This document shows positions 1-64,000 of a DNA stretch of 64,000 nt, in pieces. The DNA lies in assembly GCA_964602685.1 (NCBI GenBank), contig CAZRSQ010000002.1, positions 4,217 to 68,216 on the forward strand. The letters are read 5' to 3'. The notes beneath the pieces were generated by a model. The model was not told the origin of the DNA and did no database searches. It saw only the letters and a program-made list of their open reading frames with translations. How positions within the stretch are numbered: position 1 is the first letter of the stretch; every line of letters begins with the position of its first letter. Position numbers and translations under genes: made by a program. This DNA comes from an uncultured Kofleriaceae bacterium (GTDB lineage Bacteria; Myxococcota_A; Polyangia; Haliangiales; Haliangiaceae).

Positions 1-221
1 TGGATGACGAAGCGCGCGGGCAGCTTGAACCCCGGCGTGATCCGCGCCTCGCCCGTGGGACATCGCCCCAGCTGCCGGCACGCCGCCAAGAGCTCCGGCC
101 CCGCGGCGCGATGGATCGCACCATCGACTCCGCCGCCACCCGAAAGCGCGCTGTTGGCTGCGTTGACGATCGCATCGACCGCGATCTTGGTGATGTCGCC
201 CTTTTCCACCCGCAACTTCAT
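1..221 (-). CDS. Macro-domain protein, O-acetyl-ADP-ribose deacetylase-like (N-terminal part only; gene runs off window start)
   Basis: My own reverse-strand translation from ATG at 221 gives [52 protein letters not shown]... This is the canonical macro-domain N-terminus ([22 protein letters not shown]). It is absent from the ORF track because it has no stop in the window. Confidence 0.8.
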
Positions 222-323
222 CGGCAGATCTTACCGTGAGATCCACCACGTCACGCCTACCCCGCCGGACACCGTCGGACAGCGGTGGTTGAAGCCTCCA
301 CGCAACGGCGGGATCATCTCGTC

Positions 324-896
324 ATGCGGGGGATCAACAAGCTGATCATGGCAGGGTTGCTGGCCGGGTTGCTGAGCGGCGCGGGGTGCGCGGCGAGCAC
401 GCAAGGAGGGGTGCAGCTCGGCGCGCGCGTCGCGCCCAGCGCACCGCCGTCGCCGACCGAGATCTACTTCGAGCCGAAGCCCGGCCAGGTCTGGGTGCAC
501 GGACGCTGGGCGCGTCTCGACAACCAGTGGGTCTGGCAGCCGGGCTACTACCAGCCCGATCGCGAGAACATGGTCTGGCTCAACGGCTACTGGGATCGCC
601 GCGACGGCAAGTACGTGTGGGTCGAGGGCCGCTGGGGTCTGCGCCGCGAGGGCGCGATCTTCTGCCCCGGTTACTACGATCAGCGCGGCAGCGCCAACGT
701 GTGGATCCGCGATCGCTGGGTCGTGGTGCGCCACGACGACATCTGGATCCCCGGCAAGTGGGAGAAGGTCGACGGCCAGCCGCGCTGGGTCGAGGGCCAC
801 TGGAAGATCCACGGCTCCGACGTCGTGCACGTCCCCGCGCCCAAGAAGGTGACGGCCAAGGCCAGGGTCGAGGCGAAGGACAAGAAGCCCAGGTGA
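324..896 (+). CDS. Secreted lipoprotein with repeated W-rich (YxWxxGxW-type) motifs
   Basis: ATG at 324 gives MRGINKLIMAGLLAGLLSGAGC, a signal peptide plus lipobox. The body has repeated motifs: VWVHGRWARLDNQWVWQPGYY, VWLNGYWDRRDGKYVWVEGRW, IWIPGKWEKVDGQPRWVEGHW. Confidence 0.75.
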   Translation: MRGINKLIMAGLLAGLLSGAGCAASTQGGVQLGARVAPSAPPSPTEIYFEPKPGQVWVHGRWARLDNQWVWQPGYYQPDRENMVWLNGYWDRRDGKYVWVEGRWGLRREGAIFCPGYYDQRGSANVWIRDRWVVVRHDDIWIPGKWEKVDGQPRWVEGHWKIHGSDVVHVPAPKKVTAKARVEAKDKKPR

Positions 897-1090
897 CCTC
901 CTCGACCGCCGCCCGTAACGTGGGGGCACGGCGCGCCGTCGGCCCCGATCCGCGGACCATCTACTTCGGCCGCTGCATCGGCGCAGTCGCGATCGCGCGG
1001 TGCGCCGCCGGTCTGCGCGCCGCGTCGTCGACCTTGTGAAGCAACGTTGCGGATCGATGCCGCGCACCCGCGCCGTGCTAGACCCCAGCA

Positions 1091-2158
1091 GTGCGCCGCC
1101 GCTTCCTGATCGCGCTCGCGATCTTCACCGCCGCGCACATCTACGTCTGGTGGCGGCTGGCGTGGCCCCTGCCCTCGCCGGCCTGGCAGCTCGCCACCGC
1201 GGCCATCGCGCTGTTCGCGCCGATCTTTCCCTTCACGCTGCGCCTCACCCGCCGCCTGCCCCGCGAGCGCGCGCGGCCCTGGCTCCTCGCCGGCTACCTG
1301 TGGTTCGGCTTCGCCGCCTACTTCCTCCTCGGCGCCATCGCCAGCCACGTCGCGGTCGCCTTCGGTGCGCCGCCCCGCACCGCGGCCATCGTCGCCGGCG
1401 CCGCGTCGATCGCGGTCGTGGTCGCCGGGCTGATCAACGTGGCCCGTGGGCCCACCGTCCACCGCGTGCGCATCCCGATCGCCGGCCTGCGCTCGCCGTA
1501 CACGCTGGTCCAGCTCTCCGACGTCCACGTCGGGCACATGATCGGCCGCCGCTTCGTCGAGCGCCTGGTCGGCCGCGTCAACGCCCTGTCCCCCGACGCC
1601 ATCGCCATCACCGGCGACCTCGTCGACGGCCACGTCGGCAACCTGCGCCCCCACGTCGCGCCGCTCGCCGACCTGCGCGCGCGCGACGGCGTCTTCGCGG
1701 TCACCGGCAACCACGAGTACTACTGGAACGCCGACGCCTGGCTCACCCACCTGCGCTCGCTCTCGATCCGCGTGCTGCTCAACGAGCACGTCACGCTGCC
1801 CCAGTTCACGCTCGCCGGCGTCAACGACTGGTCGTTCGGCGAGGACGTGCCGCGCGCCGTCGCCAACCGCGATCGCTCGCGCCCGCTCATCCTCCTCGCC
1901 CACCGCCCGCGCACCATCGCCGCTGCCGTCGCCGCCGGCGCCGACCTCCAGCTCTCGGGCCACACCCACGGCGGCCAGCTCCTGCCCTACGGCTACCTCG
2001 CCCGGCTCTTCGATCCGCACGTCTCCGGCCTGACCCGCGTCGATCGCACCTGGCTCTACGTCAGCCACGGCACCGGCTTCTGGGGCCCGCCGCTCCGCGT
2101 CGGCACCCGCTGCGAGATCACCTGCATCACGCTCGTGCCCGACCGCGCCGCCGGCTGA
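1091..2158 (+). CDS. Membrane-anchored metallophosphoesterase (calcineurin-like)
   Basis: GTG start. N-terminal hydrophobic helices are followed by the motifs LSDVHVGH, ITGDLVDG, TGNHEYY and SGHTHGGQ, typical of the YkuE/YaeI-type metallophosphoesterase family. Confidence 0.85.
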   Translation: MRRRFLIALAIFTAAHIYVWWRLAWPLPSPAWQLATAAIALFAPIFPFTLRLTRRLPRERARPWLLAGYLWFGFAAYFLLGAIASHVAVAFGAPPRTAAIVAGAASIAVVVAGLINVARGPTVHRVRIPIAGLRSPYTLVQLSDVHVGHMIGRRFVERLVGRVNALSPDAIAITGDLVDGHVGNLRPHVAPLADLRARDGVFAVTGNHEYYWNADAWLTHLRSLSIRVLLNEHVTLPQFTLAGVNDWSFGEDVPRAVANRDRSRPLILLAHRPRTIAAAVAAGADLQLSGHTHGGQLLPYGYLARLFDPHVSGLTRVDRTWLYVSHGTGFWGPPLRVGTRCEITCITLVPDRAAG

Positions 2159-2170
2159 GCTGCGCGACCG

Positions 2171-3646
2171 CTACCGCACGAACGCCCGGGTCGCGCGCGC
2201 GAGCCCGTCGAGCATCACCCGCCACCGCGGCTCGTGCTCGAGCAGCACGTCGTCGAGCTTGCCGGGCTTCAGGCCACGCACCGCCAGCGTGTGCCCGTGG
2301 CTCAGATCGGCCGCGCTGATCGCCCGGTTCCTCGCCTGGGCGCGCGCGCCCGCCACCGCCAGCAGCTGGATCAGCGCGATGCGCATCAGCCCCGCGCCCG
2401 CGTGGCCGTTCACCAGCACGTTCCGCCCGAACAGCTGCTGCCGCAGCGACAGCCGCAGCGCCTCCTCGACCTCGTCCGCCGCCGTCGCCGCCAACGCGCC
2501 CAGCGCCTCCGCCGCCTCGATCATCCCCGCCGCGTACGTCACCAGCCACACCAGCTCGCGCAACCGCTCCGCCGACGTCGCCACCGCCTCGCCGCGCGCC
2601 AGCGCCGCGGCCACCAGCGTCCCGATCGCCCGCAGCACCTCGACGATCGCCTGCACCCCCGCCTCCTCCGCCTCCTTCCGCGGCGGCCGGTACCACACGC
2701 CCGGCTCCATCCCGAGCACCGCGCCGACGATCGTGTCCGGCTGGCCCTCCTCGATCGCGAACCGCTCCATCGCCACCGTCAGGCCGTCCAGGCACCGCCC
2801 GATCGCCCTCAAGGTCTCGCTCGCCGTCCCCTCCATCCGCCGCACCATCGCCGTCGCCGCCGTCGTGAAGCGCAGGTAGATCGCGTAGTCCCACTCCCAC
2901 CCGTCGACGATCACCACGGGATGGAACAGCACCGGCTGGCGCAGCAGCGGCCGCACCCGCTCCATGTCCTCGACCAGCGGCAGGCCCTTGCGCGCGCTGA
3001 CCCCGAACGTCGAGCACCGCCCGGTGTCGACCACGCGGATGCCCTCGACGGTCGCGAACGAGTCGAGCGGGAACATCCGGCACAGCCCCGGCTTCGCGTC
3101 GGCCCCGAACCGCGCGTGCAACCCGCACCGCGTCCCCTCGAGGAACACGCACCGGTCGCCCACGCGCCGCAGGTACTTCCCGTTCGGATGATCCTCGACG
3201 TACGGCGCCGCCACCTCGGGCCACGACGCCGCCAGCCCCAGCCGCTCGATCCCCGCCACGTCGTCCTCCGTGAGCGGCCCGAACATGTAGCCCTGGCAAC
3301 ACGCGCCCGAGCCCTGACACTCGAACCGCGCGCCCTCGAGGATCGAGATCGGCACCGACTCCTCGCGCCGCAGCACGCGCTCCAGCCTCGCCACCAGCGC
3401 ATCGCCCGCGCCCTCGACCGCGTGCAGGAACATCAACCGCCGCATCGCCTCCTCCACGTCGCCCTCGCCGTGCCCCCGCTCGACCAGCATCGCCCGGATG
3501 GCCTCCCACGTCAGCTCGCCGGCGAGCAGCGGCGCCAGCTCCACCATCACCCCCTCGATGGGATAGCTCCGCTGCAGCAGCCCGTCCTCGAGCATGTAGC
3601 CCTCCGCACGCAGGTAGGCACGCAGCCGCGGTCGATACGAGGGCAC
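2171..3646 (-). CDS. Hypothetical protein with YkgJ-type cysteine-cluster (Zn/Fe-chelating) domain
   Basis: 491-aa ORF with non-artefactual composition and a GTG start. It carries a Cys cluster: FECQGSGACCQG ... RCVFLEGTRCGLH ... GLCRMFP. Confidence 0.6.
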   Translation of the reverse strand: MPSYRPRLRAYLRAEGYMLEDGLLQRSYPIEGVMVELAPLLAGELTWEAIRAMLVERGHGEGDVEEAMRRLMFLHAVEGAGDALVARLERVLRREESVPISILEGARFECQGSGACCQGYMFGPLTEDDVAGIERLGLAASWPEVAAPYVEDHPNGKYLRRVGDRCVFLEGTRCGLHARFGADAKPGLCRMFPLDSFATVEGIRVVDTGRCSTFGVSARKGLPLVEDMERVRPLLRQPVLFHPVVIVDGWEWDYAIYLRFTTAATAMVRRMEGTASETLRAIGRCLDGLTVAMERFAIEEGQPDTIVGAVLGMEPGVWYRPPRKEAEEAGVQAIVEVLRAIGTLVAAALARGEAVATSAERLRELVWLVTYAAGMIEAAEALGALAATAADEVEEALRLSLRQQLFGRNVLVNGHAGAGLMRIALIQLLAVAGARAQARNRAISAADLSHGHTLAVRGLKPGKLDDVLLEHEPRWRVMLDGLARATRAFVR

Positions 3647-3721
3647 GGGCCCTTGCTATCATGAGGTGCGACGAGCCGGCGTGACCTTTCGCCCCCGACC
3701 GCCGTCTTCCCCTACCGGAGC

Positions 3722-4366
3722 ATGATGACAGACGAGGCGGAGCTGGAACGCCTGGTGGTCGCGGCGGCGGCAGCCGACGAGGACGCCTGGCAGCGCCTGT
3801 GGGCGGCCATCGAGCCGCCGCTGTCGCGCATCATCGCCCAGCCGCGCTTCCTCGGCCGCCTCGGCCAGCGCGAGGACGACCGCCACAACATCGTGGTCGC
3901 GGTGATGGCGCGCCTGCGCGCCGACGGCTTCCGCCGGCTGCACGTCTACCTCGACGCCCGCAAGGGCAACGCCCGCCTGCGCTTCCTGAGCTGGCTGCGC
4001 GTGGTCGCCAAGCGCGTCGGCATCGACTACCTGCGCGCCCACCCCGACTACCTGCGCCGCGACGACTCCGAGGCCAGCACGCCCGGGCAGTGGGTCGAGC
4101 TGCGCACCCTGCCGCCGGCGAGCGGCCACGGCGAGCGTCCGCCGATCACCAACAGCGGCACGGTCGCCGAGCTGCTGCGCTACGCCGCCGGTGCCATCCC
4201 CGAGCAGCAGCTGCGCGCGCTGCAGCTGTGGGCGGCGAGCGATAGCTTCGACGACATCGCGCGCGCGCTCGGGCTGCCCGGCGCCGCCGAGGCCGAGAAG
4301 GTGGTGCGCGCGGCGATCGAGCGGCTGCGCCGCAGGTACGGCGCCGCGCGGGACCAGCCGGCGTGA
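3722..4366 (+). CDS. ECF-type RNA polymerase sigma factor
   Basis: A region-2-like N-terminus is followed by a C-terminal region-4 HTH (LQLWAASDSFDDIARALGLPGAAEAEKVVRAAIERLRRRY). Its stop overlaps the GTG start of the downstream anti-sigma/kinase gene (GTGA at 4363-4366). Confidence 0.7.
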   Translation: MMTDEAELERLVVAAAAADEDAWQRLWAAIEPPLSRIIAQPRFLGRLGQREDDRHNIVVAVMARLRADGFRRLHVYLDARKGNARLRFLSWLRVVAKRVGIDYLRAHPDYLRRDDSEASTPGQWVELRTLPPASGHGERPPITNSGTVAELLRYAAGAIPEQQLRALQLWAASDSFDDIARALGLPGAAEAEKVVRAAIERLRRRYGAARDQPA

Positions 4367-7300
4367 CCGCCGACGCCGTCGACGACGCGTGCTCGCGGGT
4401 CGAGACGCTCCTGGCCGCGCGCGCCGACGGCACCCTCGGCGCCGACGACGTCGAGCTGCTGGTGCGCCACCTCGCCGGCTGCGCGAGCTGCCGCGCGGTG
4501 GCCGAGACCCTGGCGCCGACCGCCGACGCCCAGGGCGATCACGCCTCGCTGCCCGAGGTCGACGCCGCGAGCTACGAGCTCGGCCTCGAGGTCGCCCGCG
4601 GCGGCATGGGCCGCATCCTCGCCGCCCGCGACCTGCGCATCGGCCGGCCGGTGGCGGTCAAGGAGCTGCTCGGGCGATCGCCGCGGCTCGCCGCGCGCTT
4701 CGAGCGCGAGGCCCGCGTCACCGCGCGCCTGCAGCACCCCGGGGTGGTGCCGATCTACGAGATCGGGCGCTGGGCCGACGGCACGCCGTTCTACGCCATG
4801 CGCATGGTCGACGGCCGCACGCTGCGCGACGCCATCGACGGCGCCGCCACGCTCGCCGAGCGCCTGGCGCTCCTGCCCGCGGTGATCGCCGCCACCGAGG
4901 CCGTCGCCTTCGCGCACGCGCAGCGCATCATCCACCGCGATCTCACGCCGTCGAACGTGCTGGTCGGCGCCTACGGCGAGACCGTGGTGATCGACTGGGG
5001 CCTGGCCAAGGACCTCGCCGAGCCGCCCGACGCCGACGAGGATCTGGCGCCCGAGCCGGCCGCCGACGGGCTCACCGGCATCGGCGCGGTGATCGGCACC
5101 GCGGCGTACATGCCGCCGGAGCAGGCCAACGGCGAGATCGTCGACGAGCGCGCCGACGTGTACGCGCTCGGCGCCATCCTCTATCACGTGCTCGCCGGGG
5201 CGCCGCCGTACCGCGCCGCCAGCTCGGCCCGCCTGCTCGCCGAGCTCAAGGCCGGGCCGCCGCCCGCCGTCGAGCAGCGCGCCGCCGGGGTGCCGCGCGA
5301 CCTCAGCTCGATCGTCGCCAAGGCCATGGCCCGCGACCCCGCCGGCCGCTACCCCAGCGCGCGCGAGCTGCTCGACGAGCTGCGCCGCTTCCACACCGGC
5401 AAGCTGGTGGCGGCGCACGTCTACACCGCCGGCGAGCGCCTCGGCCGCTTCGTCGCCCGCAACCGCGCCCCGCTGCTGGTGATGGCGATCGCGCTGCTCG
5501 TCCTCGGCGCCACCGCGGTGATCAGCGTGATGCGCGTGCTCGACTCGCACGATCACGCCACCCGCACGGTGCGCACGCTGCTCGAGGAGCGCGGCCGCAG
5601 CGAGATGCTGGCCGGCAACTCGCTCAAGGCGCTGGCCTACCTCGGCGCCGCCTACGATCCCGAGGCGCCGTCGCCGGCGCTCGACTTCCTGCTCGTCGGT
5701 GCGCTGCGCGAGCTCGACGATCTCGAGGCCACGTTCGACTGCGGCGGCGACGTGCGCTTCAGCGCCATCAGCCCCGACGGCGCCTTCCTGGCGGCGGCGT
5801 GCACCGATGTCGGGCGCATCTGGCGTCTCGGCGATCACCAGCCGGTGGCGACCCTGGGGCCGGCGCCCGGCGGCTTCCACCGCGTGACGTTCTCGCGCGA
5901 CGGCAGCGCGCTGGTGGCGATCGGCGAGGACGGCAAGGCCCGGGTCTACGACGGCCGCAGCGGCGCGCCGCGCCTCACGCTCGATCACGGGGCCGAGCCC
6001 ATCACCATCAACCGCGCCGACTTCACGCCCGACGGCGCGCGCCTGGTCACCACCACCGGCCGCGGCGACGCGGTGGTGTGGGACGCCCGCAGCGGCGCCC
6101 AGCTCCGCACCATCTCCGCCGGGCAGCTCGGCTTCCTCGGCGTGTACGGGACGCTGTCGCCCGACGGCAAGACGCTGCTGACCGTGACCATGGGCGGCGT
6201 CGGCCGCGGCTGGGACCTCGAGACCGGCGCGTCGCTCGGCAGCCTCGATCACGGCGCCCAGATCCTCGGCGGCGACCTGGCGCGCAACGGCGTGCTCGGC
6301 GCGACCTGCGGCAAGGATCGCCAGGTGCGGGTGTGGGACCTGAGCGCGCGCGCTCAGCACCTCGTGCTGTCCGGGCACTCGGACATGGTGTGGATGTGCG
6401 TGTTCTCCGCCGACGGCACGCGCCTCCTGTCGACGAGCAACGACGGCACCGCCAAGATGTGGGACCTCGAGCGCGGCACGATGATCACGTCGGTGACCGC
6501 GGGCGACATGGTGTGGTGGGGCGAGATCTCGCACGACCGCCGCATGTTCGTGACCGTGAGCCTCGACGGCACCGCGCGGGTCTGGGACGCCGACACCGGC
6601 GCGCTGCTCACCAGCCACGGCTTCGCCGGCAAGGCCGCGCACTTCACGCCCGACGACGCGCGGCTGGTGATGGAGCGCGGCGACGGCAAGCTGCTGGTGT
6701 GGAAGCGCCCCGGCGGCCGCCAGCGCCACAAGCTGGTGCCGCCCGCCGGCCTGGAGCCCGAGGACGCCAGCCGCGACGGCACCCGCGCGGTGCTGGCGCG
6801 CGGCGGCCAGCTCGAGCTGTGGGACACGGTGCGCGGGCAGCGCGTGGATCACGAGCCGATCGCCGTGCCGTACGCGCTCGCCGCCGACGGCACGCGGCTG
6901 GCGGCGCGCACCGCCGCGGGTGACGGCGTCGTGGTGCTCGATCTCGCCGGCGGCGCCACCGTGGCGCGCGTGCCGGTGAGCGCACCGAACGCGCTCGCGC
7001 TCGACGGCACCGGCCGCCGCCTGCTCGCCACCGGCAACCACGGCCCGCCGCAGATCTGGGATGTCGCCGGCGGCACGACGATCGCACGACCGCCGGGCCG
7101 AGACCTCGGCACGGCAATGGCGCAACCGCCCGTGGTTGCCGGCACGGTGATCGCGCGGCTCGACGGCGCCAGCGAGGCGATCCTGTCCAGCGACGGGCGC
7201 CTCGCGCTCGGATGGCAGCCGGGCGCGTCGCCCATGCGCTGGCGCGTCGACGGTGGCGGAGCGCCCGCACCGCTCATCGGGGTCGGCCCGGTCTTCGATC

Positions 7301-8187
7301 CCGTCGGCTTCTCCGCCGACGGCACCCGGATCGCGCTGCAGTCCGGCGTCACCCGCGCCGAGCTGCGCCTCGGGCTCTGGGACACCGGCGACGGCCAGCG
7401 CGTCGCCGAGGTCGACGGCACCAGCCACGCCGCGCGCTTCGATCCGCGCGGCACGTTGCTGACCGTGATCGGCCGCGACGGCGCGGTGAAGGTGGTGAGC
7501 GCGCACGACGGCCACGCGGTCGCGTCGTTCGTCGGCGAGCGCCTGAGCAGCGCGCAGTCCGATCCGTCCGGCCGCCTGCTGGTCGCGCTCGACGAGCGCG
7601 GCGCCACCGTCTCGGTGCTCGGCGCCGCCGACGGCCGCGTGGTGGCGCAGTGGCCGATCCTCCACGCCGCCGTCCTGCCCAACGAGCACGGCTTCTACGT
7701 GACGCGCGGCGAGGCGTGGTGGACGCCCGACGGTGCGTCGATCGTCGCCCGCTCCGGCGACGTCACCCGCTGGGACGCCGAGACCCTCCCCGCCGACGCC
7801 GCCGCCCGGGTCGCGCAGGCACGCAACCGCGTGCCCTGGCGGGTCGTCGCCGGTCAGCTGCGCTGGGTGCGCGCCAGCCTCAGCGGCCGCGTCACCGCGG
7901 GCGGCGAGCCCGTCGCCGGCGCCACCGTCGCGGTGACCTTCCGCGAGGCGCCGCCGCGCCCCGCCGACGTCAGCTGGACCTCGACCGGCGCCCAGCCGCG
8001 CCAGCGCACCGTCACCACCGACGTCGACGGCAACTACGTGCTGCACGACCTCGCCGCCGGCGACTACGCGCTGAGCGCGCACAGCGATCGCCTCGGCCGC
8101 CGCTCGCGCGAGATCACGCGCACGATCAGCGACCTCGAGGTGACCCAGACCTTCGAGCTAGAGCTCGAGGGGCCAGCCCTCCGGTGA
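4363..8187 (+). CDS. Anti-sigma (zf-HC2-like) / Ser-Thr protein kinase / TM / WD40 beta-propeller / CarboxypepD_reg-like multidomain protein
   Basis: N-terminal HLAGCASCRAV is a zf-HC2 anti-sigma motif. Kinase motifs are present (VAVKEL, IIHRDLTPSNVLV, DWGLAK, GTAAYMPPE), followed by a TM helix (LLVMAIALLVLGATAVISV). Many WD40-like repeats follow (e.g. GHSDMVWMCVFSADGTRLLSTSNDGTAKMWD). The C-terminus reads GRVTAGGEPVAGATVAV...TDVDGNYVLHDLAAGDYAL. Confidence 0.9.
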   Translation: MTADAVDDACSRVETLLAARADGTLGADDVELLVRHLAGCASCRAVAETLAPTADAQGDHASLPEVDAASYELGLEVARGGMGRILAARDLRIGRPVAVKELLGRSPRLAARFEREARVTARLQHPGVVPIYEIGRWADGTPFYAMRMVDGRTLRDAIDGAATLAERLALLPAVIAATEAVAFAHAQRIIHRDLTPSNVLVGAYGETVVIDWGLAKDLAEPPDADEDLAPEPAADGLTGIGAVIGTAAYMPPEQANGEIVDERADVYALGAILYHVLAGAPPYRAASSARLLAELKAGPPPAVEQRAAGVPRDLSSIVAKAMARDPAGRYPSARELLDELRRFHTGKLVAAHVYTAGERLGRFVARNRAPLLVMAIALLVLGATAVISVMRVLDSHDHATRTVRTLLEERGRSEMLAGNSLKALAYLGAAYDPEAPSPALDFLLVGALRELDDLEATFDCGGDVRFSAISPDGAFLAAACTDVGRIWRLGDHQPVATLGPAPGGFHRVTFSRDGSALVAIGEDGKARVYDGRSGAPRLTLDHGAEPITINRADFTPDGARLVTTTGRGDAVVWDARSGAQLRTISAGQLGFLGVYGTLSPDGKTLLTVTMGGVGRGWDLETGASLGSLDHGAQILGGDLARNGVLGATCGKDRQVRVWDLSARAQHLVLSGHSDMVWMCVFSADGTRLLSTSNDGTAKMWDLERGTMITSVTAGDMVWWGEISHDRRMFVTVSLDGTARVWDADTGALLTSHGFAGKAAHFTPDDARLVMERGDGKLLVWKRPGGRQRHKLVPPAGLEPEDASRDGTRAVLARGGQLELWDTVRGQRVDHEPIAVPYALAADGTRLAARTAAGDGVVVLDLAGGATVARVPVSAPNALALDGTGRRLLATGNHGPPQIWDVAGGTTIARPPGRDLGTAMAQPPVVAGTVIARLDGASEAILSSDGRLALGWQPGASPMRWRVDGGGAPAPLIGVGPVFDPVGFSADGTRIALQSGVTRAELRLGLWDTGDGQRVAEVDGTSHAARFDPRGTLLTVIGRDGAVKVVSAHDGHAVASFVGERLSSAQSDPSGRLLVALDERGATVSVLGAADGRVVAQWPILHAAVLPNEHGFYVTRGEAWWTPDGASIVARSGDVTRWDAETLPADAAARVAQARNRVPWRVVAGQLRWVRASLSGRVTAGGEPVAGATVAVTFREAPPRPADVSWTSTGAQPRQRTVTTDVDGNYVLHDLAAGDYALSAHSDRLGRRSREITRTISDLEVTQTFELELEGPALR

Positions 8188-9315
8188 CGCGCCCCAGCGC
8201 GCGACGATCGCCGCCATCCACCGCTCGACGCCGAGGCCGATGCACGCGGTCTCCAGCAGCGCGCCGCCCGGCGCCGTGATGTGCATCGGCGTCGTGAAGT
8301 GCGTGCCGTGCAGGTTGAGCGAGGCCGCCGCACACGCCCGGCGATCGTCGAGCGCCAGCGCCAGCTCGAGCTTGGTCGAGGCCATCGCCTGGAACGTCCG
8401 CGCCGACGCCGCCTCGCTCACGAAGAACGGATCGGTCGCGACCTCGAGCCGCGCGTCGAGATCGAGCTCGCCGGCCAGCTCCTGGATCATCACCAGCATG
8501 CGGTCGCGCTGCGCGGCGACGTACGCCGGCGGCCCGACCAGCACGACCTCGCGCATCGAGAACTCCCACTGCCGCACCAGCGGCACGAAGCGGAAGCCCT
8601 CGTGCCGGTAACACGTGCCGAGCGCGGTGATCGCGCGCCCCTCGTCGAGCACCGCGCCGCGCAGCGCGCGGTACACGTTGTGGCACACGAACGGCTCCAG
8701 CACGAACCCGGTCGGCACCAGGTCCCGCGGATCTTCCGGCCGCTCCGCCCCCCTGGCCCGCGCCTCCGCCGCGAAGCTGCGGATCCGCTCGAAGTGACAC
8801 GGCAACCGGTACCCGAACGTCAGGTACTGCCCGTGCGACGCCAGGTACCCGGTCGCGGGCATCAGATCGCTGGTCTGCTCGATGCTCGGCAGGTGCCAGG
8901 GCTCGGCGCCCGCGCGCGCCGCGATCGCCTGCAGCCGCGCGTCGACGGCGACCCGCAGCCGCGCCGCCGCGCCGGTGTACGCGTATTGCCCCGGCCCCAG
9001 CTCGAGCACGTGGCGCTGCACGAAGCCATCGATCCCCTCGCGCCCGCCGGCGTATCGCGCGAGCGCCTCGTGCCGCCACAGCGGCGGCGTGCTGCGCAGG
9101 AAGCGATACGACGCGACCGACAGCTCGATCACCCCGCGCACCTGCGCCCGCAGATCCTCGCCGTCCTCGTCGACGTCGAGCTCGACCGCCGCGCCGTCGA
9201 CGGCGGCGACGCCGCGGATCGCCGGATGGCAGAACGCCAGGTCGGCCTCCAGCCCCCGGAGCGCCGCCATGCTCGCCGATCCCAGCGCCTCCGACGCGAT
9301 CCGGATCCGCATCAC
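8158..9315 (-). CDS. Class II aminoacyl-tRNA-synthetase-like amino acid:[carrier protein] ligase
   Basis: Class II aaRS core motifs are present: motif-2-like GTCYRHEGFRF and motif-3-like CIGLGVERW. No tRNA-binding arm is apparent. It sits directly downstream of, and overlapping, a carrier-protein gene. The start is GTG 9315 or ATG 9312. Confidence 0.7.
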   Translation of the reverse strand: MMRIRIASEALGSASMAALRGLEADLAFCHPAIRGVAAVDGAAVELDVDEDGEDLRAQVRGVIELSVASYRFLRSTPPLWRHEALARYAGGREGIDGFVQRHVLELGPGQYAYTGAAARLRVAVDARLQAIAARAGAEPWHLPSIEQTSDLMPATGYLASHGQYLTFGYRLPCHFERIRSFAAEARARGAERPEDPRDLVPTGFVLEPFVCHNVYRALRGAVLDEGRAITALGTCYRHEGFRFVPLVRQWEFSMREVVLVGPPAYVAAQRDRMLVMIQELAGELDLDARLEVATDPFFVSEAASARTFQAMASTKLELALALDDRRACAAASLNLHGTHFTTPMHITAPGGALLETACIGLGVERWMAAIVARWGASPEGWPLEL

Positions 9316-9566
9316 GACCGCACCGCCCCGGCGATGAAGCCCGCGAGCTGCTGCACCGAGCGCAGCTTGCCCTCGAAGACATCCCGCTCCGAGACCACGA
9401 TGCCGTAGGTGTCCTCGATGCTCACGATCAGCTCGAGCAGGTTCATCGAGCGGATGATGCTGGTCGCGAACACGTCCTGGTCGTCGGTGAACGCGCGTCC
9501 GCCGCTGAGCTGGGTCAGCAAGCTGCGCACCTGGACATGGATCTGATCAGAAGATAGGAAAGACAT
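9312..9566 (-). CDS. Acyl/aminoacyl carrier protein (DltC-like)
   Basis: ATG at 9566 is preceded by AGGAG. The 84-aa product contains FATSIIRSMNLLELIVSIEDTYGIVVSERDV, a carrier-protein helix II with Ser in a DS/S-x-x-L context. The longer 99-aa track ORF is probably an N-terminal over-extension. Confidence 0.65.
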   Translation of the reverse strand: MSFLSSDQIHVQVRSLLTQLSGGRAFTDDQDVFATSIIRSMNLLELIVSIEDTYGIVVSERDVFEGKLRSVQQLAGFIAGAVRS

Positions 9567-10893
9567 CGGAGCTCCTGGGAGTGAAGGGCCGGGGTGAAGA
9601 CGTCGAGACATGGGTGTTCCACAGGCCCTGCACGCCGTAGCCGACGGCCACGACGGCGAGGAACACCAGCAACGCGGTGGTGATCACGCCGAGCGCCGGG
9701 TGCATGCGCGGGGCGTGCGGCCGCCGCTGCTCGCGCACCAGCGCGAACGCGACGACGGCGAACATGACGGCGCTCTCGGCGAGCGTCCCGACCGGGAGGC
9801 TGGTGAACGCCCCGTCGCGGAAGTACAGCTTGGGCCAGTGGAAGACGACGCTGCCGACGAGGAACACCCACGCGCAGCCCAGCACCGTCGCGCGCACCGG
9901 CGTGCGCCGGTGCCGCAGCACCACCGGGTAGTAGAACAGCGCCACCAGCAGATCGCGAAAGTGGGTGTTCCAGCGCCGCCACCACCCGGTGATGCTGGTC
10001 GCCAGCAGCGGGCGATCGAACGACGGTCCCAGCTCGATCCCGAGCACCCGCACCATCCCGACCAGGATCCCGGCGATCCCGCACGCCTCGACCACCGCGA
10101 TCGCCGGATACCACACCAGCCCGTGACCCAGCGCCGCCAGGTACCGCCCGCGCTCGTACGCCGCGTACGCCTCACGCATCGGCGAGTACACGCGCGCCAG
10201 CAGCGCCGCCGCGCCCGCGAGCGCCAGCCCCCACGCCATCAGCCGCAGCCCCGAACGCTCGACGGCGTCGTCGTGGCGCTCCAGCCCGGCGCGAAACTGA
10301 TCGCACCGCGGGATCGCCAGCATGTACGGCACGATCACGAAGAACGGCGCGAACATCAGGTACGTCACGACATCGCCGAGCGGCATCGCCGGCCCCCGCT
10401 GCACCTTCACCTGATGCAGCAGCCACGCCAGGCGGAACGTGTAGCCCACGGCGAACACGTACCCCCACCGCGCGACCTCGCTGTGGGCCGCGAGAAACCC
10501 CGGCCACAGCGCGCGGTTGCACACGATCGCCAGCGCGGCGTAGGTGGCGAGCACGTAGGGCAGCGCCGCCCGGCGCCCCAGCGTGCGATGCAGCCCGACG
10601 ATCCACACCAGCGAGAGCAGCGCGAACGCCGGATCGAACACCGCCGCGCACGCCAGCGAGCCCGCGAGCATCACCACCCGCCGCGCGCCCGCGCGCGCCC
10701 CGACCCATGTCAGAAAGTAGACACCGAACAGCGCCGGGTAGCGCTCGACCGGCACGCAGCGGTCGGTCCACGCCAGCAGCGTCAACCAGCGCTGATCCGC
10801 AGCGATGACGAGCGCCCCGAGCAACAGGGCGAGCACGACCGCGCGACGCGCAACGGGGACCATCACCGACTGCTGACGGCGCCCCGCCGCCAT
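9547..10893 (-). CDS. MBOAT-family membrane-bound O-acyltransferase (DltB/AlgI-like)
   Basis: Polytopic membrane protein with an MBOAT-like block TGWWRRWNTHFRDLLVALFYYPV. The alternative start is ATG 10863. Its 3' end overlaps the carrier-protein start by 20 nt. Confidence 0.8.
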   Translation of the reverse strand: MAAGRRQQSVMVPVARRAVVLALLLGALVIAADQRWLTLLAWTDRCVPVERYPALFGVYFLTWVGARAGARRVVMLAGSLACAAVFDPAFALLSLVWIVGLHRTLGRRAALPYVLATYAALAIVCNRALWPGFLAAHSEVARWGYVFAVGYTFRLAWLLHQVKVQRGPAMPLGDVVTYLMFAPFFVIVPYMLAIPRCDQFRAGLERHDDAVERSGLRLMAWGLALAGAAALLARVYSPMREAYAAYERGRYLAALGHGLVWYPAIAVVEACGIAGILVGMVRVLGIELGPSFDRPLLATSITGWWRRWNTHFRDLLVALFYYPVVLRHRRTPVRATVLGCAWVFLVGSVVFHWPKLYFRDGAFTSLPVGTLAESAVMFAVVAFALVREQRRPHAPRMHPALGVITTALLVFLAVVAVGYGVQGLWNTHVSTSSPRPFTPRSSDVFPIF

Positions 10894-10980
10894 CCGTCAT
10901 GCGCCCCCCGGCGCTTTCCGCCCGTTGACCATCGATGCGACCGGCGCCACAGGCCGGCCTGAACCGCCCGTGTGGCGTGG

Positions 10981-11877
10981 CTAGAGGACCGCCGCTACCG
11001 CTTCGGTCTTGGCCTTCTCGATCGCCGGCTCCCTCGCATCGCGGATGTGCCCCGGCACCCCGTCGACATCGCTCACCAGCCGCATCAGCTCGAGCGTCTT
11101 GATCGCGTAGAAGGACAGGTCGACCTCCCACCAGAAGAACCCTTGCCGGGTCGAGCGCTGGTAGTGATGGTGGTTGTTGTGCCACCCCTCACCGAAGGTG
11201 AGGACCGCCAGCACCGCGTTGTTCCTCGAGTCATCGCTCGTCGCATACCGCCGGCTCCCCCACACGTGCGCGAGCGAGTTGATGCAGAAGGTGACGTGCC
11301 AGCACAGCACCGTCGGCACGAACATGCCCCAGATCAGCCCGGTCACGCCGCCGATCGCAAACGTGACGACACCCAGCCCGATCACGAACAGCAGATCGTG
11401 ACTGTTCAACCACCGCAGCTCCGGATATCTCGCCAGATCCTTCACCCGCTCCAGGTCCGTCCCCACCTGCCTGCTCGACAGGATCCACCCGATGTGTGAC
11501 CAGTAGAACCCGCGCTGCCGCGGCGAGTGCACGTCCTCCGGCTGGTCCGAGTGCTTGTGGTGCTTCCGGTGATGCGCCGCCCACCACAACGGCCCCTGCT
11601 GCGCCGCCGCCATGCCGAGCAGCGCCAGCACGAACTGCATGCCCCGCCCCGCCTTGTAGCTCCGGTGCGCGAAGTACCGGTGGTACCCGGCCGTCACCCC
11701 GAACATGCGGACGGCATACCCGCCCACCAGCCACGCCGCTGCCCCCCAGCTCCATCCCACCCACACCGCGCCCACCACCGCCGCCACATGCACGCCCCAG
11801 AACGGCGCATTCGTGCGCCACCTCGGGCGGTCGAGCTGCGCGTTCCGCAGCTCCTCGGCGTTCAACGTCTCGGCCAT
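10981..11877 (-). CDS. Acyl-CoA (delta-9 type) fatty acid desaturase
   Basis: Three His boxes are present: HRYFAHRS, HRKHHKHSD and HNNHHHY, with membrane helices in between. Confidence 0.9.
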   Translation of the reverse strand: MAETLNAEELRNAQLDRPRWRTNAPFWGVHVAAVVGAVWVGWSWGAAAWLVGGYAVRMFGVTAGYHRYFAHRSYKAGRGMQFVLALLGMAAAQQGPLWWAAHHRKHHKHSDQPEDVHSPRQRGFYWSHIGWILSSRQVGTDLERVKDLARYPELRWLNSHDLLFVIGLGVVTFAIGGVTGLIWGMFVPTVLCWHVTFCINSLAHVWGSRRYATSDDSRNNAVLAVLTFGEGWHNNHHHYQRSTRQGFFWWEVDLSFYAIKTLELMRLVSDVDGVPGHIRDAREPAIEKAKTEAVAAVL

Positions 11878-11919
11878 CCACCAAGGCTAGGTCCCCCTCG
11901 CCGTTCCGCCGGCCACACT

Positions 11920-12288
11920 TCAACCACGACGGCGGGGGCCTGTGACCAAGTCGTGACCGAGATCGACGCAGCCGGCGGTGGAGATCGAGCCCCGCCTTGA
12001 TGGTGCCCGCAACACCCGGATATCCCGCCGTGGCGTCGGCGAGGAGGTGTGAGCGCGACGCCGCAGGCGTCCCGGCCGGTGCGCCACAGAAGCGTTCGTT
12101 GCTGCACGGCGTGCCCAAGACGGTCTTGGCCATCGCGAAGGTGCGGGCGTACCCACCCCCGGCGTGTCGTGGGCCTCGACCACCAGCACCCGGCGTCCGT
12201 CGGCGGCGAGCAGCGCGGCCACCGTCAGGCCGGCCATGCCGGCACCGATCACCAGCTCGTCGCACGGCTCGCTCATCCGCCGATTCAT
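11920..12288 (-). pseudogene. Probable remnant of an FAD/NAD(P)-dependent oxidoreductase (CrtI/amine-oxidase-like N-terminus only)
   Basis: The ORF begins with a Rossmann dinucleotide motif (DELVIGAGMAGLTVAALLAADGRRVLVVEAHDTPG) and then decays into Arg/Pro-rich sequence. A GGYARTF continuation lies in another frame. There is no room for a full-length enzyme before the desaturase gene. Confidence 0.35.
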
Positions 12289-12374
12289 CGCACGCCGCGG
12301 GATCGCCTGTCAGAACCGCGCGCGCACTTGCACCAGCGACGGGCTCCGCCGACAATCGACCGAGGGGGGCGACG

Positions 12375-12998
12375 ATGTCGAGACTGGTGACCGCCATGGT
12401 GACCGCGATGATCGGCGCGTGCTCGTTCCGCATGAAGGCCGCGCCCGCGCAGCTGCCGGATTCGGGCGGCGTCGATTGCAGCGACCGCGTCGTGCGTCCC
12501 TTGTTCGACGGGTTCGGCGCGGTCGGCGCCGCCGGGTTGTCCATCTATGCGTTCGCGGACCTCCGCGGCCGGGACTGTGAAGCGGCCGGGCAGGTGCCCG
12601 ATTGCTTGTTCGATCGGATCATCGGCGTCACGATGCTGCTGCCCGCGACGGTGTACGCCGCGGCCGCGGTCACCGGGATCACCCGCTGGTCGCGCTGCCG
12701 CTCGCGGCGCGCGGCGTACGCGGCCCGGGCCCGCCCCAACGACGGACTGTGGGTGACGTGCCGCACCGTGAAGCTCGACGGTGTCTGGGGCGCGAGCTAC
12801 GTGATCGAGAACCTGAATGACCGCGCCATCGACTATCAGTTCGTCGCGCGCATGAGCACGCGCGACCGGTCGTGGGTCTCACCGACCACCGACGGACGGA
12901 TCGGGGCCGGTCGATCGGTCGTGCGCGTCTTCCGCCCGTTCGGCGTGGGCGAAGAGGCCACGGGCTGCACCACGGACTGGATCTCCGAGAGGCGTTGA
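12375..12998 (+). CDS. Hypothetical lipoprotein
   Basis: ATG 12375 gives MSRLVTAMVTAMIGAC (lipobox). The remainder has ordinary composition (VIENLNDRAIDYQFVARMSTRD...). The upstream 126 aa of the track ORF look like an artefact. Confidence 0.5.
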   Translation: MSRLVTAMVTAMIGACSFRMKAAPAQLPDSGGVDCSDRVVRPLFDGFGAVGAAGLSIYAFADLRGRDCEAAGQVPDCLFDRIIGVTMLLPATVYAAAAVTGITRWSRCRSRRAAYAARARPNDGLWVTCRTVKLDGVWGASYVIENLNDRAIDYQFVARMSTRDRSWVSPTTDGRIGAGRSVVRVFRPFGVGEEATGCTTDWISERR

Positions 12999-13002
12999 CG
13001 CT

Positions 13003-13290
13003 TCAGCGCCCGGCGCGACGCTGCTGCCGCAGCTGCATCACGAAGCGCCTGGCCGCGCGCCGCTCACGCCGGTCGAGGCGGCCATCGCCATCGCGATCGA
13101 AGCGCCGCAGCAGCTGCTCGCGGACCTGCCGCGGCAGGCGAGGACGATGATGTTGACGTTGCTCGCCCGGACCGTGCACCTGGCCCGCGCGGGGACCGCC
13201 GGCGCCGGTCGGAGGCGCCCGATGATCGGCGAACGCGGTGGAGACGCCGCCGGCGAGGACGAAACTCACGAGGAGCACGATGCGCTTCAT
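13003..13290 (-). CDS. Small secreted EF-hand protein
   Basis: Signal peptide MKRIVLLVSFVLAGGVSTAFA, plus a canonical 12-residue EF-hand loop DRDGDGRLDRRE. Confidence 0.55.
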   Translation of the reverse strand: MKRIVLLVSFVLAGGVSTAFADHRAPPTGAGGPRAGQVHGPGEQRQHHRPRLPRQVREQLLRRFDRDGDGRLDRRERRAARRFVMQLRQQRRAGR

Positions 13291-13338
13291 GCCCCTCCGA
13301 CCCGCGCGCGGCCAGGTTGGTTAGGCCTCGTGCCCGCT

Positions 13339-15255
13339 TCACGTGCGCCGGATCGTCTCGACCGAGCGAATCATGTTGCGCAGCACGTCGCGCAGGGACC
13401 GTTCGGCGCGGTTCCGGATCGGATCCCGGTCGCCGCCGGGCTCGACGATGACCGGGCCGTGCGGGTCCGGGCCCCGGCCCGGGCGGTCGCCCATCCCGGG
13501 GATCCCGGGGATCACGGTCGGGATCACCGTCTGGATGATGTGGTGGCGCTGGTCCTCCGGCCAGCAGCCAGGCTCGCGGAGCCGGAACTCGCGGAGCTCC
13601 ACCGGGGTGCAGCGCTGGATGGCCCTGCCCAGAGAGGCATCGAAGCCCTCGACCGTGCCCGGGCTGCTGAAGACGAGCGCGCGGCCCGAGGTCTCGCTGG
13701 TGTCGTCGGCCTCGCGCACCGAGACGTTCACGTCGACGCTCCAGGCTCTGGCGTCGAACAGCGAGCGCAGGGTCAGGGTCGCGGCGCGCGGCCCGAGATC
13801 GAACTCGAGCACACGGTCGTGCCCGTCCGTGGTCCGGGCGGTGATGGTGCCCGCCCCCGGCGTGTCGAGCACGACGCCGCCCACGGTCCAGCGCGCGCGC
13901 ACCGGGCCGACCTCGGGCGGACCCTTGCCGGCGAAGCCGCTGCACGTCACCGAGCCGGTGAAGATGGCGCGGGTGATCGACCTGTGCCAAGGGAACTTCT
14001 CCGTGCCGCAGTGCGGGATCCGCACCTCGCGCAGCTCGGTCGCGGTGATCCGCTCCTCGGTGGCGACGTCGCCGTGCAGGCCGACGTGCCGGGTGGCGGC
14101 CGCGCGCACCACGACGTTGGCCGACGCGAGATCGTCGCTGGTGCCGTTCACCACCACCACCAGGTCGGTGTCCGGCAGCGCGACGTCGCTGTCGATCTCG
14201 ACGGCCGCGTGGATGCAGCCGCGGTAGTGCAGGTAGTCGCCGCCGGGGGACGACTCGATCGTGTGCACGACCACCGCGCGCCGCCCCAGATCGGCGCCCG
14301 TGATGTCGAGGCCGCGGTCCCAGCCGTCGGTGCCGCGGTACTCGACGCAGTACCGCCTCACGCTCGCCGTGCGGCGATCTTCGACGACCAGCAACGAGAT
14401 CCGGTTGCGGGTCAGCGCTCCGGCCGACCACAGCACCGCCGACGCGATCGGGGTCGTGCCGTCGATGGTCGCCTTGCGCACCTGGCCGGCGGCCTCGAGC
14501 GCGCCGGCCTCGCGCAGGTAGACGTGCGCGCGCGCCGGCAAGGGGCCCATCGCATTCCACGAGTCGACCCCGACCCAGCCCGCGTTGAACGTGGCGAGGT
14601 CGGTGCGCGCGAAGGTCGGCGAGCCGCTCCAGGTCGTCGCGCCCTTCCATCGCGAGCCGAACGTGCTCGCCGACATGATGTCGTACGGGCTGCCGTATTC
14701 GGTGCTCACGGCCCCCGCGTCGGCCCAGTCCGCACCATTGTTGAGCACGCCGTGGGTGTGCTGGTAGCCGAGGACGTGGCCGAGCTCGTGGCAGATGAAC
14801 GTGTGGCTGCACGCGGTGTTCACCACCGCGACCATCTTGCCGTGCAGCTTGTCCCCGGGCCGGTTGATGCCCGTCGCCCCGGCGTCGAAGCCGTAGATGA
14901 TCACCTTGCCGTCGGGCGCGGTCACGGTCTTGGTCCCGGGCGGCGTCAGCACCAGCACGCCGTCGTAGCCGTCGAGGTCGTGGCCGGCGGCCCGGGTCGC
15001 CGCGATCGCCGCGCTGGCCAGGAACGACCGCCCCGACTCGGTGTCCTTGGCTGGATCGGCGGTGATCTCGACCCACGGGAACATCCACGTGTCCGACAGG
15101 TCGAGACCTCCGACGGCGGCGTCGGACCAGTACTGCACCACCGCGCTACGATCGCTGGCTTCGATCAGAAAGCGGCGGCAGGCTTCGTCGGACACCTTGG
15201 CGATCGCCGTGTCGTGACGGGCGCGAAGGATGGCGAGGCGGAAGGTACGAGGCAT
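13339..15255 (-). CDS. Zinc metalloprotease-like protein (HExxH)
   Basis: 638-aa ORF with normal composition and the zincin motif FICHELGHVLGYQH. No obvious signal peptide. Confidence 0.7.
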   Translation of the reverse strand: MPRTFRLAILRARHDTAIAKVSDEACRRFLIEASDRSAVVQYWSDAAVGGLDLSDTWMFPWVEITADPAKDTESGRSFLASAAIAATRAAGHDLDGYDGVLVLTPPGTKTVTAPDGKVIIYGFDAGATGINRPGDKLHGKMVAVVNTACSHTFICHELGHVLGYQHTHGVLNNGADWADAGAVSTEYGSPYDIMSASTFGSRWKGATTWSGSPTFARTDLATFNAGWVGVDSWNAMGPLPARAHVYLREAGALEAAGQVRKATIDGTTPIASAVLWSAGALTRNRISLLVVEDRRTASVRRYCVEYRGTDGWDRGLDITGADLGRRAVVVHTIESSPGGDYLHYRGCIHAAVEIDSDVALPDTDLVVVVNGTSDDLASANVVVRAAATRHVGLHGDVATEERITATELREVRIPHCGTEKFPWHRSITRAIFTGSVTCSGFAGKGPPEVGPVRARWTVGGVVLDTPGAGTITARTTDGHDRVLEFDLGPRAATLTLRSLFDARAWSVDVNVSVREADDTSETSGRALVFSSPGTVEGFDASLGRAIQRCTPVELREFRLREPGCWPEDQRHHIIQTVIPTVIPGIPGMGDRPGRGPDPHGPVIVEPGGDRDPIRNRAERSLRDVLRNMIRSVETIRRT

Positions 15256-15359
15256 CTCACGGCTCCTGGCTGACCGCGTTCGGCGGTCGTATGGGTTCGC
15301 CAGTCCGGACGCAGCCCGCCGCGGATCTTCGCGGCGTTCTCCGCTTCAGGCCCCGGGTC

Positions 15360-15542
15360 TCACGTCTTCGGCCGGCGACCGCCGACCAGGAGCAGCCCCA
15401 TCACCGCGCCCAGGAGCGGCGTGATGACCGGACTGCTCTTCCAGCCTCAACCCGACTCGCACCCGATCGTCAGGTAGTACACGAGCCCCGCCGCGCCACC
15501 GACCACGCCGGCGATGACCTGCTTCCATGGAACCGACTGCAT
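15360..15542 (-). CDS. Small two-helix membrane protein with in-frame TGA at 15447-15449 (selenocysteine candidate, or a disrupted gene)
   Basis: Hand translation from ATG 15542 gives MQSVPWKQVIAGVVGGAAGLVYYLTIGCESG-TGA-GWKSSPVITPLLGAVMGLLLVGGRRPKT-TGA. Both halves are in one frame and each forms a hydrophobic helix. The TGA falls where small GCxSGxCPITSxP membrane proteins carry their second Cys (family recalled from memory). Confidence 0.35.
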
Positions 15543-15717
15543 CAGGTCACCGTAGCATCACCACGCGCGCCCGCCGCCTCTTCACGGCCTCTGCTTGTGC
15601 TGCGCCTTCCACTGGAGCCCGGGATGCGTCGCGATGAGGCCCTGCATCGCCGCGTCCTCGGTCAGCAGCGCCGGCACGATCTGCTCACCGCGCGGAGTGA
15701 GTCGAACGAAATGGTAA

Positions 15718-16794
15718 CTACGCTAGATTGGGCGGTGGCGGATTCCCTGGGCCCTTGGGCGACAACCAGCCGCCCAAGGCGAGAACGTCCCAGGCGAGCT
15801 GGACCTGGCGCGGATCGAACGCGCGCTTGCGAGCGTTCCAGGCGTAGACCGCGTCCCTCGCCTCATCGGCTGTCGTGGCTCCCTCGTGCGCGGCGACCCA
15901 GTGAACGGTCGCCAGAAGCTCCATGCCGAACGGCGTCTCGAATCCCTGGACCAGCTCCGCGACTCGGTCGAAGCGGGCACGAGTTATCGGGTGCGACTCC
16001 AGGAACGATACCGCGCTCGCGCTCGCGCCCGGCACGAGCGCGAGCTGCTTGTCTGGTGCGTCGCCGCCGTCCTTGTAGCCGGAGATCAAGTGCCCCTCGA
16101 CGTGCGCAAGGACGTGCCGGAGGTTCTCGGCGTACGGTCCGTAGACAGCCTTCTTGTAGTCGAGGCGCAGCGGCTCGCCGGCCTCTTGCATGAAGTACAT
16201 CAGCTTGTGGACCTCGAGCAGGGAGACGAACGGATCCATCAGCCCCGCCAGGTACCGTTCTACCAGCGCCACGAGGACCGCGCGGCCGGGCGTCATCGCG
16301 GGCGCGGTCGCCGAACGCGCCATGGCGTGAGCCGCGGGTGCGCCGATGGGCTCGAACAGGAGGACCTTCACGTCGGGCAGGGTGGCGAACGCTCGCTCGA
16401 TCCGCGGGCGCACGTCAGACCACGCGAGTCCACCGAGTCCGCAGCCAAGCGGCGGCACTGCGATCGACTTGATCCCCAGGCGTCGGATCTCGGCCGTGAG
16501 CGCGACCAGCCCCGCATCGATGTCCTCAAGCCGGCTGTTCGCTCGCCAGTGGCGCTTGGTCGGGAAGTTCACGATCCAGCGAGGGTTGGTGAGCTGACCG
16601 GTCTCCACGACGAGCATCCGGCCGGGCTGGACTTCTTCCCGCTTGCATGCCGCCTCGTACACCGCGAAGTTCGCGGGGAACGCGCGCTTGAACTGCGCGG
16701 CGATCCCGCGCCCCATGAACCCGACGCAGTTGACCGTGTTGACCAGCGCCTCGGCGTCGGCCTTGAGAATGTCACCGGTGGTGGGCTCGATCAT
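15718..16794 (-). CDS. darG: DarG antitoxin (macrodomain ADP-ribosylglycohydrolase with C-terminal DarT-binding domain)
   Basis: N-terminal macrodomain: GDILKADAEALVNTVNCVGFMGRGIAAQFK ... AVPPLGCGLGGL. A roughly 200-aa C-terminal domain follows. The gene sits 15 nt downstream of darT. Confidence 0.9.
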   Translation of the reverse strand: MIEPTTGDILKADAEALVNTVNCVGFMGRGIAAQFKRAFPANFAVYEAACKREEVQPGRMLVVETGQLTNPRWIVNFPTKRHWRANSRLEDIDAGLVALTAEIRRLGIKSIAVPPLGCGLGGLAWSDVRPRIERAFATLPDVKVLLFEPIGAPAAHAMARSATAPAMTPGRAVLVALVERYLAGLMDPFVSLLEVHKLMYFMQEAGEPLRLDYKKAVYGPYAENLRHVLAHVEGHLISGYKDGGDAPDKQLALVPGASASAVSFLESHPITRARFDRVAELVQGFETPFGMELLATVHWVAAHEGATTADEARDAVYAWNARKRAFDPRQVQLAWDVLALGGWLSPKGPGNPPPPNLA

Positions 16795-16809
16795 CGGTTG
16801 CGATCCCGC

Positions 16810-17457
16810 CTAGTAGTACCACCTTGGCCGGACATCGACCGGAGGCTGGTGCGCGGCCGTCGCGATGGCGGCCTGGGCGGCGGACTGGACCGAGGCTGAG
16901 TGGACGCCCACGGCTTCGACCAGCTCCCAGGGGAAGGTGTCGTGGAACAGGAACTCGGACTGCTTTGCCTCCTTGACGGCAGGATCGCGGAAGTCGTTCG
17001 ACTCGACGGCAGGCCAGTCGATGAGGGAGAGATCAGAGGTCGACGCGCAGAACCTCGCGTATCGTGCGCCCGCGTTGGAGGTGGTGAACGCCCAGCGACG
17101 GCCTTGTTGCTGAGCCCATGAGACGACCGCGTGCAGGTCACCTTGCAGGTGGACGATCGGCCCCTGGCCGCCGCGGTACGCGAGGTCTGGATGGTTGGCG
17201 CAATGGATCACGTAGAGCATGATCGAGCGCGGGCAGAAGTAGAACGGCACGAAGTCGCCGACGTGGTCGCCGGGGTGGCAGGTGACGGGAAGCGCGAGGC
17301 GCCGTTGCTTGATGTTCGACATGCCGATCGCCGACGGCGGCCCACCGAGCGTGATCATCGCCGCGTCCGAGCGGAGGCAACCGACACCGACGATCGCGGG
17401 CAGGTTGTCCACATGCGTGATGTGGAAGATCTTGGGCGCGGTGGGAGGCGAGGGCAC
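16810..17457 (-). CDS. darT: DarT ssDNA thymidine ADP-ribosyltransferase toxin (DUF4433)
   Basis: GTG start. Motifs IFHITHVDNLPAIV, FVPFYFCPRSIMLY and KQSEFLFHDTFPW (with the catalytic Glu context) are characteristic of DarT. Confidence 0.9.
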   Translation of the reverse strand: MPSPPTAPKIFHITHVDNLPAIVGVGCLRSDAAMITLGGPPSAIGMSNIKQRRLALPVTCHPGDHVGDFVPFYFCPRSIMLYVIHCANHPDLAYRGGQGPIVHLQGDLHAVVSWAQQQGRRWAFTTSNAGARYARFCASTSDLSLIDWPAVESNDFRDPAVKEAKQSEFLFHDTFPWELVEAVGVHSASVQSAAQAAIATAAHQPPVDVRPRWYY

Positions 17458-17586
17458 GGTGGAGGCTCGGCCGAGATTCGGTCAGGACTGCTGTCCGGAT
17501 CGGGGGGCGGCCAGTCTGTGGGATGGGGCGCGGCCAACGTCGCGCAACACCCGTTCCGCCGCATCCGCGAAGGTCATCGCCATCGA

Positions 17587-18291
17587 TCAGCTCCTTCCTT
17601 GCCGTTCCACATCCGCGCCTGCCGCCACCCGAAGCGCACGGACCAGCGCCCGCAGCTCATGGAGCGACAGCGCCTCCAGCGCCAGGGTGCCGAGTGCGCC
17701 CACCAGATCGCGGGTCACCCGATCGACCACGCGCGGGCTCGCTTCCTCGAGCTCGTCGAGCAACGCGACCACCGCCGGTCGATGCCAGCTGTACCGGCGC
17801 ACGAACACCTGGATCGCGATCGACTGCCGCGCGAAGACGCGCTCCGTGAGCGCGTAGTCGCCGCCCTCTCGCGTTAGCTCCGCCACCCACCATAGCCGCG
17901 AGAAAACGTTGCTGTCATGCCGCATGCCCGGGCTCCAGTAGCGGGTACGGGTGGTTGCCCAGGTCTCGACCGCCCACCGATGCCGGACCAGCTCGGGGAG
18001 GTGCACCACCGCCAGGAAGCGCCAGACGCCCGGCATGGCCGCTTCCCGTCGCGATAGCGGCAAGGCGCGGTGGAGGCGCGGCGCGGCCTGCTGATCGATC
18101 GCCGGATCGTGCCGGACCGTGGTGGCCAGGATGTCCGAAACCTCGGCGTCGAGCTCGTCGAGCGCCACGGGCTCTCCCGCCTCGTCGAGGAATCGCTCGT
18201 AGACCGCCGGCTCATAGCGCGGGATCTCTCCGCGCGCCAAGGCCTCGGTGACGAGGAACTGGGCCTCGGGCGCCAGCCGGTGGAGCTTCAT
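17587..18291 (-). CDS. Uncharacterised protein (possibly DUF6339-like; family name from memory, unverified), last gene of the five-gene operon
   Basis: 234-aa ORF with normal composition (PGVWRFLAVVHLPELVRHRW, NVFSRLWWVAELT). Its ATG overlaps the upstream stop (ATGA at 18288-18291). Confidence 0.6.
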   Translation of the reverse strand: MKLHRLAPEAQFLVTEALARGEIPRYEPAVYERFLDEAGEPVALDELDAEVSDILATTVRHDPAIDQQAAPRLHRALPLSRREAAMPGVWRFLAVVHLPELVRHRWAVETWATTRTRYWSPGMRHDSNVFSRLWWVAELTREGGDYALTERVFARQSIAIQVFVRRYSWHRPAVVALLDELEEASPRVVDRVTRDLVGALGTLALEALSLHELRALVRALRVAAGADVERQGRS

Positions 18292-19289
18292 GCCAGCTCC
18301 TCCGTTAGGTTGGTGGCGCGCCCGCCGAAGTCGAGGTGCTCCTGGAGTGCGCCGTCCAGCCTAGCCAGCACGATCTCATCACTGTCGTCGTCGAGATCTT
18401 CGCGCAGCGCCTCCAGGCGCGAGTCCGCGTCGAGCGTCTCCGGGTAGATCGCCGGAAGCAGGCGTGCAAGCACCGCTCGCTGCCACTCGTGCACCGGTTC
18501 CCCGGCGCGCTGAAGATCGCGCGCAGCGCGCCAGAACAGCCGCGACCACACGCCGTACGAGATCTGACCGAACAGCACGTCGCGCAGGCGGGCGACGCGC
18601 CCCACGGTCCCGCCACCGTCCAGCACCGAGCAGACCTTGGCATGGTCGAGGTTGATCCACAGCACTGGCGCATCACCGTCGCAGTCGAGTTGATACATGG
18701 AGGCCGGGTGCGGAAACCGCGGCGGCCCGGATTCACGGAAGCTCTCGTAGCGGATGTCGAGATACTCGCCCGTTGGAGAGCGGACCTCGTCGACGCGGAT
18801 CTCCACCGTCGCGCCGGTCGCCAGGCGGCTGCCGGTGGCGTCGGCGAAGCCATCGTCCGCCGCGTCGCGTCCAGTTGATCGGATCAGGACCGGCGTCAAC
18901 TCAACCGCGCCCTGCAGCTCACTGCGCACGAGCGTGACCTCGCCGGCGCTCATGCCGACCGACAGCCGCGCTTCGCCAAGCGCGACCGCGCGGCGGATCC
19001 GGGTCGCCGAGCAGGTCACGATGACCATCAGGCGTCCGGGCGGCGCGGTGCGCTCCTCGGGCGAAAACAAGGACTCCACCAGGTCGGCCCCTAGGCTCAC
19101 TTCGACGCGAACGCGGGCGGTCGACCACCGCGATGACGAAAGCTCCAGCACCCGCCGCTCGGCGTCGTAGGCCGCGGTCACATCGCGATCACCGTCGAGC
19201 CGGCACTGCTGAACCGAGAACCCCAGACCGTGGTCCACGAAGGCGTAGGGCAGGAAGCGCTGCTTGCGGACAGTGAACGCCCGGGTCAC
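18288..19289 (-). CDS. Uncharacterised protein, fourth gene of the five-gene operon
   Basis: GTG 19289 overlaps the stop of the GHKL gene (GTGA). The 333-aa product begins VTRAFTVRKQRFLPYAFVDHGLGF... with normal composition. The N-terminal 255 aa of the 588-aa track ORF are Arg/Gly-rich artefact that overlaps the GHKL gene. Confidence 0.6.
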   Translation of the reverse strand: MTRAFTVRKQRFLPYAFVDHGLGFSVQQCRLDGDRDVTAAYDAERRVLELSSSRWSTARVRVEVSLGADLVESLFSPEERTAPPGRLMVIVTCSATRIRRAVALGEARLSVGMSAGEVTLVRSELQGAVELTPVLIRSTGRDAADDGFADATGSRLATGATVEIRVDEVRSPTGEYLDIRYESFRESGPPRFPHPASMYQLDCDGDAPVLWINLDHAKVCSVLDGGGTVGRVARLRDVLFGQISYGVWSRLFWRAARDLQRAGEPVHEWQRAVLARLLPAIYPETLDADSRLEALREDLDDDSDEIVLARLDGALQEHLDFGGRATNLTEELA

Positions 19290-21154
19290 GGCGGCGCCCC
19301 CACGCGGCTGCGCGCCTCGAGCATCACGGCACGCCGCCCACCCGGTGCCGGCGACAGGACCGCGCTCGTCCCGGTGAACACCAGCCGCGGTCCGCGCACC
19401 ACGAGGACCGCGGCCCCGTCGACCAGATAGACCTCGGCGCCGGTGCGGGTCTCGAGCTGTTCGATCGCCACCGCCGACAGCTCGGCGCCGTCCTCCCCGC
19501 TCTCGCTCAGCCGCAGCGCACACTCCCACTGGTCGAGCTCCAGGGCGGGACGAACCTCGCCCTGGAAGTGCCACCGGCCATCCGCGAAGCGCGCCACCAG
19601 GTCGCGCACATGGAACGCCGACGTGCCGCGCCCACCGCCGCCCTTGCTGCCCAGCGGGAACATGCGGCGGAGCCGTTCCGGCCCTTGTCGGCCGCGACGC
19701 GGCTGCGCGACCACGATCTCCTTGAGCGCCTCGTCGACCCGGTGACGAAGCTGCTCGAGCGCCTTGGCGTAGCCACGTTTGTAGTCCCCCTTGAGCGCCG
19801 CGGTGGACTCCCAGGTATCGTGCCCAGGCGGTTCGGCGGCGCGCAAGAAGCGCTCGACCGCGACGTCGATCTCGACCGGAGCCTCGGGGGCGCGGGCATC
19901 GCCGCAAGCGACCACCGCATGAAATGGCCGTGCACCGAGGGCCAGCCGCCGCTTGTCGGCGTACCAGATGATCATCCCAGGGCCGCGGAACCAGGCGACG
20001 TGACCAGCCAGCGGGTGACTCTCGCGTTCGTCCTCGGCGAACAGCCGCACGCAAAGGCGCACGTGTCCCTTGACCGCCGGCTGCCCATCAAGCCGGGCGG
20101 GGACCTCCAGCTCGATCTCCCGCACCACCACATCGCCCGCGGTATCGCGGGACGTACGCGTGGACGTGCGACCGCGGTATGCTTCGATGAACGGCCGGGT
20201 GAGTTGCAGGTCGCGCGCTGGAAGCATGGGGCGCGGGCGCGTCGCTGCCATCCACACCGTCAGCGGGTTTCCGGGCATGACCATCGCCGGCCAGAAGTCT
20301 CGCTCGACGGCCTCCTCGATGTCCTTCGCCAGGTCAGCCGCCGATCGGTCGGTGTCGGCCGCCGGATCCCGGAATCCCACGATGGCGATGCTCGTTCCGG
20401 GCACGTCGCTGCGCGCCAGCCCCAGCGCTCCCGCCAGCTCCGTCGCGTCGGCAGCCCACACCGATTCGGCGCGCTCGCCATCTCCATCCGAGACGCGACG
20501 GCCGAACCACCCCGAGCCCGAGTAGGCCGTCCGACCTCGCCGCGCGGCGCCGCGTGCGATCTCGTGGGTGGGCAGCTCCACGCGCCCGAAGAGGCGAGGC
20601 GATCGCTGTCCAGGGCCATCGATCGACAGGTTCGAGTTGAAGAGCACCATCGAGAGTCCCGAGAACGTCCACAACACCGATTTGCCGAGGCCGTAGCTGC
20701 CGCCCGCACGTTCGTTCTGCTTGTGGCTGAACAGGGTGTCCTTGCAAAGCGCGCGGAAGTGCGAGTCGCCCTCCAGTTCATGCCCGGTCAACCCGACCGT
20801 GTGTCGGTCCTCGACTACCAGGACCAGCAGTCGTTGCTTGCGGTCCATGTCGTCGAGAAATCCGTGCAGATGCCGCCCTCCACGAGTGCTCGCAGCAGCG
20901 CGCAAATGCGGCTCCAGGGTCGGCCACGAAACCGCCGCGAGGAATCCCGCAAGTGGGTCACCGGCCAGTTCCATGAAGCGAAAATGGATCTCGGGCGCTC
21001 CGGTCCGCTGATCGTTGGCGTTCTGCACGACCTCGCGCACGAAGCTGGTGACGGTCTGGCGGAAGACGTGGCTCGCGGGATCGCCCCCTCGCCGCGCCCC
21101 CGACGCCGGCAAGGGGTCGAACACCCACTGTGCTTTCTCGTGCTTGCCAGGCAC
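19286..21154 (-). CDS. GHKL-superfamily (MORC/paraMORC/sacsin-like) ATPase
   Basis: GTG start. It has an N-box-like FVREVVQNANDQ and a glycine-rich lid motif AGGSYGLGKSVLWTF. 622 aa, 5 nt downstream of the BrxL-like gene. Confidence 0.75.
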   Translation of the reverse strand: MPGKHEKAQWVFDPLPASGARRGGDPASHVFRQTVTSFVREVVQNANDQRTGAPEIHFRFMELAGDPLAGFLAAVSWPTLEPHLRAAASTRGGRHLHGFLDDMDRKQRLLVLVVEDRHTVGLTGHELEGDSHFRALCKDTLFSHKQNERAGGSYGLGKSVLWTFSGLSMVLFNSNLSIDGPGQRSPRLFGRVELPTHEIARGAARRGRTAYSGSGWFGRRVSDGDGERAESVWAADATELAGALGLARSDVPGTSIAIVGFRDPAADTDRSAADLAKDIEEAVERDFWPAMVMPGNPLTVWMAATRPRPMLPARDLQLTRPFIEAYRGRTSTRTSRDTAGDVVVREIELEVPARLDGQPAVKGHVRLCVRLFAEDERESHPLAGHVAWFRGPGMIIWYADKRRLALGARPFHAVVACGDARAPEAPVEIDVAVERFLRAAEPPGHDTWESTAALKGDYKRGYAKALEQLRHRVDEALKEIVVAQPRRGRQGPERLRRMFPLGSKGGGGRGTSAFHVRDLVARFADGRWHFQGEVRPALELDQWECALRLSESGEDGAELSAVAIEQLETRTGAEVYLVDGAAVLVVRGPRLVFTGTSAVLSPAPGGRRAVMLEARSRVGAPP

Positions 21155-21159
21155 CGAGA

Positions 21160-23199
21160 TCAGCCCACCACGCTCGGCAGCAGCGCGTGCTGAAGGACTT
21201 CCTCGATCCGCTCGACCGTGACGATCTCGATCTTGCCGAGCACGTCGTCAGGAACATCGCGCAGATCCGCGGCATTCGCCGCCGGGATGATAACCGTGCG
21301 CCGCTGGTGGTGTGCCGCTGCCACGATCTTCTGCGGTACACCGCCCACCGCCTCGATGCTGCCGTGGAGCGAGACCTCGCCGGTCATGGCGATGCCGGGC
21401 CGTACCGGCAGCTTCAACGCAGCCGACACCATCGCGGTGACGAATGCGATCCCGGCGGACGGGCCGTCCTTCGGATCAGCGATGTTGACCAGGTGGACGG
21501 CAGTCTGGGCTCCGGAGAGGCGTGCTGCCGCGGCATTCCATGGCGCCGGCAACAACTGGAGGGTCTGGTAGGCGGTCCGGACCGAGTCCTCGAGTACCTT
21601 GCCACGCAGCCCGGTGACGCTCGGTCCAGGCCGACCGTTCAAGCTGGACACTTCGATGAAGAAGACGTCGCCGCTGATCGCGGCGTCGCCGCGAGTCAGG
21701 ACGACGAGTCCAGTCACGTGGCCTACGATCGGATCGCGGTTCGCGCGCGCATCCCGTTGCTGGAGCTTCTGGGTATCGACGAGGTCGCGCGCATCCTGCT
21801 CGACCATGCCCGCAAAGGTGATCGCTCTTCGCGAGAATTCACCTGGCGCGATGTGGGTGAGCTGATTGTGCACACGCTGCCGCAGCTCGACGCCGAAGCG
21901 CAGACACGCCCGGCGATCGTCATCACTGGCGTTGCCGTCGGGGAACAGCAGCTTGAACATTCCATTGGCCACCCGCAGCGCCCCGCGCTCGTCACGCACG
22001 GTCGCAGGCGCCTCGATCCGGAGATCGGCGAAGTGCTTGCCGACATCCTCCGCGCGCAGTTCACGAAGCACCTCGCCGAAGTAGTCGATCACGAAGCCGA
22101 CGCCACGGGCGAGGGAGCTCTGGCTCACCTTCGGGATCTCCCAGCCCGGGATGTACCCGTGGATGCGGTCCAGGAATGCCGCATCGATCAAGGCTGCGGG
22201 CAGGTCCTCGAACAAGTGCGTGTAGCCATCACGTGGTGACTCGCCGGTCACATCCAGGTTCCCGGCCAGGACCAGGCTCGCGTCGGACGGAAAACGCCGG
22301 GCGCCACGGCTGAACTCGCCGCTCTCCATGTAGTCCTTGAGCGTCGCCACCACTTCTCGATCGGGGAACGTGGTCGCGGCGATCTCATCGAACACGATGA
22401 CCTTGCGGGTCCCGAGGATGCCGACGCGCCCGGTCTGCTTGTTCACGAACAGCGTCGCCGGCGACGGACGCCCGCCCGAGATCGTGAACACCGATGGCGA
22501 CACGTTGCGCAACAGGAACGTCTTCCCGGTGCCGCGCGGTCCCAGCTCGATCATGTTCACGTTGTGCTCGACGAGGGGCACGAGGCGCGCGAGCAAGAGC
22601 CACTGCTGTCGCATCGTCAAGGCATCCGGCTCGTACCCGGCGCTCCGGAGCAGCAGCCGGATCCACTGTTCGGTCGTGAAGCGCGCGCGGCCAGCTCGGT
22701 AACTCGCCACGTCGGGACGCGCGACCTGGAACGGCACGAAGTCGGCCACCGCCAGCCGTGGCTCGACCTCGGCATCGTACGTCAGACTGATCGTTCCCCA
22801 CAGCCCGCCGTTGAGCGCGGCCTCGTAGCGGTCGACAAGCCTGGCGTCGATCGCCAGCTTCTCGCCGTGCAGACAGTTGACCCTAGCCCAGTGGCGTCCG
22901 GCCCCGAGGTCGGTCTCGACCTCGAGATGGTCGATGACCGTGTGGGCTCCGTTCTGAAGGAGCTTGTTCTTGATGAGCTCCTTCTGATCCGCCTCCGGGA
23001 TACGGCCACGGATCCGCTCCTTGATCGACGCCACGCCCTCCTGCTCACGACCCGGCTTCACGAACTTCGCGATCAGGTACTCGGCGACGTAGCGCGGGAG
23101 CCGATGGAAGATCTCCTGATTCGCGAGGAGCTTGTCGACAACCCGGTCGCCGTAGACCTCGCGCGCGAGCACCGCATCGCCTTCGATCGTGGACGTCAT
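21160..23199 (-). CDS. BrxL-like AAA+ ATPase / Lon-type protease (orphan paralogue, catalytic dyad retained)
   Basis: Its N-terminus and AAA+ core align with the BREX brxL at 39336-41369: LPRYVAEYLIAKF vs VPVFVLEYLLGKY, Walker A GPRGTGKTFL vs GPRGTGKSYV, and FLDRIHGYIPGWEIPK vs FLDRLHFYLPGWEVPK. The C-terminal Lon domain keeps DGPSAGIAF and GGVPQKI (Ser-Lys dyad). Confidence 0.85.
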   Translation of the reverse strand: MTSTIEGDAVLAREVYGDRVVDKLLANQEIFHRLPRYVAEYLIAKFVKPGREQEGVASIKERIRGRIPEADQKELIKNKLLQNGAHTVIDHLEVETDLGAGRHWARVNCLHGEKLAIDARLVDRYEAALNGGLWGTISLTYDAEVEPRLAVADFVPFQVARPDVASYRAGRARFTTEQWIRLLLRSAGYEPDALTMRQQWLLLARLVPLVEHNVNMIELGPRGTGKTFLLRNVSPSVFTISGGRPSPATLFVNKQTGRVGILGTRKVIVFDEIAATTFPDREVVATLKDYMESGEFSRGARRFPSDASLVLAGNLDVTGESPRDGYTHLFEDLPAALIDAAFLDRIHGYIPGWEIPKVSQSSLARGVGFVIDYFGEVLRELRAEDVGKHFADLRIEAPATVRDERGALRVANGMFKLLFPDGNASDDDRRACLRFGVELRQRVHNQLTHIAPGEFSRRAITFAGMVEQDARDLVDTQKLQQRDARANRDPIVGHVTGLVVLTRGDAAISGDVFFIEVSSLNGRPGPSVTGLRGKVLEDSVRTAYQTLQLLPAPWNAAAARLSGAQTAVHLVNIADPKDGPSAGIAFVTAMVSAALKLPVRPGIAMTGEVSLHGSIEAVGGVPQKIVAAAHHQRRTVIIPAANAADLRDVPDDVLGKIEIVTVERIEEVLQHALLPSVVG

Positions 23200-23201
23200 C
23201 C

Positions 23202-24923
23202 TCAGTTCTCCTCATCGTCGAAGAGCGAGTCGAGAAGCGGATTGGCGCGCACGCCACCGGCGATGACCGGCTCGGCCAGGAGCGACGGCTCGGGAACTGG
23301 CTCTGGGGCCATGACCTGCGGCGGAGGCTCGGGCAGACGGGACTCCTTCGCCGAATCGAGGCCGAGCTCGGTTGCGTACACGACGACCAGGTCGTCGGCG
23401 TACGCACCGGCCGGACAGAGTTCGCGAAGATCATCCAGCAGCTGTCGCCGCTGGGCAGTAGTCAGCGTCTCCCGGAGCTGTCCCACGACCTGCACGAGGT
23501 CAACGTGAGTCGACGCGTACTGATGCGCGAGCGCGCGCAGTCGAATCTGGTCGGCCGCCCCCAGCGCCAGCTCTCGTGCCGCCAGCTCGACCGCCCGCCG
23601 GCGGCCGCCCTCGTCGAGCCGTTGGATCGCCGCCGCGTTCTGCACCAGGAACTGGAGCCGCAACGCGGCCCTCTCGAACGCAGTGACTGCGGGGCGGACT
23701 GGCGGTAGCGAGTCCGGAGGCTTGTTCTTGATGGGTCCTGGCGGCCTCGGGTCCTGGGGGATCGACGTGTCGCCCGAGGTACGGCGGACGATGGTGGTCC
23801 GAGCTGCGATACCCGGCGACTGCGTCACCCGCAGCAGGTCCGGGTCGCTGACGTACCCTCCTGCGTCGAGCACGCGCCCGAGGTCCCTCACGGCCCGCGT
23901 CGTGAGGCGCTGGTCGGCGGTGTATCGCCCGAGCTTGTTCACCAGCGTCTTGATCAGGAGGCTGGCTCGTGGGCGTGCCTGCGTATGCTCACCCAACCAG
24001 GCGAGGAAGGTGTCGTCGAGCGACTCCTCCTCGGGTTCGTCGAGCGCGACCTCGTCCTCCGAGAGTCTCGCGAGCGTCCACGGACGAGTCGAGAGACGAA
24101 CGATGTCCTCGGCGGCAACCTCGGAGAACTTGTCGTCGTACCAGTGGACGAGCACGTCTCCGCTATCGGGATCGACCTTGATCACCCGAGCGGGCTCGTG
24201 GACCCTGCCGCGATACCTGGCCGCGACGATTGCGCCATGCGCGATGGGCACGTGCGACGCCTCGTCGGCGCGCTCGTCATCGAGATCAGCGGCATGTCGC
24301 TTCCGGGCGATGTCTCCGTCGCCGTCGAGGAAGTACAGGTAGCGTGAGTAGTCCATGGCGATGCCAGCGTTGACGACCCTCACAGCCTTGCCCTTCGGCT
24401 GCCCCGGTCGCTTGCGCGGCACCGCCCACAGATCTCCGTCCTTGACGTAGTACATGAGTGAGGAGTCGCGCACGACACCGGCGCGGAAGACCTTCTCCGC
24501 CTCGCCGCGCAGCTCAACGGCCTCCACGTCCTCCAGATCCTCCGCTTCCTCATCGAGGTCGTCCTCGCGAACGAAGCGAATCGGCGATCTGCGTCCGAGC
24601 GGACGCACTTGCATGGCCTTCGGGTCTCCCTTCCAGAGGAGACGAAGAAGTGTTTCGAGCTCTGACCGCGCTGCCTGCCCTACATACGTGAAGTAGCCGG
24701 TGACGCCCCCGTGATCCGTGAAGACGTCTTTCGTCAGGTAGTCGACCATGTCGGACTTCCTGAGGAACGGCAGGAGCTCGTCGAGCTCGCCGCGCATCGA
24801 ACGCGCAAGCCGCGAGCGCTTGTCGAACTGGTCTCCGCCGGTCGGCAACCCTCGCTCTTCACACATGTCACGCAACCTTGAAGGCGTGATGCAGTCCAGG
24901 ACCTTCCGGATGTCGCTAGCCAT
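23202..24923 (-). CDS. Uncharacterised protein with SAP-like N-terminus and Tudor/Agenet-like central segment, first gene of the five-gene operon
   Basis: ATG 24923; the track start at 24929 is TTG. The N-terminus is SAP-like: MASDIRKVLDCITPSRLRDMCEERGLPTGGDQFDKRSRLARSM. The central segment is Tudor-like: GAIVAARYRGRVHEPARVIKVDPDSGDVLVHWYDDKFSEVAAEDIVRL. The tail is acidic. Its stop lies 2 nt before the BrxL-like start. Confidence 0.65.
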   Translation of the reverse strand: MASDIRKVLDCITPSRLRDMCEERGLPTGGDQFDKRSRLARSMRGELDELLPFLRKSDMVDYLTKDVFTDHGGVTGYFTYVGQAARSELETLLRLLWKGDPKAMQVRPLGRRSPIRFVREDDLDEEAEDLEDVEAVELRGEAEKVFRAGVVRDSSLMYYVKDGDLWAVPRKRPGQPKGKAVRVVNAGIAMDYSRYLYFLDGDGDIARKRHAADLDDERADEASHVPIAHGAIVAARYRGRVHEPARVIKVDPDSGDVLVHWYDDKFSEVAAEDIVRLSTRPWTLARLSEDEVALDEPEEESLDDTFLAWLGEHTQARPRASLLIKTLVNKLGRYTADQRLTTRAVRDLGRVLDAGGYVSDPDLLRVTQSPGIAARTTIVRRTSGDTSIPQDPRPPGPIKNKPPDSLPPVRPAVTAFERAALRLQFLVQNAAAIQRLDEGGRRRAVELAARELALGAADQIRLRALAHQYASTHVDLVQVVGQLRETLTTAQRRQLLDDLRELCPAGAYADDLVVVYATELGLDSAKESRLPEPPPQVMAPEPVPEPSLLAEPVIAGGVRANPLLDSLFDDEEN

Positions 24924-25107
24924 GTCCAAGCGTGCCCCCTCGTCTGCAGAATAGATCGGGGCGCACCCCCGGATGTCGCTCCCAAGACGATCGACCGGCG
25001 CGATTTCGAACAGCCCTGGCGCTCACCCGAACCGGGGGAGATCCGCATCGCGCTGGGAGCCACGTCCGCACGGCCGTTCGAACGAGCCTGCGTGTTACAA
25101 ACGGCCG

Positions 25108-25773
25108 ATGAGCTCGCTGGAAGGACAGGGGCGCTTCGTCGCGGCGTCGCTGCGGCTGCTCCAGTTCGTGGAGCAGCGGCGGCCGACCGGGCGGCGGTTC
25201 GGCGCGGACGCGGATGCGCGCTGGGGCAGCTTCAAGGGTGACCTCCTGACGGCGCACCGGATCGAGCTGTTGATCCGCGACGCGGATGCCGAGTGGCCGG
25301 GCGCGTTCGGGGCGCGGAGCGTGTACGACCTGCGCGGCATCGCCGAGGACGAGCCATTCGGATCGCAGTGGGCGGGCGTGGACCCGATCGAGGCGGAGGA
25401 GCTGTGGCGAGCGCTGCGCGGCCAGAAGGCTCCGGAGTCCGCGAAGGACGTCTTGCGCGCCATCGCCGACGCCTGGGGGCTCACCCTCGAGGCGCACGAC
25501 GTCGGTAAGATCGGCCCGACCGATCGGCTCGTGATCGCCGGGCCCTCCGCGATCGCGGCGACGATCGAGGCGTTCGCCGGCGGCACGGCGCTCGACTGGG
25601 CGGACCAGGTCAGCGTGATCGCCACGCCGCCGGCTCACCGCCAGCTCGCCGCCGCGGCAACGGCCATCCTGGGATCCACGCGCCCGTGCCGGTTCGGACC
25701 GGGCCCCAAGGGCGCGCGGGTGATCGTGTCGAAGGACGTCGATCCCGCCGACCGCGCGGCGGCCGGAGACTGA
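25108..25773 (+). CDS. Hypothetical protein, coupled upstream partner of the PglW-like gene
   Basis: ATG 25108 (MSSLEGQGRFVAASLRLLQFVEQ...) with normal composition. Its stop at 25771-25773 lies 1 nt before the GTG start of the next gene. Confidence 0.5.
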   Translation: MSSLEGQGRFVAASLRLLQFVEQRRPTGRRFGADADARWGSFKGDLLTAHRIELLIRDADAEWPGAFGARSVYDLRGIAEDEPFGSQWAGVDPIEAEELWRALRGQKAPESAKDVLRAIADAWGLTLEAHDVGKIGPTDRLVIAGPSAIAATIEAFAGGTALDWADQVSVIATPPAHRQLAAAATAILGSTRPCRFGPGPKGARVIVSKDVDPADRAAAGD

Positions 25774-25774
25774 C

Positions 25775-28700
25775 GTGGCCCTGTCGCGCCAGCGCGTGCT
25801 CGCCGAGGGCACCACGCCCTATGCGCACGAGCGCGAGGGCGTGGCCTTCGCGCTCGGCGCGTTGCCCGACACCGACCCGTACCACGCCTGGGCACTCGTC
25901 GATCTGCTCGATCCCTCCACCGGACGGCTGCTCGAGATCGATCTGCTGGTGCTCGGCTATTCCTGCCTCTACCTCGTCGAGATGAAGGCCTGGCCGGGCC
26001 GCATCGAGGGCGACGCCATCGACTGGCGCTGGATCCCGCCCGAGGGCCGCGAGCGCTGGCGCGACAACCCGCGGCCGCTCGCGCATCGCAAGGCGCAGAT
26101 CCTGAAGTCTCGGCTCGAGCACGCGATGCCGACGGGGATGCGCGCCCCGTGGGTCGAGCCGCTCGTCTTCCTCACCGACAAGGACGTCAAGCTCGGCCTG
26201 ACTCCCGACGGCATCCTCGGCGTCATCCGGCGCGACGACTTCGCCGCCGCCATCACGCGGCACGACTTCCGCGGCGCCGACCCACGACACCAGGGCCGCG
26301 CCATCAACGAGCCCACCCGGCGCGCCGTGCTCGCCGCCATGCGCACCATCGGCATTCGCGAGCGCAAGGGCAAGCTCAACGTCGGATCCTACGTCCTCGG
26401 CGAGCTGCTCGCGGAGACCGACAGCTACCAGGATCGCGAGGCCACCCACCGCGAGATCCCGGCCCAGAAGCGCCGCGCCCGCACCTACCTCGTCCCCGCG
26501 CAGACTTCGGTCGAGCTGCGCCAGCAGCTCCGGCGCGCCGCCGACCGCGAGGCCCAGCTCCTCTACGAGGTCCGCGAGCACCCCTGCATCCTCCCGTACA
26601 CCGACTACGTCGGCGACGCCGAGGTCGGCCCCACCGTCCTCTTCGATGCCTTCCCCGACGGCATCCCGCTCGACGCCTTCCTGCGCCGCGAGCCCGACGT
26701 CACCTTCGCCGAGCGCGTCGCCATCCTCGGCGACGTCGCCCGCGCCCTCGCCCACTGTCACCGCCGCCGCGTCTTTCACGGCGGCGTGTCGCCGTCGGCG
26801 ATCCTGGTGCGCCGCCGCCCGTCGGGTGTCGAGACTCGCCTGTTCAACTTCCAGCTCGGCGGCGCGGAGGGCGTGGACGCCACCAGCCACCGCTCCGTCC
26901 TCGGCGACGAGCAAGTGCCGCTCTACCAGGCGCCTGAGCTGCGCCAGGGCCAGACCACGCCCGACGCCTCGTCGGACATGTTCAGCCTGGGGGCGGTCGC
27001 CTACCTGCTCTTCACCGGGCAACCTCCGGGCGCCACGCTCGCCGAGATCGACGAGCGGCTCCGCGTCCACCGGCGCCTCGACCCGCGCGCGGTGAGCGAC
27101 ACGATCCCCGGCGACGTCGCCGACCTGATCGCCGACGCCACGCACGAGACCATCTCGCTCCGCTACGACGACCCGGGCGGCTGGTTCGAGCTGCTCGTCG
27201 ATGAGATCACGAGCGCGACCGCCGCCCCCGCCGCGCCCGAGGTCAGCCCGCTCGACGCGCGCAAGGGCGACCTCGTCGGCGGCTACCTGGTGCACGGCGT
27301 GCTCGGCCACGGCGCATCGGCCCGCGTCCTCCACGTCGAGCGGGACGACGGCCGCGAGTTTGCGCTCAAGGTCTCGCTCGGCCCCGACCACGACGCCCGG
27401 CTCGCCGCCGAGGCCCGCGCCCTCGCCCGCCTGCGCCACCCTCGCATCGTCCAGCTCGAGGGCCCGCCCGAGCGCCAGCCGATCACCATCGGCGGCCGGC
27501 CCTGCCTGCTCATGTCGCTCGCCGGCGTCTCGCTCCAGCGCGAGCTCGCCGACCACGGCGCGGTCTCGCTCGACTTCGCCGCGCGCTACGGCACCGATCT
27601 GCTGTCGGCGCTCGAGCACCTCGAGGAAGAGGAGGTCGTCCACCGCGACATCAAGCCGGCCAACGTCGGCATCGGCGCGCTTCAGAAGAAAGCGTCGAGC
27701 CTGACGCTGTTCGACTTCTCGCTCGCCGGGATCGACCTCGCCGATGTGCGCGCCGGCACCGCGGCCTATCGCGATCCCGAGGTCGCCGCCCGCGGCCGCT
27801 GGGACGCCGCCGCCGATCGCTACAGCGCCGCGGTCACGCTCTACGAGATGCTCACCGGCCAGCGGCCCGAGCTCGGGCGCATCTCCCCCGAGCGCTTCGA
27901 CGCCGCCGTCCGCACCTCGCTGACCGCGTTCTTCAGCACCGCGTTCGCCTCCGGCGTGTCCGCACGCCATGTCAGCGCCAAGGTCATGCGGCGCGAGTGG
28001 GAGCGCGCCTTCGAGGCCCAGGCCCCGGTCGCGTCACCGGTCGCCGCCCCGGACGACGAGGAGCTCACCGACGCGGCCGTCGCCGCGATCACCGCCGATA
28101 CGCCGATCCACGCGCTCCCGCTCTCGGCGCGGGCCAAGAACGCGCTCGATCGCGCGGGCGTGCTGCACGTCATCGAGCTGCTCGGGCTCCCCCACAACCG
28201 CCTGTCGGCGATCCGCGGCGTGGGCAAGCAGGTCGCGCTCGACATCCTCGCCTTCCGCGATCGCTGGGCGCGCCTCACCGGCATCACGCCGGCCTCCGGC
28301 GAGCCCGCGTACTTCCCCGGCTATCGCGGCGACGACCTGATGGTCCACCTCGTCGCCCTGCCCGCGGTCACCGCCGAGCGCCTCGACGACGCCGGCCTGC
28401 GCTCGCTCCAGCAGATCGCCGCGGCGCCGCGCACCCAGCTCGCCAACCTCGCGCAGCACGGCGGCCTCGACGACGCCGCGCTCCGCGCCGTGCTCACCGC
28501 CGAGCACGACAAGGCCACGTCGCGCGCCCAGCCCACCACGCTCGCCACGTGGATCGATGCGCTCCTCCCCGCGGGCAAGAAGCGGTTCCAGCACGCGCGC
28601 GAGCTGTTCGGCCTCGAGGGCCCACACGCCGGACGCGTCGGCGTGAGCCCGCGCGAGCTCGCCGAGTCGCTCCAGCTCACGACCGCCGCGGTCTACATCG

Positions 28701-30031
28701 CGCTCGGCAAGGCGCGCGACGACTGGAGCAAGCACGCGGCGCTGCCCGTGCTGGTCGCCCAGGTCCACGCGCTCGTCGAGCAAGCGGGCGGCGCGCTGCC
28801 GCTGGCCCGCGCCGGCACCGAGCTGCTGGCTGCGATCCCTCACGCCGGCGAGCCCGACGCCGACGTCCGCGCCGCCGCCCTGGTCCGGCTGATCGCCGAG
28901 ATCGAGAAGGAAGATCCGGGCGGCCTGCGCTTCGTGCGCCTCGACGGCGAGGTCCCGTGGATCCTGCGCAGCGACGACATCGAGCAGGCCGTGCGCCGCC
29001 TCGGCGCCACCGCCGACGAGCTGGCCGGCCGCGAGGTGCTCGCCGGACCGATCGAGGCCGCGCGCGCACTCGCCGAGGTCGCGCAGGGCACGGCGCTGGC
29101 GTCGCTCGCACCCGATCGCCTGGTCCGACTCGCCGCCGCCGCCGGCAAGCGCGCCGCCGCCTCCACGCGCCTCGAGCTGTATCCGCGCGGCATGGACGCG
29201 CGCCGCGCGCTGATGCTGTCGGCGGCCGTCTTCACCAAGGACCTCCCCGAGGACGAGCTGCGCCGCCGGGTCGAGGCCCGCTACCCCGAGGCCGCACCGC
29301 TCCCGCCGCGCCCGCAGCTCGACGCGCTCGTCGAGGAGCTGGGGCTCCGCTACGTCGCCGCCTCCGGCCTCTACTCGCGCCCCGGCGAGGAAGGCAAGAG
29401 CTCGCTCCACACCAGCGTCCGCTCGCCGTTCACCACGTTCACCCGCGTGCGCACGGGGCCCGAGATCGCGGCCGCCGACGTCGCCCGGGGCGAGTTCGAC
29501 GATCGGGTGCGGCTCTGCCTCGAGCGCCGCTCCCTCCTGGTCCTCGGCGTGACCGCCGATCTCACCCGCTACGCCGAGCGCGCGCTGCGCAACCGCTTCA
29601 ACCTGGAGCCGCACTCGTTCGACGCGCTGTTCCTCGCCGAGCTCGATCGCCAGATCGCCCGTGCCCGCGTCAACCCGTACCTGGTCTTCTCCACCGACGG
29701 CGTCGGCCGTCTCGGCGACGGCTGGCCCAACCTGCGCCGCCTCGCCGAGGCCACCGCGACCGCCATCGCGGACGCGCTCCTGCCCGCGAAGACCCCGCTC
29801 CTGCTCACCCAGCCCGGACTGATCGGCCGCTACCAGCTCACCGGCTTCCTCGATCGCCTGGTCAGCGCCGCCCGCGACGCCGACGACGGCGCCGCCATCT
29901 TCCTCCTCGTCCCGGGCCACGACCGCGCCGCGCCGGTCATCGGCGACGTGGCCATCCCGGGCCTCTTGCCCGGTCAGCACTGCTGGATCCCAGGCTCCTG
30001 GCTCAGGGAGCACGCCCCGAAGGTGGCGTGA
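25775..30031 (+). CDS. PglW-like giant protein: NERD domain + pseudokinase + Ser/Thr kinase + HhH motifs + large C-terminal region
   Basis: The NERD-like N-terminus reads HAWALVDLLDPSTGRLLEIDLLVLGYSCLYLVEMKAWPG. The first kinase-like domain has a degenerate catalytic loop (VFHGGVSPSAILV). The second is intact (ALKV, VVHRDIKPANVGI, DFSLAG, GTAAYRDPE). Alpha-CTD-like HhH motifs follow (LPLSARAKNALDRAGVLHVIELLGL). 1418 aa in total. Confidence 0.8.
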   Translation: MALSRQRVLAEGTTPYAHEREGVAFALGALPDTDPYHAWALVDLLDPSTGRLLEIDLLVLGYSCLYLVEMKAWPGRIEGDAIDWRWIPPEGRERWRDNPRPLAHRKAQILKSRLEHAMPTGMRAPWVEPLVFLTDKDVKLGLTPDGILGVIRRDDFAAAITRHDFRGADPRHQGRAINEPTRRAVLAAMRTIGIRERKGKLNVGSYVLGELLAETDSYQDREATHREIPAQKRRARTYLVPAQTSVELRQQLRRAADREAQLLYEVREHPCILPYTDYVGDAEVGPTVLFDAFPDGIPLDAFLRREPDVTFAERVAILGDVARALAHCHRRRVFHGGVSPSAILVRRRPSGVETRLFNFQLGGAEGVDATSHRSVLGDEQVPLYQAPELRQGQTTPDASSDMFSLGAVAYLLFTGQPPGATLAEIDERLRVHRRLDPRAVSDTIPGDVADLIADATHETISLRYDDPGGWFELLVDEITSATAAPAAPEVSPLDARKGDLVGGYLVHGVLGHGASARVLHVERDDGREFALKVSLGPDHDARLAAEARALARLRHPRIVQLEGPPERQPITIGGRPCLLMSLAGVSLQRELADHGAVSLDFAARYGTDLLSALEHLEEEEVVHRDIKPANVGIGALQKKASSLTLFDFSLAGIDLADVRAGTAAYRDPEVAARGRWDAAADRYSAAVTLYEMLTGQRPELGRISPERFDAAVRTSLTAFFSTAFASGVSARHVSAKVMRREWERAFEAQAPVASPVAAPDDEELTDAAVAAITADTPIHALPLSARAKNALDRAGVLHVIELLGLPHNRLSAIRGVGKQVALDILAFRDRWARLTGITPASGEPAYFPGYRGDDLMVHLVALPAVTAERLDDAGLRSLQQIAAAPRTQLANLAQHGGLDDAALRAVLTAEHDKATSRAQPTTLATWIDALLPAGKKRFQHARELFGLEGPHAGRVGVSPRELAESLQLTTAAVYIALGKARDDWSKHAALPVLVAQVHALVEQAGGALPLARAGTELLAAIPHAGEPDADVRAAALVRLIAEIEKEDPGGLRFVRLDGEVPWILRSDDIEQAVRRLGATADELAGREVLAGPIEAARALAEVAQGTALASLAPDRLVRLAAAAGKRAAASTRLELYPRGMDARRALMLSAAVFTKDLPEDELRRRVEARYPEAAPLPPRPQLDALVEELGLRYVAASGLYSRPGEEGKSSLHTSVRSPFTTFTRVRTGPEIAAADVARGEFDDRVRLCLERRSLLVLGVTADLTRYAERALRNRFNLEPHSFDALFLAELDRQIARARVNPYLVFSTDGVGRLGDGWPNLRRLAEATATAIADALLPAKTPLLLTQPGLIGRYQLTGFLDRLVSAARDADDGAAIFLLVPGHDRAAPVIGDVAIPGLLPGQHCWIPGSWLREHAPKVA

Positions 30032-30052
30032 AGTTGACGTGGGGCTCCGACG

Positions 30053-31387
30053 CTACTTCGAGGGCCGCGGAAGTCGGTAGGCTGCGACGAATCCTCGGTT
30101 GCCTCCCGTCGGGTCCGTCAGCATGACCCCCGGCTCGATCTCGAACTCGGATCTCCGCTCACCGCCGATGACCAGCACGTCGCCGTGGATCGCGAGCGAG
30201 AGAATCTTGACCTCGGGCGGGAAGGTCTTGGTCCATCGCACCGTGCCCCGCGTGACATCGAATACCTGCACGGTCCACTGCTCGTCGGGATCCCTCCACT
30301 TCTCGATGTCCCCTTGGACCTCGGCGGTGACGAGCTGGTCGGCGCCATCTGTCTCGAGCACACCCAGCTCCCTCGATCCGAGCGATCCGAGCGATCCGAG
30401 TGTCTCTGGCGGCGAACCATCGCGGCGGAAGAGCTGAACCTCATCGCCCTCGATCACGATCGCGCCGGCTTGCACTGCCGTGAACCCCGAGCAGCTCTCC
30501 ATCGCCGAGGCGCGCCGTTTCAGCGGCCGTGCCGCGATGGCCCTCCCGTTGTCTGCGGAGAACCAGACCGCGACGCTCTCCTGGACCCCCGACAGCGTCA
30601 TCGGCGGGAGACCGTCCAGTTTCAGCTGGTCGCCGATGACCGCGAGGCACGCGACGACCTCGTTGCCCGCCAGCTCCGTGCCCCACAGCTCGCTCTCAGG
30701 CTTGCTCCTGGGAAAGTCCACCATCCAGGCCTGGACCGATCCCTCCCATGCCACGATCCGCCGTCCCGGGTCCATGTGGCTCACCCCGGCAACCACCCGA
30801 TCTCCAATGGAGCCAAACGTCTCAGCGACATACGAAGCGTCGCGCTCGTGGGTGGCGCCCTTGAACGCCAGCACCGCGTCATCCTGTGGCTCCGGACCGA
30901 TTCGAAGCACCTTGGTGGTGGTTGCCAACGCTGCGGACCACTCGGCTCCGGCCTGCCAGGTGAACCTGGGGTTGCCGACGCCGGATCCGGCTCCGGTGAC
31001 CAGCACGCCATCGATCAACTCCAGGCCGAGCGGGAACAGGTTCGACTCGGCGAGCCTGACCCACACCTTGCCGTCCGCCGCGCGCACAGCGAAGACTCCC
31101 AGGTCTGAGCGCTCGCCGCCGGCCGGGCGCTGCCCCAGCACGACTTGCTCGCCAGAGCTGTCGACGGCACCCCAGGCGATCACACCAACGCTGCCATCGC
31201 CAGATACTGCGACCTCGATCGTGCCTTGATCACGGACCGGCAGTGGCTCTGCCCAGAACAGACCTGACGCAAGCGACGCATCGACCGCAGCGGCGTCCTT
31301 TGGAGACGACGGCGGAGCGCTCCGCGAGCTCCGCCCGCAGCCGGGTAGGAGCGCAACGACGAGGAGGGCTCGAACACGCGCGCTCAT
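30053..31387 (-). CDS. Hypothetical lipoprotein (beta-rich)
   Basis: ATG 31387 gives MSARVRALLVVALLPGCG (lipobox). 444 aa of normal composition. Confidence 0.6.
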   Translation of the reverse strand: MSARVRALLVVALLPGCGRSSRSAPPSSPKDAAAVDASLASGLFWAEPLPVRDQGTIEVAVSGDGSVGVIAWGAVDSSGEQVVLGQRPAGGERSDLGVFAVRAADGKVWVRLAESNLFPLGLELIDGVLVTGAGSGVGNPRFTWQAGAEWSAALATTTKVLRIGPEPQDDAVLAFKGATHERDASYVAETFGSIGDRVVAGVSHMDPGRRIVAWEGSVQAWMVDFPRSKPESELWGTELAGNEVVACLAVIGDQLKLDGLPPMTLSGVQESVAVWFSADNGRAIAARPLKRRASAMESCSGFTAVQAGAIVIEGDEVQLFRRDGSPPETLGSLGSLGSRELGVLETDGADQLVTAEVQGDIEKWRDPDEQWTVQVFDVTRGTVRWTKTFPPEVKILSLAIHGDVLVIGGERRSEFEIEPGVMLTDPTGGNRGFVAAYRLPRPSK

Positions 31388-31656
31388 GATCGTTCGAACT
31401 CCACCTTCAGATCTTGTGGAGCCGCACGTCCTCGTCTCTCGGCGGTATCGAGGTGAAGGTGACCTTGTGGACGCTGCGGCGTATCGACTCGACCATAAGA
31501 AGAACGCCGAGGCTACGGTCCGCGACATCCGAGATCAAGGGACGAATCGTGGTTTCAGAAGATCCCGTCGTAAGCAGCGCTGTGGCGGGGGACGCGTCTA
31601 CCAACATTGGTCGAAGACGGCGCCGCGCCGGTCGTGAACTGGATCCCCGCGCCGCT

Positions 31657-32412
31657 TCACAAGAGCGCAGCCCGCCGTAGCGCTCTCCGGACGTTGCGCT
31701 CGACCTCCTCGAAGTGAGGGACCTCGCCGAGATATTCACCGAGCTCCTGTTCCCAGCGCTTCTCATACTCGTTCACGCGCTTCTCGAACTTCTTGGCGAA
31801 GCTGTCTGGGTCGAGACCCTTGTGGTTCGCCTTTCGTCGGAACAGCTCCACCGCGTCCGTCAGGTCCTCGTCGCCGAGCAACAGGTCGAGATCGAGGAGG
31901 TCCCGGCACTGCAGTCGCTGGATCACACAGCGCAGCTTTTCCGCGGCGATCTCGAGCGTCGTGTATGCAGCGATGGGGACCTCGGGCAGGTCGGTCCAGC
32001 GCTTGAGCAGCGGGCGCTCCGCGGTGTTGACCACCAGCTCGTCGTCCGCGAGGTCGAGCTTGATCGTTCGCGCGGCGCCCAGCGGTCCTACGTACGCGAT
32101 GCGATCGGAGGTGCCGTCGAGCGACAGCGATCTGATCGTGTCGGGTCGCGGTCGGTCGAGCGCAGCTCGAATCACCTCTCGCCCGTCCGCTTCGGCGCCC
32201 TTGATGACGGAGTAGTCCAGGTCGGCGGAGTAGCGGTAGTCCTCGACATGGAGGAGCCTGAGCGAGGTCCCGCCCTTGAAGATGAGCCCCTTCTCGGCGT
32301 CGTTCGCCGAGATGAGCGCGACGATGTGGGCGAGGACATAGTCGCGTTCGACGACGCGTGCATCGACGCCGTCGCGGCTCGCGATCTTCGTGATCTGCGC
32401 CTTCGAGGTCAT
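31657..32412 (-). CDS. abiEii: AbiEii/AbiGii-family nucleotidyltransferase toxin
   Basis: MTSKAQITKIASRDGVDARVVERDYVLAHIV...LIFKGGTSLRL...RYSADLDY is the typical AbiEii N-terminus with the GGT and DxD NTase motifs. Its ATG overlaps the abiEi stop (ATGA at 32409-32412). Confidence 0.85.
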   Translation of the reverse strand: MTSKAQITKIASRDGVDARVVERDYVLAHIVALISANDAEKGLIFKGGTSLRLLHVEDYRYSADLDYSVIKGAEADGREVIRAALDRPRPDTIRSLSLDGTSDRIAYVGPLGAARTIKLDLADDELVVNTAERPLLKRWTDLPEVPIAAYTTLEIAAEKLRCVIQRLQCRDLLDLDLLLGDEDLTDAVELFRRKANHKGLDPDSFAKKFEKRVNEYEKRWEQELGEYLGEVPHFEEVERNVRRALRRAALL

Positions 32413-33212
32413 TGATGCACGACGTTCTCCAGCTCTGACGGCAGCTGGTCCCACCGGACCCACCACCTGGAATCGCGGTACGACGAGGCTTCCTGCCCGG
32501 GTTCCAGGTCGATGTCGCTCGTCGGCTTGGCGAGCGGCTCCAGTCGCTCGGCGAGCCCGGCGATCTTCAAGGTGTCCGCGATCGAGCCGATGCGACGAAG
32601 CGCGGGTCCCCAGGACAGCGCTCGCGCGTACGTCATCAACCGCGAGGCATCGACGCCCTTGGACGTTGCTGCCGCGACCGCCTCCGCGAGCACTGGCGCA
32701 CCTCCAACCAGCTCGGGGCGAGCGGCGGCGTCGAGCAACGCGCGTTCGAGGTCCGAGATGTACACGCCGTCCTGGCGCTTCGCACCTACGCCGAGCGCAG
32801 CATCCGATTCTTGTACGACGGCGAGTCTCCGCCCCGAGAGCGTCTCGCTGCGCGTCGGCCTGGTGAGCGCGAGCTGAATCGTTCGCGATGGATGAGCGAG
32901 GAGATCGAGCTGGTCCAGCGCGGTTCGATACGCGACGCGATGCGGAATGTGAGCGAAGCCCGCCGCCACCGCGAGCAGGACGTTCTCGGCAGCGGCAGCC
33001 GTGCCGAGGGTGCCGAGCTGTCGGATGGCGTAGTGCCCACGCCGAACACGATCGAGGAGCCCGTCACGGACGAGCCGCGACAACAGATTCCCCGTGGCCG
33101 CTGGAGATCGCCCCAGACGAGTCGCTGCCTCGGCGGACGTAAACTGCGTCAGGCCTTCGCTCACGAGCTCGTCCAGGAATCGAAGCCCTGTTGATCGCCC
33201 TTCACTTTGCAT
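32409..33212 (-). CDS. abiEi: AbiEi-family type IV TA antitoxin / transcriptional regulator
   Basis: N-terminal wHTH (FTSAEAATRLGRSPAATGNLLSRLVRDGLLDRVRRGHYA) followed by a C-terminal AbiEi_4-like domain. It lies immediately upstream of abiEii. Confidence 0.8.
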   Translation of the reverse strand: MQSEGRSTGLRFLDELVSEGLTQFTSAEAATRLGRSPAATGNLLSRLVRDGLLDRVRRGHYAIRQLGTLGTAAAAENVLLAVAAGFAHIPHRVAYRTALDQLDLLAHPSRTIQLALTRPTRSETLSGRRLAVVQESDAALGVGAKRQDGVYISDLERALLDAAARPELVGGAPVLAEAVAAATSKGVDASRLMTYARALSWGPALRRIGSIADTLKIAGLAERLEPLAKPTSDIDLEPGQEASSYRDSRWWVRWDQLPSELENVVHQ

Positions 33213-33386
33213 ACATCACGTTTATAATGAATAACGCAAGTCTAGACGCTGAGGATCTTGCTGTCAACATCGCGTTCTTCACGCAACGTGTGAAGTAGGC
33301 GAAGGAGCTAGCGGCGAGAACAACCTCCTGCGTCCAAGTTTCTGTGATCAAAGACATTTACCGAGTCTCGCGTACAATCCAGCGCC

Positions 33387-33902
33387 GTGGGCTGGACGAT
33401 CCAGATCCAGCTCGTGCGCGACCGCCCGCTGTCGAGGGCCGAGCGGAAGGCGCTGCTGGGTCACGTGCGCGCCTTCAAGCTGTCGCGAGGCAGTGAAGGC
33501 TACGCGTTCGCGGTCGCGCCGTCGGACGCCGCCGGTGGTGTCGTCGCGCGGTGCGTGGGCAAGCTCGCGCGCTCGGCCGATCCCGACGAGGACCGCGACG
33601 CCGCGCGGCTGTACGAGGCGCTGACGATGCTGCGCGCGCTGATCCCGGACGCGGCCATCGAGCTGGCCGACGACCTGCACCTCGTTGGTTGGGACGGCGA
33701 GCGCTACACGCTCGTCGAGAATCCGGATCAGGAGCTCACGCCCGCACCACGGGACCGGTCGACCTGGTTGGAGGTGCCACCGCCGCGTGCACCGCGTGCG
33801 CCGCGGCGGCCGGTGCGCACGGCAGAAGACGGCAAGGTCGCGCCATCCGGCCAGACCTTGGGATCGAGCGGCGATCGATTCACACAGCTGCACTACAATT
33901 GA
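33387..33902 (+). CDS. Hypothetical protein
   Basis: 171-aa ORF starting at GTG with normal N-terminal composition (MGWTIQIQLVRDRPLSRAERKALLGHVRAFKL...). No recognisable motif. Confidence 0.45.
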   Translation: MGWTIQIQLVRDRPLSRAERKALLGHVRAFKLSRGSEGYAFAVAPSDAAGGVVARCVGKLARSADPDEDRDAARLYEALTMLRALIPDAAIELADDLHLVGWDGERYTLVENPDQELTPAPRDRSTWLEVPPPRAPRAPRRPVRTAEDGKVAPSGQTLGSSGDRFTQLHYN

Positions 33903-33907
33903 CGGCC

Positions 33908-34582
33908 ATGCGTATAAGCACACTTGTGCTGGTTGTGATGGCTGGATGTTCCTTCTCGTCGAAGCTGACGACGACGGGCATCGGCGGGGGCTCGTCGGCC
34001 GGAAGCAGCGGCGGCGGTGGTGGTGGCAACGACAACGTGGTGGTCCCTGACCTCTACGGGCTCACGATGGAGCAGGCGGCGGCGGAGCTCCGCGAGGTGG
34101 GCATCCAGCGCGCGCCCGAGCCGAGCTCGCAGAACTACGCCTGCGACATGGACCGGCGACCTCACTATGATCGCGGGCAGATCTGTTATCAACATCCCGT
34201 CCCCGGGACCACGACGAGCCCGCGGCTCCCGGTGACGGTCAACGTCCAGCAGGACTACGACGACCACGGCAACATCGGGTTCGCCGGCGAGTGGCGCACG
34301 ATGCCCGACGTGGTGGGCAAGCCGGTCCAGGCGGCGCGGCCCCTGCTCGCCAACGCCAAGATACCACTCGACGAGCACTTCGAGCTGCTCGAAGGCACCT
34401 GTGCGGAGGGGACGATCTGTGACAGCGCTCCGCGGCCAGGCGAGCGCAAGGTGCTCGCACGCAAGGGCCGCCTGTGGGTCGGCAAGAAGGCCGCGGTGAT
34501 CCCGACTCCGCCCACCGAGCCGACGCAACCCACCGAGCCGACGCAACCCACCCAGCCCGAGCAGCCGGGCGGGTTCTTCTGA
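33908..34582 (+). CDS. Lipoprotein with two PASTA-like domains and a Pro/Thr-rich repeat tail
   Basis: ATG 33908 gives MRISTLVLVVMAGCS (lipobox). PASTA-like starts are VVPDLYGLTMEQAAAELREVGI and MPDVVGKPVQAARPLLANAKIPL. The tail is PTEPTQPTEPTQPTQPEQP. Confidence 0.65.
   Translation: MRISTLVLVVMAGCSFSSKLTTTGIGGGSSAGSSGGGGGGNDNVVVPDLYGLTMEQAAAELREVGIQRAPEPSSQNYACDMDRRPHYDRGQICYQHPVPGTTTSPRLPVTVNVQQDYDDHGNIGFAGEWRTMPDVVGKPVQAARPLLANAKIPLDEHFELLEGTCAEGTICDSAPRPGERKVLARKGRLWVGKKAAVIPTPPTEPTQPTEPTQPTQPEQPGGFF
34511..34564 (+). repeat. 18-bp tandem repeat (2 exact copies + 1 diverged) encoding PTEPTQ units
   Basis: cccaccgagccgacgcaa occurs at 34511-34528 and again at 34529-34546. A diverged copy, cccacccagcccgagcag, follows. 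Confidence 0.9.
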
Positions 34583-34613
34583 TCGAACGAACCGAGACCG
34601 AGGAACACATCCA

Positions 34614-36764
34614 ATGCAGACCATCAAGAAGCGGTCGCTGTTGTTCGCCGTCCCCACTGGGCTCGCCGCCGTCGCGGTGATCATCGGCATCGCGTTCGCC
34701 GACGAGGATTCGGACCGTCGCGACCTGATCTCGAAGATCGAGAGCAAGCTCGAATACGCCGCCGGCGAGCTGTCGGGCCTCGAGTCCGACTCTGACGCCG
34801 GAGACGTCAATGACGCGCTCGGCTACATCCGCGAGGTCGAGAGCTACGTCAACGACCTCGGCCGGGTGAAGGGCAGCGACTCGACCGCCAACAACATGGT
34901 CAGCTACTATCCCGGCTATATTCGCGATTTCCGCGCCGCCGCCGAGGAGCTCAAGAAGCTGAAGGAGAAACAGCGCCTGGCCGAGCAGACCTTCACGACG
35001 TGCAAGGCCTTCGATCAGGAGATGACGCAGAAGGCGCAGAACGCCAAGGACGAGCCGCGCGCCGCCGACGAGCTGCGCGAGTTCGCCAAGTCGGTGGGCC
35101 GCAAGGGCGAGGACATCATGAACGAGGCGCAGCGCAAGCTGAGCGAGGTCGAGCGCCACCGCGATGACGTCAAACGCTTCTCGGTCAGCGACGGCAAGTG
35201 GTCGAACGTGCGCAGCTACATGCACTACAGCGCCGACGCCATCGCGCGCATCCACAAGGACGACCACGAGAAGGCCAAGCGCGAGTGCGAGGAGGTGGTG
35301 AAGCGCGAGCGCCACAAGGAGGTCGAGAAGGCGCTCGGCCGCCTCGCCAACTCATCGACCGGCCGCGCCGAGCTGCGCAAGAAGATCGACGAGCTGCTGG
35401 TCACGCTGAGCGACCGCATCCGCGACGTGCAATCGCAGAGCGGCTCGGGCTACGTCAACGGGGCGGTCGAGATCACCAAGGAGATCGAGAGCCAGCTCGA
35501 GCGCCTGCGCGGCGCCCAGGGCGATGACGAGGAGGCCAAGCGCATCGCCTCGAACTGGCCGCAGTGGAACCGCGATCTTCGGACCGCGCTGGAGGCCCTG
35601 CGCGAGATGAAGAACGTGCAGAACCGCGCGGACGAGGGCGCGGGCAAATGCGAGGCCACCGAGAAGGCGCTGGCCGACAAGATCAAGGGGTACCTCGACG
35701 ACCGCGAGAAGTACCCGGAGGCGCAGGTCGAGCTGTCCCGCGAGGCGGACGGTATCGGGGCACCGATCAAGACCGGCATCGAGAAGGCCGGCGAGGTCGA
35801 TCGCCAGATGAGCGACTGGGTCGGCAAGGCCAAGAACTTCAGCCAGAGCGAGGGCAACTGGAGCCGCGCGACCTCCAACCTCAAGGACTCGGCGGACCGC
35901 GTGCACGCGCACTGGAAGGAGAAGTACGGGGCCATGGTGAAGTCGTGCGAGCGACTGGTCCTGGGCAAGGATCACCCCGAGGTCAAGAAGGCGCTCGAGA
36001 CGATCGCCAAGAGCCTCGGCACCGCGGGCGACGACTTCTCCCACGCCAAGGCCAAGGCCGAGACCTTCGGGAACGCCTACAACGCCCTGCGCAAACTCAC
36101 GCCCCAGGAGACGCAGGCCCTGGTGACCGCGATCTGCGACGCCGAGGAAGCCGATCGCAAGTCGGTGATGTCCGACGTCGCTTCGCGCACGTCAGCGACG
36201 GTCAAGGCGGATCTCGACAAGCTCGAGGTGATGTACAACGACGCCCTCAAGGCGCTCGACGGCGTCCTGGCCGACAAGAGCCTCAAGGCCAAGCACTCGG
36301 AGACCCGCACCCTGCGCGCCGAGGTCGAGCAGCGCTGGGCGACGATCAACAAGATGACCAAGGCGCTGATCGCCAAGAACCACCCGGCGGTGAAGTTCCT
36401 CGCCGAAGAAGGCGACCGGCAGCACGAGAATCGCCAGAAGGACACCAGCGTCTGCACCGTCTACGAGGTCGGCATCGGCAGCAACATCATCGACTGCGCC
36501 CGCGCGTCGGACTGCAAGGTGATCGAGCTCAAGCCCGACAACGCGAAGGGGATCACCAAGGGACGAAAGCAGGCGACGAGTGCTCAGGAGTCACTCAACA
36601 ATAGCGCTGACGAGCGAGCCAAGCTGACCGCCAAGAACAGCGCATTCGGCCAGTGCAAGTCGTACGCCTACGAGGTCCAGTGCTACATGCTGTGTCCCGA
36701 GATCGATCCGGAGACCAACGAGATGAAGTCGATCAGCGCTACCTGGCGCACGTGCGCACCGTGA
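34614..36764 (+). CDS. Secreted Lys/Glu-rich helical repeat protein with C-terminal PD-(D/E)xK-like module (candidate polymorphic toxin)
   Basis: Signal peptide MQTIKKRSLLFAVPTGLAAVAVIIGIAFA. An internal repeat of about 216 aa is visible: YPGYIRDFRAAAEELKKLK / WPQWNRDLRTALEALREMK, FSVSDGKWSNVRSYMHYSADAIARIH / FSQSEGNWSRATSNLKDSADRVHAHW, and HKEVEKAL / HPEVKKAL / HPAVKFL. The C-terminal motif is GSNIIDCARASDCKVIELKP (D...ExK). Confidence 0.75.
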   Translation: MQTIKKRSLLFAVPTGLAAVAVIIGIAFADEDSDRRDLISKIESKLEYAAGELSGLESDSDAGDVNDALGYIREVESYVNDLGRVKGSDSTANNMVSYYPGYIRDFRAAAEELKKLKEKQRLAEQTFTTCKAFDQEMTQKAQNAKDEPRAADELREFAKSVGRKGEDIMNEAQRKLSEVERHRDDVKRFSVSDGKWSNVRSYMHYSADAIARIHKDDHEKAKRECEEVVKRERHKEVEKALGRLANSSTGRAELRKKIDELLVTLSDRIRDVQSQSGSGYVNGAVEITKEIESQLERLRGAQGDDEEAKRIASNWPQWNRDLRTALEALREMKNVQNRADEGAGKCEATEKALADKIKGYLDDREKYPEAQVELSREADGIGAPIKTGIEKAGEVDRQMSDWVGKAKNFSQSEGNWSRATSNLKDSADRVHAHWKEKYGAMVKSCERLVLGKDHPEVKKALETIAKSLGTAGDDFSHAKAKAETFGNAYNALRKLTPQETQALVTAICDAEEADRKSVMSDVASRTSATVKADLDKLEVMYNDALKALDGVLADKSLKAKHSETRTLRAEVEQRWATINKMTKALIAKNHPAVKFLAEEGDRQHENRQKDTSVCTVYEVGIGSNIIDCARASDCKVIELKPDNAKGITKGRKQATSAQESLNNSADERAKLTAKNSAFGQCKSYAYEVQCYMLCPEIDPETNEMKSISATWRTCAP

Positions 36765-37558
36765 CGTCGTTCTGGTTCTGCAGCCTGTACTACGCGCGCT
36801 CGCTGCGCGACCACGAGGACCTGGCGAGCCGCGCCGCTGGCTTGTTGAACACCCCGTCCATGCGCGCTTTCCGGCGGGTGGCGACCAGTAAGAACGGTCG
36901 CGAGACCGAGTACGGCCGCAACTCGCCCGAGTTGCTTCTGAAGCACCTGCAGCGCCCCGACGCGCACGCGGTCTGGCTGGACTCGGGCCGCTCGGGCAAA
37001 CTCGAATCCCACGGCTGGATCACGATCGCCCTGGGCTACAAGCCCGACGCCGACATCCTGGCCACGATGCGGGCGAACTTCGTGGTGCCCTACGTCGCCG
37101 ACGAGCGCGAGGCGGTGCTCGATGTCTTCTGTGGGCTGGCCGAGATCCTCGACGCGGCCTACGGCGCGACGTCGGTCGAGCCCTCGTTCGACACTGCGAG
37201 CAACGCCGCAGTCGCGTCCCGGCCGTCCGCCGCCGATGCTCCGACCTACACCGTGATGACCGAGGACCGGATCCGCTACCGCAACGCCCCGGCGTACCTC
37301 CGCAACCAGATCCATCACAGCATCGGCGGCCCGGAGTGGGGCACCTTCCTCGGCCCGGGCCATCTCGCCCGGCTCCCGCCCGATACGCTGGCGTCCGGTG
37401 CCTTTCATCAGGTGCGGCCGCTCGCGCACGGCGGCGCGTTTCTCCGCCTGTCCGAGGACCCCATGGACGCGCAGACGGACGCGATTCTTGGCATGGTCGC
37501 TCGCGCCCGTGCCGCCCTTGAGCCCATCGTCATGGACGTCAGCTCGGTCAGGATCTGA
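36761..37558 (+). CDS. Hypothetical protein, candidate cognate immunity protein
   Basis: GTG 36761 overlaps the upstream stop (GTGA). The 265-aa product (..GRNSPELLLKHLQRPDAHAVWLDSGRSGKLESHGWITIALGYKP..) has normal composition. Confidence 0.6.
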   Translation: MTSFWFCSLYYARSLRDHEDLASRAAGLLNTPSMRAFRRVATSKNGRETEYGRNSPELLLKHLQRPDAHAVWLDSGRSGKLESHGWITIALGYKPDADILATMRANFVVPYVADEREAVLDVFCGLAEILDAAYGATSVEPSFDTASNAAVASRPSAADAPTYTVMTEDRIRYRNAPAYLRNQIHHSIGGPEWGTFLGPGHLARLPPDTLASGAFHQVRPLAHGGAFLRLSEDPMDAQTDAILGMVARARAALEPIVMDVSSVRI

Positions 37559-37718
37559 AGCAGAACGCAGGAGCGCTTGCTCGTCAGACGTGAGCGCGAT
37601 CGAGCGGCCGGGCTGGGCGCTCGCGGTTGAGCAGCTATCGCGAGACTCAGTTCTCCAAGGCCAAGAAGGCCCAGGACCACTGCAAAGAGGTGCTCGACTA
37701 CAAGAAGGACAAGAAGCT

Positions 37719-38210
37719 GTGCAAGTAGAGACGACGCAGACGCCGGAGGAGCTCGTGCGTGAGATCCACGCGGCGTTCGATGATGTGCCCATGCCGTCGC
37801 GCATCGACGACATGCTCATGCCGGCGTACCGGGGCGATGACGAGGCCGTGGAGCTGGCCGCGGAGTTCGTGGGCAAGCCGTGGCAGGAGATCCCGGTGCA
37901 GCGGCTCATGTTCCACCGCGAGTTCCTCGCGTGCATGAGCGCGGCTGGGTACCGAGCGGTCTTACCCGCCTACCTCGTGGCCAGCGTCATCGAAAGCCCG
38001 GAGGCCAAGGAGTACCGCGGCGACATACTCGGCTACATGCTCACGACCCTGAAGGCGTGGCCGTATCAGAGCGAGGCAACCCGCGCAGTGACACCCGAGC
38101 GGTTGTCGGGCCTCGACCCCGCGCAACGATCGGCCGTGGCCAAGGTCCTCCGCTATCTGGTCGAGCTCTGGGGCTCGGAGAAGGCCGCGGCGATCCTGAG
38201 CGACTGGTGA
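37719..38210 (+). CDS. Small hypothetical protein (immunity-like)
   Basis: In-frame GTG at 37719 gives VQVETTQTPEELVREIHAAFDDVPMP...WQEIPVQRLMFHREFLACMSAAGYRAVLPAYLVASV. The start is uncertain. Confidence 0.55.
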   Translation: MQVETTQTPEELVREIHAAFDDVPMPSRIDDMLMPAYRGDDEAVELAAEFVGKPWQEIPVQRLMFHREFLACMSAAGYRAVLPAYLVASVIESPEAKEYRGDILGYMLTTLKAWPYQSEATRAVTPERLSGLDPAQRSAVAKVLRYLVELWGSEKAAAILSDW

Positions 38211-38267
38211 GTCGACACGCCGGCCCGCGTTTCTGTAGCCTTGCCTCTGACGGCGCCGGAGCGCACG

Positions 38268-38600
38268 TCACTCGGCGAAGAACAGCTTGAGCAGCTTCAG
38301 CGCGCGCTTGCGCGCCGCGGGCGGCTGCGCCGTCAACAGCGCGACGACGGCGGTGATCTCGTCGGCTCGGGCCGGCTTCTCCGTATCGAAGAGCGCGCCC
38401 GCCGAAACGCCGAGACCGGCGGCGACGCGCTGCACGATACCGAGCGACGGATTGACGTGACCATTTTCCATCCGGCTGAGGTATTTGGGCGACAGGTCCG
38501 CCCGCCGACCTAGCTCTTCCTGCGTGATGTCACCGGCGATTCGCAGCTCGCGGAGGCGCCTGCCGAACGCGCGGGTCGCGGGGTCTTGCCGGTTGGTCAC
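38268..38600 (-). CDS. XRE-family HTH transcriptional regulator
   Basis: FGRRLRELRIAGDITQEELGRRADLSPKYLSRMENGHVNPSLGIVQRVAAGLGV is a classic Cro/C1 HTH. I prefer GTG 38600 as the start. The track start at 38654 is also GTG and would leave only 44 bp to the divergent gene. Confidence 0.75.
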   Translation of the reverse strand: MTNRQDPATRAFGRRLRELRIAGDITQEELGRRADLSPKYLSRMENGHVNPSLGIVQRVAAGLGVSAGALFDTEKPARADEITAVVALLTAQPPAARKRALKLLKLFFAE

Positions 38601-38698
38601 GAGCGCACTATCGAGAGACGCAACGCATCCACGCCATCCCCGATTTGTTACCACGCTGGTTCTCGATCTGGTAATGTGCTCGCGGGAGGAAGAGACCG

Positions 38699-39289
38699 AT
38701 GCACACGACTCACCTCATCGAGCAGCTTCGCTGGTACCTCGGCCGCGACGACGTGGAGGTCGACGCGCGCAGCGTCCGCTGGCGCCAGCCGCTCGCGCTG
38801 ATCGGCGGCGACCACGAGGACCTCGACGGCTTCGCCGACCGCCTCGCCGCCGAGCGGCCGGTGCTCGATCTGAACGAGCGAACCCCGTCGCTTCACGATG
38901 TGCGGCGTCTGTTCACCGAGCACCCCGAGACGATCGTCTTGGCCCGCCGTCCGGAGCGCGTGATCGAGGCGCTCGGGCTGGTCGTGCAGCCCTGGTACAT
39001 GGCGGTGTCACCGCTGTCGGCGCGGCCGCACGACGCGCTGCGGTTGCTCCGCGAGGCGATCGTGCACCTCGGCGTCCGCGTCCCCCTGGAGGCGCTCGGG
39101 TCGGACGCGATGTCCGGGCTGGCGGCGTACCACTGGCCGCGCGGGCTGCGCGAGATCCGCGAGGCGTCTCGCCGCTTCGCGGCCTATCTGGACAGCGGCG
39201 GCAACCTCGGCATCAGCGCGCGTTCGCTCGACGTGAGCCGCCAGGCCCTAAGCAAGTATCTCAGCCGGCGGGTCGCCGCCGCGATCTGA
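38699..39289 (+). CDS. Hypothetical protein with C-terminal Fis-type HTH
   Basis: ATG is preceded by GGGAGGA. The C-terminus, GNLGISARSLDVSRQALSKYLSR, resembles the DNA-binding tail of NtrC/Fis-type regulators. The N-terminal part is unassigned. Confidence 0.55.
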   Translation: MHTTHLIEQLRWYLGRDDVEVDARSVRWRQPLALIGGDHEDLDGFADRLAAERPVLDLNERTPSLHDVRRLFTEHPETIVLARRPERVIEALGLVVQPWYMAVSPLSARPHDALRLLREAIVHLGVRVPLEALGSDAMSGLAAYHWPRGLREIREASRRFAAYLDSGGNLGISARSLDVSRQALSKYLSRRVAAAI

Positions 39290-39335
39290 CCGACGGTGCG
39301 TCGCCTGCCGCTCTGAGCACCGACGCGTCCACCCG

Positions 39336-41369
39336 CTAGCCGAGAACCTTCTGCGCAGCGATCTTGGGATCGCCGTAGAAGATTGGGTCGACGTGTTCCA
39401 TGACGTCGGCGGCGACGTCGAGGAAGTTGCGCTTGTTCTCGATGGGGATGAGGCAGCGCTTGGCGCCGTTGTCCATGGCGACGCGGAGCGGTTCGTTGAG
39501 GGAGCGGGCGGCCTTGATGTTGCCCTGGACGCTCATGTCTCCGAGGATCAGCAGCGCCGGGGCGACGGAGGTGCGGCGGATGGCGGAGCAAGCCGCCACG
39601 AAGAGCGCGACGCCGATCTCGGCCTCGACGCGGTTGCCGAGGAGGTCGATGGCCTCGACGACGAGGTCGTTGCGGTCGAGCTCCGGGGCGAACCCGAGCT
39701 CGACCTTCTTCGAGGTCAGGTAGGTGAAGGCCCGCTGGGCCGACTCCTTCATCGCGCCGGAGACGCCGCCGGCAGTCTTGAGCTTGCCGGAGCCCGACGC
39801 GACCGTGACCTCGACGCGATAGAGGCCCACGGTGCCGTCATCGGTGACCCCGGCGGTGAAGACGGTGCCAGGCCCGGGCGGGTCCGGGGGAATGAGGTTG
39901 CGGCCACCCTGCTCGGGGACGCCGACGAAGCGCTCCTCGCCGGTCTCGCGGACGACGTAGCTGAAGGAGGTCTGGTGGTACTCGAAGGAGCCGAGCTTCT
40001 TGAGCTGCTCCTTGACGCGGCGGCGGCCCTCGAGCGCGAGCTCGAGGAGCTGGACCATGTCCTCCTGGCTGGCTTCGCCGTGCGGATGCACGATCTTCAT
40101 CAGGCCAGAGAAGGTCTTCTGGACGGCCTTGCGGTCGCGCTGGACGAGGTGGCTGCCGAACCCGAACTCGCGATCGGCGAGCTCGGTGAAGCTGGACTTG
40201 CGGAGCTCGCGCAGCGCCTCGGCGAGGTAGTCCACGACGAAGCCGTAGTGGTCGGTGAACAGGCTGGGCGCCATCTTGGGCACCTCCCAGCCGGGGAGGT
40301 AGAAGTGGAGGCGGTCCAGGAAGGCGAGTGAGCGGACGTTGTCGGGGAGCGGCTCGAAGAGGTGGCTGGTCTGGACCATCACGTCGACGGGACGGTTGGT
40401 GTTGCCGAACAGCGCCAGGCCGGCCTCGCCGGTGGTGGCCTCGGACCCGCGCTGGAACTGCCCCGACTCGCAGTAGGTCTGGAGCATCGGGACGAGCTCC
40501 TTGGGCATGTTGCGCAGCTCGGCGACCTCGTCGAAGGCGACGACGTCCCAGGTCTGGAGGAGCCCCTTCTGGCGGCCGGTCATGTGGCCGAACAGGCTCG
40601 CCACCGTCGGCGACCCGGTCAGGAGCGCGCTGTAGGGTGAGATCTCCTGCACGACGTAGCTCTTGCCGGTGCCGCGTGGCCCCAGCTCGACGAGGTTGTA
40701 GTTGCGCTCGACGAGGGGAATCAGCCGGACGAGCAGGAGGAGCTTGAGGCGCTTCTCCATCGCCGAGGGCTCGTAGCCCATGCTGCGCAGGATGAGGTCG
40801 ATCCACTCGTCGGTCGTGAACTCGCGGCGGGCGCGGCGGTACTCCTCGAGGTCGAAGTTGGCGACCTGGATCGGCGTCATCCGCTCGATCCAGAACGGGT
40901 GCTTGCCCTTGGTCTCCTCGTCGTACTCGAAGCGCATGTCCACCTGCGCCCAGATGCCGCCCATGAGCAGGCGCTCGTAGTCGCGCATGTAGTGCTCGGG
41001 GACGTGGACGAACTTGTGGCCGAAGTTCACCACCTCGGCCCAGTAGTCCGAGTCGACGACGCGGACCTTCACCTTGTCGATGAAGGTATGGCGGCCCTGT
41101 TGCTTCACCCGGCTCTGGGCCTTCATGGCCTCGTCGGCGCGGATGTAGTTGTTCGCGAGGGTGTCCTGGACGACCTGGAGCCCCATCTGGATCGCGACCT
41201 CGTCGGCGGAGGCGGCGTACTTGCCGAGCAGGTACTCCAGGACGAAGACGGGGACGTTCGCGCCGATCTTGACCTTGCGAACGAGATCCTTGCGGACCAC
41301 CTTGCCGGCGAAGACGCGGTTGACCTTGTCGTCGAGGGCGTCGCGGGTGGGGGAGGATCCGTTGCTCAT
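39336..41369 (-). CDS. brxL: BREX type 1 BrxL (AAA+/Lon-like, Lon catalytic residues absent)
   Basis: The 677-aa product has a typical BrxL N-terminus (VPVFVLEYLLGKY), Walker A GPRGTGKSYV and FLDRLHFYLPGWEVPK. The C-terminal Lon-like domain has no DGPSAG motif. It is the last gene of the BREX operon, 2 nt after pglZ. Confidence 0.9.
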   Translation of the reverse strand: MSNGSSPTRDALDDKVNRVFAGKVVRKDLVRKVKIGANVPVFVLEYLLGKYAASADEVAIQMGLQVVQDTLANNYIRADEAMKAQSRVKQQGRHTFIDKVKVRVVDSDYWAEVVNFGHKFVHVPEHYMRDYERLLMGGIWAQVDMRFEYDEETKGKHPFWIERMTPIQVANFDLEEYRRARREFTTDEWIDLILRSMGYEPSAMEKRLKLLLLVRLIPLVERNYNLVELGPRGTGKSYVVQEISPYSALLTGSPTVASLFGHMTGRQKGLLQTWDVVAFDEVAELRNMPKELVPMLQTYCESGQFQRGSEATTGEAGLALFGNTNRPVDVMVQTSHLFEPLPDNVRSLAFLDRLHFYLPGWEVPKMAPSLFTDHYGFVVDYLAEALRELRKSSFTELADREFGFGSHLVQRDRKAVQKTFSGLMKIVHPHGEASQEDMVQLLELALEGRRRVKEQLKKLGSFEYHQTSFSYVVRETGEERFVGVPEQGGRNLIPPDPPGPGTVFTAGVTDDGTVGLYRVEVTVASGSGKLKTAGGVSGAMKESAQRAFTYLTSKKVELGFAPELDRNDLVVEAIDLLGNRVEAEIGVALFVAACSAIRRTSVAPALLILGDMSVQGNIKAARSLNEPLRVAMDNGAKRCLIPIENKRNFLDVAADVMEHVDPIFYGDPKIAAQKVLG

Positions 41370-41371
41370 GG

Positions 41372-43924
41372 TCAGACTCCGAGGCGCACGGGAATGTCGG
41401 TCGGCGAACGATACAGCTCGGCGTCCGTGGTGGGATCCTGCACCACGATCCGCAGCGATTTGACGGTGTCGTCGCTGAGCACGAACGCGACGGTCACGGG
41501 CTTGTTCGGCTCCAGGGCCACGCAGCCGGTGGTGCGGTCGAGCTCGGCGCCGATGGCGAGTCCCGCGGCTCCCACCTGCTTCCCGCCGGACATGAGCAGC
41601 GGGCGCACGAGCATGCCGGTGGCGCCCATCGTGAGCTGGTTACCACCGAGGACGAGCGTCGCGCTCGTCGAGCGCGTCGCGACGACGTCCGGGAGCGTGG
41701 TCGCGGTCACCGCGCTGCTCGTGGGACGCGGCGCGGCGCTGCCCTTCGTTCGCACGGTGACCACCGGGATGACGAGCTCCTGGAGCGACGGGCCACCGTG
41801 ATGGAACGCCAGGTCGCCGCCCGCCTTGATCACGCCGCCGCCGCTGGGGAAGACGAACTCGAGGTCCGAGTCGTAGCCGAGCGCCGCGGCGGTCACGCGG
41901 ACGCAGCCAGGCGGCGTGTCGCCGCCGCGCCCGATCCAGCACCGCCGGTGCAGGTCGACCGTCTTGCCCTTGGGGGCGTCGGTACGCATCGACTCGTCGC
42001 GGTCCGAGGCGTAGAAGAGGTGGCCGTGGTCCGCGGTGAGGACCGCGTGCTCGACCCCGGCGGTCGCGAGCTTGCGCAGGGCGCGGGCGAGGTTGTCGAT
42101 CACCGAGTCCATCACCTGCCGCGCCTGGAACGTGAACCCGTTCTCACCGGCGTGGTCGATCTCCTGCGAGCGCACGACGATGACCTGCGCCCCGTCGAGC
42201 TTCTTGTGGAGCTTCGAGGGCTGGAGGCTGAGCAGCTCGTCGAGCGTGAGGTCGACGAGCTTGGGCACCCGCGACGCCGCGAGCTTCTTGCGGGCCGCGA
42301 GGTCGGGCAAGAAGACGCCGTCGATGCGCGCACCGAGCCTGCCGCCCTCCTCCCCGACCGCGAAGCTCGCGCTGGCACCGGGCATCAGCGCGGCCATGCC
42401 GATCGGCGTGATGCTGGGCAGGGCGGCGACCGCTGCTCGAACCGAGACTTCGCTGGTCTTGGGCAACCGTTCGGCGAGCTCGACGCCCATCTCGAAGCGC
42501 ATGGCATCGACGAGGAAGTAGGCCACGGGCTTGGGCCGGTTCGAGACGACCTCGCTGAAGATGCGGGTCTGATGGAGCGCCCCCGCGGCGGTCCACCCGG
42601 CCTTGGCCAGGGCCTTCGTGAACCCTTCGGCCATCGCATGGCAGGCGTCCTCGTACGCACGCCGCACCAGGCTCAGGGGGCGCTCGTCGACTTCGTCCTC
42701 GAGGTTGGCGACCCACGCCTCGAGCCTGCGCTGCGCCTGATCGAGCCGGTACCACCCGTCCTTGCCGACGTAGGCGTCCAGCCACGCAGCGGCATCGCCC
42801 GCCATCCGTCCGACGGCGGCGCGGATCTGGACCGCGACCTCGCCCAGCTCGGCCATCCGTCGGGTCGCTTCCCAGTGCGCCTTGCGCCCGACATCGCGAT
42901 CCAGCCAGAAGCTCTGCTCACGTGCCGTGACCAGCCCGAGCGCCTCGGCGTACTTCGCGCTCGCGATGAGCGCGCCCGCGTGGCTGAGGAGCGTCCGCTC
43001 CTCGAAGCGAAACGTGTCGATGGCGCCGAGCGCGCCGGGCGGCAGCTTCGCGTCCTTGAGGCCCAGCTCGGCCTCGACGCGGTCCGCGAGCGCCGCGTAC
43101 GCGTCCGCATACTCGGTACGCAGGCGTCGGGCGAGATCGCGCACCGCCGCTTCCTCGTCACGCGTCGACGGCTTCGCGACGCTGTCCAGGGATGCGGGTG
43201 CGTCGCACGACAGATCGAGCCGGAACTCTCCGCCCAGCACGTACCGCAGGGTGACCGCGCGCAGCTTCGTCAGCGCCCCGACTGGCTGCAGATCGAGTCC
43301 GAGGCGCGCGCGCACGAGCTTCACCAGCTCGCTCGTCGCCTCCTTCGTGACGATCTCCGCGTCGCGCGTGTCGCTCGCCAGCCACGCCGCGAGGAGTGCA
43401 TCGTTGCCGCTCTTGTCGTGAAAGATGCTCTTGAGGATCGACGGCGGTTCGCTCCCGCCACCACCGGCCGCCGCCCGCGCCAGGTCCTCGTACGACGCCT
43501 TGCGGTCGTACGGGAGCATCTCGTCGACGACGCCGAGCGTGTACTTCTGGAGGAGCACGTTCTTGGCGAGCTGCTTGAGCTGCGGCTCCCAGGTCGTACC
43601 GGCCGTCTCGAGCTCCATCAGGACAGATCCGCGCCGGTCGCGCGTGCGGCCGGGCATGTACAGGACGGTGGCGGACGGCGTGTCGCCGTTCACAAGCGGT
43701 TCGACGACCGCGCGCAGCTCGAACATCGAGCCGGCGAGCTCGACCAGGCGCGCGCTCGTGCCACCGACGGCGATCGAGACGGGCTCGCTGGACGTACGCC
43801 CACCGCCGCGCACCTCGTCGACGAACGGCTGGAACTCGGCGCGTTCGTCGTACCAGACGACGACCCGACGGGACTTGATCTTGTCGGCGAGCTGCTTCGC
43901 CACGTACTCGTGAAGCGGGTGCAT
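41372..43924 (-). CDS. pglZ: BREX PglZ alkaline-phosphatase-superfamily protein
   Basis: The N-terminus MHPLHEYVAKQLADKIKSRRVVVWYDERAEF and a central PglZ domain (YFLVDAMRFEMG, TADHGHLF) support the call. ATG 43924 shares one nucleotide with the pglX stop (TGATG). The track start at 43927 is TTG. Confidence 0.9.
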   Translation of the reverse strand: MHPLHEYVAKQLADKIKSRRVVVWYDERAEFQPFVDEVRGGGRTSSEPVSIAVGGTSARLVELAGSMFELRAVVEPLVNGDTPSATVLYMPGRTRDRRGSVLMELETAGTTWEPQLKQLAKNVLLQKYTLGVVDEMLPYDRKASYEDLARAAAGGGGSEPPSILKSIFHDKSGNDALLAAWLASDTRDAEIVTKEATSELVKLVRARLGLDLQPVGALTKLRAVTLRYVLGGEFRLDLSCDAPASLDSVAKPSTRDEEAAVRDLARRLRTEYADAYAALADRVEAELGLKDAKLPPGALGAIDTFRFEERTLLSHAGALIASAKYAEALGLVTAREQSFWLDRDVGRKAHWEATRRMAELGEVAVQIRAAVGRMAGDAAAWLDAYVGKDGWYRLDQAQRRLEAWVANLEDEVDERPLSLVRRAYEDACHAMAEGFTKALAKAGWTAAGALHQTRIFSEVVSNRPKPVAYFLVDAMRFEMGVELAERLPKTSEVSVRAAVAALPSITPIGMAALMPGASASFAVGEEGGRLGARIDGVFLPDLAARKKLAASRVPKLVDLTLDELLSLQPSKLHKKLDGAQVIVVRSQEIDHAGENGFTFQARQVMDSVIDNLARALRKLATAGVEHAVLTADHGHLFYASDRDESMRTDAPKGKTVDLHRRCWIGRGGDTPPGCVRVTAAALGYDSDLEFVFPSGGGVIKAGGDLAFHHGGPSLQELVIPVVTVRTKGSAAPRPTSSAVTATTLPDVVATRSTSATLVLGGNQLTMGATGMLVRPLLMSGGKQVGAAGLAIGAELDRTTGCVALEPNKPVTVAFVLSDDTVKSLRIVVQDPTTDAELYRSPTDIPVRLGV

Positions 43925-46900
43925 CAACGTTCGCCTCTCTCTGCACTAGTAGCGGCGTTACGACGGCCTCCTCCTCCGCGCCCGCTGCTGCCGGAGGCCC
44001 CAGGTGCTTCCAGCAGGCTGCTTAGGGCTGACTTCACTGCGGGCGAGGTACGCTCTCGCACTAGCTCTTCGATGCTGCGGGTGGGCGTCTTACGTGCCGT
44101 CCACTTGCCATCGGTGCCCTCGACCCAGAACACGTCCTCGAGGTCGTGCGCAATAGCGAGACTACGATCCGTGGCGCATTTCGGGACGACTCGCTCAGGC
44201 CAGAGGTGCATCGCGACATGGGCCCAGTCGTACGTCCCCTCAGCGAGGATGTCCCAGGTGGCCTTCAGCTCCTTCTGCCAGGGCTTGCAGTGCGGGACTA
44301 GTCGCCAAAGCGGCGCGAAGCTAAGGACGACGCCGTCTTCGAGGTTCGGGTTCCAGAGCGGAGCGACTCGCTTCACTTCTTCCAGGAACGCGCGCAGCTC
44401 CTCGACTAGGTTCTCCTGCACGGCCAAGTCCTTGCGTTGTGCGGCCGTTGCCTTCTCGCGCGCCTCACTCATCATCGAGGCAAGGCGCCGCTCTTCGTGT
44501 GCAAGCTTGCCTCGCTCGCCGCCAACGTAGTCGTTCTGGACGCGGAAGAGCGTATCCTTGCTGAACGAGTGGATGTAAAGCCAAACAGAGTAGCTCGCCG
44601 ACGGCGTAGCGAGTTGCCAGTAAATCGGTGCCTTGCGGCGACTCTTGCTGTACATCCGAATGTGTAGCGGGAAGAACTCCTTGGCGAGCCACGTGCGCAG
44701 GTCGTCACGCACCGGCGCTTGAACACGCTCGGCAAGCCTCAGAACACGCGTCGCGAGGTCATCCGGGTGCCCATCGTCCGTGACGAGAAGCTCCGGTGCG
44801 AGCGGTTGCTCCGCGCGCGGGAACATGGCCGGCGAGCGATCAGAGAGCGGCTCAAATGGGTCGTCCCCCGAGCACGGCACACGTTCTCCCGTTGCGACGC
44901 GTGTGTCGAAGCGCGCAAAGCACGCACCGACAAGCCACGAAACAAGGGCGACATTATCGGCGAGGCCTGCCCCCTCCTCGTCTAGCTCATCCTCCATGTC
45001 ACCGATAGGTGCCGATTCATGGTCTGACCGCACGGCTGGAGACGTTTCAGCGAACGCGGCCTCAATGATGGTCCGGTCTTCGCTGCTGATCGCGTATAGC
45101 TCAAAAAGCATGTCTTCGATTCTCGCCCGAAGCGCCACGCATTCCGTCTCCCGTTCACTGTCTGTCGCAGAAGGGTGCACAAACGCATGCGAGGTTTCGT
45201 TGTTGCGGTCCGAGTCGCGTCTAGCCGACCACACCTGCCTGGTGATAGCTGCAAGCGAACTGCTGTGGCTGCGAAGGTTCGGCGGGATCGGCGTGCGCTG
45301 CAGGACGCCAACTTCATATGAGCGCGCGGCTCCGCCGCGCTTAGAGTCCGCGGCGGCCAACTGCACCTCAACGAGATACCTGAAGACCTTGCTTGTAGTC
45401 GTGGCGAGCAGAGCCAGCAAGTACTCCGGCGCGTCCGCTGCCACAAACAGAGCAGGCCCCTTGTCGCCAAAAATGCACCCTCCTGGAAGCACTCGGAACG
45501 AGAGGGGGCTCTTCGTTCGGCGCGGCCAAGTCAGGCCCGGTCGAAAATACAGATGAGGATTGTGCAGCTCCGCCTTCCAGTGTGGGCTCCACCCCTTGGC
45601 TGCACGATTCTGCTCAACGTGAGCTTTGATCTCTCGGCCGTCGTTTCGCCATCGAACGTGCAGATGAACGTCGTCATAAAAGGGTGAGAATTTTCCACCT
45701 TTCGCGAACGAGAAGCTTGTCGCAAGGCCTTGAGGCACTTCCCACCATGCACGTACGAAGCGCACGTCATCGTTCGATGAGGCGCCACTAGCCACAATAC
45801 GGTCATCGCCGTGTAGAGCAGGAAAGGCGCGGAACAGACCTCGAATTGAGTCCGTGAGCCAGTACGCGAATGGCGAAAGCGGGATCGAGGAGAATGTCGA
45901 TGGGTCGACTTCGTACGTTGTCGCGCTTGTCGAATGCGACGAGAGCCCCAGGGCCGCGCGCAGTGCCGCGTTCTTATCGTTCGTTTCCTCTAAGGCACGA
46001 ATAATCATGGTGCGGCCGGCCGCGGCGGCCGGGGGACTGCGTTCCAAAACGTATGCGGCAGCTTCAACGAGCGCGGCGTCCATTACCCCAAATCCGAGAT
46101 CGCCAATTACGCGGGGGGGCGCGTCGGCCAACACGATCTCCTCTCTCCACTTCTGAAAACTCGAGAGGAAAAATCCTGTGCGCGACGTGATGGCACCAAG
46201 TCGGCCTCGCGCTGACAGCAGTTCGATTCCGCGCTCCACGAAAGCGGCGTAGACGTCGTTCTTTGTCCGCGGGTAGGCGTTCTCGAAACTCTTCTTCGCA
46301 CGCGCGCTGCCGGCGCCGAACGGCGGATTCATCAGCACTACGTCGAACCTCTTCTCGGCAACACCAAGCAGTGCTACGCCGTGCGCCGCATCGTCGACAA
46401 ACAGGCGGCGGCGCGTGCTTGTGCGCCCGGCAACATCGTCAACGAAGCGTGCGAGCGCTGTGCGAATGCACTCCTCGCGCGTTTGGAAGAGATTCCCCGT
46501 CTCACCACGCTTCGGCGAGCGGGACACAAGCGTCTCCACCCGGAGAAGCAACCCGAGATCACCCGCAAGGTTCAGCGAACCAACCAGACTCATGAACAAC
46601 CGCCCAAGCTCCGCGTCACCCAAGTTCGCGATGAATTCTCTCGCAAGGTTATCGTCGGCGACGAGAGGCTCCGCCACAACGATATTGGAGCGGCGGATCG
46701 GCGTTCTCCCGCCGCGGCCGACCCCGAAATCTCGGTACGCTTTCTGCGCACGCATCCACACGGCGAGCTGAGCAATCTGCGCACATCGAGGGTCGATGTC
46801 TACCCCATAAAGATTGTGCGCAAGGATGAGGCTCGGCACGACAGCTCGAAATTCGTTGGTGTTCGGATAGTCCTCGGCGAGAGTTCGGCCAGTGGTCTCG

Positions 46901-47856
46901 CTCTTTGGCGCCGCTGGATCCCCGTGCGCTTCGACGTAGATCGCGAGCAGAAGATCAAAGGCGTACAGGAGGAAGTGTCCGCTACCACATGCAGGGTCGA
47001 GCACACGAAGGTCACGCGGGTCCTTGAGTGCGTAGGGAGAGAACTCCTCATTAGGCTTCCGCACCATGTACTCGCACTTCTCGGCGAGAACCGTCTTGGT
47101 GCCGCGCATCTCGTACCAGATGCGCCCGAGCGTGTTGTCGGTGAGGAACTGGACGACGTAGCGGGGCGTGAAGAACTGGTTGCGCACCGCGAGTTCGCGG
47201 CTGTTGCGCGGCGCCTGGCTCTCCTCACGCATCTTCTTCCGCTCGTCCTGGCCGTTGAAGAACTGATAGACCCAGCCGATGGTCTCGTCTTCGGCCCACA
47301 CGCGCGCGAGCTCTATTGCGTTCAGGACCTCAAGAAGCTGATCAAACGTCGCGCGCTTCGGCCAGAGCACGCTCGACGGATCCCGTCGGTCGAAGAGGAC
47401 CTTCACCTCCGTCGAAAGCTCGTCGAAGAGCGACTCAATGTAGAGCCGGTAGCCAGCGCCGTCGGGGAGAAGCGGGAGGCCCGGAGCCATACCGCAGAAC
47501 TCGCGATAACCCGCGGACTGCTCGCCCTTCGTGATGCACTCCTGCACCAGCTCGCGGGCCTCCAGCATCTTCAGCGCTACGAAGCGATTCAGCGTCGTGA
47601 AGGCGGCGTCGCGCAGGTAGTCCGCGACCGACTCACCAGCAGTCATACCTGCCGCACGCTTGTGCTCGATGGCGGCGACGATGCGCTCGCGCTGGAAGGC
47701 CTGGCGAGCGGACAGGTGGCGCCCCGCCTTCGCGGCCACCTTGCCGTCGCGATGCACGTCGAAGTCGCCCTCGAGCTGCGCGGCGAAGTCCTCTTCCAGC
47801 AGCTTGCGAGCACGCTGGGTGGCGCGCTCGATGTCGTTCCGCGTCTCCTTGTCCAC
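43924..47856 (-). CDS. pglX: BREX PglX N6-adenine DNA methyltransferase
   Basis: The roughly 1310-aa product has AdoMet motif I VLDPACGSGHFL and motif IV VVLMNPPFG, and its size and position are typical of PglX. I prefer GTG 47856 as the start; it overlaps the upstream TAG by 1 nt. The track start at 47931 would overlap the upstream gene by 76 nt. Confidence 0.9.
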   Translation of the reverse strand: MDKETRNDIERATQRARKLLEEDFAAQLEGDFDVHRDGKVAAKAGRHLSARQAFQRERIVAAIEHKRAAGMTAGESVADYLRDAAFTTLNRFVALKMLEARELVQECITKGEQSAGYREFCGMAPGLPLLPDGAGYRLYIESLFDELSTEVKVLFDRRDPSSVLWPKRATFDQLLEVLNAIELARVWAEDETIGWVYQFFNGQDERKKMREESQAPRNSRELAVRNQFFTPRYVVQFLTDNTLGRIWYEMRGTKTVLAEKCEYMVRKPNEEFSPYALKDPRDLRVLDPACGSGHFLLYAFDLLLAIYVEAHGDPAAPKSETTGRTLAEDYPNTNEFRAVVPSLILAHNLYGVDIDPRCAQIAQLAVWMRAQKAYRDFGVGRGGRTPIRRSNIVVAEPLVADDNLAREFIANLGDAELGRLFMSLVGSLNLAGDLGLLLRVETLVSRSPKRGETGNLFQTREECIRTALARFVDDVAGRTSTRRRLFVDDAAHGVALLGVAEKRFDVVLMNPPFGAGSARAKKSFENAYPRTKNDVYAAFVERGIELLSARGRLGAITSRTGFFLSSFQKWREEIVLADAPPRVIGDLGFGVMDAALVEAAAYVLERSPPAAAAGRTMIIRALEETNDKNAALRAALGLSSHSTSATTYEVDPSTFSSIPLSPFAYWLTDSIRGLFRAFPALHGDDRIVASGASSNDDVRFVRAWWEVPQGLATSFSFAKGGKFSPFYDDVHLHVRWRNDGREIKAHVEQNRAAKGWSPHWKAELHNPHLYFRPGLTWPRRTKSPLSFRVLPGGCIFGDKGPALFVAADAPEYLLALLATTTSKVFRYLVEVQLAAADSKRGGAARSYEVGVLQRTPIPPNLRSHSSSLAAITRQVWSARRDSDRNNETSHAFVHPSATDSERETECVALRARIEDMLFELYAISSEDRTIIEAAFAETSPAVRSDHESAPIGDMEDELDEEGAGLADNVALVSWLVGACFARFDTRVATGERVPCSGDDPFEPLSDRSPAMFPRAEQPLAPELLVTDDGHPDDLATRVLRLAERVQAPVRDDLRTWLAKEFFPLHIRMYSKSRRKAPIYWQLATPSASYSVWLYIHSFSKDTLFRVQNDYVGGERGKLAHEERRLASMMSEAREKATAAQRKDLAVQENLVEELRAFLEEVKRVAPLWNPNLEDGVVLSFAPLWRLVPHCKPWQKELKATWDILAEGTYDWAHVAMHLWPERVVPKCATDRSLAIAHDLEDVFWVEGTDGKWTARKTPTRSIEELVRERTSPAVKSALSSLLEAPGASGSSGRGGGGRRNAATSAERGER

Positions 47857-48947
47857 TAGGCCCTCCCGCCCTGCGCTGAGGGCGCGGCGCCTGCCGCCGC
47901 AAGCGCTTCCGAGTACCGCTCCGCAAACCACCGCACGCGAGCGACGCCCTCGGACGGCGCGTCCGAGAGGGGCGCGTGAAGGTGCCGGCCGATCTTCGGT
48001 AGGAGCAAGACGAGCAGCAGGTCCGAGGAATCGGGGTCGAGCGCGAAGCGCGCGTCGCCCTGCGCTTGCAGACGCTGCGTGAACTCGTCGATCGCGGCGC
48101 GTCCGGCGCTCGTCATCGGTTCGGGCAGGCTGAGCAGGCGACGGATGCTGTCGGGGTTCACGAGCCGGATGGGCTGCAACGACTCGAACAGCGGACCTGC
48201 GTTGCGGCCGAAGTCGACGCCGGGGAACCAGCCGCGCAAGCGCGCGACGAAGTCGAAGACGTCCGTGAACGCACCGCCCTGCTCGCGCTGGCGGCGCTCG
48301 GTTTCCGCGAACAGGCTGGCGATCGTGCCGTCGCCCATGCGGGTCGACTGGCCGAGCATCACCAGGAAGTTCCGTTCCTGCTCCGACAGCGTCCCGGCGG
48401 CCGGCTTGTAGCCCAGGTCATGTTCGATCTCGTTCCAGACGTGCGCCATCATGCTGCACACCTGCACCTCGCACGGCACGTCCATGACGTTCGCGTACGT
48501 GCCCACGCCGTCGGCGCCGGTCAGGAACACCTCGATGTGGCTGGCCCGGTAGAAGTTGGTCGGGTCATCGCGATTCTTGTCCTTGCGCTCGTGGGTGGGG
48601 CGCTGGCCGCTCCCGTCGACGAAGCGCTTGCTCACGAGCTGCACGACCTGCTCCTCGTGACGTTGCTCGTACGTGGCGACGCGCACCGCCGCGAGGTCGC
48701 GGATCTGGTCGAAGACCGCGTCGACGTCCGGGATCGACTTCTTGCCGGTCGCCGCGAAGCGCCGCAGCTTGCCTTCCAGGCTCTTCGGGCTCTTGGCCCG
48801 CGACGTCACCTGCGCACGGATCGCGTTGCCCTCCACGATCTCGGCGCGACAGATCTCCGCGACGCGCGCCGCAAGCTTGAGGTAGCGGTCGTACTCGCGG
48901 TGGTACCGCTGGACGGCTCGCTTGATGGTGTCGTCGGAGATCGCCAT
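47856..48947 (-). CDS. RelA/SpoT-domain nucleotide pyrophosphokinase (small-alarmone-synthetase / toxSAS-like) with about 150-aa C-terminal extension
   Basis: Synthetase-fold motifs are present: RAKSPKSLEGKL, IRDLAAVRVATY, FYRASHIEVFL and CEVQVCSMMAHVWNEIEHDLGYKP. The gene lies between brxC (6 nt upstream) and pglX (1-nt overlap). Confidence 0.8.
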   Translation of the reverse strand: MAISDDTIKRAVQRYHREYDRYLKLAARVAEICRAEIVEGNAIRAQVTSRAKSPKSLEGKLRRFAATGKKSIPDVDAVFDQIRDLAAVRVATYEQRHEEQVVQLVSKRFVDGSGQRPTHERKDKNRDDPTNFYRASHIEVFLTGADGVGTYANVMDVPCEVQVCSMMAHVWNEIEHDLGYKPAAGTLSEQERNFLVMLGQSTRMGDGTIASLFAETERRQREQGGAFTDVFDFVARLRGWFPGVDFGRNAGPLFESLQPIRLVNPDSIRRLLSLPEPMTSAGRAAIDEFTQRLQAQGDARFALDPDSSDLLLVLLLPKIGRHLHAPLSDAPSEGVARVRWFAERYSEALAAAGAAPSAQGGRA

Positions 48948-48953
48948 GGCGGC

Positions 48954-51900
48954 CTACTGGATGAGGACCTTCTTGCCGGCACCGATGAGCCGAGCGCACG
49001 CCTCGCGCACGCCGTCGAGCGCAGCGTCGAGTTGCTCCTCGGACTCGATCCCGCCGGCGAAGTAGCTCGCCACGTTCACCGTGACGACGCGCTCGCCGTC
49101 GATGATGCGACTGAGCTCGGCGACGGCGGCGCGGAGGCGGCCTTCGCATGCATCGCGGTCGGCGCGCAGCTGCGGGATCGGGACGGCATGCGCATCGCGC
49201 TGCCGCCCGCGCTCGAACGGGTCGGCGAGCCGGCGTCGCTGGACGTCGTCGAGGTCGGCCCAGCCGGCGGCCTTCGTCAGCCGCTCGTACGCGTCGGCGT
49301 AGGCGGCGACGCGGGCGTCCAGGGCCACGTCGAAGCGCCGCTGGTATTCGGCCTCGAGCGCCCGGGCATGGCGGTCGATGGCGGGGAGCTCCTTGAAGAA
49401 GGTCTCGCGCGCCAGCAGGTCATCGAGCTCGGCGGCCTTGGTCCGCAGCTCGTCCGCGATGTCCGCCTCGGTGCGCAGGAACGACCACAGAGCCCCCATG
49501 ACGTGCCGCGCGCGGTCGAGATCGCTCAACCGGGGGTCCGTGAGGCTGTGCTCGAGCTGCCCCGCGCGCTGGATGGCGTCCTTGATGGCGCGGTGGCTGG
49601 CGTTGAACGTGGCGATCGCGTTGTCGTCCGACCCGCGCAAGATCGCCTTCATCTGGCCGAGGGCCGCCTCGAGCGGCGTGCCACCCGGGAGGCGGTGGGC
49701 GGTCAGCGTCGACAGGGCCGAGGCGACCGTGTCCTCCTGGTGCGCGACCGCCTTGCGCAGCTCGGCCACGATCGCGGCCGCGTTCAGCTCGCGCACCTCG
49801 GTGCCGAACGTGTCGCGGAACGCCTCCGAGGCCTTGATGAGCTCCTCGAACTCGATGCCCTTCTTGGGCCGGAAGGAGGCCTGGCGGAACAGGTTGTTGT
49901 TCGAGAACGTGTCGCGGGCCTCGACGCCGGTGACCGCGTCGAGGGTCTGGCCCTTGCTGGTCGCCTCGATCTTGCCCGCGCGCAGGAGCGACAGGACGAG
50001 TAGCCGCACCGCCTCGAAGTCCCAGCCGAACGGCTCCTTGGCGAACTCGTCGGCGAGGTAGCGGCCGCTGGCGGTGTCGCCGTAGTTGGCGCGCTCGTCG
50101 AGGCGGTCGAGCACTTCCTTGAGCGGGCCGCTCTCGACGCGGAAGACCGTCTTGCCCTTCTCGTCGCGGAGCAGGCCGAGGCTGCTGAAGACGGGCGGCA
50201 AGCCCTGGAGGTTCTCGGCGGTGAAGAGGGCGTCGGTGCCCTTCTTCACGTCGTTGGCCTTGGCGGCGGCTTCCTTGTAGCGGTCGAAGACCTCGGGCAG
50301 GACCTGGCCCAGGATCTCGGCGGCGGTCTTGCCGACGTCGACGGCCTTGTCGGTGGGGCTGCGGTCGTTGCCGCGGAAGAACACGCGCCCCGAGAGGCAG
50401 GCGGCGCGCAGGAGCCGCCGCAGCTCGTCGCCGTGGCGGCGCTGGCGGACCCGCTCCTCGGCGATGAGCGCCGGGGTGTCCTCGCCTTTGGTCTCGCGCT
50501 CCTTGCGGGCCAGCATCTCCTTCGAGCGGAAGAGCTGCACCGTCTCGCGATCGATGGCGTCGCTGAGCGCGACGGCCCAGAAGACGTGCTTGCGCTCCTG
50601 CTGGCTGCGGGTGCGCAGCTCGGACGCGATCGTGTTGAACTCCTTGCCGTCCTCGGCGAGGTGGAGCTGGAACATCATGTCGCCGCTGGTGACCTCGCGC
50701 CCGTGGATCGCCAGGCCCGCCTTGAAGGTCTTGGTGTCGAACAACGTGTGCGCGGGCTGCGGCTGCCAGAAGGAGGCCAGGACCTCCGAGTACAGGCGGT
50801 GCGAGTCGCCGGGTTTCGGGTCGATGCCGTTGCGCAGCCGTTCCCAGTCGTCCTCGGCCGGCGTCGGGATGCGGTAACCGTCGTCGCCCTGGCGGACCTT
50901 GTGCGTCGCCTCGAGCTCGCGCAGCGCTTCCTTCACCGAGGCGAGCTGGGAGTCGCCAGCGACGGTCCCGTGGAGCGCCGCGGCGATGTTCTCGGCGCTG
51001 CGGTGCACACTCTTGACGTACTGGAGCAGGCAGATGACCTTGGCGACCGGTTGCGCCAGCGGGTGGACGAGCTCCTTGGAGATGGCGGCGATCTTCGCGC
51101 GCACCTCGGAGCCGATGTTGCCCTCGACGAGGTCGTAGACCTGATCGAGGCGGACCAGGGCGCCGACCGACGCGTCGGCGAGGTTGACGGCCGGGTTGAT
51201 CAGGAGCTGCTGCGCGAGCTTGATGATCGTCCGGTTGGCGCCGCCGACGTGCTTGCTGGCGCCGCCCTGGGTGCGCAGCCCGGAGACGACCTGGATGATC
51301 AGGTCGATCTGGTAGGGCAGCAGGGGATAGAGGTCGATGAAGGCTTCGCGCGAGAGCTCCGGCAGCCGGATCTCGGCCGTCAGGCGGGTGTGCTCGCTGA
51401 GGCGGCCGCGGTTGTCGTCGAAGAGCTTGCCCAGGGCCGCCTGTGCGGCGGCATTCTTCGACAACACGCGGCGGCTCGTGACCTCGGAGATGTCCGACGG
51501 TTCGAGGTGGACCTGGAGCGGGAAGCGGTCCATGAGCCGGGCGAGCTCGATCTTCTTGTCGTCGAGGCCGCTGACCAGCTCGCCGAGCTTCTCCTGCGAG
51601 GTGACGACGACCCAGTGCTTGCCGCGACCCTTGACCCCGAGGCTCTGCACGACCGCCTGCAGGTCGAGCATCTTCTGCACGTCGCGGGCGACGAACTGGC
51701 CCACCTCGTCGATGACGAACATCAGGGCACGCCCCGGCCGGCGGCGCTTCATGAGCTCGTTCGCGCGCTCGGCGAGCTTGCCGGGGGTGATGTCGGCCTT
51801 GTTCTTGACCGCCTTCACCCACGAGTCCGCCATCGGGTAGGTGTCGGCGTCGAGCGCGTGCATGACCCGGCTCGCCTCGCTCAGCGCGAAGGCGACCTTG

Positions 51901-52499
51901 CCCTTCTCCTTCGCCCATTCCTTCTTGTGGAGTTTCCGGTACTGCTCCTCGAACCGATCGAGCTGGCCCTTCTCCTCGAGGCCGATCTCCAGCTCGGAGA
52001 GGTCGAGGTCCTTGGCGTAGCCGAGGCTCTGGAGGAAGAGCCCGTACATGATCTCGGTGAGCGACTGGTTGCCGCTGCGGATGCCGCGGTCCGTCGAGAC
52101 GTCGAAGATGACCGCGTGCGTCGGGATCTGCTCGTTGATGGCCTTGAGGAGGACCTGCAGCTTCTTGTCGCCCGCGCGCTGCGTGAAGCGTGCGGCGGCG
52201 GACTCACCCGCCACGGTCCGATTCTCGACGGCGAGGCCGAGCATCTTGGCGAAGCTCGACTTACCGGAGCCGAAGAACCCGGAGACCCAGATCGCGATGC
52301 CCTCGTGGGGCTTGTTGGGGGTCTCGCGGTAGCTCTCGAGGACGTGGGTGTAGTGATTGCGGATCGCGTCCGTGACGACGTACTCGCTGATCTCGTCGCG
52401 GATCACTTCCTCGTCGGTCTGATCGACCTTGATGACCTCTTCGATGCGACGGTGGATGTCGTTGGCGAAGAGCGACTTGATGGGCTGGGGCGTCGTCAT
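48954..52499 (-). CDS. brxC: BREX BrxC/PglY P-loop ATPase
   Basis: 1181 aa with Walker A GFFGSGKSSFAKMLG near the N-terminus and Walker B LMFVIDEVGQF. Size and position are typical of BrxC. Confidence 0.9.
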   Translation of the reverse strand: MTTPQPIKSLFANDIHRRIEEVIKVDQTDEEVIRDEISEYVVTDAIRNHYTHVLESYRETPNKPHEGIAIWVSGFFGSGKSSFAKMLGLAVENRTVAGESAAARFTQRAGDKKLQVLLKAINEQIPTHAVIFDVSTDRGIRSGNQSLTEIMYGLFLQSLGYAKDLDLSELEIGLEEKGQLDRFEEQYRKLHKKEWAKEKGKVAFALSEASRVMHALDADTYPMADSWVKAVKNKADITPGKLAERANELMKRRRPGRALMFVIDEVGQFVARDVQKMLDLQAVVQSLGVKGRGKHWVVVTSQEKLGELVSGLDDKKIELARLMDRFPLQVHLEPSDISEVTSRRVLSKNAAAQAALGKLFDDNRGRLSEHTRLTAEIRLPELSREAFIDLYPLLPYQIDLIIQVVSGLRTQGGASKHVGGANRTIIKLAQQLLINPAVNLADASVGALVRLDQVYDLVEGNIGSEVRAKIAAISKELVHPLAQPVAKVICLLQYVKSVHRSAENIAAALHGTVAGDSQLASVKEALRELEATHKVRQGDDGYRIPTPAEDDWERLRNGIDPKPGDSHRLYSEVLASFWQPQPAHTLFDTKTFKAGLAIHGREVTSGDMMFQLHLAEDGKEFNTIASELRTRSQQERKHVFWAVALSDAIDRETVQLFRSKEMLARKERETKGEDTPALIAEERVRQRRHGDELRRLLRAACLSGRVFFRGNDRSPTDKAVDVGKTAAEILGQVLPEVFDRYKEAAAKANDVKKGTDALFTAENLQGLPPVFSSLGLLRDEKGKTVFRVESGPLKEVLDRLDERANYGDTASGRYLADEFAKEPFGWDFEAVRLLVLSLLRAGKIEATSKGQTLDAVTGVEARDTFSNNNLFRQASFRPKKGIEFEELIKASEAFRDTFGTEVRELNAAAIVAELRKAVAHQEDTVASALSTLTAHRLPGGTPLEAALGQMKAILRGSDDNAIATFNASHRAIKDAIQRAGQLEHSLTDPRLSDLDRARHVMGALWSFLRTEADIADELRTKAAELDDLLARETFFKELPAIDRHARALEAEYQRRFDVALDARVAAYADAYERLTKAAGWADLDDVQRRRLADPFERGRQRDAHAVPIPQLRADRDACEGRLRAAVAELSRIIDGERVVTVNVASYFAGGIESEEQLDAALDGVREACARLIGAGKKVLIQ

Positions 52500-52512
52500 C
52501 GGGCGGTCCTCA

Positions 52513-53091
52513 TCAGAAGATCTTCGGCCGGTAGTTGTGCTCGGCGTCGAGGACGCCCATGAACTTCAGGCCCGCCGCGCCGTCGAGCGTGCCGGGGTAG
52601 AAGAGGACGGTGGGCACGGTCACGCGCCCCTTGAGCTGCTCGAGGAGCGAGAACGTGCGGTAGACCGGGAACAGGGCACCGGTCCGCATGATGAAGACCG
52701 TGTCGAGCCGTGGGTCGCCGTCCTCGGGGAGCTGCGAGGCGACGAGGTCGACGAGCGGCGCATCCTCCGAGAGGACGGCATGGATGGTCTCGACCACCGT
52801 GGCAGTGCCGTGCTCGCGCTCGGCGTCGAACCATTCTTGCAGCGGACGTTGCAGGCGCATCGCGGCATCGAGGCACTGGGCGAGCGAGACGCGGCGCGGC
52901 GTCCGCTTGCCGGCCTGCTCCAGCCGGGTGCACAGCATCGTGACCTCGCGCCGCAGCTCGAACTCGTCCTCCGGGTCGTAGCGGAAGATGGCGTACGGCA
53001 TGTCGTGGTACGCGCTGAGGCGCGTCCGCGGATCCTCCAGGAGCAGGATGGGCTCGAGGTCTTGCCGGAGCCGCTGCTGCAGGTCGTTCAT
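52513..53091 (-). CDS. brxB: BREX BrxB (DUF1788)
   Basis: 192-aa protein lying between brxA and brxC. Its ATG overlaps the brxA stop (ATGA). The sequence (PYAIFRYDPEDEFELRREV...VLFYPGTLDG) is consistent with DUF1788. Confidence 0.8.
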   Translation of the reverse strand: MNDLQQRLRQDLEPILLLEDPRTRLSAYHDMPYAIFRYDPEDEFELRREVTMLCTRLEQAGKRTPRRVSLAQCLDAAMRLQRPLQEWFDAEREHGTATVVETIHAVLSEDAPLVDLVASQLPEDGDPRLDTVFIMRTGALFPVYRTFSLLEQLKGRVTVPTVLFYPGTLDGAAGLKFMGVLDAEHNYRPKIF

Positions 53092-53873
53092 GCCACCATC
53101 CTCTCGGCGTACTCACGCGTCGACGCGCACGGCAGCGAGAGCTGCACGAGGCTGCCCGCGACCTGATAGTCGAGCTTGCGGAACTGGTGGAGCCGCAGGA
53201 GCTCGCGCTCGACGTCGGCGGGACGCATCAGGAACATGCGCCATTCGGGAGACGTGACGAGCTTCCCGGGGGCGTGGTCATGCTCCAGCATCGAGTGGAG
53301 CAGATAGAGGAACGCCGGTTCGGGAAGGTGATACGACGCGAACTCCTTCACGACGGAGCCGCGCAGCAGGCCGAAGTCGACGGCGAGCTTCAGCAGGCCG
53401 GCGGCGACCCGCTTGGTCGTCTCTTCCGACCACGCGTGTTCGGTCTTGCCCCCGCGCTTGCCGATGCCCTGGAGGAAGGTGAGCAGGTCGTCGGCGTGGA
53501 CGCGGAACGCGCCGGCGTCGTAGCTGGGGAAGAGCCAGTTCACGAGGAAGTCGCGCAGGAGGAACTCGTCGCGCGTCATGTGCCAGAGCATGAGCGGCTT
53601 CCAGGTGTCGAGATCGCAGCCGTGCTTGGCGAGGATCACGAGCGCGCGGTCGCGGTCATCGGGCTCGAACCGGCGGTTGAACGCCTTGGCGACGTCGCGG
53701 AGCCAGGTGTCGGAGCCCGCGCCGATGAAGTTCTCCGCCCGCAGGCGATCGAGGTTCTCGCGCTTCGACCGGGCAAGGTCCCAGGCCGCGAAGACCGCGT
53801 AGGTCTCCTCGATCATCGAGCCCTTGACGATCGTGAACGAGGACACGACGTCGGCGCGCCGGCCGAGCTTCAC
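53088..53873 (-). CDS. brxA: BREX BrxA (DUF1819)
   Basis: The C-terminal roughly 260 aa of the 462-aa track ORF have normal composition (FTIVKGSMIEETYAVFAAWDL...DFLVNWLFPSY...). GTG 53873 overlaps the stop of the upstream gene (GTGA). An alternative start is ATG 53816. The upstream extension is Arg-rich artefact. Confidence 0.75.
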   Translation of the reverse strand: MKLGRRADVVSSFTIVKGSMIEETYAVFAAWDLARSKRENLDRLRAENFIGAGSDTWLRDVAKAFNRRFEPDDRDRALVILAKHGCDLDTWKPLMLWHMTRDEFLLRDFLVNWLFPSYDAGAFRVHADDLLTFLQGIGKRGGKTEHAWSEETTKRVAAGLLKLAVDFGLLRGSVVKEFASYHLPEPAFLYLLHSMLEHDHAPGKLVTSPEWRMFLMRPADVERELLRLHQFRKLDYQVAGSLVQLSLPCASTREYAERMVA

Positions 53874-54436
53874 AGGTCGGCCCTTCGCGCGTACGGGACG
53901 GCCAGCGCGCCCGGTTCGCCGCGAGCGAAGCCGAGCGCGAGCAGGGCGATGTCCTCGTTGCGATCGGCGAACGTGCCGGGCAACGGGACGGCACGGTTCT
54001 CGGCCGAGCGGCGCAACTTGCCGTACGCCTCGACGTTGCGATCGGTGACGAGGTCGAACGACCGCAGCAGCGCGACGAGATCCGTGCCGGCGAGGCCTTC
54101 GATTCGCTCGAAGAATGGGCTCCAGTCGGAGGCGTGGTCGAGCCAGTGCTCCCAGCGCGCGTCGAACTCCTCCTCGAGGGCCTCGGGGAGGCGCCACAGC
54201 GTCACGCTGCCGGGAGGCTCGAACACTTCCGAACATCGATGGGCGGCGACGGCGAAGACGCTGCGGGCCTGCGCGAAGCGATGCGTGCGCGGGAACCCGC
54301 GGCGGAGCGCGGCAGCGCCGAGCCGGCCGAGCTGGCCCTTCGTGTTCCACCACTTCGCGAGGTCCATCTCGCCGAACCGGGCGACGACCACGCGCAGCTT
54401 GAGGAGGCGGTCGAGGTCGATCGATGGAGCGGGCAT
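53870..54436 (-). CDS. Small protein at the head of the BREX operon (BrxE-like; family name from memory)
   Basis: ATG 54436 gives MPAPSIDLDRLLKLRVVVARFGEMDLAKWWNTKGQLGRLG... 188 aa, translationally coupled to brxA. Confidence 0.5.
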   Translation of the reverse strand: MPAPSIDLDRLLKLRVVVARFGEMDLAKWWNTKGQLGRLGAAALRRGFPRTHRFAQARSVFAVAAHRCSEVFEPPGSVTLWRLPEALEEEFDARWEHWLDHASDWSPFFERIEGLAGTDLVALLRSFDLVTDRNVEAYGKLRRSAENRAVPLPGTFADRNEDIALLALGFARGEPGALAVPYARRADL

Positions 54437-54666
54437 GATGGGCTGCTGGGGCTCGCGACCTGAGCCGGCCTGGCATCCCGCGCCAGCCCCGCGTCGCAGT
54501 GGACGTGGCAGTAAAACCCGATGCCGGTTCTCACGCAAGGCCTGGGAAGCATAGGTACTTTCGGCAGATCACCCTTGTCGCGTGAACGGGCGCCTACGTG
54601 CGCGAAGATACTGTCGGTTCGGCGGCAGATCCCCGTCAAGATCGAACGGGAGTGGCCTGGTCGCGT

Positions 54667-55743
54667 ATGGTCCTCGCGTTGCTGGCCCATCACGCGCTCG
54701 AGCGGATCGTTCGCTGGTACGCCGACCGAGTCTACGATCGGTGGGAGGGTGGATCCCGCCGGCCGTTCTATTGTGATCCGGCGCGCGTGGGCGCGTTTGC
54801 GATCACGCCGGCGAGCCTGGCGGCTGGTCGCGAGGACGCGCTCTTCCGGCTGCTGGTGCTGATGGCGATGTACCAGTCCCGGCGGGACGTCGACATCATG
54901 GCGATCCAGCGGCGGATGTCGCGCGCCAGCGCGACGGCGCTCGTGTCGCGGCGCCGGCTGCGGGTGCTCGTCGACGGTGCCAGCTGCACGCTGCCGCGCG
55001 ACCGGGCGTCCTTCGACCATGCCTGCACGGTGCGCCGCGACTTCTCCCTGGGCCGCGCGACGTGTGACCGCCATCCGCGGGCGGCGTGTCACGTCAAGGA
55101 CGCGACGATGGCGATCGGGCGCATGGGCGACATGGGCAAGCTCGCGACGTCGGCGTGGCTGCACGTCGATGCCGGCGGCGGGTTGCGGCGGCTGGTCGAC
55201 GAGGCCGCGGGCTCGGGCGCCGATGCTGCCGCCGCCGCCGACCGGATGATCCTCCACCTGTCCCAGGTCCACCGGATCGGGACGAAGCTCGCCACGATGT
55301 ACGTATCTGCGCTCTCGACGCCGGCGCTGGCGCCGGGGCTGACGCCATGGTGGCCGCGCGTCGACGGCAACCACCTGATCGTCGTCGATGCCAACGTCGG
55401 GCGCGTCATCGACCTGCTGCGACCGCGGGGCCCGCGGACCTACGCTGCACGCTCGGCCTGGTTCCGCGACGTCGCGTCGAGGATCGATCTCCGGAAGTTC
55501 CGGCAGGACTGGCCGCGGCGCTCGCCCCGGCTGGTCCAGCAAGCGGTCTACGTCTTCCGATCGCAATCGAACCGAATGGCAGCTGGCGACGACTGCTCCG
55601 GTACCGCGCGATGCGATGCGGGCGTGCCGGAGCTGTGCCCGTTTCCGCACGTACCACCGGGACGACGCTCGCTTGTCCGCGTTGCGAACAAGCGAGCGAC
55701 TCACCCGCATGGGGGGAGTGCAAGCACGACTACGGTTGGATAA
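54667..55743 (+). CDS. Hypothetical protein with HhH-like motif (possible HhH-GPD/endonuclease III-superfamily relative)
   Basis: ATG 54667. The composition is mostly normal. The HhH-hairpin-like segment is LSQVHRIGTKLATMYVSAL, and there are several Cys near the C-terminus (CSGTARCDAGVPELCPF). It is divergent from the BREX operon. Confidence 0.5.
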   Translation: MVLALLAHHALERIVRWYADRVYDRWEGGSRRPFYCDPARVGAFAITPASLAAGREDALFRLLVLMAMYQSRRDVDIMAIQRRMSRASATALVSRRRLRVLVDGASCTLPRDRASFDHACTVRRDFSLGRATCDRHPRAACHVKDATMAIGRMGDMGKLATSAWLHVDAGGGLRRLVDEAAGSGADAAAAADRMILHLSQVHRIGTKLATMYVSALSTPALAPGLTPWWPRVDGNHLIVVDANVGRVIDLLRPRGPRTYAARSAWFRDVASRIDLRKFRQDWPRRSPRLVQQAVYVFRSQSNRMAAGDDCSGTARCDAGVPELCPFPHVPPGRRSLVRVANKRATHPHGGSASTTTVG

Positions 55744-55767
55744 GCTCGCCATCAAAAGGGGGGCGCG

Positions 55768-56370
55768 ATGACCTCGAGAGCCGTCGTGGTGTTGCTGTGT
55801 GTCGTGATGGGATGTACTTCGTCGGATGACGATGATGATGGCGCTGCGGTGTGCGGCAATGCCGTGTGCGAGGCGGGTGAGAGCTCGTTGACGTGCCCTG
55901 GTGACTGCGAGGGAACAGCGACCTGCAGTCCTGCGAATCCTGGTTCATGCGGTGGCGAGACGATCTGCATCAACCAGCAGTGCGTCCCGGCATTCGGTCG
56001 CAACTACGTCTTCACGGTGACCAACGGCGTCTTCACGCAGCGCGATGACACCGGGGCGACGTGGGATGCCGCAGGAGGACTACCGGATCCACTGGTGATC
56101 CTCACCATCAACGGTGTCGACTTCACCACGCCCGCAGTGGCCGATACCCTCACTCCGACCTGGAACTTCGTCACGCCGCCCGTGCTCGTGCCTGGCGGAA
56201 CGGTGCTGCTCATCGCAGTCTATGATGAGGATTTGACTGCGAACGATCTGGGATGGGCGTGTCAGGCGAACCCACTGACCGCCGACTTCCTTCGCGGTGG
56301 CGGGGTGTCCTGCAATGGCCAGGGTGCGCTCAATGGAGCCACGGTGACCGTTGCGATCCGTCCGAACTGA
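55768..56370 (+). CDS. Lipoprotein with Cys-rich module and C2-like domain
   Basis: Lipobox MTSRAVVVLLCVVMGC. Cys-rich module CGNAVCEAGESSLTCPGDC. C2-like signature DPLVILTINGVDFTTPAVADTLTPTWNF...LLIAVYDEDLTANDLGW. Confidence 0.6.
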   Translation: MTSRAVVVLLCVVMGCTSSDDDDDGAAVCGNAVCEAGESSLTCPGDCEGTATCSPANPGSCGGETICINQQCVPAFGRNYVFTVTNGVFTQRDDTGATWDAAGGLPDPLVILTINGVDFTTPAVADTLTPTWNFVTPPVLVPGGTVLLIAVYDEDLTANDLGWACQANPLTADFLRGGGVSCNGQGALNGATVTVAIRPN

Positions 56371-56576
56371 CGTGCTTGACGCTTGGAGCTCGGTGCGCTA
56401 TCGATGAGACTGGGTCTTCGAAGCACCCAGCAGGATCGTCGGGCGCCGCCAGCGCCGAGAGCAAGCTTCGTGATGTCAGACCGCACCCTGTAGCTGTAAC
56501 TGCACGGACAACTTCATCGATCACCGCGTCCCGCCTGGCGGCAAATGGGACGACGACGGTGATTCATGAGGTGACC

Positions 56577-58415
56577 ATGCAGCACGAAACCAGCGAACCC
56601 AGCGGCCTCACCGCACCTACGCCGATCGCGTGGTTGCTCCTTCAGGATGGCCACGCCATCCCGATCACTGGCCTCGCGCCCGATGACCTCAAGGCGGCGA
56701 GCACGCACGCTGTGCTGGCGCCGGACAGGGAGCCGCTCCCGCATCGGCGACGCCTCACGGCCATCGCGGGCATGCTCGGGTTCCGCGGCGATTTTGGCAA
56801 CTACGTGCACGAGGGGTGGCCGAAGGTGCAGCGGTTCCTTCGCGATCGCGGATGCGGCGAACGGCGCGACCTGTTCTCGTTCAGGGAGTGGGGCACCGCC
56901 ACGCTGCATTTCAGCAAGCTCCGCCCCAACCGACGACAGCTTGCCGACCGGATCTTCGTCAGTGGACACCGCCGACCCTCGCGCGTCTTCCTCGGCGCCG
57001 GCGTTGACTGGGCCGCGTGGGATGAGGCGGTTCAGTCCCGAACGCTGTCATCGTGGTCGCTGCGCCTTCCGCATGGAGCGCTGCGCGCCGTCGGCGCCCC
57101 GGTCGACTTCCTGATCGCCAACCGTCACGAGCTCGTCGGCCAGTGGGGATTCCTCGATGACAAGCTGGTCGATGGAGAAGTCCGCGAGGTGATCAACAAG
57201 ACCTACCACGCCGTTCCACGTTCGCAGGCCGAGCTCGATGCCCACGCCGCGGATGTCCTGCTGGTCGTGCGGGCGTTCCGGGCCGCCTTCCCCGAGAACG
57301 GGCCCGGGTGGGTCGACGTGTTGCCGTTCGAAGACAATGACCGGCTCGTGTTCCTGCGCGCGCCGGATGGGACCTGGGATCTGATCTGGCGGGACCTCCG
57401 CACCGACCCACCGCCGCAGGCCGGCATCGCGTCGAGTCACTACAAGCTCCACCCGCGCGATCTGCCCCGGTTGCTGGCGAGTGAGCAGGACCTGGCGCGT
57501 CGTCACTACGAACGTCGAGGGATCTGGGACGAACGCGAAGCGCATCTCGCCGAGCAGCACTTCTACGACGTCGGGCACACGCAGGAACAGCGCCTCATCA
57601 CGTCCAACGAAGCGGTCCGTGAACGCTGGCTCGCCGACACCAATGGACCGCGTCCCGGCGGACCGCCGCGCACCACGCTCCCTCCCCCGCGATTCGAGTC
57701 GGTGCGAGTGGGCGATCGGACCGTCCTCGTCTCGCCACTGATCACGCTCGGCGAGTTCAGGGCCATGCTCGCCGACACCGACTACCTGGAGAGGCGCGAT
57801 CCTGACAGCGAGCCTTGGGATCGCGCCAACGACGAAGCGCTGGTGCCGCCGGAAGCGCCGGTGGGGGCGACCTGGGCCGACGCACAGGCTTTCTGCGCGT
57901 GGAAGGAGCAGCAGCTCGGGCAGGTGCTTCGCTTGCCCAGCGTGGCCGAGCTTCGAGCGCTTCGTCCCTTCCACTCCGAGCACTACGAGTACCTCGCGGC
58001 GCACGACTTTCCGTGGGAGAAATGGCCGCCTCGGCCACTGACGGGCCCTGGTGGCAACGCCGAGGACGTGGCTCAGGTACCCGTACCGTCGGCGGTGGCA
58101 TGGTCCGAGCCGCGCTTTCACGAACCCGGTCCGGGCCGCCCGGAGTACCCGGCGCGCGGAGGATGGGCGTTGGGGGATCCGGACGGTCGGCGGCGATGGA
58201 TCGAGGACTTCCCGCCGCGTGCCGCGTGGACCGATGCCGCCTGGGCCGAGCACAGTGGGCTCCGCTTCATCGACGCCTGGGATGCGTACGAGTGGGCCCA
58301 GGAGCAGGGCTTCATCTCGGGTCGCTTTTGGCAGGGTCCCATCGGTCCGAATAGCTGGGGCGCGTACAAGAACGTGAAGGTGGGCTTCCGCGTCGTCCTC
58401 GACGGGGCACGGTGA
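56577..58415 (+). CDS. Protein with C-terminal FGE-sulfatase (SUMF1/EgtB-like) domain, N-terminal roughly 400 aa unassigned
   Basis: ATG 56577 (MQHETSEPSG...). The FGE-like block is LVSPLITLGEFRAMLADTDY...PVGATWADAQAFCAWKEQQLGQVLRLPSVAELRAL...FRVVL. Confidence 0.7.
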   Translation: MQHETSEPSGLTAPTPIAWLLLQDGHAIPITGLAPDDLKAASTHAVLAPDREPLPHRRRLTAIAGMLGFRGDFGNYVHEGWPKVQRFLRDRGCGERRDLFSFREWGTATLHFSKLRPNRRQLADRIFVSGHRRPSRVFLGAGVDWAAWDEAVQSRTLSSWSLRLPHGALRAVGAPVDFLIANRHELVGQWGFLDDKLVDGEVREVINKTYHAVPRSQAELDAHAADVLLVVRAFRAAFPENGPGWVDVLPFEDNDRLVFLRAPDGTWDLIWRDLRTDPPPQAGIASSHYKLHPRDLPRLLASEQDLARRHYERRGIWDEREAHLAEQHFYDVGHTQEQRLITSNEAVRERWLADTNGPRPGGPPRTTLPPPRFESVRVGDRTVLVSPLITLGEFRAMLADTDYLERRDPDSEPWDRANDEALVPPEAPVGATWADAQAFCAWKEQQLGQVLRLPSVAELRALRPFHSEHYEYLAAHDFPWEKWPPRPLTGPGGNAEDVAQVPVPSAVAWSEPRFHEPGPGRPEYPARGGWALGDPDGRRRWIEDFPPRAAWTDAAWAEHSGLRFIDAWDAYEWAQEQGFISGRFWQGPIGPNSWGAYKNVKVGFRVVLDGAR

Positions 58416-58422
58416 GGAACCC

Positions 58423-58773
58423 ATGCCCAACAAGAGCCTCACCTGCATGGGTGCGGTGTCGAAGGCACCGCTCACCGAGTACATCTCCGAGCATGACGCG
58501 CTCGGGGGCGCACGCTACGCGCTCGAGCGATTCGGCAATCACCTCGTGCCATATCGCTGCCGCCGATGCCGTTACTGGCACCTCTCGCCGTCCGAGCGTC
58601 AGACTCCTGGTACCACCTGTTCGAGCTGTCACGGACGAGACGGCCGCCCGAAGGCAAGCTACCAATCCGAAGAGGCGGCCACCCGCCGGGCGTTCATCCT
58701 CCAGCGCGAACGGCATGTCACGTTGCGAGCCTATCAGTGTCCGTACGGCGGGTGGCACCTGACCAAGGGCTGA
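58423..58773 (+). CDS. Small Cys-rich (zinc-ribbon-like) protein with an internal duplicated motif
   Basis: ATG is preceded by GGTGAGGAA. The duplicated motif is LVPYRCRRCRYWHLSP and LRAYQCPYGGWHLTKG, with TTCSSCHG in between. 116 aa, 7 nt after the FGE-domain gene. Confidence 0.5.
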   Translation: MPNKSLTCMGAVSKAPLTEYISEHDALGGARYALERFGNHLVPYRCRRCRYWHLSPSERQTPGTTCSSCHGRDGRPKASYQSEEAATRRAFILQRERHVTLRAYQCPYGGWHLTKG

Positions 58774-58867
58774 TCAAGTCACGTCTCGGCACCAGCTTCG
58801 TAGACAACACTACCGCCCAGGCCAGGGACGCCGAGGTACTCTCGGCTGCAACGCGGCCAGTCGCACC

Positions 58868-60178
58868 ATGACGCTCCGGGTCCCTTTCCTCACCGAGATC
58901 GATAGCCGGGCGATCATCAAAGGCTCGCGAGACCCGCTCGGCCAGGTGCCGATCTGGACACGGCTGGGCCGTCATGTCGTCGGCAACCTGACCACGGTCA
59001 CCACCTCGGTCCGCGACTTCACCGTCTTGCTGCTCGGGCTGCGGTTCGTCGAGCGCGTGCTCGAGCAGGAGGGCGGGCAGAACGAGGTCGAGGTGTTTCT
59101 TCGCTGGGAGCAACTGGCGAGTTACGCGCGCGTCCGGCACAAAGATGTGTCGTTCCGCGGCATCGAGAAGGTGAAGGCCAACCTCGCCGACAGCACGAAG
59201 GTGACGCTGTCTGCCGACCGGCGCTTCCAGATCCTCGGCAACCAGAAGATCTACGGCGTGTGGGGCCTCTACACCGTCGCCGCGGCCGCGTCGGCATTGA
59301 CCCACGGGGCCCCCGCACAGCTGACGCCGCAGGCGCGAGCGTTTGTCGAACGCCACTACGTCGGCGCGCTCACCCGGGCCGGCTTTCGCAACGGCGACGC
59401 CATCGTGAAGTTGATCGGCGCCGAGCAGTCGTCGCTGCATACCGACGGGAGGGACGAGAAGCTGCTCCAGGCGATCGCCCAGTTGCTGAGACCCGACCGG
59501 TTCCTCCCCGCCGAGCAGGCGTTCTATGACGAGCACCTGGTGCGGGGCGGCCCAGACGACGAGACCCAGGGCCGGCAGGGCCGGCTCGCGGTCCTGCTCG
59601 AGAAGTCCGCCCACGATGCGCGGTTCACCTGGTCGCCGGCAGCGGTGAGCACGCTCGCCGTCCGCGCCAAGGACCGCGCAGAGCGAGAGTCGCTCGGCTG
59701 GCGGCTCGACCGGATCCGGGACTGCGAGACGGTGATGGCACCTGCCTACCGGTTGTTCCTGTTCCTGTTGTCTCGCGAGCATCAGACCATCGACGGCGTT
59801 GCGCGCGAGGTTCGCCAGGTCTGGGGCGAGCGCCTCACGAACGTGGATCGCACGCGGTTCGCGGCCCTCGGGTCGGAGCTCCGGCAGGCGGTCGGCGATG
59901 AAGCCGCCACGGCGAGATGGATCGAGCTCGCTCGCTCGCTGGAGTCGGGGGCATACGAAGAGGCGATCGAGCTGCTGATCGCCCACAACGGGCAGATGAT
60001 GAAGCAACGCGGCTCCGGAGCGCCGTGGGTCGACGTCCACAAGGGGAGACTGCGTGTCAGGTTCCGCGACGATCTCGCGTCCCTGCCCGAGCGGGCGGAG
60101 CTGCCGCACCTCTGGCGGTTCCCGTACTTCCTCGATTCGCTACGCGCCGTGACCGGCCAGCTGCGGAGCGCGCCGTGA
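58868..60178 (+). CDS. Uncharacterised 436-aa protein, first gene of a coupled unknown-PLD-SNF2 trio
   Basis: Normal composition (IIKGSRDPLGQVPIWTRLGRHVVGNLTTVTTSVRDFTVLLLG...). Its stop overlaps the GTG start of the PLD gene (GTGA at 60175-60178). Confidence 0.6.
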   Translation: MTLRVPFLTEIDSRAIIKGSRDPLGQVPIWTRLGRHVVGNLTTVTTSVRDFTVLLLGLRFVERVLEQEGGQNEVEVFLRWEQLASYARVRHKDVSFRGIEKVKANLADSTKVTLSADRRFQILGNQKIYGVWGLYTVAAAASALTHGAPAQLTPQARAFVERHYVGALTRAGFRNGDAIVKLIGAEQSSLHTDGRDEKLLQAIAQLLRPDRFLPAEQAFYDEHLVRGGPDDETQGRQGRLAVLLEKSAHDARFTWSPAAVSTLAVRAKDRAERESLGWRLDRIRDCETVMAPAYRLFLFLLSREHQTIDGVAREVRQVWGERLTNVDRTRFAALGSELRQAVGDEAATARWIELARSLESGAYEEAIELLIAHNGQMMKQRGSGAPWVDVHKGRLRVRFRDDLASLPERAELPHLWRFPYFLDSLRAVTGQLRSAP

Positions 60179-62217
60179 GCGATCACGACATCCCGCATCA
60201 GATCCTCTCGGATCACTTTCAGGAGCGTCTGGGAGGCCGCCGGATGCTGGGCGCGGTGTTCACCGCGTTCCAGTTCGATCCGGGGTTCTTCGAACGCGAG
60301 ATCCTGCCGGCGTTCCTCGACGTGAACCTGAGCCACGCGCCGGTGATCAAGCTGGTCCAGCTCGAGGATGGCCTGCGCGAACTGCCGGTGGGGATCGCCG
60401 TGTACTACGACGCCAACGGGCTCGTGCTCAGCGACGATGGTGCCGCCAAGCTCGATGTCAGACGGATTCCCTTGCGCGTGCCCACCGGGCTCTTCCATCC
60501 CAAGAACGTGTTCGCGCTCGTCGAGGAGAAGGAACCCGACGAGGACGGCAAGCTGGTGCGCACCTTGCTCGTCGCCGCGCTGTCGGCAAACCTGACGCGC
60601 TCGGGATGGTGGCAGAACGTCGAGGCGTGCCACGTCGAAGAGTTGACCGATCGCGACGTCACCTGTATGCGCGACGACCTGCTGGCGTTCTTCAAGCTCC
60701 TGCGGGCGCGAGCGCCGAGCGGTTGTGATCACACCGCGCTCGACGCGATCACGGCGTTCGTGCGGGGCACCGAACAGCGGCCGCAGCGCAAGGTGAACGG
60801 TCGTGTCCAGGCGCACTTCTTCGGTGGCGACCGGCCATTCGACGAGTTCCTCGCCGACGTACTGGGTGCAGATCCGCGCGAGCTGTACCTGGAGGTGATC
60901 TCGCCGTACTTCGACAAGGAAGCCCGGTCCGAGCCGCTCGAACGGTTGATCAAGCGGTTCCGGCCACGCGCTGTCCGGGTGTCGCTGCCGCGCAACGCCG
61001 CCGGTGAGGCCGAAGTGGCACCGGAACTCTACGCATGGCTCGACGCTCAGGACGGCGTGGAATGGGGGAAGCTGCCAAGGGCGATGACGCGCGCCGGGAA
61101 GGGCGAGGATGCACGCCCGCGGACGGTCCACGCGAAGGTCTACCGCTTCTTCTCCATGCACAAACGCCAGGAGTTCCTGGCCGTCGGCTCGGTGAACTTG
61201 ACCCGCCCCGCGCACCAGCAGGGAGGAAACGTCGAATCGGCGATCGTGCTGGAGATCGAGCCTCCCCGGCGCCCTGACTTCTGGATGGAGCGCGATCGGA
61301 GCAAGCCCGCCGTATTCGTGACCCCGAGTCACGATGACGACGGTGACCTCGCGGTCGCGGACATCGGCTCGCGGCTATCGCTCCGGTACCACTGGGATCG
61401 GGGCATCGCCGAGGCGTTCTGGGACGCGTCACAGGCGGCACCTCCGCTCGAGGTCCAGGCAGGCGGCGTGCCGCTCTTCTCGCTGGGATCGCTTGCACCC
61501 CGCACGTGGGTGGAGCTCGACTCGGCGGCGGCGGCGAGCTTGCGTTCGATCCTCGCGTCCACCTCGTTCGTGTCGGTCGCAGGCGACCGTGACGAACCGG
61601 TGATGGTCCTCGTCCTCGAAGAGGAGATGTTCAAGAAACCGCCCCTGCTCAGTCAGCTGTCGGTCAAGGACATCCTCAGGTACTGGTCGCTGTTGACGGC
61701 GGAGCAGCGCAACGAGTTCATTCAGCTGCGTGCCACCGAGCTCCTGGGCGACGGAGGAAGCGAGCTCGTGCCGAAACTTCGGCAGACCGAGGACCTCGAC
61801 ACGATCTTCGATCGCTTCGCCGGGATGTTTCACGCCTTCGAGTGCGTCGAGCGCCTGGTGGCCGAGGCACACGCGGCCAACAACGAGAAGGCGGCGCTGT
61901 ACCGGATCTTCGGCACGAAGCACGACTCGCTCGGAAACTTGCTGCAGCGCGTGCACGCCGACCCCGAGCGGGATCCGGTCGAGAAGTACGTGATCGCCAT
62001 GTGCGCACGGCAGCTGTGTCGCGAGTTGCGGAAGCAGTGGCCCGAGCTCTGGCAGGCCCACCCGGCGTCGACCACCGAGCTCGAGGCGCTGCTGCGCGTG
62101 AGCGAGACGCTGCGCGCGGAAATCATCGCCAAGAACCCAGCCGAGATGGCCTCGTTCCTCGACTGGTTCGATCGCTGGTTCCTGAGCAGGGCACGCCCGC
62201 TGGAGCAACCGTCGTGA
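60175..62217 (+). CDS. PLD-superfamily (two HKD-like motifs) putative nuclease
   Basis: GTG 60175 (VSDHDIPHQILSDHFQ...). HKD-like motifs are LFHPKNVF...LSANLTRSGW and TVHAKVYRF...VGSVNLTRPAH. The upstream 86 aa of the track ORF overlap the previous gene. Confidence 0.8.
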   Translation: MSDHDIPHQILSDHFQERLGGRRMLGAVFTAFQFDPGFFEREILPAFLDVNLSHAPVIKLVQLEDGLRELPVGIAVYYDANGLVLSDDGAAKLDVRRIPLRVPTGLFHPKNVFALVEEKEPDEDGKLVRTLLVAALSANLTRSGWWQNVEACHVEELTDRDVTCMRDDLLAFFKLLRARAPSGCDHTALDAITAFVRGTEQRPQRKVNGRVQAHFFGGDRPFDEFLADVLGADPRELYLEVISPYFDKEARSEPLERLIKRFRPRAVRVSLPRNAAGEAEVAPELYAWLDAQDGVEWGKLPRAMTRAGKGEDARPRTVHAKVYRFFSMHKRQEFLAVGSVNLTRPAHQQGGNVESAIVLEIEPPRRPDFWMERDRSKPAVFVTPSHDDDGDLAVADIGSRLSLRYHWDRGIAEAFWDASQAAPPLEVQAGGVPLFSLGSLAPRTWVELDSAAAASLRSILASTSFVSVAGDRDEPVMVLVLEEEMFKKPPLLSQLSVKDILRYWSLLTAEQRNEFIQLRATELLGDGGSELVPKLRQTEDLDTIFDRFAGMFHAFECVERLVAEAHAANNEKAALYRIFGTKHDSLGNLLQRVHADPERDPVEKYVIAMCARQLCRELRKQWPELWQAHPASTTELEALLRVSETLRAEIIAKNPAEMASFLDWFDRWFLSRARPLEQPS

Positions 62218-64000
62218 TCGACGTCGACCTCGCAGGTCAGCTCCTCGACTACGGCGCGCGGATCGACAGCCCGGACCGGGCACGCGAACAGCTACAGGGC
62301 GCGGTGGCGGTCCACAACCTGCTGCAGCGGCACCGGGTGGCCTACCTCGCCGACGAGGTAGGGATGGGCAAGACGCTGGTTGCCCTCGGCGCGGTCGCGC
62401 TGTTCCGTCATTTCCAACCACGCTTCCGGGTCCTGATCATCGCGCCGCGCGAGAACATCCAGCTCAAGTGGCAGAAGGAGCTGCGCGCGTTCGCCACGCA
62501 CAACGTGCGCTTCCCTGATCTCCGCATGCGCGGTCTGCGTGGAGCGCCCGGGCGCCCGATGTTCCACGCCAAGGACCTGATGTCGCTGCTGAGGGAGACC
62601 TCTCTCGACGCCGAACGCGACTTCTTCGTGCGGATGCCGAGCTTCAGCCTGCAACTCGGCAAGGAGGAGCAGCACTGGGATCGGCTGCGTGACGAGGTCC
62701 GTCGACACCTCCCGTGGCTGTCGCGTGAAGCGATGGACCTGCGCGGGCACCGGCAACGCAAGGACAACGTCGCACGCGCCCTGTGCTGTGCGCTCCCGGA
62801 GTTCGACCTGGTCATCGTCGACGAGGCGCACAACCTCAAGCACGGCTTCCAGGCAGACGTCGCGGCTCGAAATCGTGTGCTCGGGATCTCGATGGGGCAT
62901 CCGCGCGGCGACGCCGATCCCAAGCTGTTTCCCAGCTACGGGCCGAGGGCGAAGCGGGTCTTGTTTCTCTCGGCGACGCCGATCGAGGAAACCTACGTGC
63001 ATCTCTGGAACCAGCTCGACGTGTTCGGTCTGGGCGCTGGCTACGAGGCGCTCGCCGACAAGGGCGTGTCCGAGAGCGAGAAGCAACGGCTCGCAGGCCG
63101 GTTCCTGATCCGCCGCGTGACGGCGATCCGCACGGCTGACGCCGAGCTCACCAAGAACCAGTACCGGCGCGAATGGCGCCGCGGCGGCGTCCGCGTCCAC
63201 GATGAGCCCGTGCGCATCACCGACGACCGCCAGCGGCTGACGATCGCGCTGGTCCAGAAGAAGGTCGGCGAGCTGCTGGGGAGCGAGCGCTTCAAGAATC
63301 GCTTCCAGATCGGCATGCTCGCGTCCTTCGAGAGCTTCCTGGAGACCGCGAAGCTCAAGACCCACGAGGACGACGCCTCCAACTTCGACGACGCGGAGCA
63401 GACCGACGAGGCGCTCGAGCGCGAAGGCATCGATGTCCAGGCGCTCAACCGACTCGCCCGATCGTACCGCGAGCGCTTCGATGGTGAGATGCCCCATCCG
63501 AAGATGGACGCGCTCGTCGAGGATCTCCAGCAGTGCTGGCAGACGGGCCGCAAGGCGCTCGTGTTCGTCCGGCGGGTGGCCTCGGTGAGGGAGCTGCGGG
63601 CCAAGCTCGAGGAATCCTACGATCGGTGGCTCCTGAGCCGGCTGACGGCCGAGCTGCCGGAGGCCGTGCGCGAGCAATTCGCGGCGGTGCGCCGGCGTTA
63701 CCGGGCTGAACGAGCGGCGACCAACGACCAGCAAGAGCTCGAGGACGGCGGCACCTTCTTCGCCTGGTTCTTCCAGGGCGAAGGGCCAGGCAACGTGCTT
63801 TCCGGTGCCAACATCCAGCGCCGGTTCACGCAGGCAGGCTCCGTCTTCTCGACGTTCTTCGAGGACAATCACGTCGCCGCCCTGCTGGGCGTGCGGCCCG
63901 GCGAGGTGACGAAGTCCTTGGCCGCCACGCTCGGCATCTCGGAGGATGGACTACGGGCCGAGCTGCGCGTGCGCTCGGCGAGATTCCTCGGTCGGGCCAA
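62214..64000 (+). CDS. SNF2-family helicase (partial; continues beyond window end)
   Basis: Hand translation from GTG 62214 (GTGA overlap with the PLD stop) gives VIDVDLAGQLL...VAYLADEVGMGKTLVALGAV (motif I), LVIVDEAHNLKH (motif II) and VLFLSATPIE (motif III). The frame stays open to 64000. It is not in the ORF track because it has no stop in the window. Confidence 0.85.
   Translation, partial: MIDVDLAGQLLDYGARIDSPDRAREQLQGAVAVHNLLQRHRVAYLADEVGMGKTLVALGAVALFRHFQPRFRVLIIAPRENIQLKWQKELRAFATHNVRFPDLRMRGLRGAPGRPMFHAKDLMSLLRETSLDAERDFFVRMPSFSLQLGKEEQHWDRLRDEVRRHLPWLSREAMDLRGHRQRKDNVARALCCALPEFDLVIVDEAHNLKHGFQADVAARNRVLGISMGHPRGDADPKLFPSYGPRAKRVLFLSATPIEETYVHLWNQLDVFGLGAGYEALADKGVSESEKQRLAGRFLIRRVTAIRTADAELTKNQYRREWRRGGVRVHDEPVRITDDRQRLTIALVQKKVGELLGSERFKNRFQIGMLASFESFLETAKLKTHEDDASNFDDAEQTDEALEREGIDVQALNRLARSYRERFDGEMPHPKMDALVEDLQQCWQTGRKALVFVRRVASVRELRAKLEESYDRWLLSRLTAELPEAVREQFAAVRRRYRAERAATNDQQELEDGGTFFAWFFQGEGPGNVLSGANIQRRFTQAGSVFSTFFEDNHVAALLGVRPGEVTKSLAATLGISEDGLRAELRVRSARFLGRA

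What the first reader, a model, noticed from the sequence alone, without database searches (positions are those of the whole stretch)
17587..24923. Five-gene translationally coupled operon (SAP/Tudor-like, BrxL-like Lon, GHKL ATPase, two unknowns): candidate undescribed defence system
Five minus-strand genes are packed with almost no intergenic space. The junctions are 2 nt, 5 nt, a GTGA overlap at 19286-19289 and an ATGA overlap at 18288-18291, which argues for one operon and stoichiometric co-expression. The genes are as follows. (a) A 573-aa protein with a SAP-like DNA-binding N-terminus and a Tudor-like segment. (b) A 679-aa BrxL-type AAA+/Lon protein. (c) A 622-aa GHKL ATPase with a MORC/paraMORC-like N-box (REVVQNANDQ) and lid (GSYGLGKS). 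(d) A 333-aa unknown protein. (e) A 234-aa unknown protein, possibly DUF6339. The operon sits between DarTG and a PglW-like kinase inside a defence island. There is no methyltransferase, PglZ or recognisable nuclease in it, so it is not a BREX. I cannot match this gene set to any named system (BREX 1-6, DISARM, Zorya, Druantia, Mza, Shango and others). GHKL ATPases and BrxL-type ATPases are each known from conflict systems, but this combination appears new.
Basis: partly seen in the sequence, partly recalled or inferred. Interest (0 to 1): 0.8.

Follow-up and report, generated by a model that had tools for sequence, protein, structure and literature searches.

The report
Two defence cassettes fused into one operon
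The five tightly packed genes are real, but they are two separately mobile, experimentally untested defence-island cassettes placed end to end (a BrxL-type ATPase with an intact Lon protease site plus a partner protein, and a GHKL ATPase trio), not one new five-gene immune system.

Summary
Five minus-strand genes (A 573 aa, B 679 aa, C 622 aa, D 333 aa, E 234 aa) are joined by 2-nt and 5-nt gaps and by GTGA and ATGA overlaps. B is a BrxL-family protein. C is a GHKL ATPase by motifs and predicted fold. E is DUF6339. D has no known family.

C-D-E recurs as a fixed trio in about 66 loci from Myxococcota, Halobacteria and five other phyla, and none of them has A or B. A-B recurs as a pair in 9 of 9 other loci, and the 7 with enough downstream sequence lack the trio.

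C and E match the untested PADLOC candidate PDC-M33 weakly. D does not match it.

In haloarchaea the trio co-diverges with a cytosine-5 DNA methyltransferase and is often present in 2-3 copies, which suggests a restriction-modification-like role.

B and its close relatives keep the Lon Ser-Lys catalytic pair. The BrxL of the BREX system in the same window lacks both residues.

I see no recognisable nuclease, and nothing has been tested experimentally, so the mechanisms are inferred. I rate this a new variant of known kinds, of moderate interest.

The parts
23202..24923 (-). Gene A (573 aa), partner of the BrxL-type protein. It has a conserved N-terminal domain (1-115), an acidic linker, a lineage-specific insert, a conserved block at about 309-380, a proline-rich linker, a TerB-like region (416-520) and a conserved C-terminal tail AGGxRxNxxLDxLF (555-568).
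   Evidence: ORF and junctions. Sub-threshold TerB match. Only 9 homologues found by the word-index search. A profile search found 174 representatives among 1.84 billion proteins at E<=1e-3. Domain layout comes from alignment A7.
21160..23199 (-). Gene B (679 aa), a BrxL-family AAA+ protein. Walker A is at K226 and Walker B at D271/E272. The Lon domain keeps the catalytic Ser581 (PKDGPSAG) and Lys624 (GGVPQKIVAA).
   Evidence: Family matches. Alignment A8 shows 79-85% identity to the B genes next to three A homologues (L072-L074). It shows 32% identity to the BREX BrxL of the same window, which lacks both catalytic residues. Residue numbers.
19286..21154 (-). Gene C (622 aa), a GHKL ATPase with a transducer-like domain and a C-terminal beta-sandwich. 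Bergerat-fold motifs: E41/N45/D48, D116xxxxGLxG, G151GSYGLGKS, G253T. An invariant AEPPGHDxW motif lies at 440-448.
   Evidence: Alignments A1 and A4. AlphaFold2 model with mean pLDDT 88.8. Best Foldseek PDB matches are the ATPase regions of GyrB and topoisomerase II, E 5e-6. PADLOC PDC-M33A 5.5e-15.
18288..19289 (-). Gene D (333 aa), the middle subunit of the trio. It belongs to no described family. The model shows an N-terminal beta-sandwich and a C-terminal helical bundle.
   Evidence: No Pfam, NCBIfam or PADLOC hit. No PDB sequence relative. AlphaFold2 model pLDDT 79.9, pTM 0.49. No Foldseek match below E 1e-3. It lies between C and E in about 50 loci.
17587..18291 (-). Gene E (234 aa), a DUF6339 protein and the third subunit of the trio. 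It is rich in conserved Arg and Trp (R105, N128, R132, W135 invariant).
   Evidence: Pfam DUF6339 49.9 bits. All 48 orthologues match DUF6339. PADLOC PDC-M33C 4.7e-8. Alignment A3.
17482..17583 (-). 33-aa ORF, the 5' remnant of a HARE-HTH gene. I read it as a scar of mosaic assembly lying between the trio and DarT.
   Evidence: Its N-terminus MTFADAAERVLR matches the starts of the HARE-HTH proteins in L077 and L073, which lie downstream of A-B pairs.
25108..30031 (+). A small ORF (about 221 aa) and an orphan PglW (1418 aa), transcribed divergently from A. They may be a partner of the A-B cassette. They are not part of the five-gene block.
   Evidence: PADLOC PglW 1083 bits. Gene calls in L001. 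The same divergent arrangement occurs in L075, with PglW 65% and the small protein 66% identical.

Best explanation
The block is a mosaic of two independent defence-island cassettes that are here probably transcribed together, and possibly with DarTG as well.

Cassette 1 (A-B). B is a BrxL-family, MCM-like AAA+ protein. Unlike the BrxL of the BREX system in this window (the only BREX BrxL I compared), it keeps an intact Lon Ser-Lys site. It is paired with A, a rare and fast-evolving partner. Inferred mechanism: B assembles on DNA as BrxL does. A acts as the DNA- or invader-sensing adaptor or as the proteolytic substrate. Lon cleavage, of A or of an invader protein, is the output.

Cassette 2 (C-D-E). 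This is a translationally coupled trio built around a GHKL ATPase with a transducer-like domain, of the paraMORC, MutL or GyrB type. Inferred mechanism: C dimerises on ATP binding and clamps or loops DNA. D and E supply target recognition or recruit effectors. In haloarchaea and two bacterial lineages the trio is coupled to a cytosine-5 methyltransferase, so there it probably acts as the restriction arm of a restriction-modification-like system. No nuclease is recognisable, so the effect may be DNA compaction or blocking, or may rely on an unrecognised active site.

Shown here: the composite origin, the family and fold assignments, the conserved synteny of each cassette, and the methyltransferase co-divergence.

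Inferred: the defence function and every mechanistic step.
For: Independence of the cassettes:
- C-D-E occurs in the same order in essentially every locus long enough to show it, among the 62 genome loci, which come from 7 phyla. None has A or B.
- The four closest metagenomic homologues of C that I examined (71-73% identical) also lack A and B.
- A is followed directly by a B-type gene in 9 of 9 other loci, and none of the 7 informative ones has the trio.
- A HARE-HTH gene remnant sits right after E. Intact versions lie downstream of A-B in two other loci.

Defence context:
- In the window: DarTG, PglW and type 1 BREX.
- A-B lies inside a type I CRISPR-Cas locus, next to McrBC and a Schlafen-like ATPase, after a WYL regulator, and after an MmeI-like enzyme.
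- The trio lies next to a type IIG enzyme, an SNF2/HKD helicase, a cytosine-5 methyltransferase and a GmrSD-like gene (L055); HsdR (L019); a type IV enzyme (L023); and HsdS plus a ScoMcrA-like HNH protein.
- Among 107 immediate bacterial neighbours, 8 carry a ResIII helicase domain.

Fold of C: pLDDT 88.8, matches to the GyrB ATPase region at E 5e-6, and all four Bergerat motifs invariant.

Methyltransferase link:
- The methyltransferase is adjacent to the trio in 17 of about 22 haloarchaeal loci.
- Pairwise identities of C and of the methyltransferase correlate at r=0.986 over 91 pairs, down to 53% identity for C.
- The methyltransferase matches M.HaeIII and M.HhaI. The neighbouring glycosylase matches MutY and the G-T mismatch enzyme 1kea.

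Active Lon site in B-type proteins only. The literature describes canonical BrxL as lacking the dyad (PMC12839542).
Against: - Neither cassette has any experimental test, and PDC-M33 itself is untested.
- No effector domain is recognisable in C, D or E.
- Most Myxococcota trios, and the one in this window, have no methyltransferase nearby, so methylation-based discrimination cannot be general.
- Many bacterial neighbours look like housekeeping genes.
- Enrichment near defence genes was not tested against a control set.
- The haloarchaeal methyltransferase linkage could partly reflect common descent of one island.
- The 5-nt B-C gap leaves open that the two cassettes cooperate in this genome.
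- E could not be modelled, and the model of D has a modest pTM (0.49).
Confidence: 0.6

Rival explanations
1. The five genes are one functional system, a lineage-specific fusion in which the BrxL-type ring and the GHKL trio work together.
For: The gaps are 2 nt and 5 nt and two junctions overlap by 4 nt. All five genes have similar third-position GC (0.81-0.86), which differs from PglW and the flanking genes at 0.92-0.97. The block is identical in three independent assemblies.
Against: The two cassettes never co-occur elsewhere, neither in about 66 trio loci nor in 7 informative A-B loci. DarTG is an independent known system, yet it is packed just as tightly downstream and has the same GC3. 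A gene remnant separates E from DarT.
Confidence: 0.1
2. The C-D-E trio is not an immune system. It is a MutL-like DNA-repair or chromatin-maintenance module, for example one that handles damage linked to 5-methylcytosine.
For: C has a GHKL-plus-transducer fold like MutL and GyrB. In haloarchaea it sits beside a cytosine-5 methyltransferase and a T:G/MutY-type glycosylase. No nuclease or toxin is recognisable. Many Myxococcota neighbours are ordinary genes.
Against: The distribution is patchy, spanning bacteria and archaea at 35-60% identity. Haloarchaeal loci carry 2-3 paralogous copies. The trio repeatedly sits next to restriction enzymes and defence helicases. It is homologous to a candidate that was found embedded inside known defence systems.
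Confidence: 0.15
3. A-B is an accessory of a BREX/Pgl-type system. On this view B is a second BrxL that serves the nearby type 1 BREX or works with the adjacent orphan PglW.
For: PglW and a small ORF lie divergently next to A both in the window and in L075, with PglW 65% identical. A complete type 1 BREX lies about 14 kb away. B passes the NCBIfam BrxL cut-off.
Against: Eight of the 9 other A-B loci show no PglW or BREX gene in the sequence available. The BREX operon has its own BrxL. B is only 32% identical to that BrxL and, unlike it, keeps the Lon dyad. GC3 steps from 0.95 (PglW) to 0.81-0.84 (A, B).
Confidence: 0.15

Closest known systems
PADLOC candidate system PDC-M33 (components A, B, C), one of 145 untested 'phage defence candidates' predicted by guilt-by-embedding (bioRxiv 10.1101/2024.01.29.577857)
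   Same: It is a three-gene layout with a GHKL-type protein of about 627 aa first and a DUF6339-type protein of about 247 aa last. C matches PDC-M33A and E matches PDC-M33C. Paralogous haloarchaeal trios match more strongly, at 125 and 57 bits.
   Different: The matches are weak and partial: C aligns over residues 29-175 only. D and four D-like proteins do not match any PDC-M33B model. The window's trio is therefore a distant sister family, not a clear member. PDC-M33 has no experimental support or proposed mechanism.
Prokaryotic MORC/paraMORC GHKL ATPases of restriction-modification operons (Iyer, Abhiman & Aravind 2008, PMC2292703), and the validated MORC-related mzaABCDE system (Gao et al. 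2020, cited in PMC9523054)
   Same: The ATPase has GHKL plus a transducer-like domain and a family-specific C-terminal extension. It is linked to cytosine methyltransferases, to a T:G-repair enzyme (functionally like Vsr) and to SF2 helicases. The proposed role is ATP-driven DNA clamping or looping.
   Different: C matches no Mza or Hma model in PADLOC. Its fixed partners D and E are not described in that literature. Helicases, nucleases and methyltransferases are absent from the window's copy and from most bacterial copies. I did not test membership of any named paraMORC1-5 family.
[quoted passage not shown]
   Same: B has the same three-part architecture (BrxL_N, MCM-like AAA+, Lon-like C-terminus) and passes the NCBIfam BrxL cut-off.
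   Different: B is 32% identical to the BREX BrxL in the same window. It keeps the Lon Ser-Lys pair that canonical BrxL is reported to lack. It always follows gene A rather than PglZ. It occurs away from BREX genes in 8 of 9 other loci. [quoted passage not shown]
ATPase regions of type IIA topoisomerases (GyrB 43-kDa fragment, ASFV topoisomerase II)
   Same: These are the best structural matches to the model of C, at E 5e-6 to 3e-4 with target-normalised TM about 0.45-0.48.
   Different: Sequence identity is about 10%. C has no Toprim or cleavage domain, and it carries a C-terminal beta-sandwich that these enzymes lack. The resemblance is at the level of the fold only.

Membership tests
BREX (any type) | PglZ and BrxC/PglY (plus the PglX methyltransferase in most types) in the same gene cluster | tested here: not met
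   None of the five proteins matches PglZ, BrxC or PglX in PADLOC, Pfam or NCBIfam. A separate, complete type 1 BREX lies at 39336-54476.
BrxL family (gene B) | BrxL_N, BrxL AAA+ ATPase and Lon-like C-terminal domains, with a score above the curated cut-off | tested here: met
   Pfam PF20442, PF13337 and PF05362 all match. TIGR02688 scores 443 bits (cut-off 329). TIGR02653 scores 385 bits, below its cut-off of 628.
BrxL family (gene B) | Lon domain without the catalytic Ser-Lys pair, as reported for canonical BrxL | tested here: not met
   B and three B-type relatives keep PKDGPSAG and GGxxQKIxAA. The BREX BrxL of the window has neither. Literature statement.
PADLOC PDC-M33 | Matches to all three component models (A, B, C) in adjacent genes | tested here: inconclusive
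   C matches PDC-M33A at 5.5e-15 (partial) and E matches PDC-M33C at 4.7e-8. D has no match at E<=0.1. D-like proteins of other trios also fail to match.
GHKL ATPase superfamily (gene C) | Bergerat-fold motifs I-IV (ExxxNxxD; DxGxG; GxxGxG; GT) | tested here: met
   E41, D48, D116, G124, G151-S159, G253 and T254 are invariant, and N45 and G121 nearly so, in 94 sequences.
GHKL ATPase superfamily (gene C) | GHKL fold followed by a transducer (S5-like) domain, as in GyrB, MutL and MORC | tested here: met
   AlphaFold2 pLDDT 88.8. The top 17 Foldseek hits are ATPase regions of GyrB or topoisomerase II. No sequence-level PDB or Pfam match.
MORC/paraMORC restriction-modification systems | Conserved linkage to an SF2 helicase, a nuclease and/or a DNA methyltransferase | tested here: inconclusive
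   Met in haloarchaea, where a cytosine-5 methyltransferase is adjacent in 17 loci and a helicase plus a DUF1998-like gene lies nearby in 7 (one of them bacterial), and in L055 and L067. Not met in the window or in most Myxococcota loci.
Pfam DUF6339 (gene E) | Score above the Pfam gathering threshold | tested here: met
   49.9 bits against a cut-off of 23.2. 48 of 48 orthologues match.
TerB domain (gene A) | Score above the Pfam gathering threshold | tested here: inconclusive
   22.4 bits against a cut-off of 24.4, E 1.6e-4, residues 427-502.
SAP and Tudor domains (gene A) | Profile or structural match to the domain | tested here: not met
   No Pfam match at E<=0.1. The family profile has no PDB relative.
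Mza / Hma (GHKL-containing PADLOC systems) | Match to the system's component models | tested here: not met
   The only PADLOC match of C is PDC-M33A.

The most novel reading that the evidence does not exclude
Two uncharacterised immune systems sit side by side.

(1) The first is a GHKL trio without a recognisable nuclease, present in both bacteria and archaea. It would restrict foreign DNA by ATP-driven clamping or compaction, in the manner of MORC proteins. In haloarchaea it would read cytosine-5 methylation, with several paralogous trios serving several methyltransferases.

(2) The second is a BREX-independent BrxL-type DNA-loading ring whose active Lon protease converts invader sensing by a fast-evolving partner into a proteolytic signal. 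It may be wired to the PglW kinase.

On the fullest version of this reading, their fusion into one operon here reflects real cooperation.
Probability: 0.25. Interest if true: 0.8.

Novelty: new variant of a known kind. Interest (0 to 1): 0.55.

Why it matters
If confirmed, cassette 1 would show that the BrxL scaffold works outside BREX and with a live protease. That bears on the unresolved question of what BrxL does in BREX.

Cassette 2 would add an experimentally approachable GHKL (MORC-like) system shared by bacteria and haloarchaea. It has a built-in genetic test, because it co-diverges with a methyltransferase. It also has no obvious nuclease, which is relevant to how MORC-type ATPases silence or restrict DNA.

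For annotation practice, the case shows that tight, overlapping gene packing inside a defence island does not by itself define a system.

Tried and rejected
- I submitted D and E as one concatenated query to obtain homologues of both in a single search. It returned only 13 D homologues and none of E.
- Profile searches of C, D, E and A against PDB sequences gave nothing significant.
- Pfam scans of all D and E orthologues at E<=1 gave no consistent second family.
- The scan of IMG/VR viral contigs for relatives of C found none.
- Promoter and terminator scans of 15500-25900 found no more sites than in shuffled sequence.
- Repeat and tRNA searches found no flanking repeats or integration sites.
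- Literature searches for DUF6339 and PDC-M33 returned no papers.
- A GHKL-Shedu protein, VcSduA, was considered and rejected because C has no DUF4263 nuclease domain.
- My first simple gene caller missed D because of start-codon overlap, and I corrected it.
- I could not obtain per-protein PADLOC results for the 107 neighbours or run a control set, so enrichment near defence genes is described but not tested statistically.
- The source organism could not be named.

Full report
**1. Observation**

The five minus-strand ORFs and their junctions are exactly as described:
- A is 23202-24923 (573 aa).
- A 2-nt gap follows, then B at 21160-23199 (679 aa).
- A 5-nt gap follows, then C at 19286-21154 (622 aa).
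- C and D overlap by GTGA. D is 18288-19289 (333 aa).
- D and E overlap by ATGA. E is 17587-18291 (234 aa).

The window is about 69% G+C. The five genes have third-position GC of 0.81-0.86.

**2. What the five proteins are**

- **B** is a BrxL-family protein: Pfam BrxL_N, BrxL_ATPase and Lon_C, NCBIfam TIGR02688 at 443 bits (cut-off 329), and PADLOC BrxL at 471 bits.
- **E** is DUF6339 (49.9 bits).
- **C** has no Pfam match. It matches PADLOC PDC-M33A (5.5e-15, residues 29-175), and E matches PDC-M33C (4.7e-8).
- **D** matches nothing.
- **A** has only a sub-threshold TerB match (22.4 bits, cut-off 24.4). The SAP and Tudor labels are not supported by any profile.

**3. Surroundings**

- Immediately downstream, with gaps of 3, 24 and 15 nt, come a 33-aa ORF, DarT and DarG.
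- Upstream and divergent lie a small ORF and an orphan PglW (1083 bits).
- A complete type 1 BREX (BrxA, BrxB, BrxC, PglX, PglZ and its own BrxL) lies at 39336-54476.
- The block is therefore in a defence island. The tight packing continues into DarTG, which is an unrelated known system.

**4. The C-D-E trio is a conserved unit that stands alone**

- C has at least 352 homologues. All those that carry a name are called hypothetical.
- A scan of one genome per GTDB species found 62 loci. They come from Myxococcota, Halobacteria, Planctomycetota, Thermoleophilia, Gemmatimonadota, Armatimonadota and Chloroflexia.
- In essentially every locus long enough to show it, C, D and E follow each other in the same order and on the same strand. 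No locus has a homologue of A, of B, or of the BREX BrxL within 10 kb.
- Five metagenomic homologues of C, four at 71-73% identity and one at 49%, show the same picture.
- The 4-nt overlaps are themselves conserved: 35 of 56 C-D junctions and 24 of 46 D-E junctions.
- No relative was found in 2.9 million viral contigs.

**5. A-B is a second conserved unit that stands alone**

- A is rare. The word-index search found 9 proteins. A profile search of 1.84 billion representatives found 174 at E<=1e-3 and 18 at E<=1e-30.
- In all 9 other loci recovered, A is followed within a few bases by a 678-684-aa B-type gene.
- The 7 loci with at least 2 kb of sequence beyond B have no trio.
- Their contexts are defence-rich:
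  - inside a type I CRISPR-Cas locus, between Cas_GSU0054 and Cas4-Cas1;
  - before a Schlafen/AlbA-type ATPase and McrBC;
  - after a WYL regulator;
  - before a DUF1016 nuclease-like gene and a HARE-HTH gene;
  - after an MmeI-like enzyme.
- One locus (L075) repeats the window's divergent arrangement of small ORF plus PglW, with PglW 65% identical. Its contig ends inside B, so it says nothing about the trio.
- B is far better conserved than A. Across the six Logan/JGI loci (L072-L077), B is 69-85% identical to the window's copy and A is 35-56%. This pattern fits a conserved engine working with a fast-evolving specificity or sensor subunit.

**6. A scar supports mosaic assembly**

The 33-aa ORF after E begins MAMTFADAAERVLRDVGRA. 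The HARE-HTH proteins downstream of A-B in L077 and L073 begin MTYADAAELVLRETQRAM and MTFADAAHTVLSETRRAM. The ORF is therefore the truncated 5' end of such a gene. This is consistent with the trio, DarTG or both having been inserted into an older A-B neighbourhood.

**7. Structure**

- **C.** An AlphaFold2 model built on 94 sequences is confident (pLDDT 88.8, pTM 0.78). Its best PDB matches are the ATPase regions of GyrB and topoisomerase II, which consist of a GHKL domain plus a transducer domain (E 5e-6, target-normalised TM about 0.47). The last 110 residues or so form a beta-sandwich. All four Bergerat motifs are invariant or nearly so, as is the motif AEPPGHDxW at 440-448.
- **D.** The model rests on 13 sequences (pLDDT 79.9, pTM 0.49). 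It shows a beta-sandwich followed by a helical bundle, with no PDB match below E 1e-3.
- **E.** It could not be modelled. Its conserved residues are mainly Arg, Trp, His and Asn, which I read as compatible with nucleic-acid binding. That reading is an inference.
- None of C, D or E shows a known nuclease motif.

**8. Haloarchaeal clue to function**

- In 17 of about 22 haloarchaeal loci, a gene matching M.HaeIII and M.HhaI (a cytosine-5 methyltransferase) is adjacent to the trio. It usually lies divergently just upstream of C.
- It is often accompanied by a 211-aa glycosylase that matches MutY and the G-T mismatch enzyme 1kea. That is the repair partner expected for a 5-methylcytosine methyltransferase.
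- Over 91 locus pairs, the identity of C (53-94%) and of the methyltransferase (58-96%) correlate at r=0.986. The two have therefore been inherited together over long divergence.
- Unrelated cytosine-5 methyltransferases also flank the trio in a Thermoleophilaceae locus and a Chloroflexia locus.
- Haloarchaeal loci often hold 2-3 paralogous trios, and some hold more than one methyltransferase. A helicase plus a DUF1998-like gene lies within 10 kb in seven loci, one of them bacterial.
- This is the contextual pattern that Iyer et al. described for MORC/paraMORC ATPases of restriction-modification systems.
- The window, however, has no cytosine-5 methyltransferase and no second trio, and neither do most Myxococcota loci.

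**9. B differs from canonical BrxL**

- Three B-type proteins (L072-L074) aligned with B all keep PKDGPSAG and GGxxQKIxAA, which are the Lon catalytic Ser and Lys (S581 and K624 in B).
- The BREX BrxL in the same window has GNRVEAEIG and NEPLRVA at those positions and is 32% identical to B.
- B is therefore a BrxL paralogue with a probably active protease, used outside BREX.

**10. Most likely mechanism (inferred)**

- **Cassette 1.** B loads on DNA as a ring, as shown for BrxL in PMC10164562. A provides targeting or sensing through its conserved N-terminal and central domains, its TerB-like domain and its invariant C-terminal tail. Lon proteolysis is the output, acting on A or on an invader protein.
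- **Cassette 2.** C dimerises on ATP binding and clamps DNA. D and E, made in fixed ratio through translational coupling, recognise the target or recruit effectors. Where a methyltransferase is linked, unmethylated DNA is the likely target. Elsewhere the signal is unknown.
- I give 0.85 to the two-cassette architecture, about 0.65 to a defence role for each cassette, and 0.2-0.3 to the specific mechanisms. The overall confidence of 0.6 given for the best explanation reflects this mix.

**11. Comparison with known systems**

- The nearest catalogued entity to the trio is PADLOC PDC-M33, an untested candidate found by guilt-by-embedding. The match is partial, and D does not match.
- The nearest described concept is the paraMORC-type restriction-modification ATPase, and the validated Mza system belongs to that group. 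C matches no Mza or Hma model.
- The nearest relative of B is BrxL, with the differences given in section 9.
- The block fails the defining features of BREX.

**12. Verdict**

- The proposal of one new five-gene system is not supported.
- The more modest claim that these are undescribed, probably defensive genes is supported.
- Novelty: new variant of known kinds. Interest: moderate (0.55).
- The interest comes mainly from the BREX-independent BrxL with an intact Lon site, and from the trio shared across bacteria and archaea that co-diverges with a methyltransferase.

Noticed in passing
window 17482-17583 (-): A 33-aa ORF between E and DarT is the truncated 5' end of a HARE-HTH gene. Intact versions with the same N-terminus lie downstream of A-B pairs in L073 and L077.
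   Followed up: yes
window 25108-30031 (+); L075:3-4625: An orphan PglW, reported to be specific to type 2 BREX, sits with a small upstream ORF divergent from A. No type 2 BREX partners (BrxD, BrxHI) turned up among the window proteins I scanned. The same arrangement recurs in L075. In both loci the third-position GC of the PglW pair exceeds that of A-B by 0.11-0.20. I have no explanation for this.
   Followed up: partly
window 39336-54476 (-): A complete type 1 BREX with three oddities. An extra 363-aa gene (47856-48947) without a PADLOC match lies between BrxC and PglX. The BrxA ORF is 462 aa, but only residues 207-462 match BrxA. PglX has a third-position GC of 0.72 against 0.92-0.96 for the other BREX genes, which suggests a recent replacement.
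   Followed up: no
L034-L054, L062 (haloarchaeal genomes), e.g. L037:2-13577: Two or three paralogous GHKL-D-DUF6339 trios per locus, for example three within 13.6 kb in L037. They lie together with one or two cytosine-5 methyltransferases and a MutY/Mig-like glycosylase. A conserved 258-aa protein without relatives (e.g. L040:5638-6414) occurs in 13 loci.
   Followed up: partly
L076:109-9712: An A-B pair is embedded in a type I CRISPR-Cas locus, between Cas_GSU0053/GSU0054 and Cas4-Cas1/Cas2, next to a Uma2-family gene.
   Followed up: no
L055:4-17846: In a Thermoleophilaceae genome the trio lies in a dense island. The island holds an SNF2/HKD helicase, a type IIG restriction-methyltransferase enzyme (949 bits), a UvrD-like helicase, a cytosine-5 methyltransferase and a GmrSD/HEC-06-like gene.
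   Followed up: partly
window 13339-15255 (-), 30053-31528 (-), 9547-10893 (-): Three sizeable ORFs in the island (638, 491 and 448 aa) have no Pfam or PADLOC match.
   Followed up: no
L079:1-8611: A trio 73% identical to the window's is preceded, 12 nt upstream, by a gene whose translation looks like a type I specificity subunit (HsdS), by my reading only. It is followed by a ScoMcrA_N-HNH gene and an IS21 element.
   Followed up: partly

Follow-up and report, generated by a model that had tools for sequence, protein, structure and literature searches.

A RelQ/RelP-like pyrophosphokinase gene as optional cargo of a type 1 BREX subclade

How BREX blocks the replication of phages is still unresolved, and the locus described here raises the question of what a gene for a RelA/SpoT-type pyrophosphokinase does in the middle of such an operon. 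The gene lies between brxC and pglX in a window of 64,000 nucleotides (the whole stretch of DNA that was analysed) and is called SAS-like in the following, with reference to the small alarmone synthetases (SAS). An earlier note on this sequence had labelled it toxSAS- or CapRel-like and had regarded it as an integral member of the operon.

The gene and its operon

By NCBIfam and PADLOC, the genes flanking the SAS-like gene are a brxE-family gene, brxA, brxB, brxC, pglX, pglZ and brxL. The features of the operon are as follows.

39336..41369, minus strand: brxL, 677 aa (TIGR02653, E=1.6e-278)
41372..43927, minus strand: pglZ, 851 aa (PADLOC PglZ PDLC02559, 1337 bits)
43924..47856, minus strand: pglX, 1310 aa from GTG (NCBIfam BREX_1_MTaseX, 621.7 bits)
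47854..47867, minus strand: GGGAGGG (47867-47861), TAG of the SAS-like gene (47858-47856) and GTG of pglX (47856-47854)
47856..48947, minus strand: SAS-like gene, 363 aa, stop included (ORF and translation, Pfam PF04607, dN/dS 0.02-0.16)
48948..48956, minus strand: brxC stop TAG (48956-48954) and 6-nt spacer (48953-48948) before the ATG of the SAS-like gene
48954..52499, minus strand: brxC, 1181 aa (NCBIfam BREX_BrxC, E=2e-269; PADLOC PDLC02476, 2181 bits)
52513..53091, minus strand: brxB, 192 aa (PADLOC BrxB, E=4.9e-57)
53088..53750, minus strand: brxA, at least 220 aa (PADLOC BrxA PDLC02454, E=1.4e-94, profile positions 43-264)
53870..54538 (ORF), minus strand: BrxE-family gene (NCBIfam BrxE_fam, E=1.2e-46, residues 42-218)

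The true start of brxA probably lies further upstream, and that of the BrxE-family gene is likely the ATG at position 54436. The top NCBIfam match of pglZ is of the BREX-6 type and stays under the cutoff of that model. The body of pglX has a G+C content of 0.59-0.63, below that of the rest of the operon. Among the other flanking ORFs of the window, DUF6714 and a C2 domain were the only informative Pfam matches, and no tRNA genes were found.

The earlier note had placed a 363-aa gene 6 nt behind brxC, with a TAG stop overlapping the preferred GTG start of pglX by 1 nt. The ORF coordinates agree with this and add the strand, which the note had not given: on the minus strand, the gene runs from the ATG at 48947-48945 to the TAG at 47858-47856, and base 47856 is common to this TAG and the GTG of pglX. 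The GTG is preceded by the Shine-Dalgarno-like run GGGAGGG and aligns with the pglX ATG (M-D-K-D/E-T-R-N...) of homologous loci, and is therefore the right start of pglX. In homologous loci with the gene between brxC and pglX, the gap to brxC amounts to 5-20 nt, and the downstream SAS junctions range from -8 to +1 nt. The three genes are co-oriented, and no terminator-like site was found on the minus strand at either the brxC/SAS or the SAS/pglX junction. The tight coupling inside a type 1 BREX operon that had been claimed for the gene holds: its co-transcription with brxC and pglX is predicted, and the spacing of the junctions is compatible with translational coupling.

The ratio dN/dS is 0.02-0.16 in both halves of the gene (seven homologue pairs), which demonstrates that the ORF is real and that the gene is under strong purifying selection. 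No antitoxin-sized ORF lies beside it, its flanks being brxC (6 nt) and pglX (1-nt overlap).

Synthetase domain and C-terminal domain

The protein, annotated in the databases as a GTP pyrophosphokinase, consists of two parts.

48282..48947, minus strand: RelQ/RelP-like synthetase domain, residues 1 to about 222 (AlphaFold2 model, Foldseek)
48405..48803, minus strand: Pfam RelA_SpoT match, residues 49-181 (E=1.5e-12)
47883..48281, minus strand: six-helix C-terminal domain of an undescribed family, residues about 223-355 (secondary structure, pLDDT)

The RelA/SpoT synthetase fold proposed in the earlier note is supported on several grounds, as are the intact catalytic residues. PF04607 (RelA_SpoT) matches the protein with 48.2 bits at a cutoff of 27 and also matches all of 62 diverse family members; it is the sole Pfam match within the 363 residues, so that HD hydrolase, TGS and ACT domains are absent, as in a short RSH. 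The synthetase motifs quoted in the note were all found in the translation (RAKSPKSLEGKL, YRASHIEVFL and EVQVCSMMAHVWNEIEHDLGYKP), and the Pfam match region contains R50/K52/S56/K60 (RxKxxxSxxxK), D84, R89, Y133-R134-x-x-H137, E160-x-Q162 and H169...E173..H176..Y180-K181. These residues, among them R50, K52, K60, D84, R89, Y133, H137, E160, Q162, E173, H176 and Y180, are invariant among the 62 diverse members and among 44 BREX-embedded copies. For FaRel2, mutation of either D90 or Y128 abolishes both toxicity and activity (10.1101/2021.04.30.441581). Judging from motif position, these two residues should correspond to D84 and Y133 of the window protein, which, by analogy, would be expected to bind Mg and, within YRxxH, to stack on the acceptor, respectively.

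The AlphaFold2 model, built on an alignment of 134 sequences, reached a pLDDT of 93.7 and a pTM of 0.89, while an alignment of 20 close homologues gave a pLDDT of only 52. The N-terminal domain of the model includes a long helix (residues 5-41), in which the basic residues R14, R17 and R21 are invariant, and a further helix at 189-222. Against the PDB, the top Foldseek matches were RelP (6ewz), 2be3 and RelQ (5dec), with E~2e-7 and target-normalised TM scores of 0.68-0.77 over about 215 columns. A profile of the family searched against PDB sequences likewise retrieved RelQ/RelP-type SAS chains only (E~2e-7); CapRel, FaRel2, Tas1 and long RSHs were not found at E<=10. By sequence as well as by fold, the enzyme is nearer to RelQ/RelP than to any validated toxSAS.

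The C-terminal extension noticed earlier turned out to be a domain of six helices. It carries two conserved motifs, F227-x-D-V-x-D-F233-V-A-R-x-R and S-S-D309-L-L-L, of which F227, F233 and D309 are invariant. It has no Pfam match in any of the 62 members and no match of the family profile among PDB sequences. The whole-chain Foldseek matches in PDB and BFVD are mostly driven by the N-terminal domain, and a relative of the C-terminal domain was not identified among them. Longer family members (P0200, P0175, P0183, P0122 and others) match PF04607 alone and contain no informative fusion. P0200 was also compared with the sigma-like HTH protein that Pbe loci encode (see below) and is not fused to it. 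Since the motifs are strictly conserved and not hypervariable, a conserved ligand or partner fits this domain better than a role as sensor of phage proteins.

Recurrence in BREX and in other defence operons

In genomes, relatives that share 51% identity or more occupy 33 loci in several phyla, all of them in the same BrxE-containing BREX-1 subclade. Among metagenomic loci of this subclade (BrxC at least about 63% identical), 46 were scorable; the gene is present in 17 of them and absent from the other 29, which have brxC-pglX-pglZ. Altogether there are 50 BREX-embedded copies, on the same strand and in one of two positions, either in the gap between brxC and pglX or in that between pglX and pglZ. 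In sister loci these slots are held by known or candidate defence cargo. The brxC/pglX gap is occupied by Schlafen AlbA_2/HATPase_c_4, SIR2_2 or DuOB (PDC-M45A), and Septu (PtuA/PtuB) sits between pglX and pglZ or 3' of pglZ. A BREX core gene should be found in essentially all loci of its subclade, and with 17 of 46 loci the idea of an integral BREX member has to be given up. The gene rather behaves as accessory cargo embedded in BREX does, since it lies on the same strand, recurs across taxa and uses slots that also receive other defence genes. Its link to BREX is thus recurrent but optional, and the gene is an accessory that some loci of one BREX-1 subclade carry in the variable part of the operon on either side of pglX. 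Most genes inserted among the BREX core genes, including those between pglX and pglZ, are uncharacterised (Went et al., PMC11341690).

SAS proteins from Myxococcota, Acidobacteriota and the Alpha-, Beta- and Gammaproteobacteria are 70-89% identical to one another, which indicates horizontal spread with the cassette and not the vertical inheritance of a housekeeping gene. The SAS distances follow those of BrxC and PglZ (r~0.6), as the core genes do with one another, and hence the gene is inherited mostly together with the BREX core. In plasmid and phage databases no close SAS relative was found inside BREX: the plasmid matches belong to the Pbe-type clade or to more distant proteins, no plasmid BrxC exceeds 30% identity, and the phage database gave one weak SAS match. 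A scan of viral contigs yielded three SAS loci, one of which is a complete BREX+SAS cassette.

The family is also found outside BREX. A sister clade with 42-50% identity provides the first gene of CxC-ATPase/Pbe operons, which are linked to phosphorothioation (26 loci, about 9 of them adjoined by dndC/D/A), and one member is followed by genes for an SNF2 helicase and for a methylase of the Eco57I type. The expectation of a recurrent association with BREX and defence loci was therefore borne out, with 33 genome and 17 metagenome BREX loci and 26 Pbe loci. No PADLOC model matched the window protein, which also gave no match at E<=0.01 with the PADLOC candidate PDC-S33. The Pbe-clade protein L031 matches PDC-S33 weakly and with its N-terminal domain only (E=5.7e-5, residues 25-177), so that a related RSH-domain protein has already been flagged as a defence candidate. 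That relatives recur in BREX and in two other defence systems based on DNA modification suggests a so far undescribed accessory of optional character. In the literature, the association of the SAS-like gene with BREX was not found described. A search for publications that connect alarmones, toxSAS or a ppGpp synthetase with BREX, pglX or PglZ returned nothing relevant, and SpoT and ppGpp are mentioned neither in a BREX survey including its supplements nor in a phosphorothioation survey.

This distribution makes it very improbable that an ordinary stress-response SAS merely hitch-hikes in the operon with no role in defence. Such a view could refer to the fold and motifs, which are closest to RelQ and RelP, and to the database label of GTP pyrophosphokinase. 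However, the protein is found only in mobile defence cassettes, in many phyla and with high identity, it always possesses the extra C-terminal domain, and the slots it uses are those of defence cargo.

About 88% of the loci from the genome scan are of the BREX or Pbe type (33 and 26 of 67). Together with the co-inheritance with BrxC and PglZ, this fits a functional wiring to the host systems as well as it fits independent cargo. One possible, if doubtful, form of such a wiring is a signalling arm, in which the BREX, CxC/Pbe or SNF2-methylase machinery commands an alarmone messenger that tunes the machinery itself or host replication and transcription, and does not kill. The near confinement of the family to DNA-modification systems (with the SNF2-methylase locus L060 in addition to the BREX and Pbe loci) speaks for it, as do a correlation otherwise seen between core genes, C-terminal motifs that suggest a conserved partner or ligand, and the fact that the nearest enzymes, RelQ and RelP, are genuine (p)ppGpp synthetases. 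On the other hand, the gene is absent from 63% of the BREX loci of the same subclade and is therefore not needed for BREX function, there is no evident alarmone receptor, and no protein common to BREX and Pbe was detected. In BLASTP and hhalign comparisons, the sigma-like HTH protein of about 870 aa from the Pbe loci showed no similarity to BrxE, BrxA or BrxB.

Proposed function and comparison with known systems

We hold with moderate confidence that the most likely function is that of a self-regulated accessory effector, i.e. a catalytically competent single-chain pyrophosphokinase of the SAS type, with a RelQ/RelP-like fold and a helical C-terminal domain, that is optional around pglX. The SAS-like enzyme might serve as a second-line effector, which its C-terminal domain would keep inactive in uninfected cells, possibly also through contact with the defence complex. 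A phage cue, or the blockage of the modification-based system, may then trigger the enzyme. Once activated, it would use ATP as the pyrophosphate donor. The acceptor would be a purine nucleotide, which would yield (p)ppGpp or (p)ppApp, or else the 3' ends of tRNA, and the resulting arrest of growth or translation would prevent completion of the phage cycle. The closeness to RelQ/RelP, the conserved C-terminal domain, the concentration in BREX and Pbe with r~0.6 and the lack of a PADLOC match count against this explanation.

An improbable version of the accessory effector with a more specific trigger would be a guard resembling PrrC, latent on the BREX or Pbe complex and freed or activated once a phage anti-restriction protein, either a SAM lyase or a DNA mimic like Ocr, has put that complex out of action. 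The precedent of PrrC in EcoprrI is established, and the family always occurs inside operons of modification-dependent systems and has no antitoxin gene. In addition, the SAS-like gene adjoins pglX, the target of Ocr (PMC11341690). However, a single family would need to read three unrelated complexes, and its neighbour in the Pbe loci is a different protein.

The nature of the acceptor deserves consideration as well. RSH enzymes accept nucleotides or RNA 3'-OH groups (10.1101/2021.04.30.441581). Taken together with the action of the partner systems on DNA and the invariant basic residues of the N-terminal helix, this could suggest that the acceptor is a DNA precursor or nucleic acid of the invader. 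DNA ends, primer ends or dNTPs, for instance, would then be pyrophosphorylated at the 3' position. A non-degradative block of replication is typical of BREX and has been proposed for Pbe, and such products would add to it. This idea is purely speculative and we regard it as extremely improbable, as the gene is optional in BREX and RSH enzymes are not known to modify DNA. It is also rather unlikely that the family constitutes a dedicated nucleotide-pyrophosphorylation arm common to BREX, CxC/Pbe and SNF2-methylase systems. Such an arm would be switched on by the complexes, or by their inhibition by phages, via the conserved C-terminal domain, and would take part in the non-degradative block of phage replication through what it makes, either an alarmone or a nucleic-acid end carrying pyrophosphate.

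Whichever function applies, one cargo embedded in BREX is now precisely defined. It combines a well-understood enzyme class and an intact active site with a new, putatively regulatory domain, recurs in no fewer than two types of modification-based defence system, perhaps in three, and adds a candidate family missed by PADLOC v2. With about 1.1 kb and clear catalytic mutants, the gene is a clonable test case for asking whether restriction-like systems are backed up by a layer of alarmone or tRNA pyrophosphorylation, and which signal couples a pyrophosphokinase to them.

RelQ and RelP (SAS1/SAS2) are chromosomal, non-toxic housekeeping small alarmone synthetases of Firmicutes. They represent the best structural and the only sequence-profile matches of the window protein (PDB 5DEC, 6EWZ, 6FGK, 2BE3), with which they share the synthetase motifs and the absence of a hydrolase domain. 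However, the identity is only 16-21%, the window protein adds a helical C-terminal domain of about 135 residues, and its gene lies within defence operons and has spread horizontally, whereas RelQ and RelP are chromosomal housekeeping enzymes.

Fused CapRel (CapRelSJ46) is a tRNA pyrophosphokinase of an Abi system. Like the window protein, it unites an N-terminal RSH synthetase and an additional C-terminal domain in one polypeptide, lacks a separate antitoxin gene and occurs in a defence context, and the Foldseek match between both has an E-value of 2.5e-5. In contrast, identity is 11%, the rmsd is about 21 A and the TM score is 0.29-0.38 (whole chain versus 7ztb and 9erv). The C-terminal domain of the window protein is all-helical, has conserved motifs and no detectable relative, and in whole-chain Foldseek its six helices did not prove homologous to the antitoxin/sensor domain of CapRel. 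In toxSAS modules (FaRel, FaRel2, PhRel, PhRel2; PMC7229694), an RSH synthetase domain is the growth-arresting effector, and the residues that should correspond to their catalytic Asp and Tyr are conserved in the window protein. However, its gene has neither the bi- or tricistronic TA layout nor an adjacent antitoxin or small alarmone hydrolase, and the homologous loci are equally tight. The SAS-like protein is therefore not demonstrably CapRel-like or a toxSAS, and no specific support was obtained for the label given to it in the earlier note.

Defence genes embedded in BREX are known from PARIS (ariAB) in Salmonella BREX and BrxU (GmrSD) in the BREX of pEFER (PMC11341690, PMC8565348), and Schlafen and nuclease auxiliaries are embedded in BREX islands (PMC12839542). 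Like this cargo, the SAS-like gene is accessory and optional, lies on the strand of the core genes that enclose it and uses slots with alternative occupants, but it encodes a pyrophosphokinase instead of a nuclease or ATPase and is absent from those surveys and from PADLOC v2. Another point of reference is offered by the EcoprrI type Ic R-M locus. The anticodon nuclease PrrC, which is embedded there, is a latent effector that targets translation or metabolism within an R-M operon and has no antitoxin of its own. It belongs to a different enzyme class, and a guard relationship of the SAS-like protein is only a candidate. The logic proposed here for the SAS-like protein would nevertheless resemble that of both fused CapRel and PrrC in EcoprrI.

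Position of the synthetase gene in the BREX operon

The gene encoding the small alarmone synthetase (SAS) is a member of a run of genes on the minus strand, in which it lies between brxC and pglX.

BREX operon of the window (SAS gene as ORF; all other genes by NCBIfam and PADLOC)
53870-54538, minus: BrxE-family gene
53088-~53750, minus: brxA
52513-53091, minus: brxB
48954-52499, minus: brxC
ATG at 48947, TAG at 47858-47856, minus: SAS gene, 363 codons
43924-47856, minus: pglX
41372-43927, minus: pglZ
39336-41369, minus: brxL

The earlier note had described a 363-aa gene 6 nt past brxC that overlaps the GTG of pglX by 1 nt, which is correct in every detail, the strand being minus. The brxC stop codon TAG (48956-48954) is separated from the SAS start codon by the spacer GCCGCC, and the last base of the SAS TAG is the first base of the GTG at 47856-47854. 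This GTG, with a GGGAGGG run 5-11 nt 5' of it, had been proposed as the pglX start and is indeed the real one, since the pglX genes of homologous loci (N-terminus M-D-K-D/E-T-R-N) start with an ATG that aligns exactly with it. No terminator-like site was found on the minus strand near the brxC/SAS or the SAS/pglX junction. The SAS gene is co-transcribed with the BREX genes, and the spacing of the junctions fits translational coupling.

The operon is otherwise of type 1 (brxL is present, brxD and brxHI are not), yet it begins with a BrxE-family gene, a family ascribed in the literature to type 6 BREX. The top-scoring model for PglZ is that of BREX-6, but the score is under the cutoff of this model. 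PADLOC includes near-full-length models of BrxC, PglZ, BrxA and BrxB that are particular to the BREX subclade of the window. Two of the ORFs flanking the operon (37398-38210 and 55768-56370, both plus strand) encode a DUF6714 protein in one case and, in the other, a small Cys-rich protein that matches a C2 domain. Pfam gave no match for the other large ORFs beside the operon, and the window contains no tRNA genes.

Synthetase fold and C-terminal domain

The protein matches the Pfam family RelA_SpoT (PF04607) at residues 49-181 with E=1.5e-12 and 48 bits, above the cutoff of 27. A structure prediction from 20 close homologues alone (pLDDT 52) was set aside; 120 more distant relatives were gathered by profile search, and the model from a 134-sequence alignment had a pLDDT of 93.7 and a pTM of 0.89. 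In a Foldseek search against the PDB, the top ranks were taken by RelP (6ewz), 2be3 and RelQ (5dec) with E~2e-7; these superpose with TM-scores of 0.68-0.77 (target-normalised) over ~215 aligned columns at 16-21% identity. Catalytic fragments of long RSH proteins ranked below RelP and RelQ, and the fused tRNA pyrophosphokinase CapRel (9erv, 7ztb) gave E~2.5e-5, an rmsd of ~21 A and 11% identity. A search of the PDB sequences as a whole with the SAS family profile found RelQ/RelP-type chains only (E~2e-7); CapRel, FaRel2, Tas1 and long RSH proteins were not found at E<=10. The RelA/SpoT synthetase fold therefore stands, whereas the label of a CapRel-like toxic SAS (toxSAS) is not specifically supported: by sequence and fold, the protein is more like the non-toxic RelQ and RelP than like any validated toxSAS.

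The catalytic residues hold as well. R50, K52, K60, D84, R89, Y133, H137, E160, Q162, E173, H176, Y180 and D309 are invariant in 62 representatives (27-75% identical to the query) and likewise in 44 BREX-embedded copies. Judged by their place in the motifs, D84 and Y133 should correspond to D90 and Y128 of FaRel2, which coordinate Mg2+ and stack on the acceptor, respectively, and whose substitution abolishes activity and toxicity (10.1101/2021.04.30.441581). In seven homologue pairs, dN/dS was 0.02-0.16 for the N- and C-terminal halves alike. The enzyme is accordingly predicted to be active, and its gene is under purifying selection.

In the model, the RelQ-like core closes with a long helix (189-222), and residues ~223-355 form six helices with high confidence. 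This C-terminal domain has no Pfam family in any of the 62 members, and the family profile gave no PDB sequence match to it. It diverges faster than the synthetase domain; between locus L021 and the window, for example, identity is 68% in the synthetase domain, 42% in the C-terminal domain and 84% in BrxC. Despite this fast divergence, the motifs F227-x-D-V-x-D-F233-V-A-R-x-R and S-S-D309-L-L-L are strictly conserved, which suggests that the domain is not a fast-evolving sensor of phage proteins but binds a ligand or partner that is itself conserved.

Recurrence within and outside BREX

Peptide patterns of the family were run against one genome per species and yielded 67 loci, onto which the BREX proteins of the window were mapped by tblastn. 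All relatives of at least 51% identity (33 loci) lie in cassettes ordered BrxE-BrxA-BrxB-BrxC...PglZ-BrxL, with a BrxC 68-86% identical to that of the window. Their hosts include Myxococcota, Acidobacteriota, Gemmatimonadota, Actinomycetota, and Alpha-, Beta- and Gammaproteobacteria. Matches of 81-86% identity in Corallococcus, Burkholderia cenocepacia, Bradyrhizobium and Steroidobacter indicate horizontal spread. The order brxC-SAS-pglX was found in 14 of the 33 loci and pglX-SAS-pglZ in the other 19; in a neighbour-joining tree most clades keep to one position, which has switched at least three times. The junctions are tight in every locus, with upstream gaps of 5-20 nt in the first order and overlaps of 1-8 nt with the downstream gene, those with pglZ being mostly of the ATGA type (4 nt).

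Some loci deserve separate mention. In a Bryobacteraceae MAG (L066, 9377-10237) the gene is reduced to its first 79 codons (81% identical) next to what is left of pglX, and neither pglZ nor brxL occurs within 10 kb; in L065 (9995-10920) the gene is split between two ORFs. Both look like decayed copies. A contig classed as viral (L074, IMGVR_UViG_3300026516_000156) carries a complete BrxE-A-B-C-SAS-X-Z-L cassette; this BREX may be carried by a prophage or other element, or the contig may have been misclassified.

Relatives of 42-50% identity lie outside BREX, where a sister clade heads a conserved operon in 26 loci.

Operon of the sister clade
Gene 1: SAS gene
Gene 2: ~870 aa (~750-990 aa across loci), Sigma70_r4 helix-turn-helix; always follows SAS
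Gene 3: PbeA, PLD/HKD and SF2 helicase (PADLOC, E=3e-269)
Gene 4: small protein
Gene 5: CxC/PbeC ABC ATPase
Gene 6: DndE-like protein

The helix-turn-helix protein is absent from the components listed for the phosphorothioation-linked Pbe/CxC systems (PMC10853773). In some loci dnd genes (dndC/D/E/A) adjoin the CxC/PbeABCD-type operon, with dndC, dndD or dndA in ~9 of the 26. SAS and the next gene share 4 nt in L031 (operon at 10001-17838), and L072 (12001-20156), from the annotated plasmid pRspNXC14a of Rhizobium sp. NXC14, has the same operon order. In a Candidatus Kapaibacterium MAG (L060, 2614-12432), SAS is directly followed by genes for a 1092-aa helicase of the SNF2 family and an Eco57I/MmeI-type methyltransferase of 1761 aa, a third kind of modification-linked context that may be DISARM-like or type ISP-like, and a Binataceae MAG has a type IIG-like methylase 2.5 kb upstream. 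A few members are found in unrelated settings, for instance beside sbcCD or near imuA-imuB-dnaE2. The family is therefore tied strongly, though not exclusively, to DNA-modification-based defence systems, and the proposed recurrent association with defence holds.

A metagenome scan anchored on the BrxC C-terminus returned 80 loci, of which 46 were long enough to score.

Gene order in the scorable metagenome loci
brxC-pglX-pglZ without SAS: 29 of 46
brxC-SAS-pglX: 9 of 46
brxC-pglX-SAS: 8 of 46

The SAS gene is thus optional cargo and not a BREX core gene, so that its earlier description as an integral member cannot be kept in that form. It recurs between brxC and pglX, as do other inserts: further loci carry 1.0-2.0 kb at the same BREX junctions, and in sister loci the place of SAS is taken by Schlafen AlbA_2 with HATPase_c_4, by SIR2_2 or by DuOB (PADLOC candidate PDC-M45A).

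Non-SAS inserts between brxC and pglX (similar loci exist)
L106, 11218-12897
L142, 6262-7809
L090, 1281-2300
L100, 6285-6983

The brxC/pglX junction thus acts as a hotspot for cargo. In several loci of this BREX subclade there is also Septu, as a pair of PtuA ATPase and PtuB HNH, which lies between pglX and pglZ in L001 (14962-16946), L006, L020, L024, L028 and L077, and after pglZ in L109; the first five also carry SAS.

PglX is the variable element, with 40-88% identity to the window protein across loci and distances that correlate poorly with those of every other gene of the cassette (r 0.2-0.4). The body of the window pglX (44000-47500) has a G+C content of 0.59-0.63 versus 0.66-0.72 in the rest of the operon. 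Both observations suggest that this methyltransferase/specificity cassette is exchanged by recombination, with conserved brxC and pglZ as the anchors on either side. The G+C content of the SAS gene is 0.68, and its distances correlate with those of BrxC (r 0.63-0.65) and PglZ (0.57-0.59) to much the same degree as seen among core genes. By this tracking, the gene has long resided in the cassette lineage and is not an often-swapped insert.

Possible role and relation to known systems

Defence genes embedded in BREX islands are known: Salmonella carries PARIS there, and pEFER carries BrxU. According to Went et al., ~7000 of ~9000 genomes have genes in the pglZ/pglX interval, and about 5000 of these inserts go unrecognised by DefenseFinder or PADLOC (PMC11341690). 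The parts consulted of a 2026 BREX survey (PMC12839542), text and supplements, catalogue nuclease and Schlafen auxiliaries and do not mention SpoT, ppGpp or pyrophosphokinase; nor does the phosphorothioation survey (PMC10853773). A search for literature linking BREX, pglX or PglZ with alarmones, toxSAS or small alarmone/ppGpp synthetases found no relevant paper. PADLOC v2 has no model matching the window protein, and the Pbe-clade protein weakly matches PADLOC candidate PDC-S33. The enzyme class and BREX-embedded cargo as a phenomenon are therefore already known, and the architecture and associations of SAS appear undescribed.

An SAS-type enzyme with an intact active site and a conserved extra domain is optionally present in slots that defence cargo uses. 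The most likely reading, which we hold with about as much belief as doubt, is that of an accessory second-line effector. The enzyme would be kept silent by its own C-terminal domain, possibly also by contact with the complex, and on a cue would pyrophosphorylate a purine nucleotide or tRNA and thereby arrest growth. The likeness to the non-toxic RelQ and RelP and the conserved motifs of the C-terminal domain both speak against this. So does the near-exclusivity of SAS to two or three systems, which fits a signalling role wired into those systems equally well; we consider such a role rather improbable. A guard-type trigger, as a sub-case of the effector reading, is somewhat more doubtful still. 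That SAS is a mere housekeeping passenger seems quite unlikely, and a nucleic acid as acceptor is the least probable of these possibilities. The proposed second-line effector would follow a logic similar to that of PrrC in the EcoprrI locus. The same similarity holds for fused CapRel (PMC9712102).

What the first reader, a model, noticed from the sequence alone, without database searches (positions are those of the whole stretch)
58868..64000. Unknown-PLD-SNF2 three-gene module coupled by GTGA overlaps (candidate defence system, truncated by window end)
Three plus-strand genes are chained by start/stop overlaps (GTGA at 60175-60178 and at 62214-62217). The first is a 436-aa protein with no motif I can name. 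The second is a 680-aa protein with two HKD-like PLD motifs (FHPKNVF..SANLT; VHAKVYRF..GSVNLT). The third is an SNF2 helicase (DEVGMGKT, DEAHN, SATP). PLD nucleases paired with SF2/SNF2 helicases occur in several defence systems, for example DISARM DrmC/DrmD. DISARM's DrmA, DrmB and methylase are not seen in the visible part here, and the first gene is unassigned. Further genes may follow beyond 64000.
Basis: partly seen in the sequence, partly recalled or inferred. Interest (0 to 1): 0.65.

Follow-up and report, generated by a model that had tools for sequence, protein, structure and literature searches.

The report
Four-gene PLD nuclease–helicase defence cassette
The three overlapping genes are real and belong to a widespread, tightly coupled four-gene cassette (unknown helical protein, PLD-type nuclease, SNF2-like motor, small chaperone-like protein) that is a distant, uncatalogued variant of the untested candidate phage-defence system PDC-M27 and a relative of the proven system Azaca.

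Summary
In detail: three plus-strand genes (436 aa, 680 aa, a truncated helicase) are joined by GTGA overlaps at the stated coordinates, and all cited motifs are present. An identical public contig extends the locus. The helicase is 1138 aa, and a fourth gene of 124 aa (D) overlaps its stop codon.

A-B-C-D is collinear in genomes from many phyla; D follows the helicase in 47 of 47 informative loci. The flanks vary and are rich in defence genes. Here the neighbour is a complete BREX system.

PADLOC profiles assign A, B and C to the untested candidate PDC-M27, but weakly (66, 53 and 252 bits, against 571-1288 bits for true PDC-M27 on two plasmids). B and C also match Azaca ZacB and ZacC. It is not DISARM.

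- B keeps two invariant HxK…SxN half-sites.
- C keeps all SF2 ATPase motifs.
- A is a confident all-helical model with no match in the PDB or the viral structure library.
- D has the type III secretion chaperone/YbjN fold.

Compared with true PDC-M27, this clade adds D and a helicase C-terminal extension of about 230 aa.

Most likely it is an Azaca-like, ATP-driven nuclease complex against invading DNA, with D as a regulator. I rate it a new variant of a known kind, of moderate interest.

The parts
58868..60178 (+). Gene A, 436 aa: helical protein of unknown fold with a highly conserved N-terminal motif (PFLTxxDxRAxxKGSRDPLG…W…GR…N…RDFT).
   Evidence: ORF. There are 671+ close homologues of about 435 aa and 1131 clusters at 50% identity. 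It has no Pfam or NCBIfam hit even at E<=10. PADLOC PDC-M27A matches at 4.8e-19, and all 21 aligned members match it while none matches ZacA. The AF2 model has pLDDT 88 and pTM 0.85, is all-alpha, and residues 1-19 are disordered. No fold match in the PDB or BFVD.
58919..59023 (+). Most conserved stretch of A (KGSRDPLG … VRDFT, residues 18-52). It is shared with bona fide PDC-M27A proteins.
   Evidence: Invariant columns; coordinates.
60175..62217 (+). Gene B, 680 aa: PLD-superfamily phosphodiesterase (predicted nuclease) with two HxK…SxN half-sites in one chain, plus a conserved C-terminal helical region of about 280 aa with unknown function.
   Evidence: Translation. PADLOC PDC-M27B 4e-15 and ZacB 1.3e-13. 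PLDc_2 is hit by 27 of 29 members and RE_NgoFVII PLD by 6 of 29. Invariant residues are H108, K110, S137, A138, N139, H319, K321, G338, S339, N341.
60493..60597 (+). First PLD half-site: FHPKNVF (residues 107-113) … SANLT (137-141).
61126..61203 (+). Second PLD half-site: VHAKVYRF (residues 318-325) … GSVNLT (338-343).
62214..64000 (+). Gene C, the first 595 of 1138 aa: SNF2-like SF2 ATPase/translocase. It continues to window-equivalent position 65630. Gene D (124 aa, T3SS-chaperone/YbjN fold) follows at window-equivalent 65623-65997 (L001 12812-13186), outside the window.
   Evidence: PADLOC PDC-M27C 2.8e-75 and ZacC 3.3e-20. Pfam ResIII, Helicase_C, DEAD and SNF2-rel_dom. Invariant motifs are DEVGxGKT, DExH, SATP and QRxGRxDR. 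Nearest PDB sequences are RapA, ISWI and INO80. For D: 47 of 47 loci carry it, AF2 pLDDT is 92.6, and Foldseek matches ExsC, SycN-YscB, SycH, SpcU and YbjN.
62352..62375 (+). Walker A / motif I: DEVGMGKT.
62820..62834 (+). Motif II: DEAHN (DExH).
62970..62981 (+). Motif III: SATP.

Best explanation
This is a self-contained, translationally coupled four-gene operon (A-B-C-D). It most likely encodes an Azaca-like nuclease-motor complex that protects the cell from phages or other invading DNA. C is an SNF2-type ATPase that tracks along double-stranded DNA. B is a PLD-family phosphodiesterase whose two HxK half-sites form one active site in a single chain, and it cuts the DNA. A is a helical subunit with no known relative that is needed for assembly or target recognition, as ZacA is needed for Azaca cleavage. 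D is a small protein with the fold of type III secretion chaperones, which clamp extended peptides of a partner. D probably acts as a regulator or assembly factor, most plausibly through the helicase C-terminal extension of about 230 aa that occurs only in the clade that carries D. What is shown: gene structure, co-conservation, homology to PDC-M27 and to ZacB/ZacC, intact catalytic motifs, the fold of D, and defence-island context. What is inferred: complex formation, DNA cleavage, the target, and the roles of A and D.
For: A-B-C-D is collinear in many phyla. D is present in 47 of 47 loci that have a full C and enough downstream DNA. Overlapping start/stop junctions are conserved: B/C shows a 4-nt overlap in 48 of 57 loci and an 8-nt overlap in 9 of 57. 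PADLOC gives PDC-M27A/B/C plus ZacB and ZacC. Homology to bona fide PDC-M27 on the Rhodoferax and Vibrio plasmids is confirmed with my own HMMs: A 1e-15 to 1e-19, B 1e-14 to 1e-18, C 1e-65. PLD and ATPase catalytic residues are invariant. D has the T3SS chaperone/YbjN fold. Recurrent neighbours in other genomes are type IV restriction enzymes, DruE, ZorD, PDC-S02, HNH nucleases, BrxC and type III methylases, and none is constant. In this window a complete BREX system lies 4.3 kb upstream. For Azaca, all three proteins, the PLD site and the helicase Walker A motif are required to cleave phage T4 DNA in vitro, and the system gives >10^6-fold protection against T4 (bioRxiv 10.1101/2025.07.10.664194, read).
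Against: No member of this clade, nor PDC-M27 itself, has been tested. PDC-M27 is listed only as 'assign as candidate', and no paper in the library mentions it in its text. Similarity to the Azaca profiles is remote (49 and 70 bits), and A does not match ZacA/DUF6361. Both PLD half-sites lack the Asp of the classical HxK(x)4D motif. The Pfam PLDc_2 score of the window protein itself is below the gathering cut-off (19 vs 27 bits). Physical interaction of the four proteins and any role for D are inferred only from gene coupling and fold.
Confidence: 0.65

Rival explanations
1. It is simply an ordinary member of PDC-M27 or Azaca. In that case gene D and the helicase C-terminal extension are dispensable lineage-specific decoration, and nothing distinguishes it functionally from the three-gene systems.
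For: All 21 A homologues, plus B and C, have their best PADLOC hit to PDC-M27. Gene order and the N-terminal motif of A are shared with the plasmid PDC-M27 systems. One PADLOC PDC-M27C profile is 1217 positions long, so long helicase variants may already lie inside that candidate class.
Against: Scores are 5- to 15-fold lower than for bona fide PDC-M27: 66, 53 and 252 bits against 571-605, 729-805 and 1206-1288. Identity of A to the plasmid PDC-M27A proteins is about 20%. D is present in 47 of 47 informative loci with overlapping start/stop codons, which argues that it is obligatory in this clade. D has no PADLOC profile and is absent downstream of both plasmid systems.
Confidence: 0.2
2. It is a DISARM- or Dpd-type system, or a fragment of one, as the PLD plus SNF2 pairing (DrmC/DrmD; DpdK/DpdE) suggested to the first reader.
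For: There are weak PADLOC and NCBIfam hits of C to DrmD, DpdE and BrxHI/HII, restricted to motif I or motifs V-VI.
Against: Those hits are local, at 16-60 bits against curated cut-offs of 500-950 bits. B gives no DrmC or DpdK hit at E<=0.01. No DrmA, DrmB (DUF1998), methyltransferase or dpdA-D gene is conserved next to the cassette in 79 loci. The best hits are PDC-M27 and Zac.
Confidence: 0.03
3. It is not an immune system but a housekeeping or mobile-element function, for example a DNA repair or recombination motor-nuclease, or a plasmid/ICE maintenance module, that merely lodges in variable genomic islands.
For: No experimental defence data exist for this family. SNF2 ATPases and PLD nucleases also act in repair and transcription; RapA is the nearest solved relative. 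The two bona fide PDC-M27 systems found lie on mobilizable or conjugative plasmids next to transposase/recombinase genes.
Against: The phyletic distribution is patchy, the flanks vary from genome to genome, and the recurrent neighbours are known defence genes, with BREX in this window. There is homology to Azaca, which has demonstrated anti-phage activity. No plasmid in PLSDB carries this clade's A protein.
Confidence: 0.12

Closest known systems
PDC-M27 (PADLOC-DB v2 phage defence candidate; CAS_00110 in Payne et al., bioRxiv 10.1101/2024.01.29.577857)
   Same: It has the same gene order: unknown helical A, PLD-like B, SF2/SNF2-like C. The genes are tightly coupled. A is homologous along its whole length, including the N-terminal DPLG…W…G…N…R..T motif. 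Both are associated with BREX and other defence loci.
   Different: The homology is distant: about 20% identity in A, and profile scores of 66, 53 and 252 bits against 571-1288 bits for true members. The true members examined have three genes with a helicase of about 870 aa. The window's clade has a helicase of about 1140 aa with an extra C-terminal region of about 230 aa and a divergent RecA2 insert, plus an obligatory fourth gene D. PDC-M27 itself is untested.
Azaca (ZacA-ZacB-ZacC; Millman et al. 2022; biochemistry in bioRxiv 10.1101/2025.07.10.664194)
   Same: It is a three-part logic of an uncharacterised first protein, a PLD nuclease and an SF2 helicase in one operon. B matches ZacB (1.3e-13) and C matches ZacC (3.3e-20). 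For Azaca the complex of all three proteins cuts phage T4 DNA and needs the PLD site and the helicase Walker A motif.
   Different: A does not match ZacA or Pfam DUF6361. The B and C matches are remote and partial. Azaca has no D-like gene in its published description. The target specificity of the window's system is unknown.
DISARM (DrmA, DrmB, DrmC PLD, DrmD SNF2, methylase)
   Same: A PLD-family protein occurs together with an SNF2-like helicase in a defence context.
   Different: There is no DrmA, DrmB or methyltransferase. C matches DrmD only locally, and B does not match DrmC.
Type III secretion class I chaperones / YbjN family (ExsC, SycN-YscB, SycH, SpcU, CesT, YbjN, AmyR)
   Same: D has the same small alpha/beta fold (Foldseek probability 1.00, TM 0.6-0.7). 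Two D homologues carry Pfam YbjN.
   Different: Sequence identity is 10-20%. No secretion system lies nearby. D is strictly linked to a helicase-nuclease operon, and its partner and function are untested.

Membership tests
PDC-M27 (PADLOC candidate) | Protein matching the PDC-M27A profile | tested here: met
   E 4.8e-19, 66 bits, but only residues 237-428 are aligned in the best stretch. All 21 homologues match. My family HMM hits true PDC-M27A at 1e-15 to 1e-19 along the full length.
PDC-M27 (PADLOC candidate) | Adjacent protein matching the PDC-M27B profile (PLD-like) | tested here: met
   E 4e-15, 53.5 bits, residues 12-649 against profile positions 4-617 of 635.
PDC-M27 (PADLOC candidate) | Adjacent protein matching the PDC-M27C profile (helicase) | tested here: met
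   E 2.8e-75, 252 bits for the full-length protein.
PDC-M27 (PADLOC candidate) | Would be called by the PADLOC pipeline with its own score and coverage thresholds; three-gene composition | tested here: inconclusive
   The PADLOC pipeline itself could not be run. Scores are 5- to 15-fold below those of true members, and the unit here has a fourth obligatory gene.
Azaca | ZacA (DUF6361) protein | tested here: not met
   There is no ZacA PADLOC hit for A or for any of 21 homologues at E<=0.01. There is no Pfam hit at E<=10. A profile-profile comparison could not be done because no ZacA sequence was available.
Azaca | ZacB PLD nuclease | tested here: met
   ZacB profile E 1.3e-13 over residues 94-361. 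The HxK/SxN residues are invariant.
Azaca | ZacC SF2 helicase with Walker A | tested here: met
   ZacC profile E 3.3e-20 over residues 184-870. Motifs I, II, III and VI are invariant.
Azaca | Anti-phage activity and ATP-dependent cleavage of phage DNA by the complex | not testable with these tools
   This needs plaque assays and biochemistry.
DISARM | DrmA helicase plus DrmB (DUF1998) core | tested here: not met
   Neither is present in the cassette or conserved in the flanks of 79 loci.
DISARM | DrmC PLD and DrmD SNF2 by curated models; associated methyltransferase | tested here: not met
   NCBIfam DrmD gives 24.6 bits against a cut-off of 610. B has no DrmC hit. No methyltransferase is conserved nearby.
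PLD (HKD) superfamily | Two HxK(x)4D…GSxN motifs forming one active site | tested here: met
   H108/K110…S137-A138-N139 and H319/K321…G338-S339-x-N341 are invariant in 29 sequences. PLDc_2 is hit by 27 of 29 members. The Asp of the motif is absent in both halves, and the window protein's own Pfam score is sub-threshold.
SNF2 family of SF2 ATPases | Motifs I-VI of SF2 with SNF2-type signatures; similarity to SNF2 models | tested here: met
   SNF2-rel_dom gives 25.9-28.8 bits against a cut-off of 24.9, though only over motifs I-Ia. The nearest PDB sequences are RapA, ISWI and INO80. The motifs are invariant.
YbjN / T3SS class I chaperone fold (gene D) | Characteristic alpha-beta-beta-beta-alpha-beta-beta-alpha fold | tested here: met
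   AF2 pLDDT 92.6. There are 15 PDB matches with E<=1e-3, all chaperones or YbjN-like, with TM 0.56-0.72. Pfam YbjN scores E 0.008 for the query, and the domain is precomputed for two homologues.

The most novel reading that the evidence does not exclude
The A-B-C-D clade is a distinct, widespread defence system. In it a secretion-chaperone-fold protein (D) acts as a safety catch or partner-switching sensor on a PLD nuclease / SNF2 motor complex. D would hold an extended segment of the helicase C-terminal extension, or of A's conserved disordered N-terminus, until a phage cue releases it. That regulatory principle has not been described for nuclease-helicase immunity. A would then represent a new fold for target recognition.
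Probability: 0.3. Interest if true: 0.65.

Novelty: new variant of a known kind. Interest (0 to 1): 0.45.

Why it matters
Nuclease-helicase operons are among the most common and least understood bacterial immune systems. Azaca is the only relative with biochemistry, and the role of its first subunit is still unknown.

This clade is large: more than 1,100 protein clusters at 50% identity, across Myxococcota, Planctomycetota, Acidobacteriota, Proteobacteria, Verrucomicrobiota, Actinomycetota and others. It is absent from curated annotation, where every member is called 'hypothetical'. It adds an obligatory chaperone-fold subunit.

Testing it would turn an untested candidate class into a validated system. 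It could also show how such complexes are kept off on self DNA when no methyltransferase is present.

For genome annotation, D and the long helicase form give a simple signature that current PADLOC profiles capture only weakly.

Tried and rejected
- **DISARM and Dpd.** I rejected both. Only local helicase-motif hits were found, and there are no DrmA/DrmB/methylase or dpd genes.
- **Functional link to the four upstream plus-strand genes** (381 aa, 200 aa C2-like, 612 aa FGE-sulfatase-like, 116 aa Cys-rich). I rejected this, because none is found next to the cassette in 79 loci.
- **A conserved fifth gene or methyltransferase.** None exists; the largest flank cluster covers 5 loci.
- **Known relatives of A.** Pfam at E<=10, NCBIfam, PDB sequence profile, Foldseek against the PDB and Foldseek against BFVD all returned nothing.
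- **PDB sequence profiles for B and D.** Nothing significant was found.
- **Direct comparison of A with ZacA.** This was not possible. No ZacA sequence could be obtained: the preprint has no held supplements, and the representative search lists only the best 150 hits.
- **Literature on 'PDC-M27'.** No paper mentions it in its text. It appears only in a supplementary table.
- **Plasmid collection.** No homologue of this clade's A was found.
- **Promoter and terminator scan.** It gave nothing informative.
- **Organism name.** It could not be recovered.
- **DNA beyond gene D.** It could not be reached, because every accessible contig ends about 37 nt after D.
- **First attempt to fold D.** I solved this by finding D in the protein database.
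Full report
**Observation**

The region contains three plus-strand ORFs exactly as described:
- 58868-60178 (ATG start, 436 aa);
- 60175-62217 (GTG start, 680 aa);
- an ORF from 62214 that runs off the window.

The sequence reads …gcgccGTGAgcg… at 60175-60178 and …cgtcGTGAtcg… at 62214-62217, so both start codons overlap the preceding stop codon by 4 nt. The window is 69% G+C and the cassette 67%. Long spurious ORFs on other frames are therefore common, and ORF length alone is not evidence of a gene. The evidence that these are genes comes from conservation, described below.

**Extending the locus**

Protein A is found with an identical sequence on Logan assemblies of several sequencing runs. 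Contig L001 matches the window over 11,189 nt with no mismatch and continues 2,034 nt past position 64000. It shows two things:
- The helicase is 1138 aa (window-equivalent 62214-65630).
- A 124-aa ORF, here called D, starts 8 nt before the helicase stop codon (ATGATTGA), at window-equivalent 65623-65997.

All accessible contigs that carry D end about 37 nt after its stop codon. I could not see what follows.

**Conservation**

A has more than 671 close homologues of almost constant length (about 435 aa, 47-76% identity). All are annotated 'hypothetical' and none has a Pfam domain. A profile search of 1.84 billion representatives finds 1131 clusters at E<=1e-3.

Seventy-nine genomic loci were fetched from species-representative genomes. 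They cover Myxococcota, Planctomycetota, Acidobacteriota, Alpha-, Beta- and Gammaproteobacteria, Verrucomicrobiota, Actinomycetota, Gemmatimonadota, Chlorobiota/Ignavibacteria, Rokubacteria and others. In these loci:
- tblastn with A, B, C and D shows the four genes in the same order on the same strand with no spacing, wherever the contig is long enough.
- With HMMs, D is found directly after C in 47 of 47 loci that have a full-length C and at least 380 nt downstream. The median distance is -1 nt.
- Overlapping junctions are conserved. A start codon giving a 4-nt overlap at B/C exists in 48 of 57 loci, and one giving an 8-nt overlap in the other 9. C/D junctions overlap by 8 or 11 nt in 40 of 48 loci.
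- The four genes just upstream in the window (381, 200, 612 and 116 aa) are never found next to the cassette elsewhere.
- No other gene is conserved in the flanks; the largest flank cluster covers 5 loci.

The unit is therefore a four-gene operon, A-B-C-D.

**The proteins**

*B* is a PLD-superfamily protein.
- The window protein scores below the Pfam threshold (PLDc_2, 19 bits).
- However, 27 of 29 family members hit PLDc_2, with a best E-value of 1.3e-6. Six hit the PLD domain of the restriction enzyme NgoFVII.
- The residues H108, K110, S137-A138-N139 and H319, K321, G338-S339, N341 are invariant.
- These are two half-sites in one chain, the arrangement that builds one active site in single-chain PLD enzymes (established knowledge of the family).
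- The Asp of HxK(x)4D is missing in both halves.
- A conserved C-terminal region of about 280 aa has no assignable domain.

*C* is an SF2 ATPase.
- Invariant motifs are DEVGxGKT, DExH, SATP and QRxGRxDR.
- Pfam hits are ResIII, DEAD, Helicase_C and SNF2-rel_dom.
- Its nearest solved sequences are RapA, ISWI and INO80.
- I therefore accept 'SNF2-like'.

*A* has no match in Pfam (even at E<=10), NCBIfam or PDB sequences.
- Its AlphaFold model is confident (pLDDT 88, pTM 0.85) and all-helical, with small beta hairpins.
- Foldseek finds nothing in the PDB (best E 0.48) or in BFVD (best E 0.1).
- Its most conserved part is the N-terminus (PFLTDLDSRAAVKGSRDPLG…W…GR…N…RDFT). The first 19 residues are modelled as disordered, which is what one expects of a segment that folds on a partner. 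That last point is inference.

*D* folds confidently (pLDDT 92.6).
- Its fold is that of type III secretion class I chaperones and the YbjN family. PDB matches include PA14_16140, ExsC, SycN-YscB, SycH, SpcU, VecA, YbjN, AmyR and CesT, with probability 1.00 and TM 0.56-0.72.
- This is consistent with a weak Pfam YbjN hit and with a precomputed YbjN domain in two homologues.

**Classification**

PADLOC profiles give PDC-M27A (4.8e-19), PDC-M27B (4e-15) and PDC-M27C (2.8e-75). They also give ZacB (1.3e-13) and ZacC (3.3e-20). All 21 aligned A homologues hit PDC-M27A and none hits ZacA.

PDC-M27 is cassette CAS_00110 (three protein families, a listed count of 127). It is marked 'Assign as candidate PDC-M27' in a supplementary table of Payne et al. 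(bioRxiv 10.1101/2024.01.29.577857). That study derived 145 untested candidates from genes embedded in BREX, DISARM and type I R-M loci. No paper in the library mentions PDC-M27 in its text.

I found two bona fide PDC-M27 systems on plasmids of Rhodoferax antarcticus and Vibrio nigripulchritudo. Their proteins score 571-605, 729-805 and 1206-1288 bits on the same profiles. The window's proteins score 66, 53 and 252 bits. Comparing the two groups:
- My HMMs of the window family detect the plasmid proteins: A at 1e-15 to 1e-19, B at 1e-14 to 1e-18, C at 1e-65. They find no D in either plasmid locus.
- The plasmid helicases are about 870 aa. They lack the last 230 or so profile positions of the window family's C, and they are not followed by a D-like gene.
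- A aligns with the plasmid A proteins at about 20% identity and shares the N-terminal signature.

The window's cassette therefore belongs to a distinct, long, four-gene clade of a superfamily that also contains three-gene PDC-M27 and, more remotely, Azaca.

DISARM and Dpd are excluded. Hits to DrmD and DpdE are local and far below the curated cut-offs. B does not hit DrmC or DpdK. DrmA, DrmB, a methylase and dpd genes are not linked.

**Context**

Upstream in the window, on the minus strand, lies a complete BREX system: brxE, brxA, brxB, brxC, an embedded RelA/SpoT-like gene, pglX, pglZ and brxL. Further upstream are a second BrxL-like Lon protease and a NERD-kinase protein.

In other genomes the recurrent neighbours of the cassette differ from genome to genome:
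- type IV methyl-directed restriction enzymes (4 loci);
- DruE (3 loci);
- ZorD (3 loci);
- PDC-S02 (3 loci);
- HNH nucleases (5 loci);
- UvrD/GajB-like helicases (5 loci);
- type III methyltransferases (3 loci);
- BrxC (3 loci).

This is the pattern of a self-contained module that travels between defence islands.

**Mechanism**

The only relative with biochemistry is Azaca. ZacA, ZacB and ZacC together are needed to cut phage T4 DNA. Cleavage is lost when the PLD site or the ZacC Walker A motif is mutated. The system gives strong but narrow protection against T-even phages (bioRxiv 10.1101/2025.07.10.664194).

By homology of B and C, by the intact catalytic residues, and by the conserved translational coupling, I propose the following. 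A, B, C and D form a complex. C translocates on DNA using ATP, and B cleaves the DNA. A would be an obligatory structural or recognition subunit.

T3SS-type chaperones act by clamping extended peptides of a partner, and ExsC works by partner switching (established knowledge of the family). On that basis D is most plausibly a regulator or assembly factor. Its co-occurrence with the helicase C-terminal extension suggests that this extension is its partner.

None of these steps was tested. The absence of any linked methyltransferase means that self/non-self discrimination cannot work as in classical R-M systems. Whether the cue is DNA modification (as suspected for Azaca), a DNA structure or a phage protein is unknown.

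**Verdict**

Two corrections apply: the core is already catalogued as an untested candidate related to Azaca, and the real unit has a fourth gene outside the window. I rate it a new variant of a known kind, of moderate interest (0.45).

Noticed in passing
window 39336-54436, minus strand: A complete BREX system lies here: brxE (53870-54436), brxA (53088-53873), brxB (52513-53091), brxC (48954-52499), pglX (43924-47931), pglZ (41372-43927), brxL (39336-41369). It combines a type-1-like gene order with BrxE, a protein first described for type 6.
   Followed up: partly
window 47856-48947, minus strand: A 363-aa gene with a RelA/SpoT nucleotidyltransferase domain (Pfam 1.5e-12) is embedded between brxC and pglX and has no PADLOC hit. 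By the 'guilt-by-embedding' logic it is itself a defence candidate.
   Followed up: no
window 21160-23199, minus strand: A second BrxL-like Lon protease (BrxL_N, BrxL_ATPase, Lon_C) lies about 16 kb from the first. Its neighbours (for example the 575-aa ORF at 23202-24929) have no Pfam hit. It may belong to another BREX-like or unknown system.
   Followed up: no
window 25775-30031, plus strand: A 1418-aa ORF combines a NERD nuclease-related domain, a Ser/Thr protein kinase domain and an RNA polymerase alpha-CTD-like domain. This architecture is suggestive of a defence or signalling protein.
   Followed up: no
L001 13187-13223 (window-equivalent 65998-66034) and the ends of L083-L087: Every independent Logan contig that carries gene D stops about 37 nt after its stop codon. 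This suggests a repeat, a mobile element or strain heterogeneity immediately downstream of the cassette.
   Followed up: no
window 54598-58773, plus strand: Four genes lie between BREX and the cassette: 381 aa (no hit), 200 aa with a C2-like domain, 612 aa with a weak FGE-sulfatase match, and 116 aa that is Cys-rich. They are not co-conserved with the cassette, and their function is unknown.
   Followed up: partly
L026 11288-12623; L053 10248-11806; L050: In two genomes 1.3-1.5 kb is inserted between A and B, possibly an insertion element. In one genome A stands alone with 8.5 kb of unrelated DNA downstream. Several loci (L069, L079, L081, L082) hold only N-terminal fragments of A. These look like signs of decay or turnover.
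   Followed up: no
L088 (Rhodoferax plasmid NZ_CP019242.1) 736-5350: Directly upstream of the bona fide PDC-M27 there are an ATP-binding protein, a DUF2779 protein and a WYL-domain protein. A Tn3 transposase and a recombinase lie downstream. This looks like a mobile defence island on a mobilizable plasmid.
   Followed up: no
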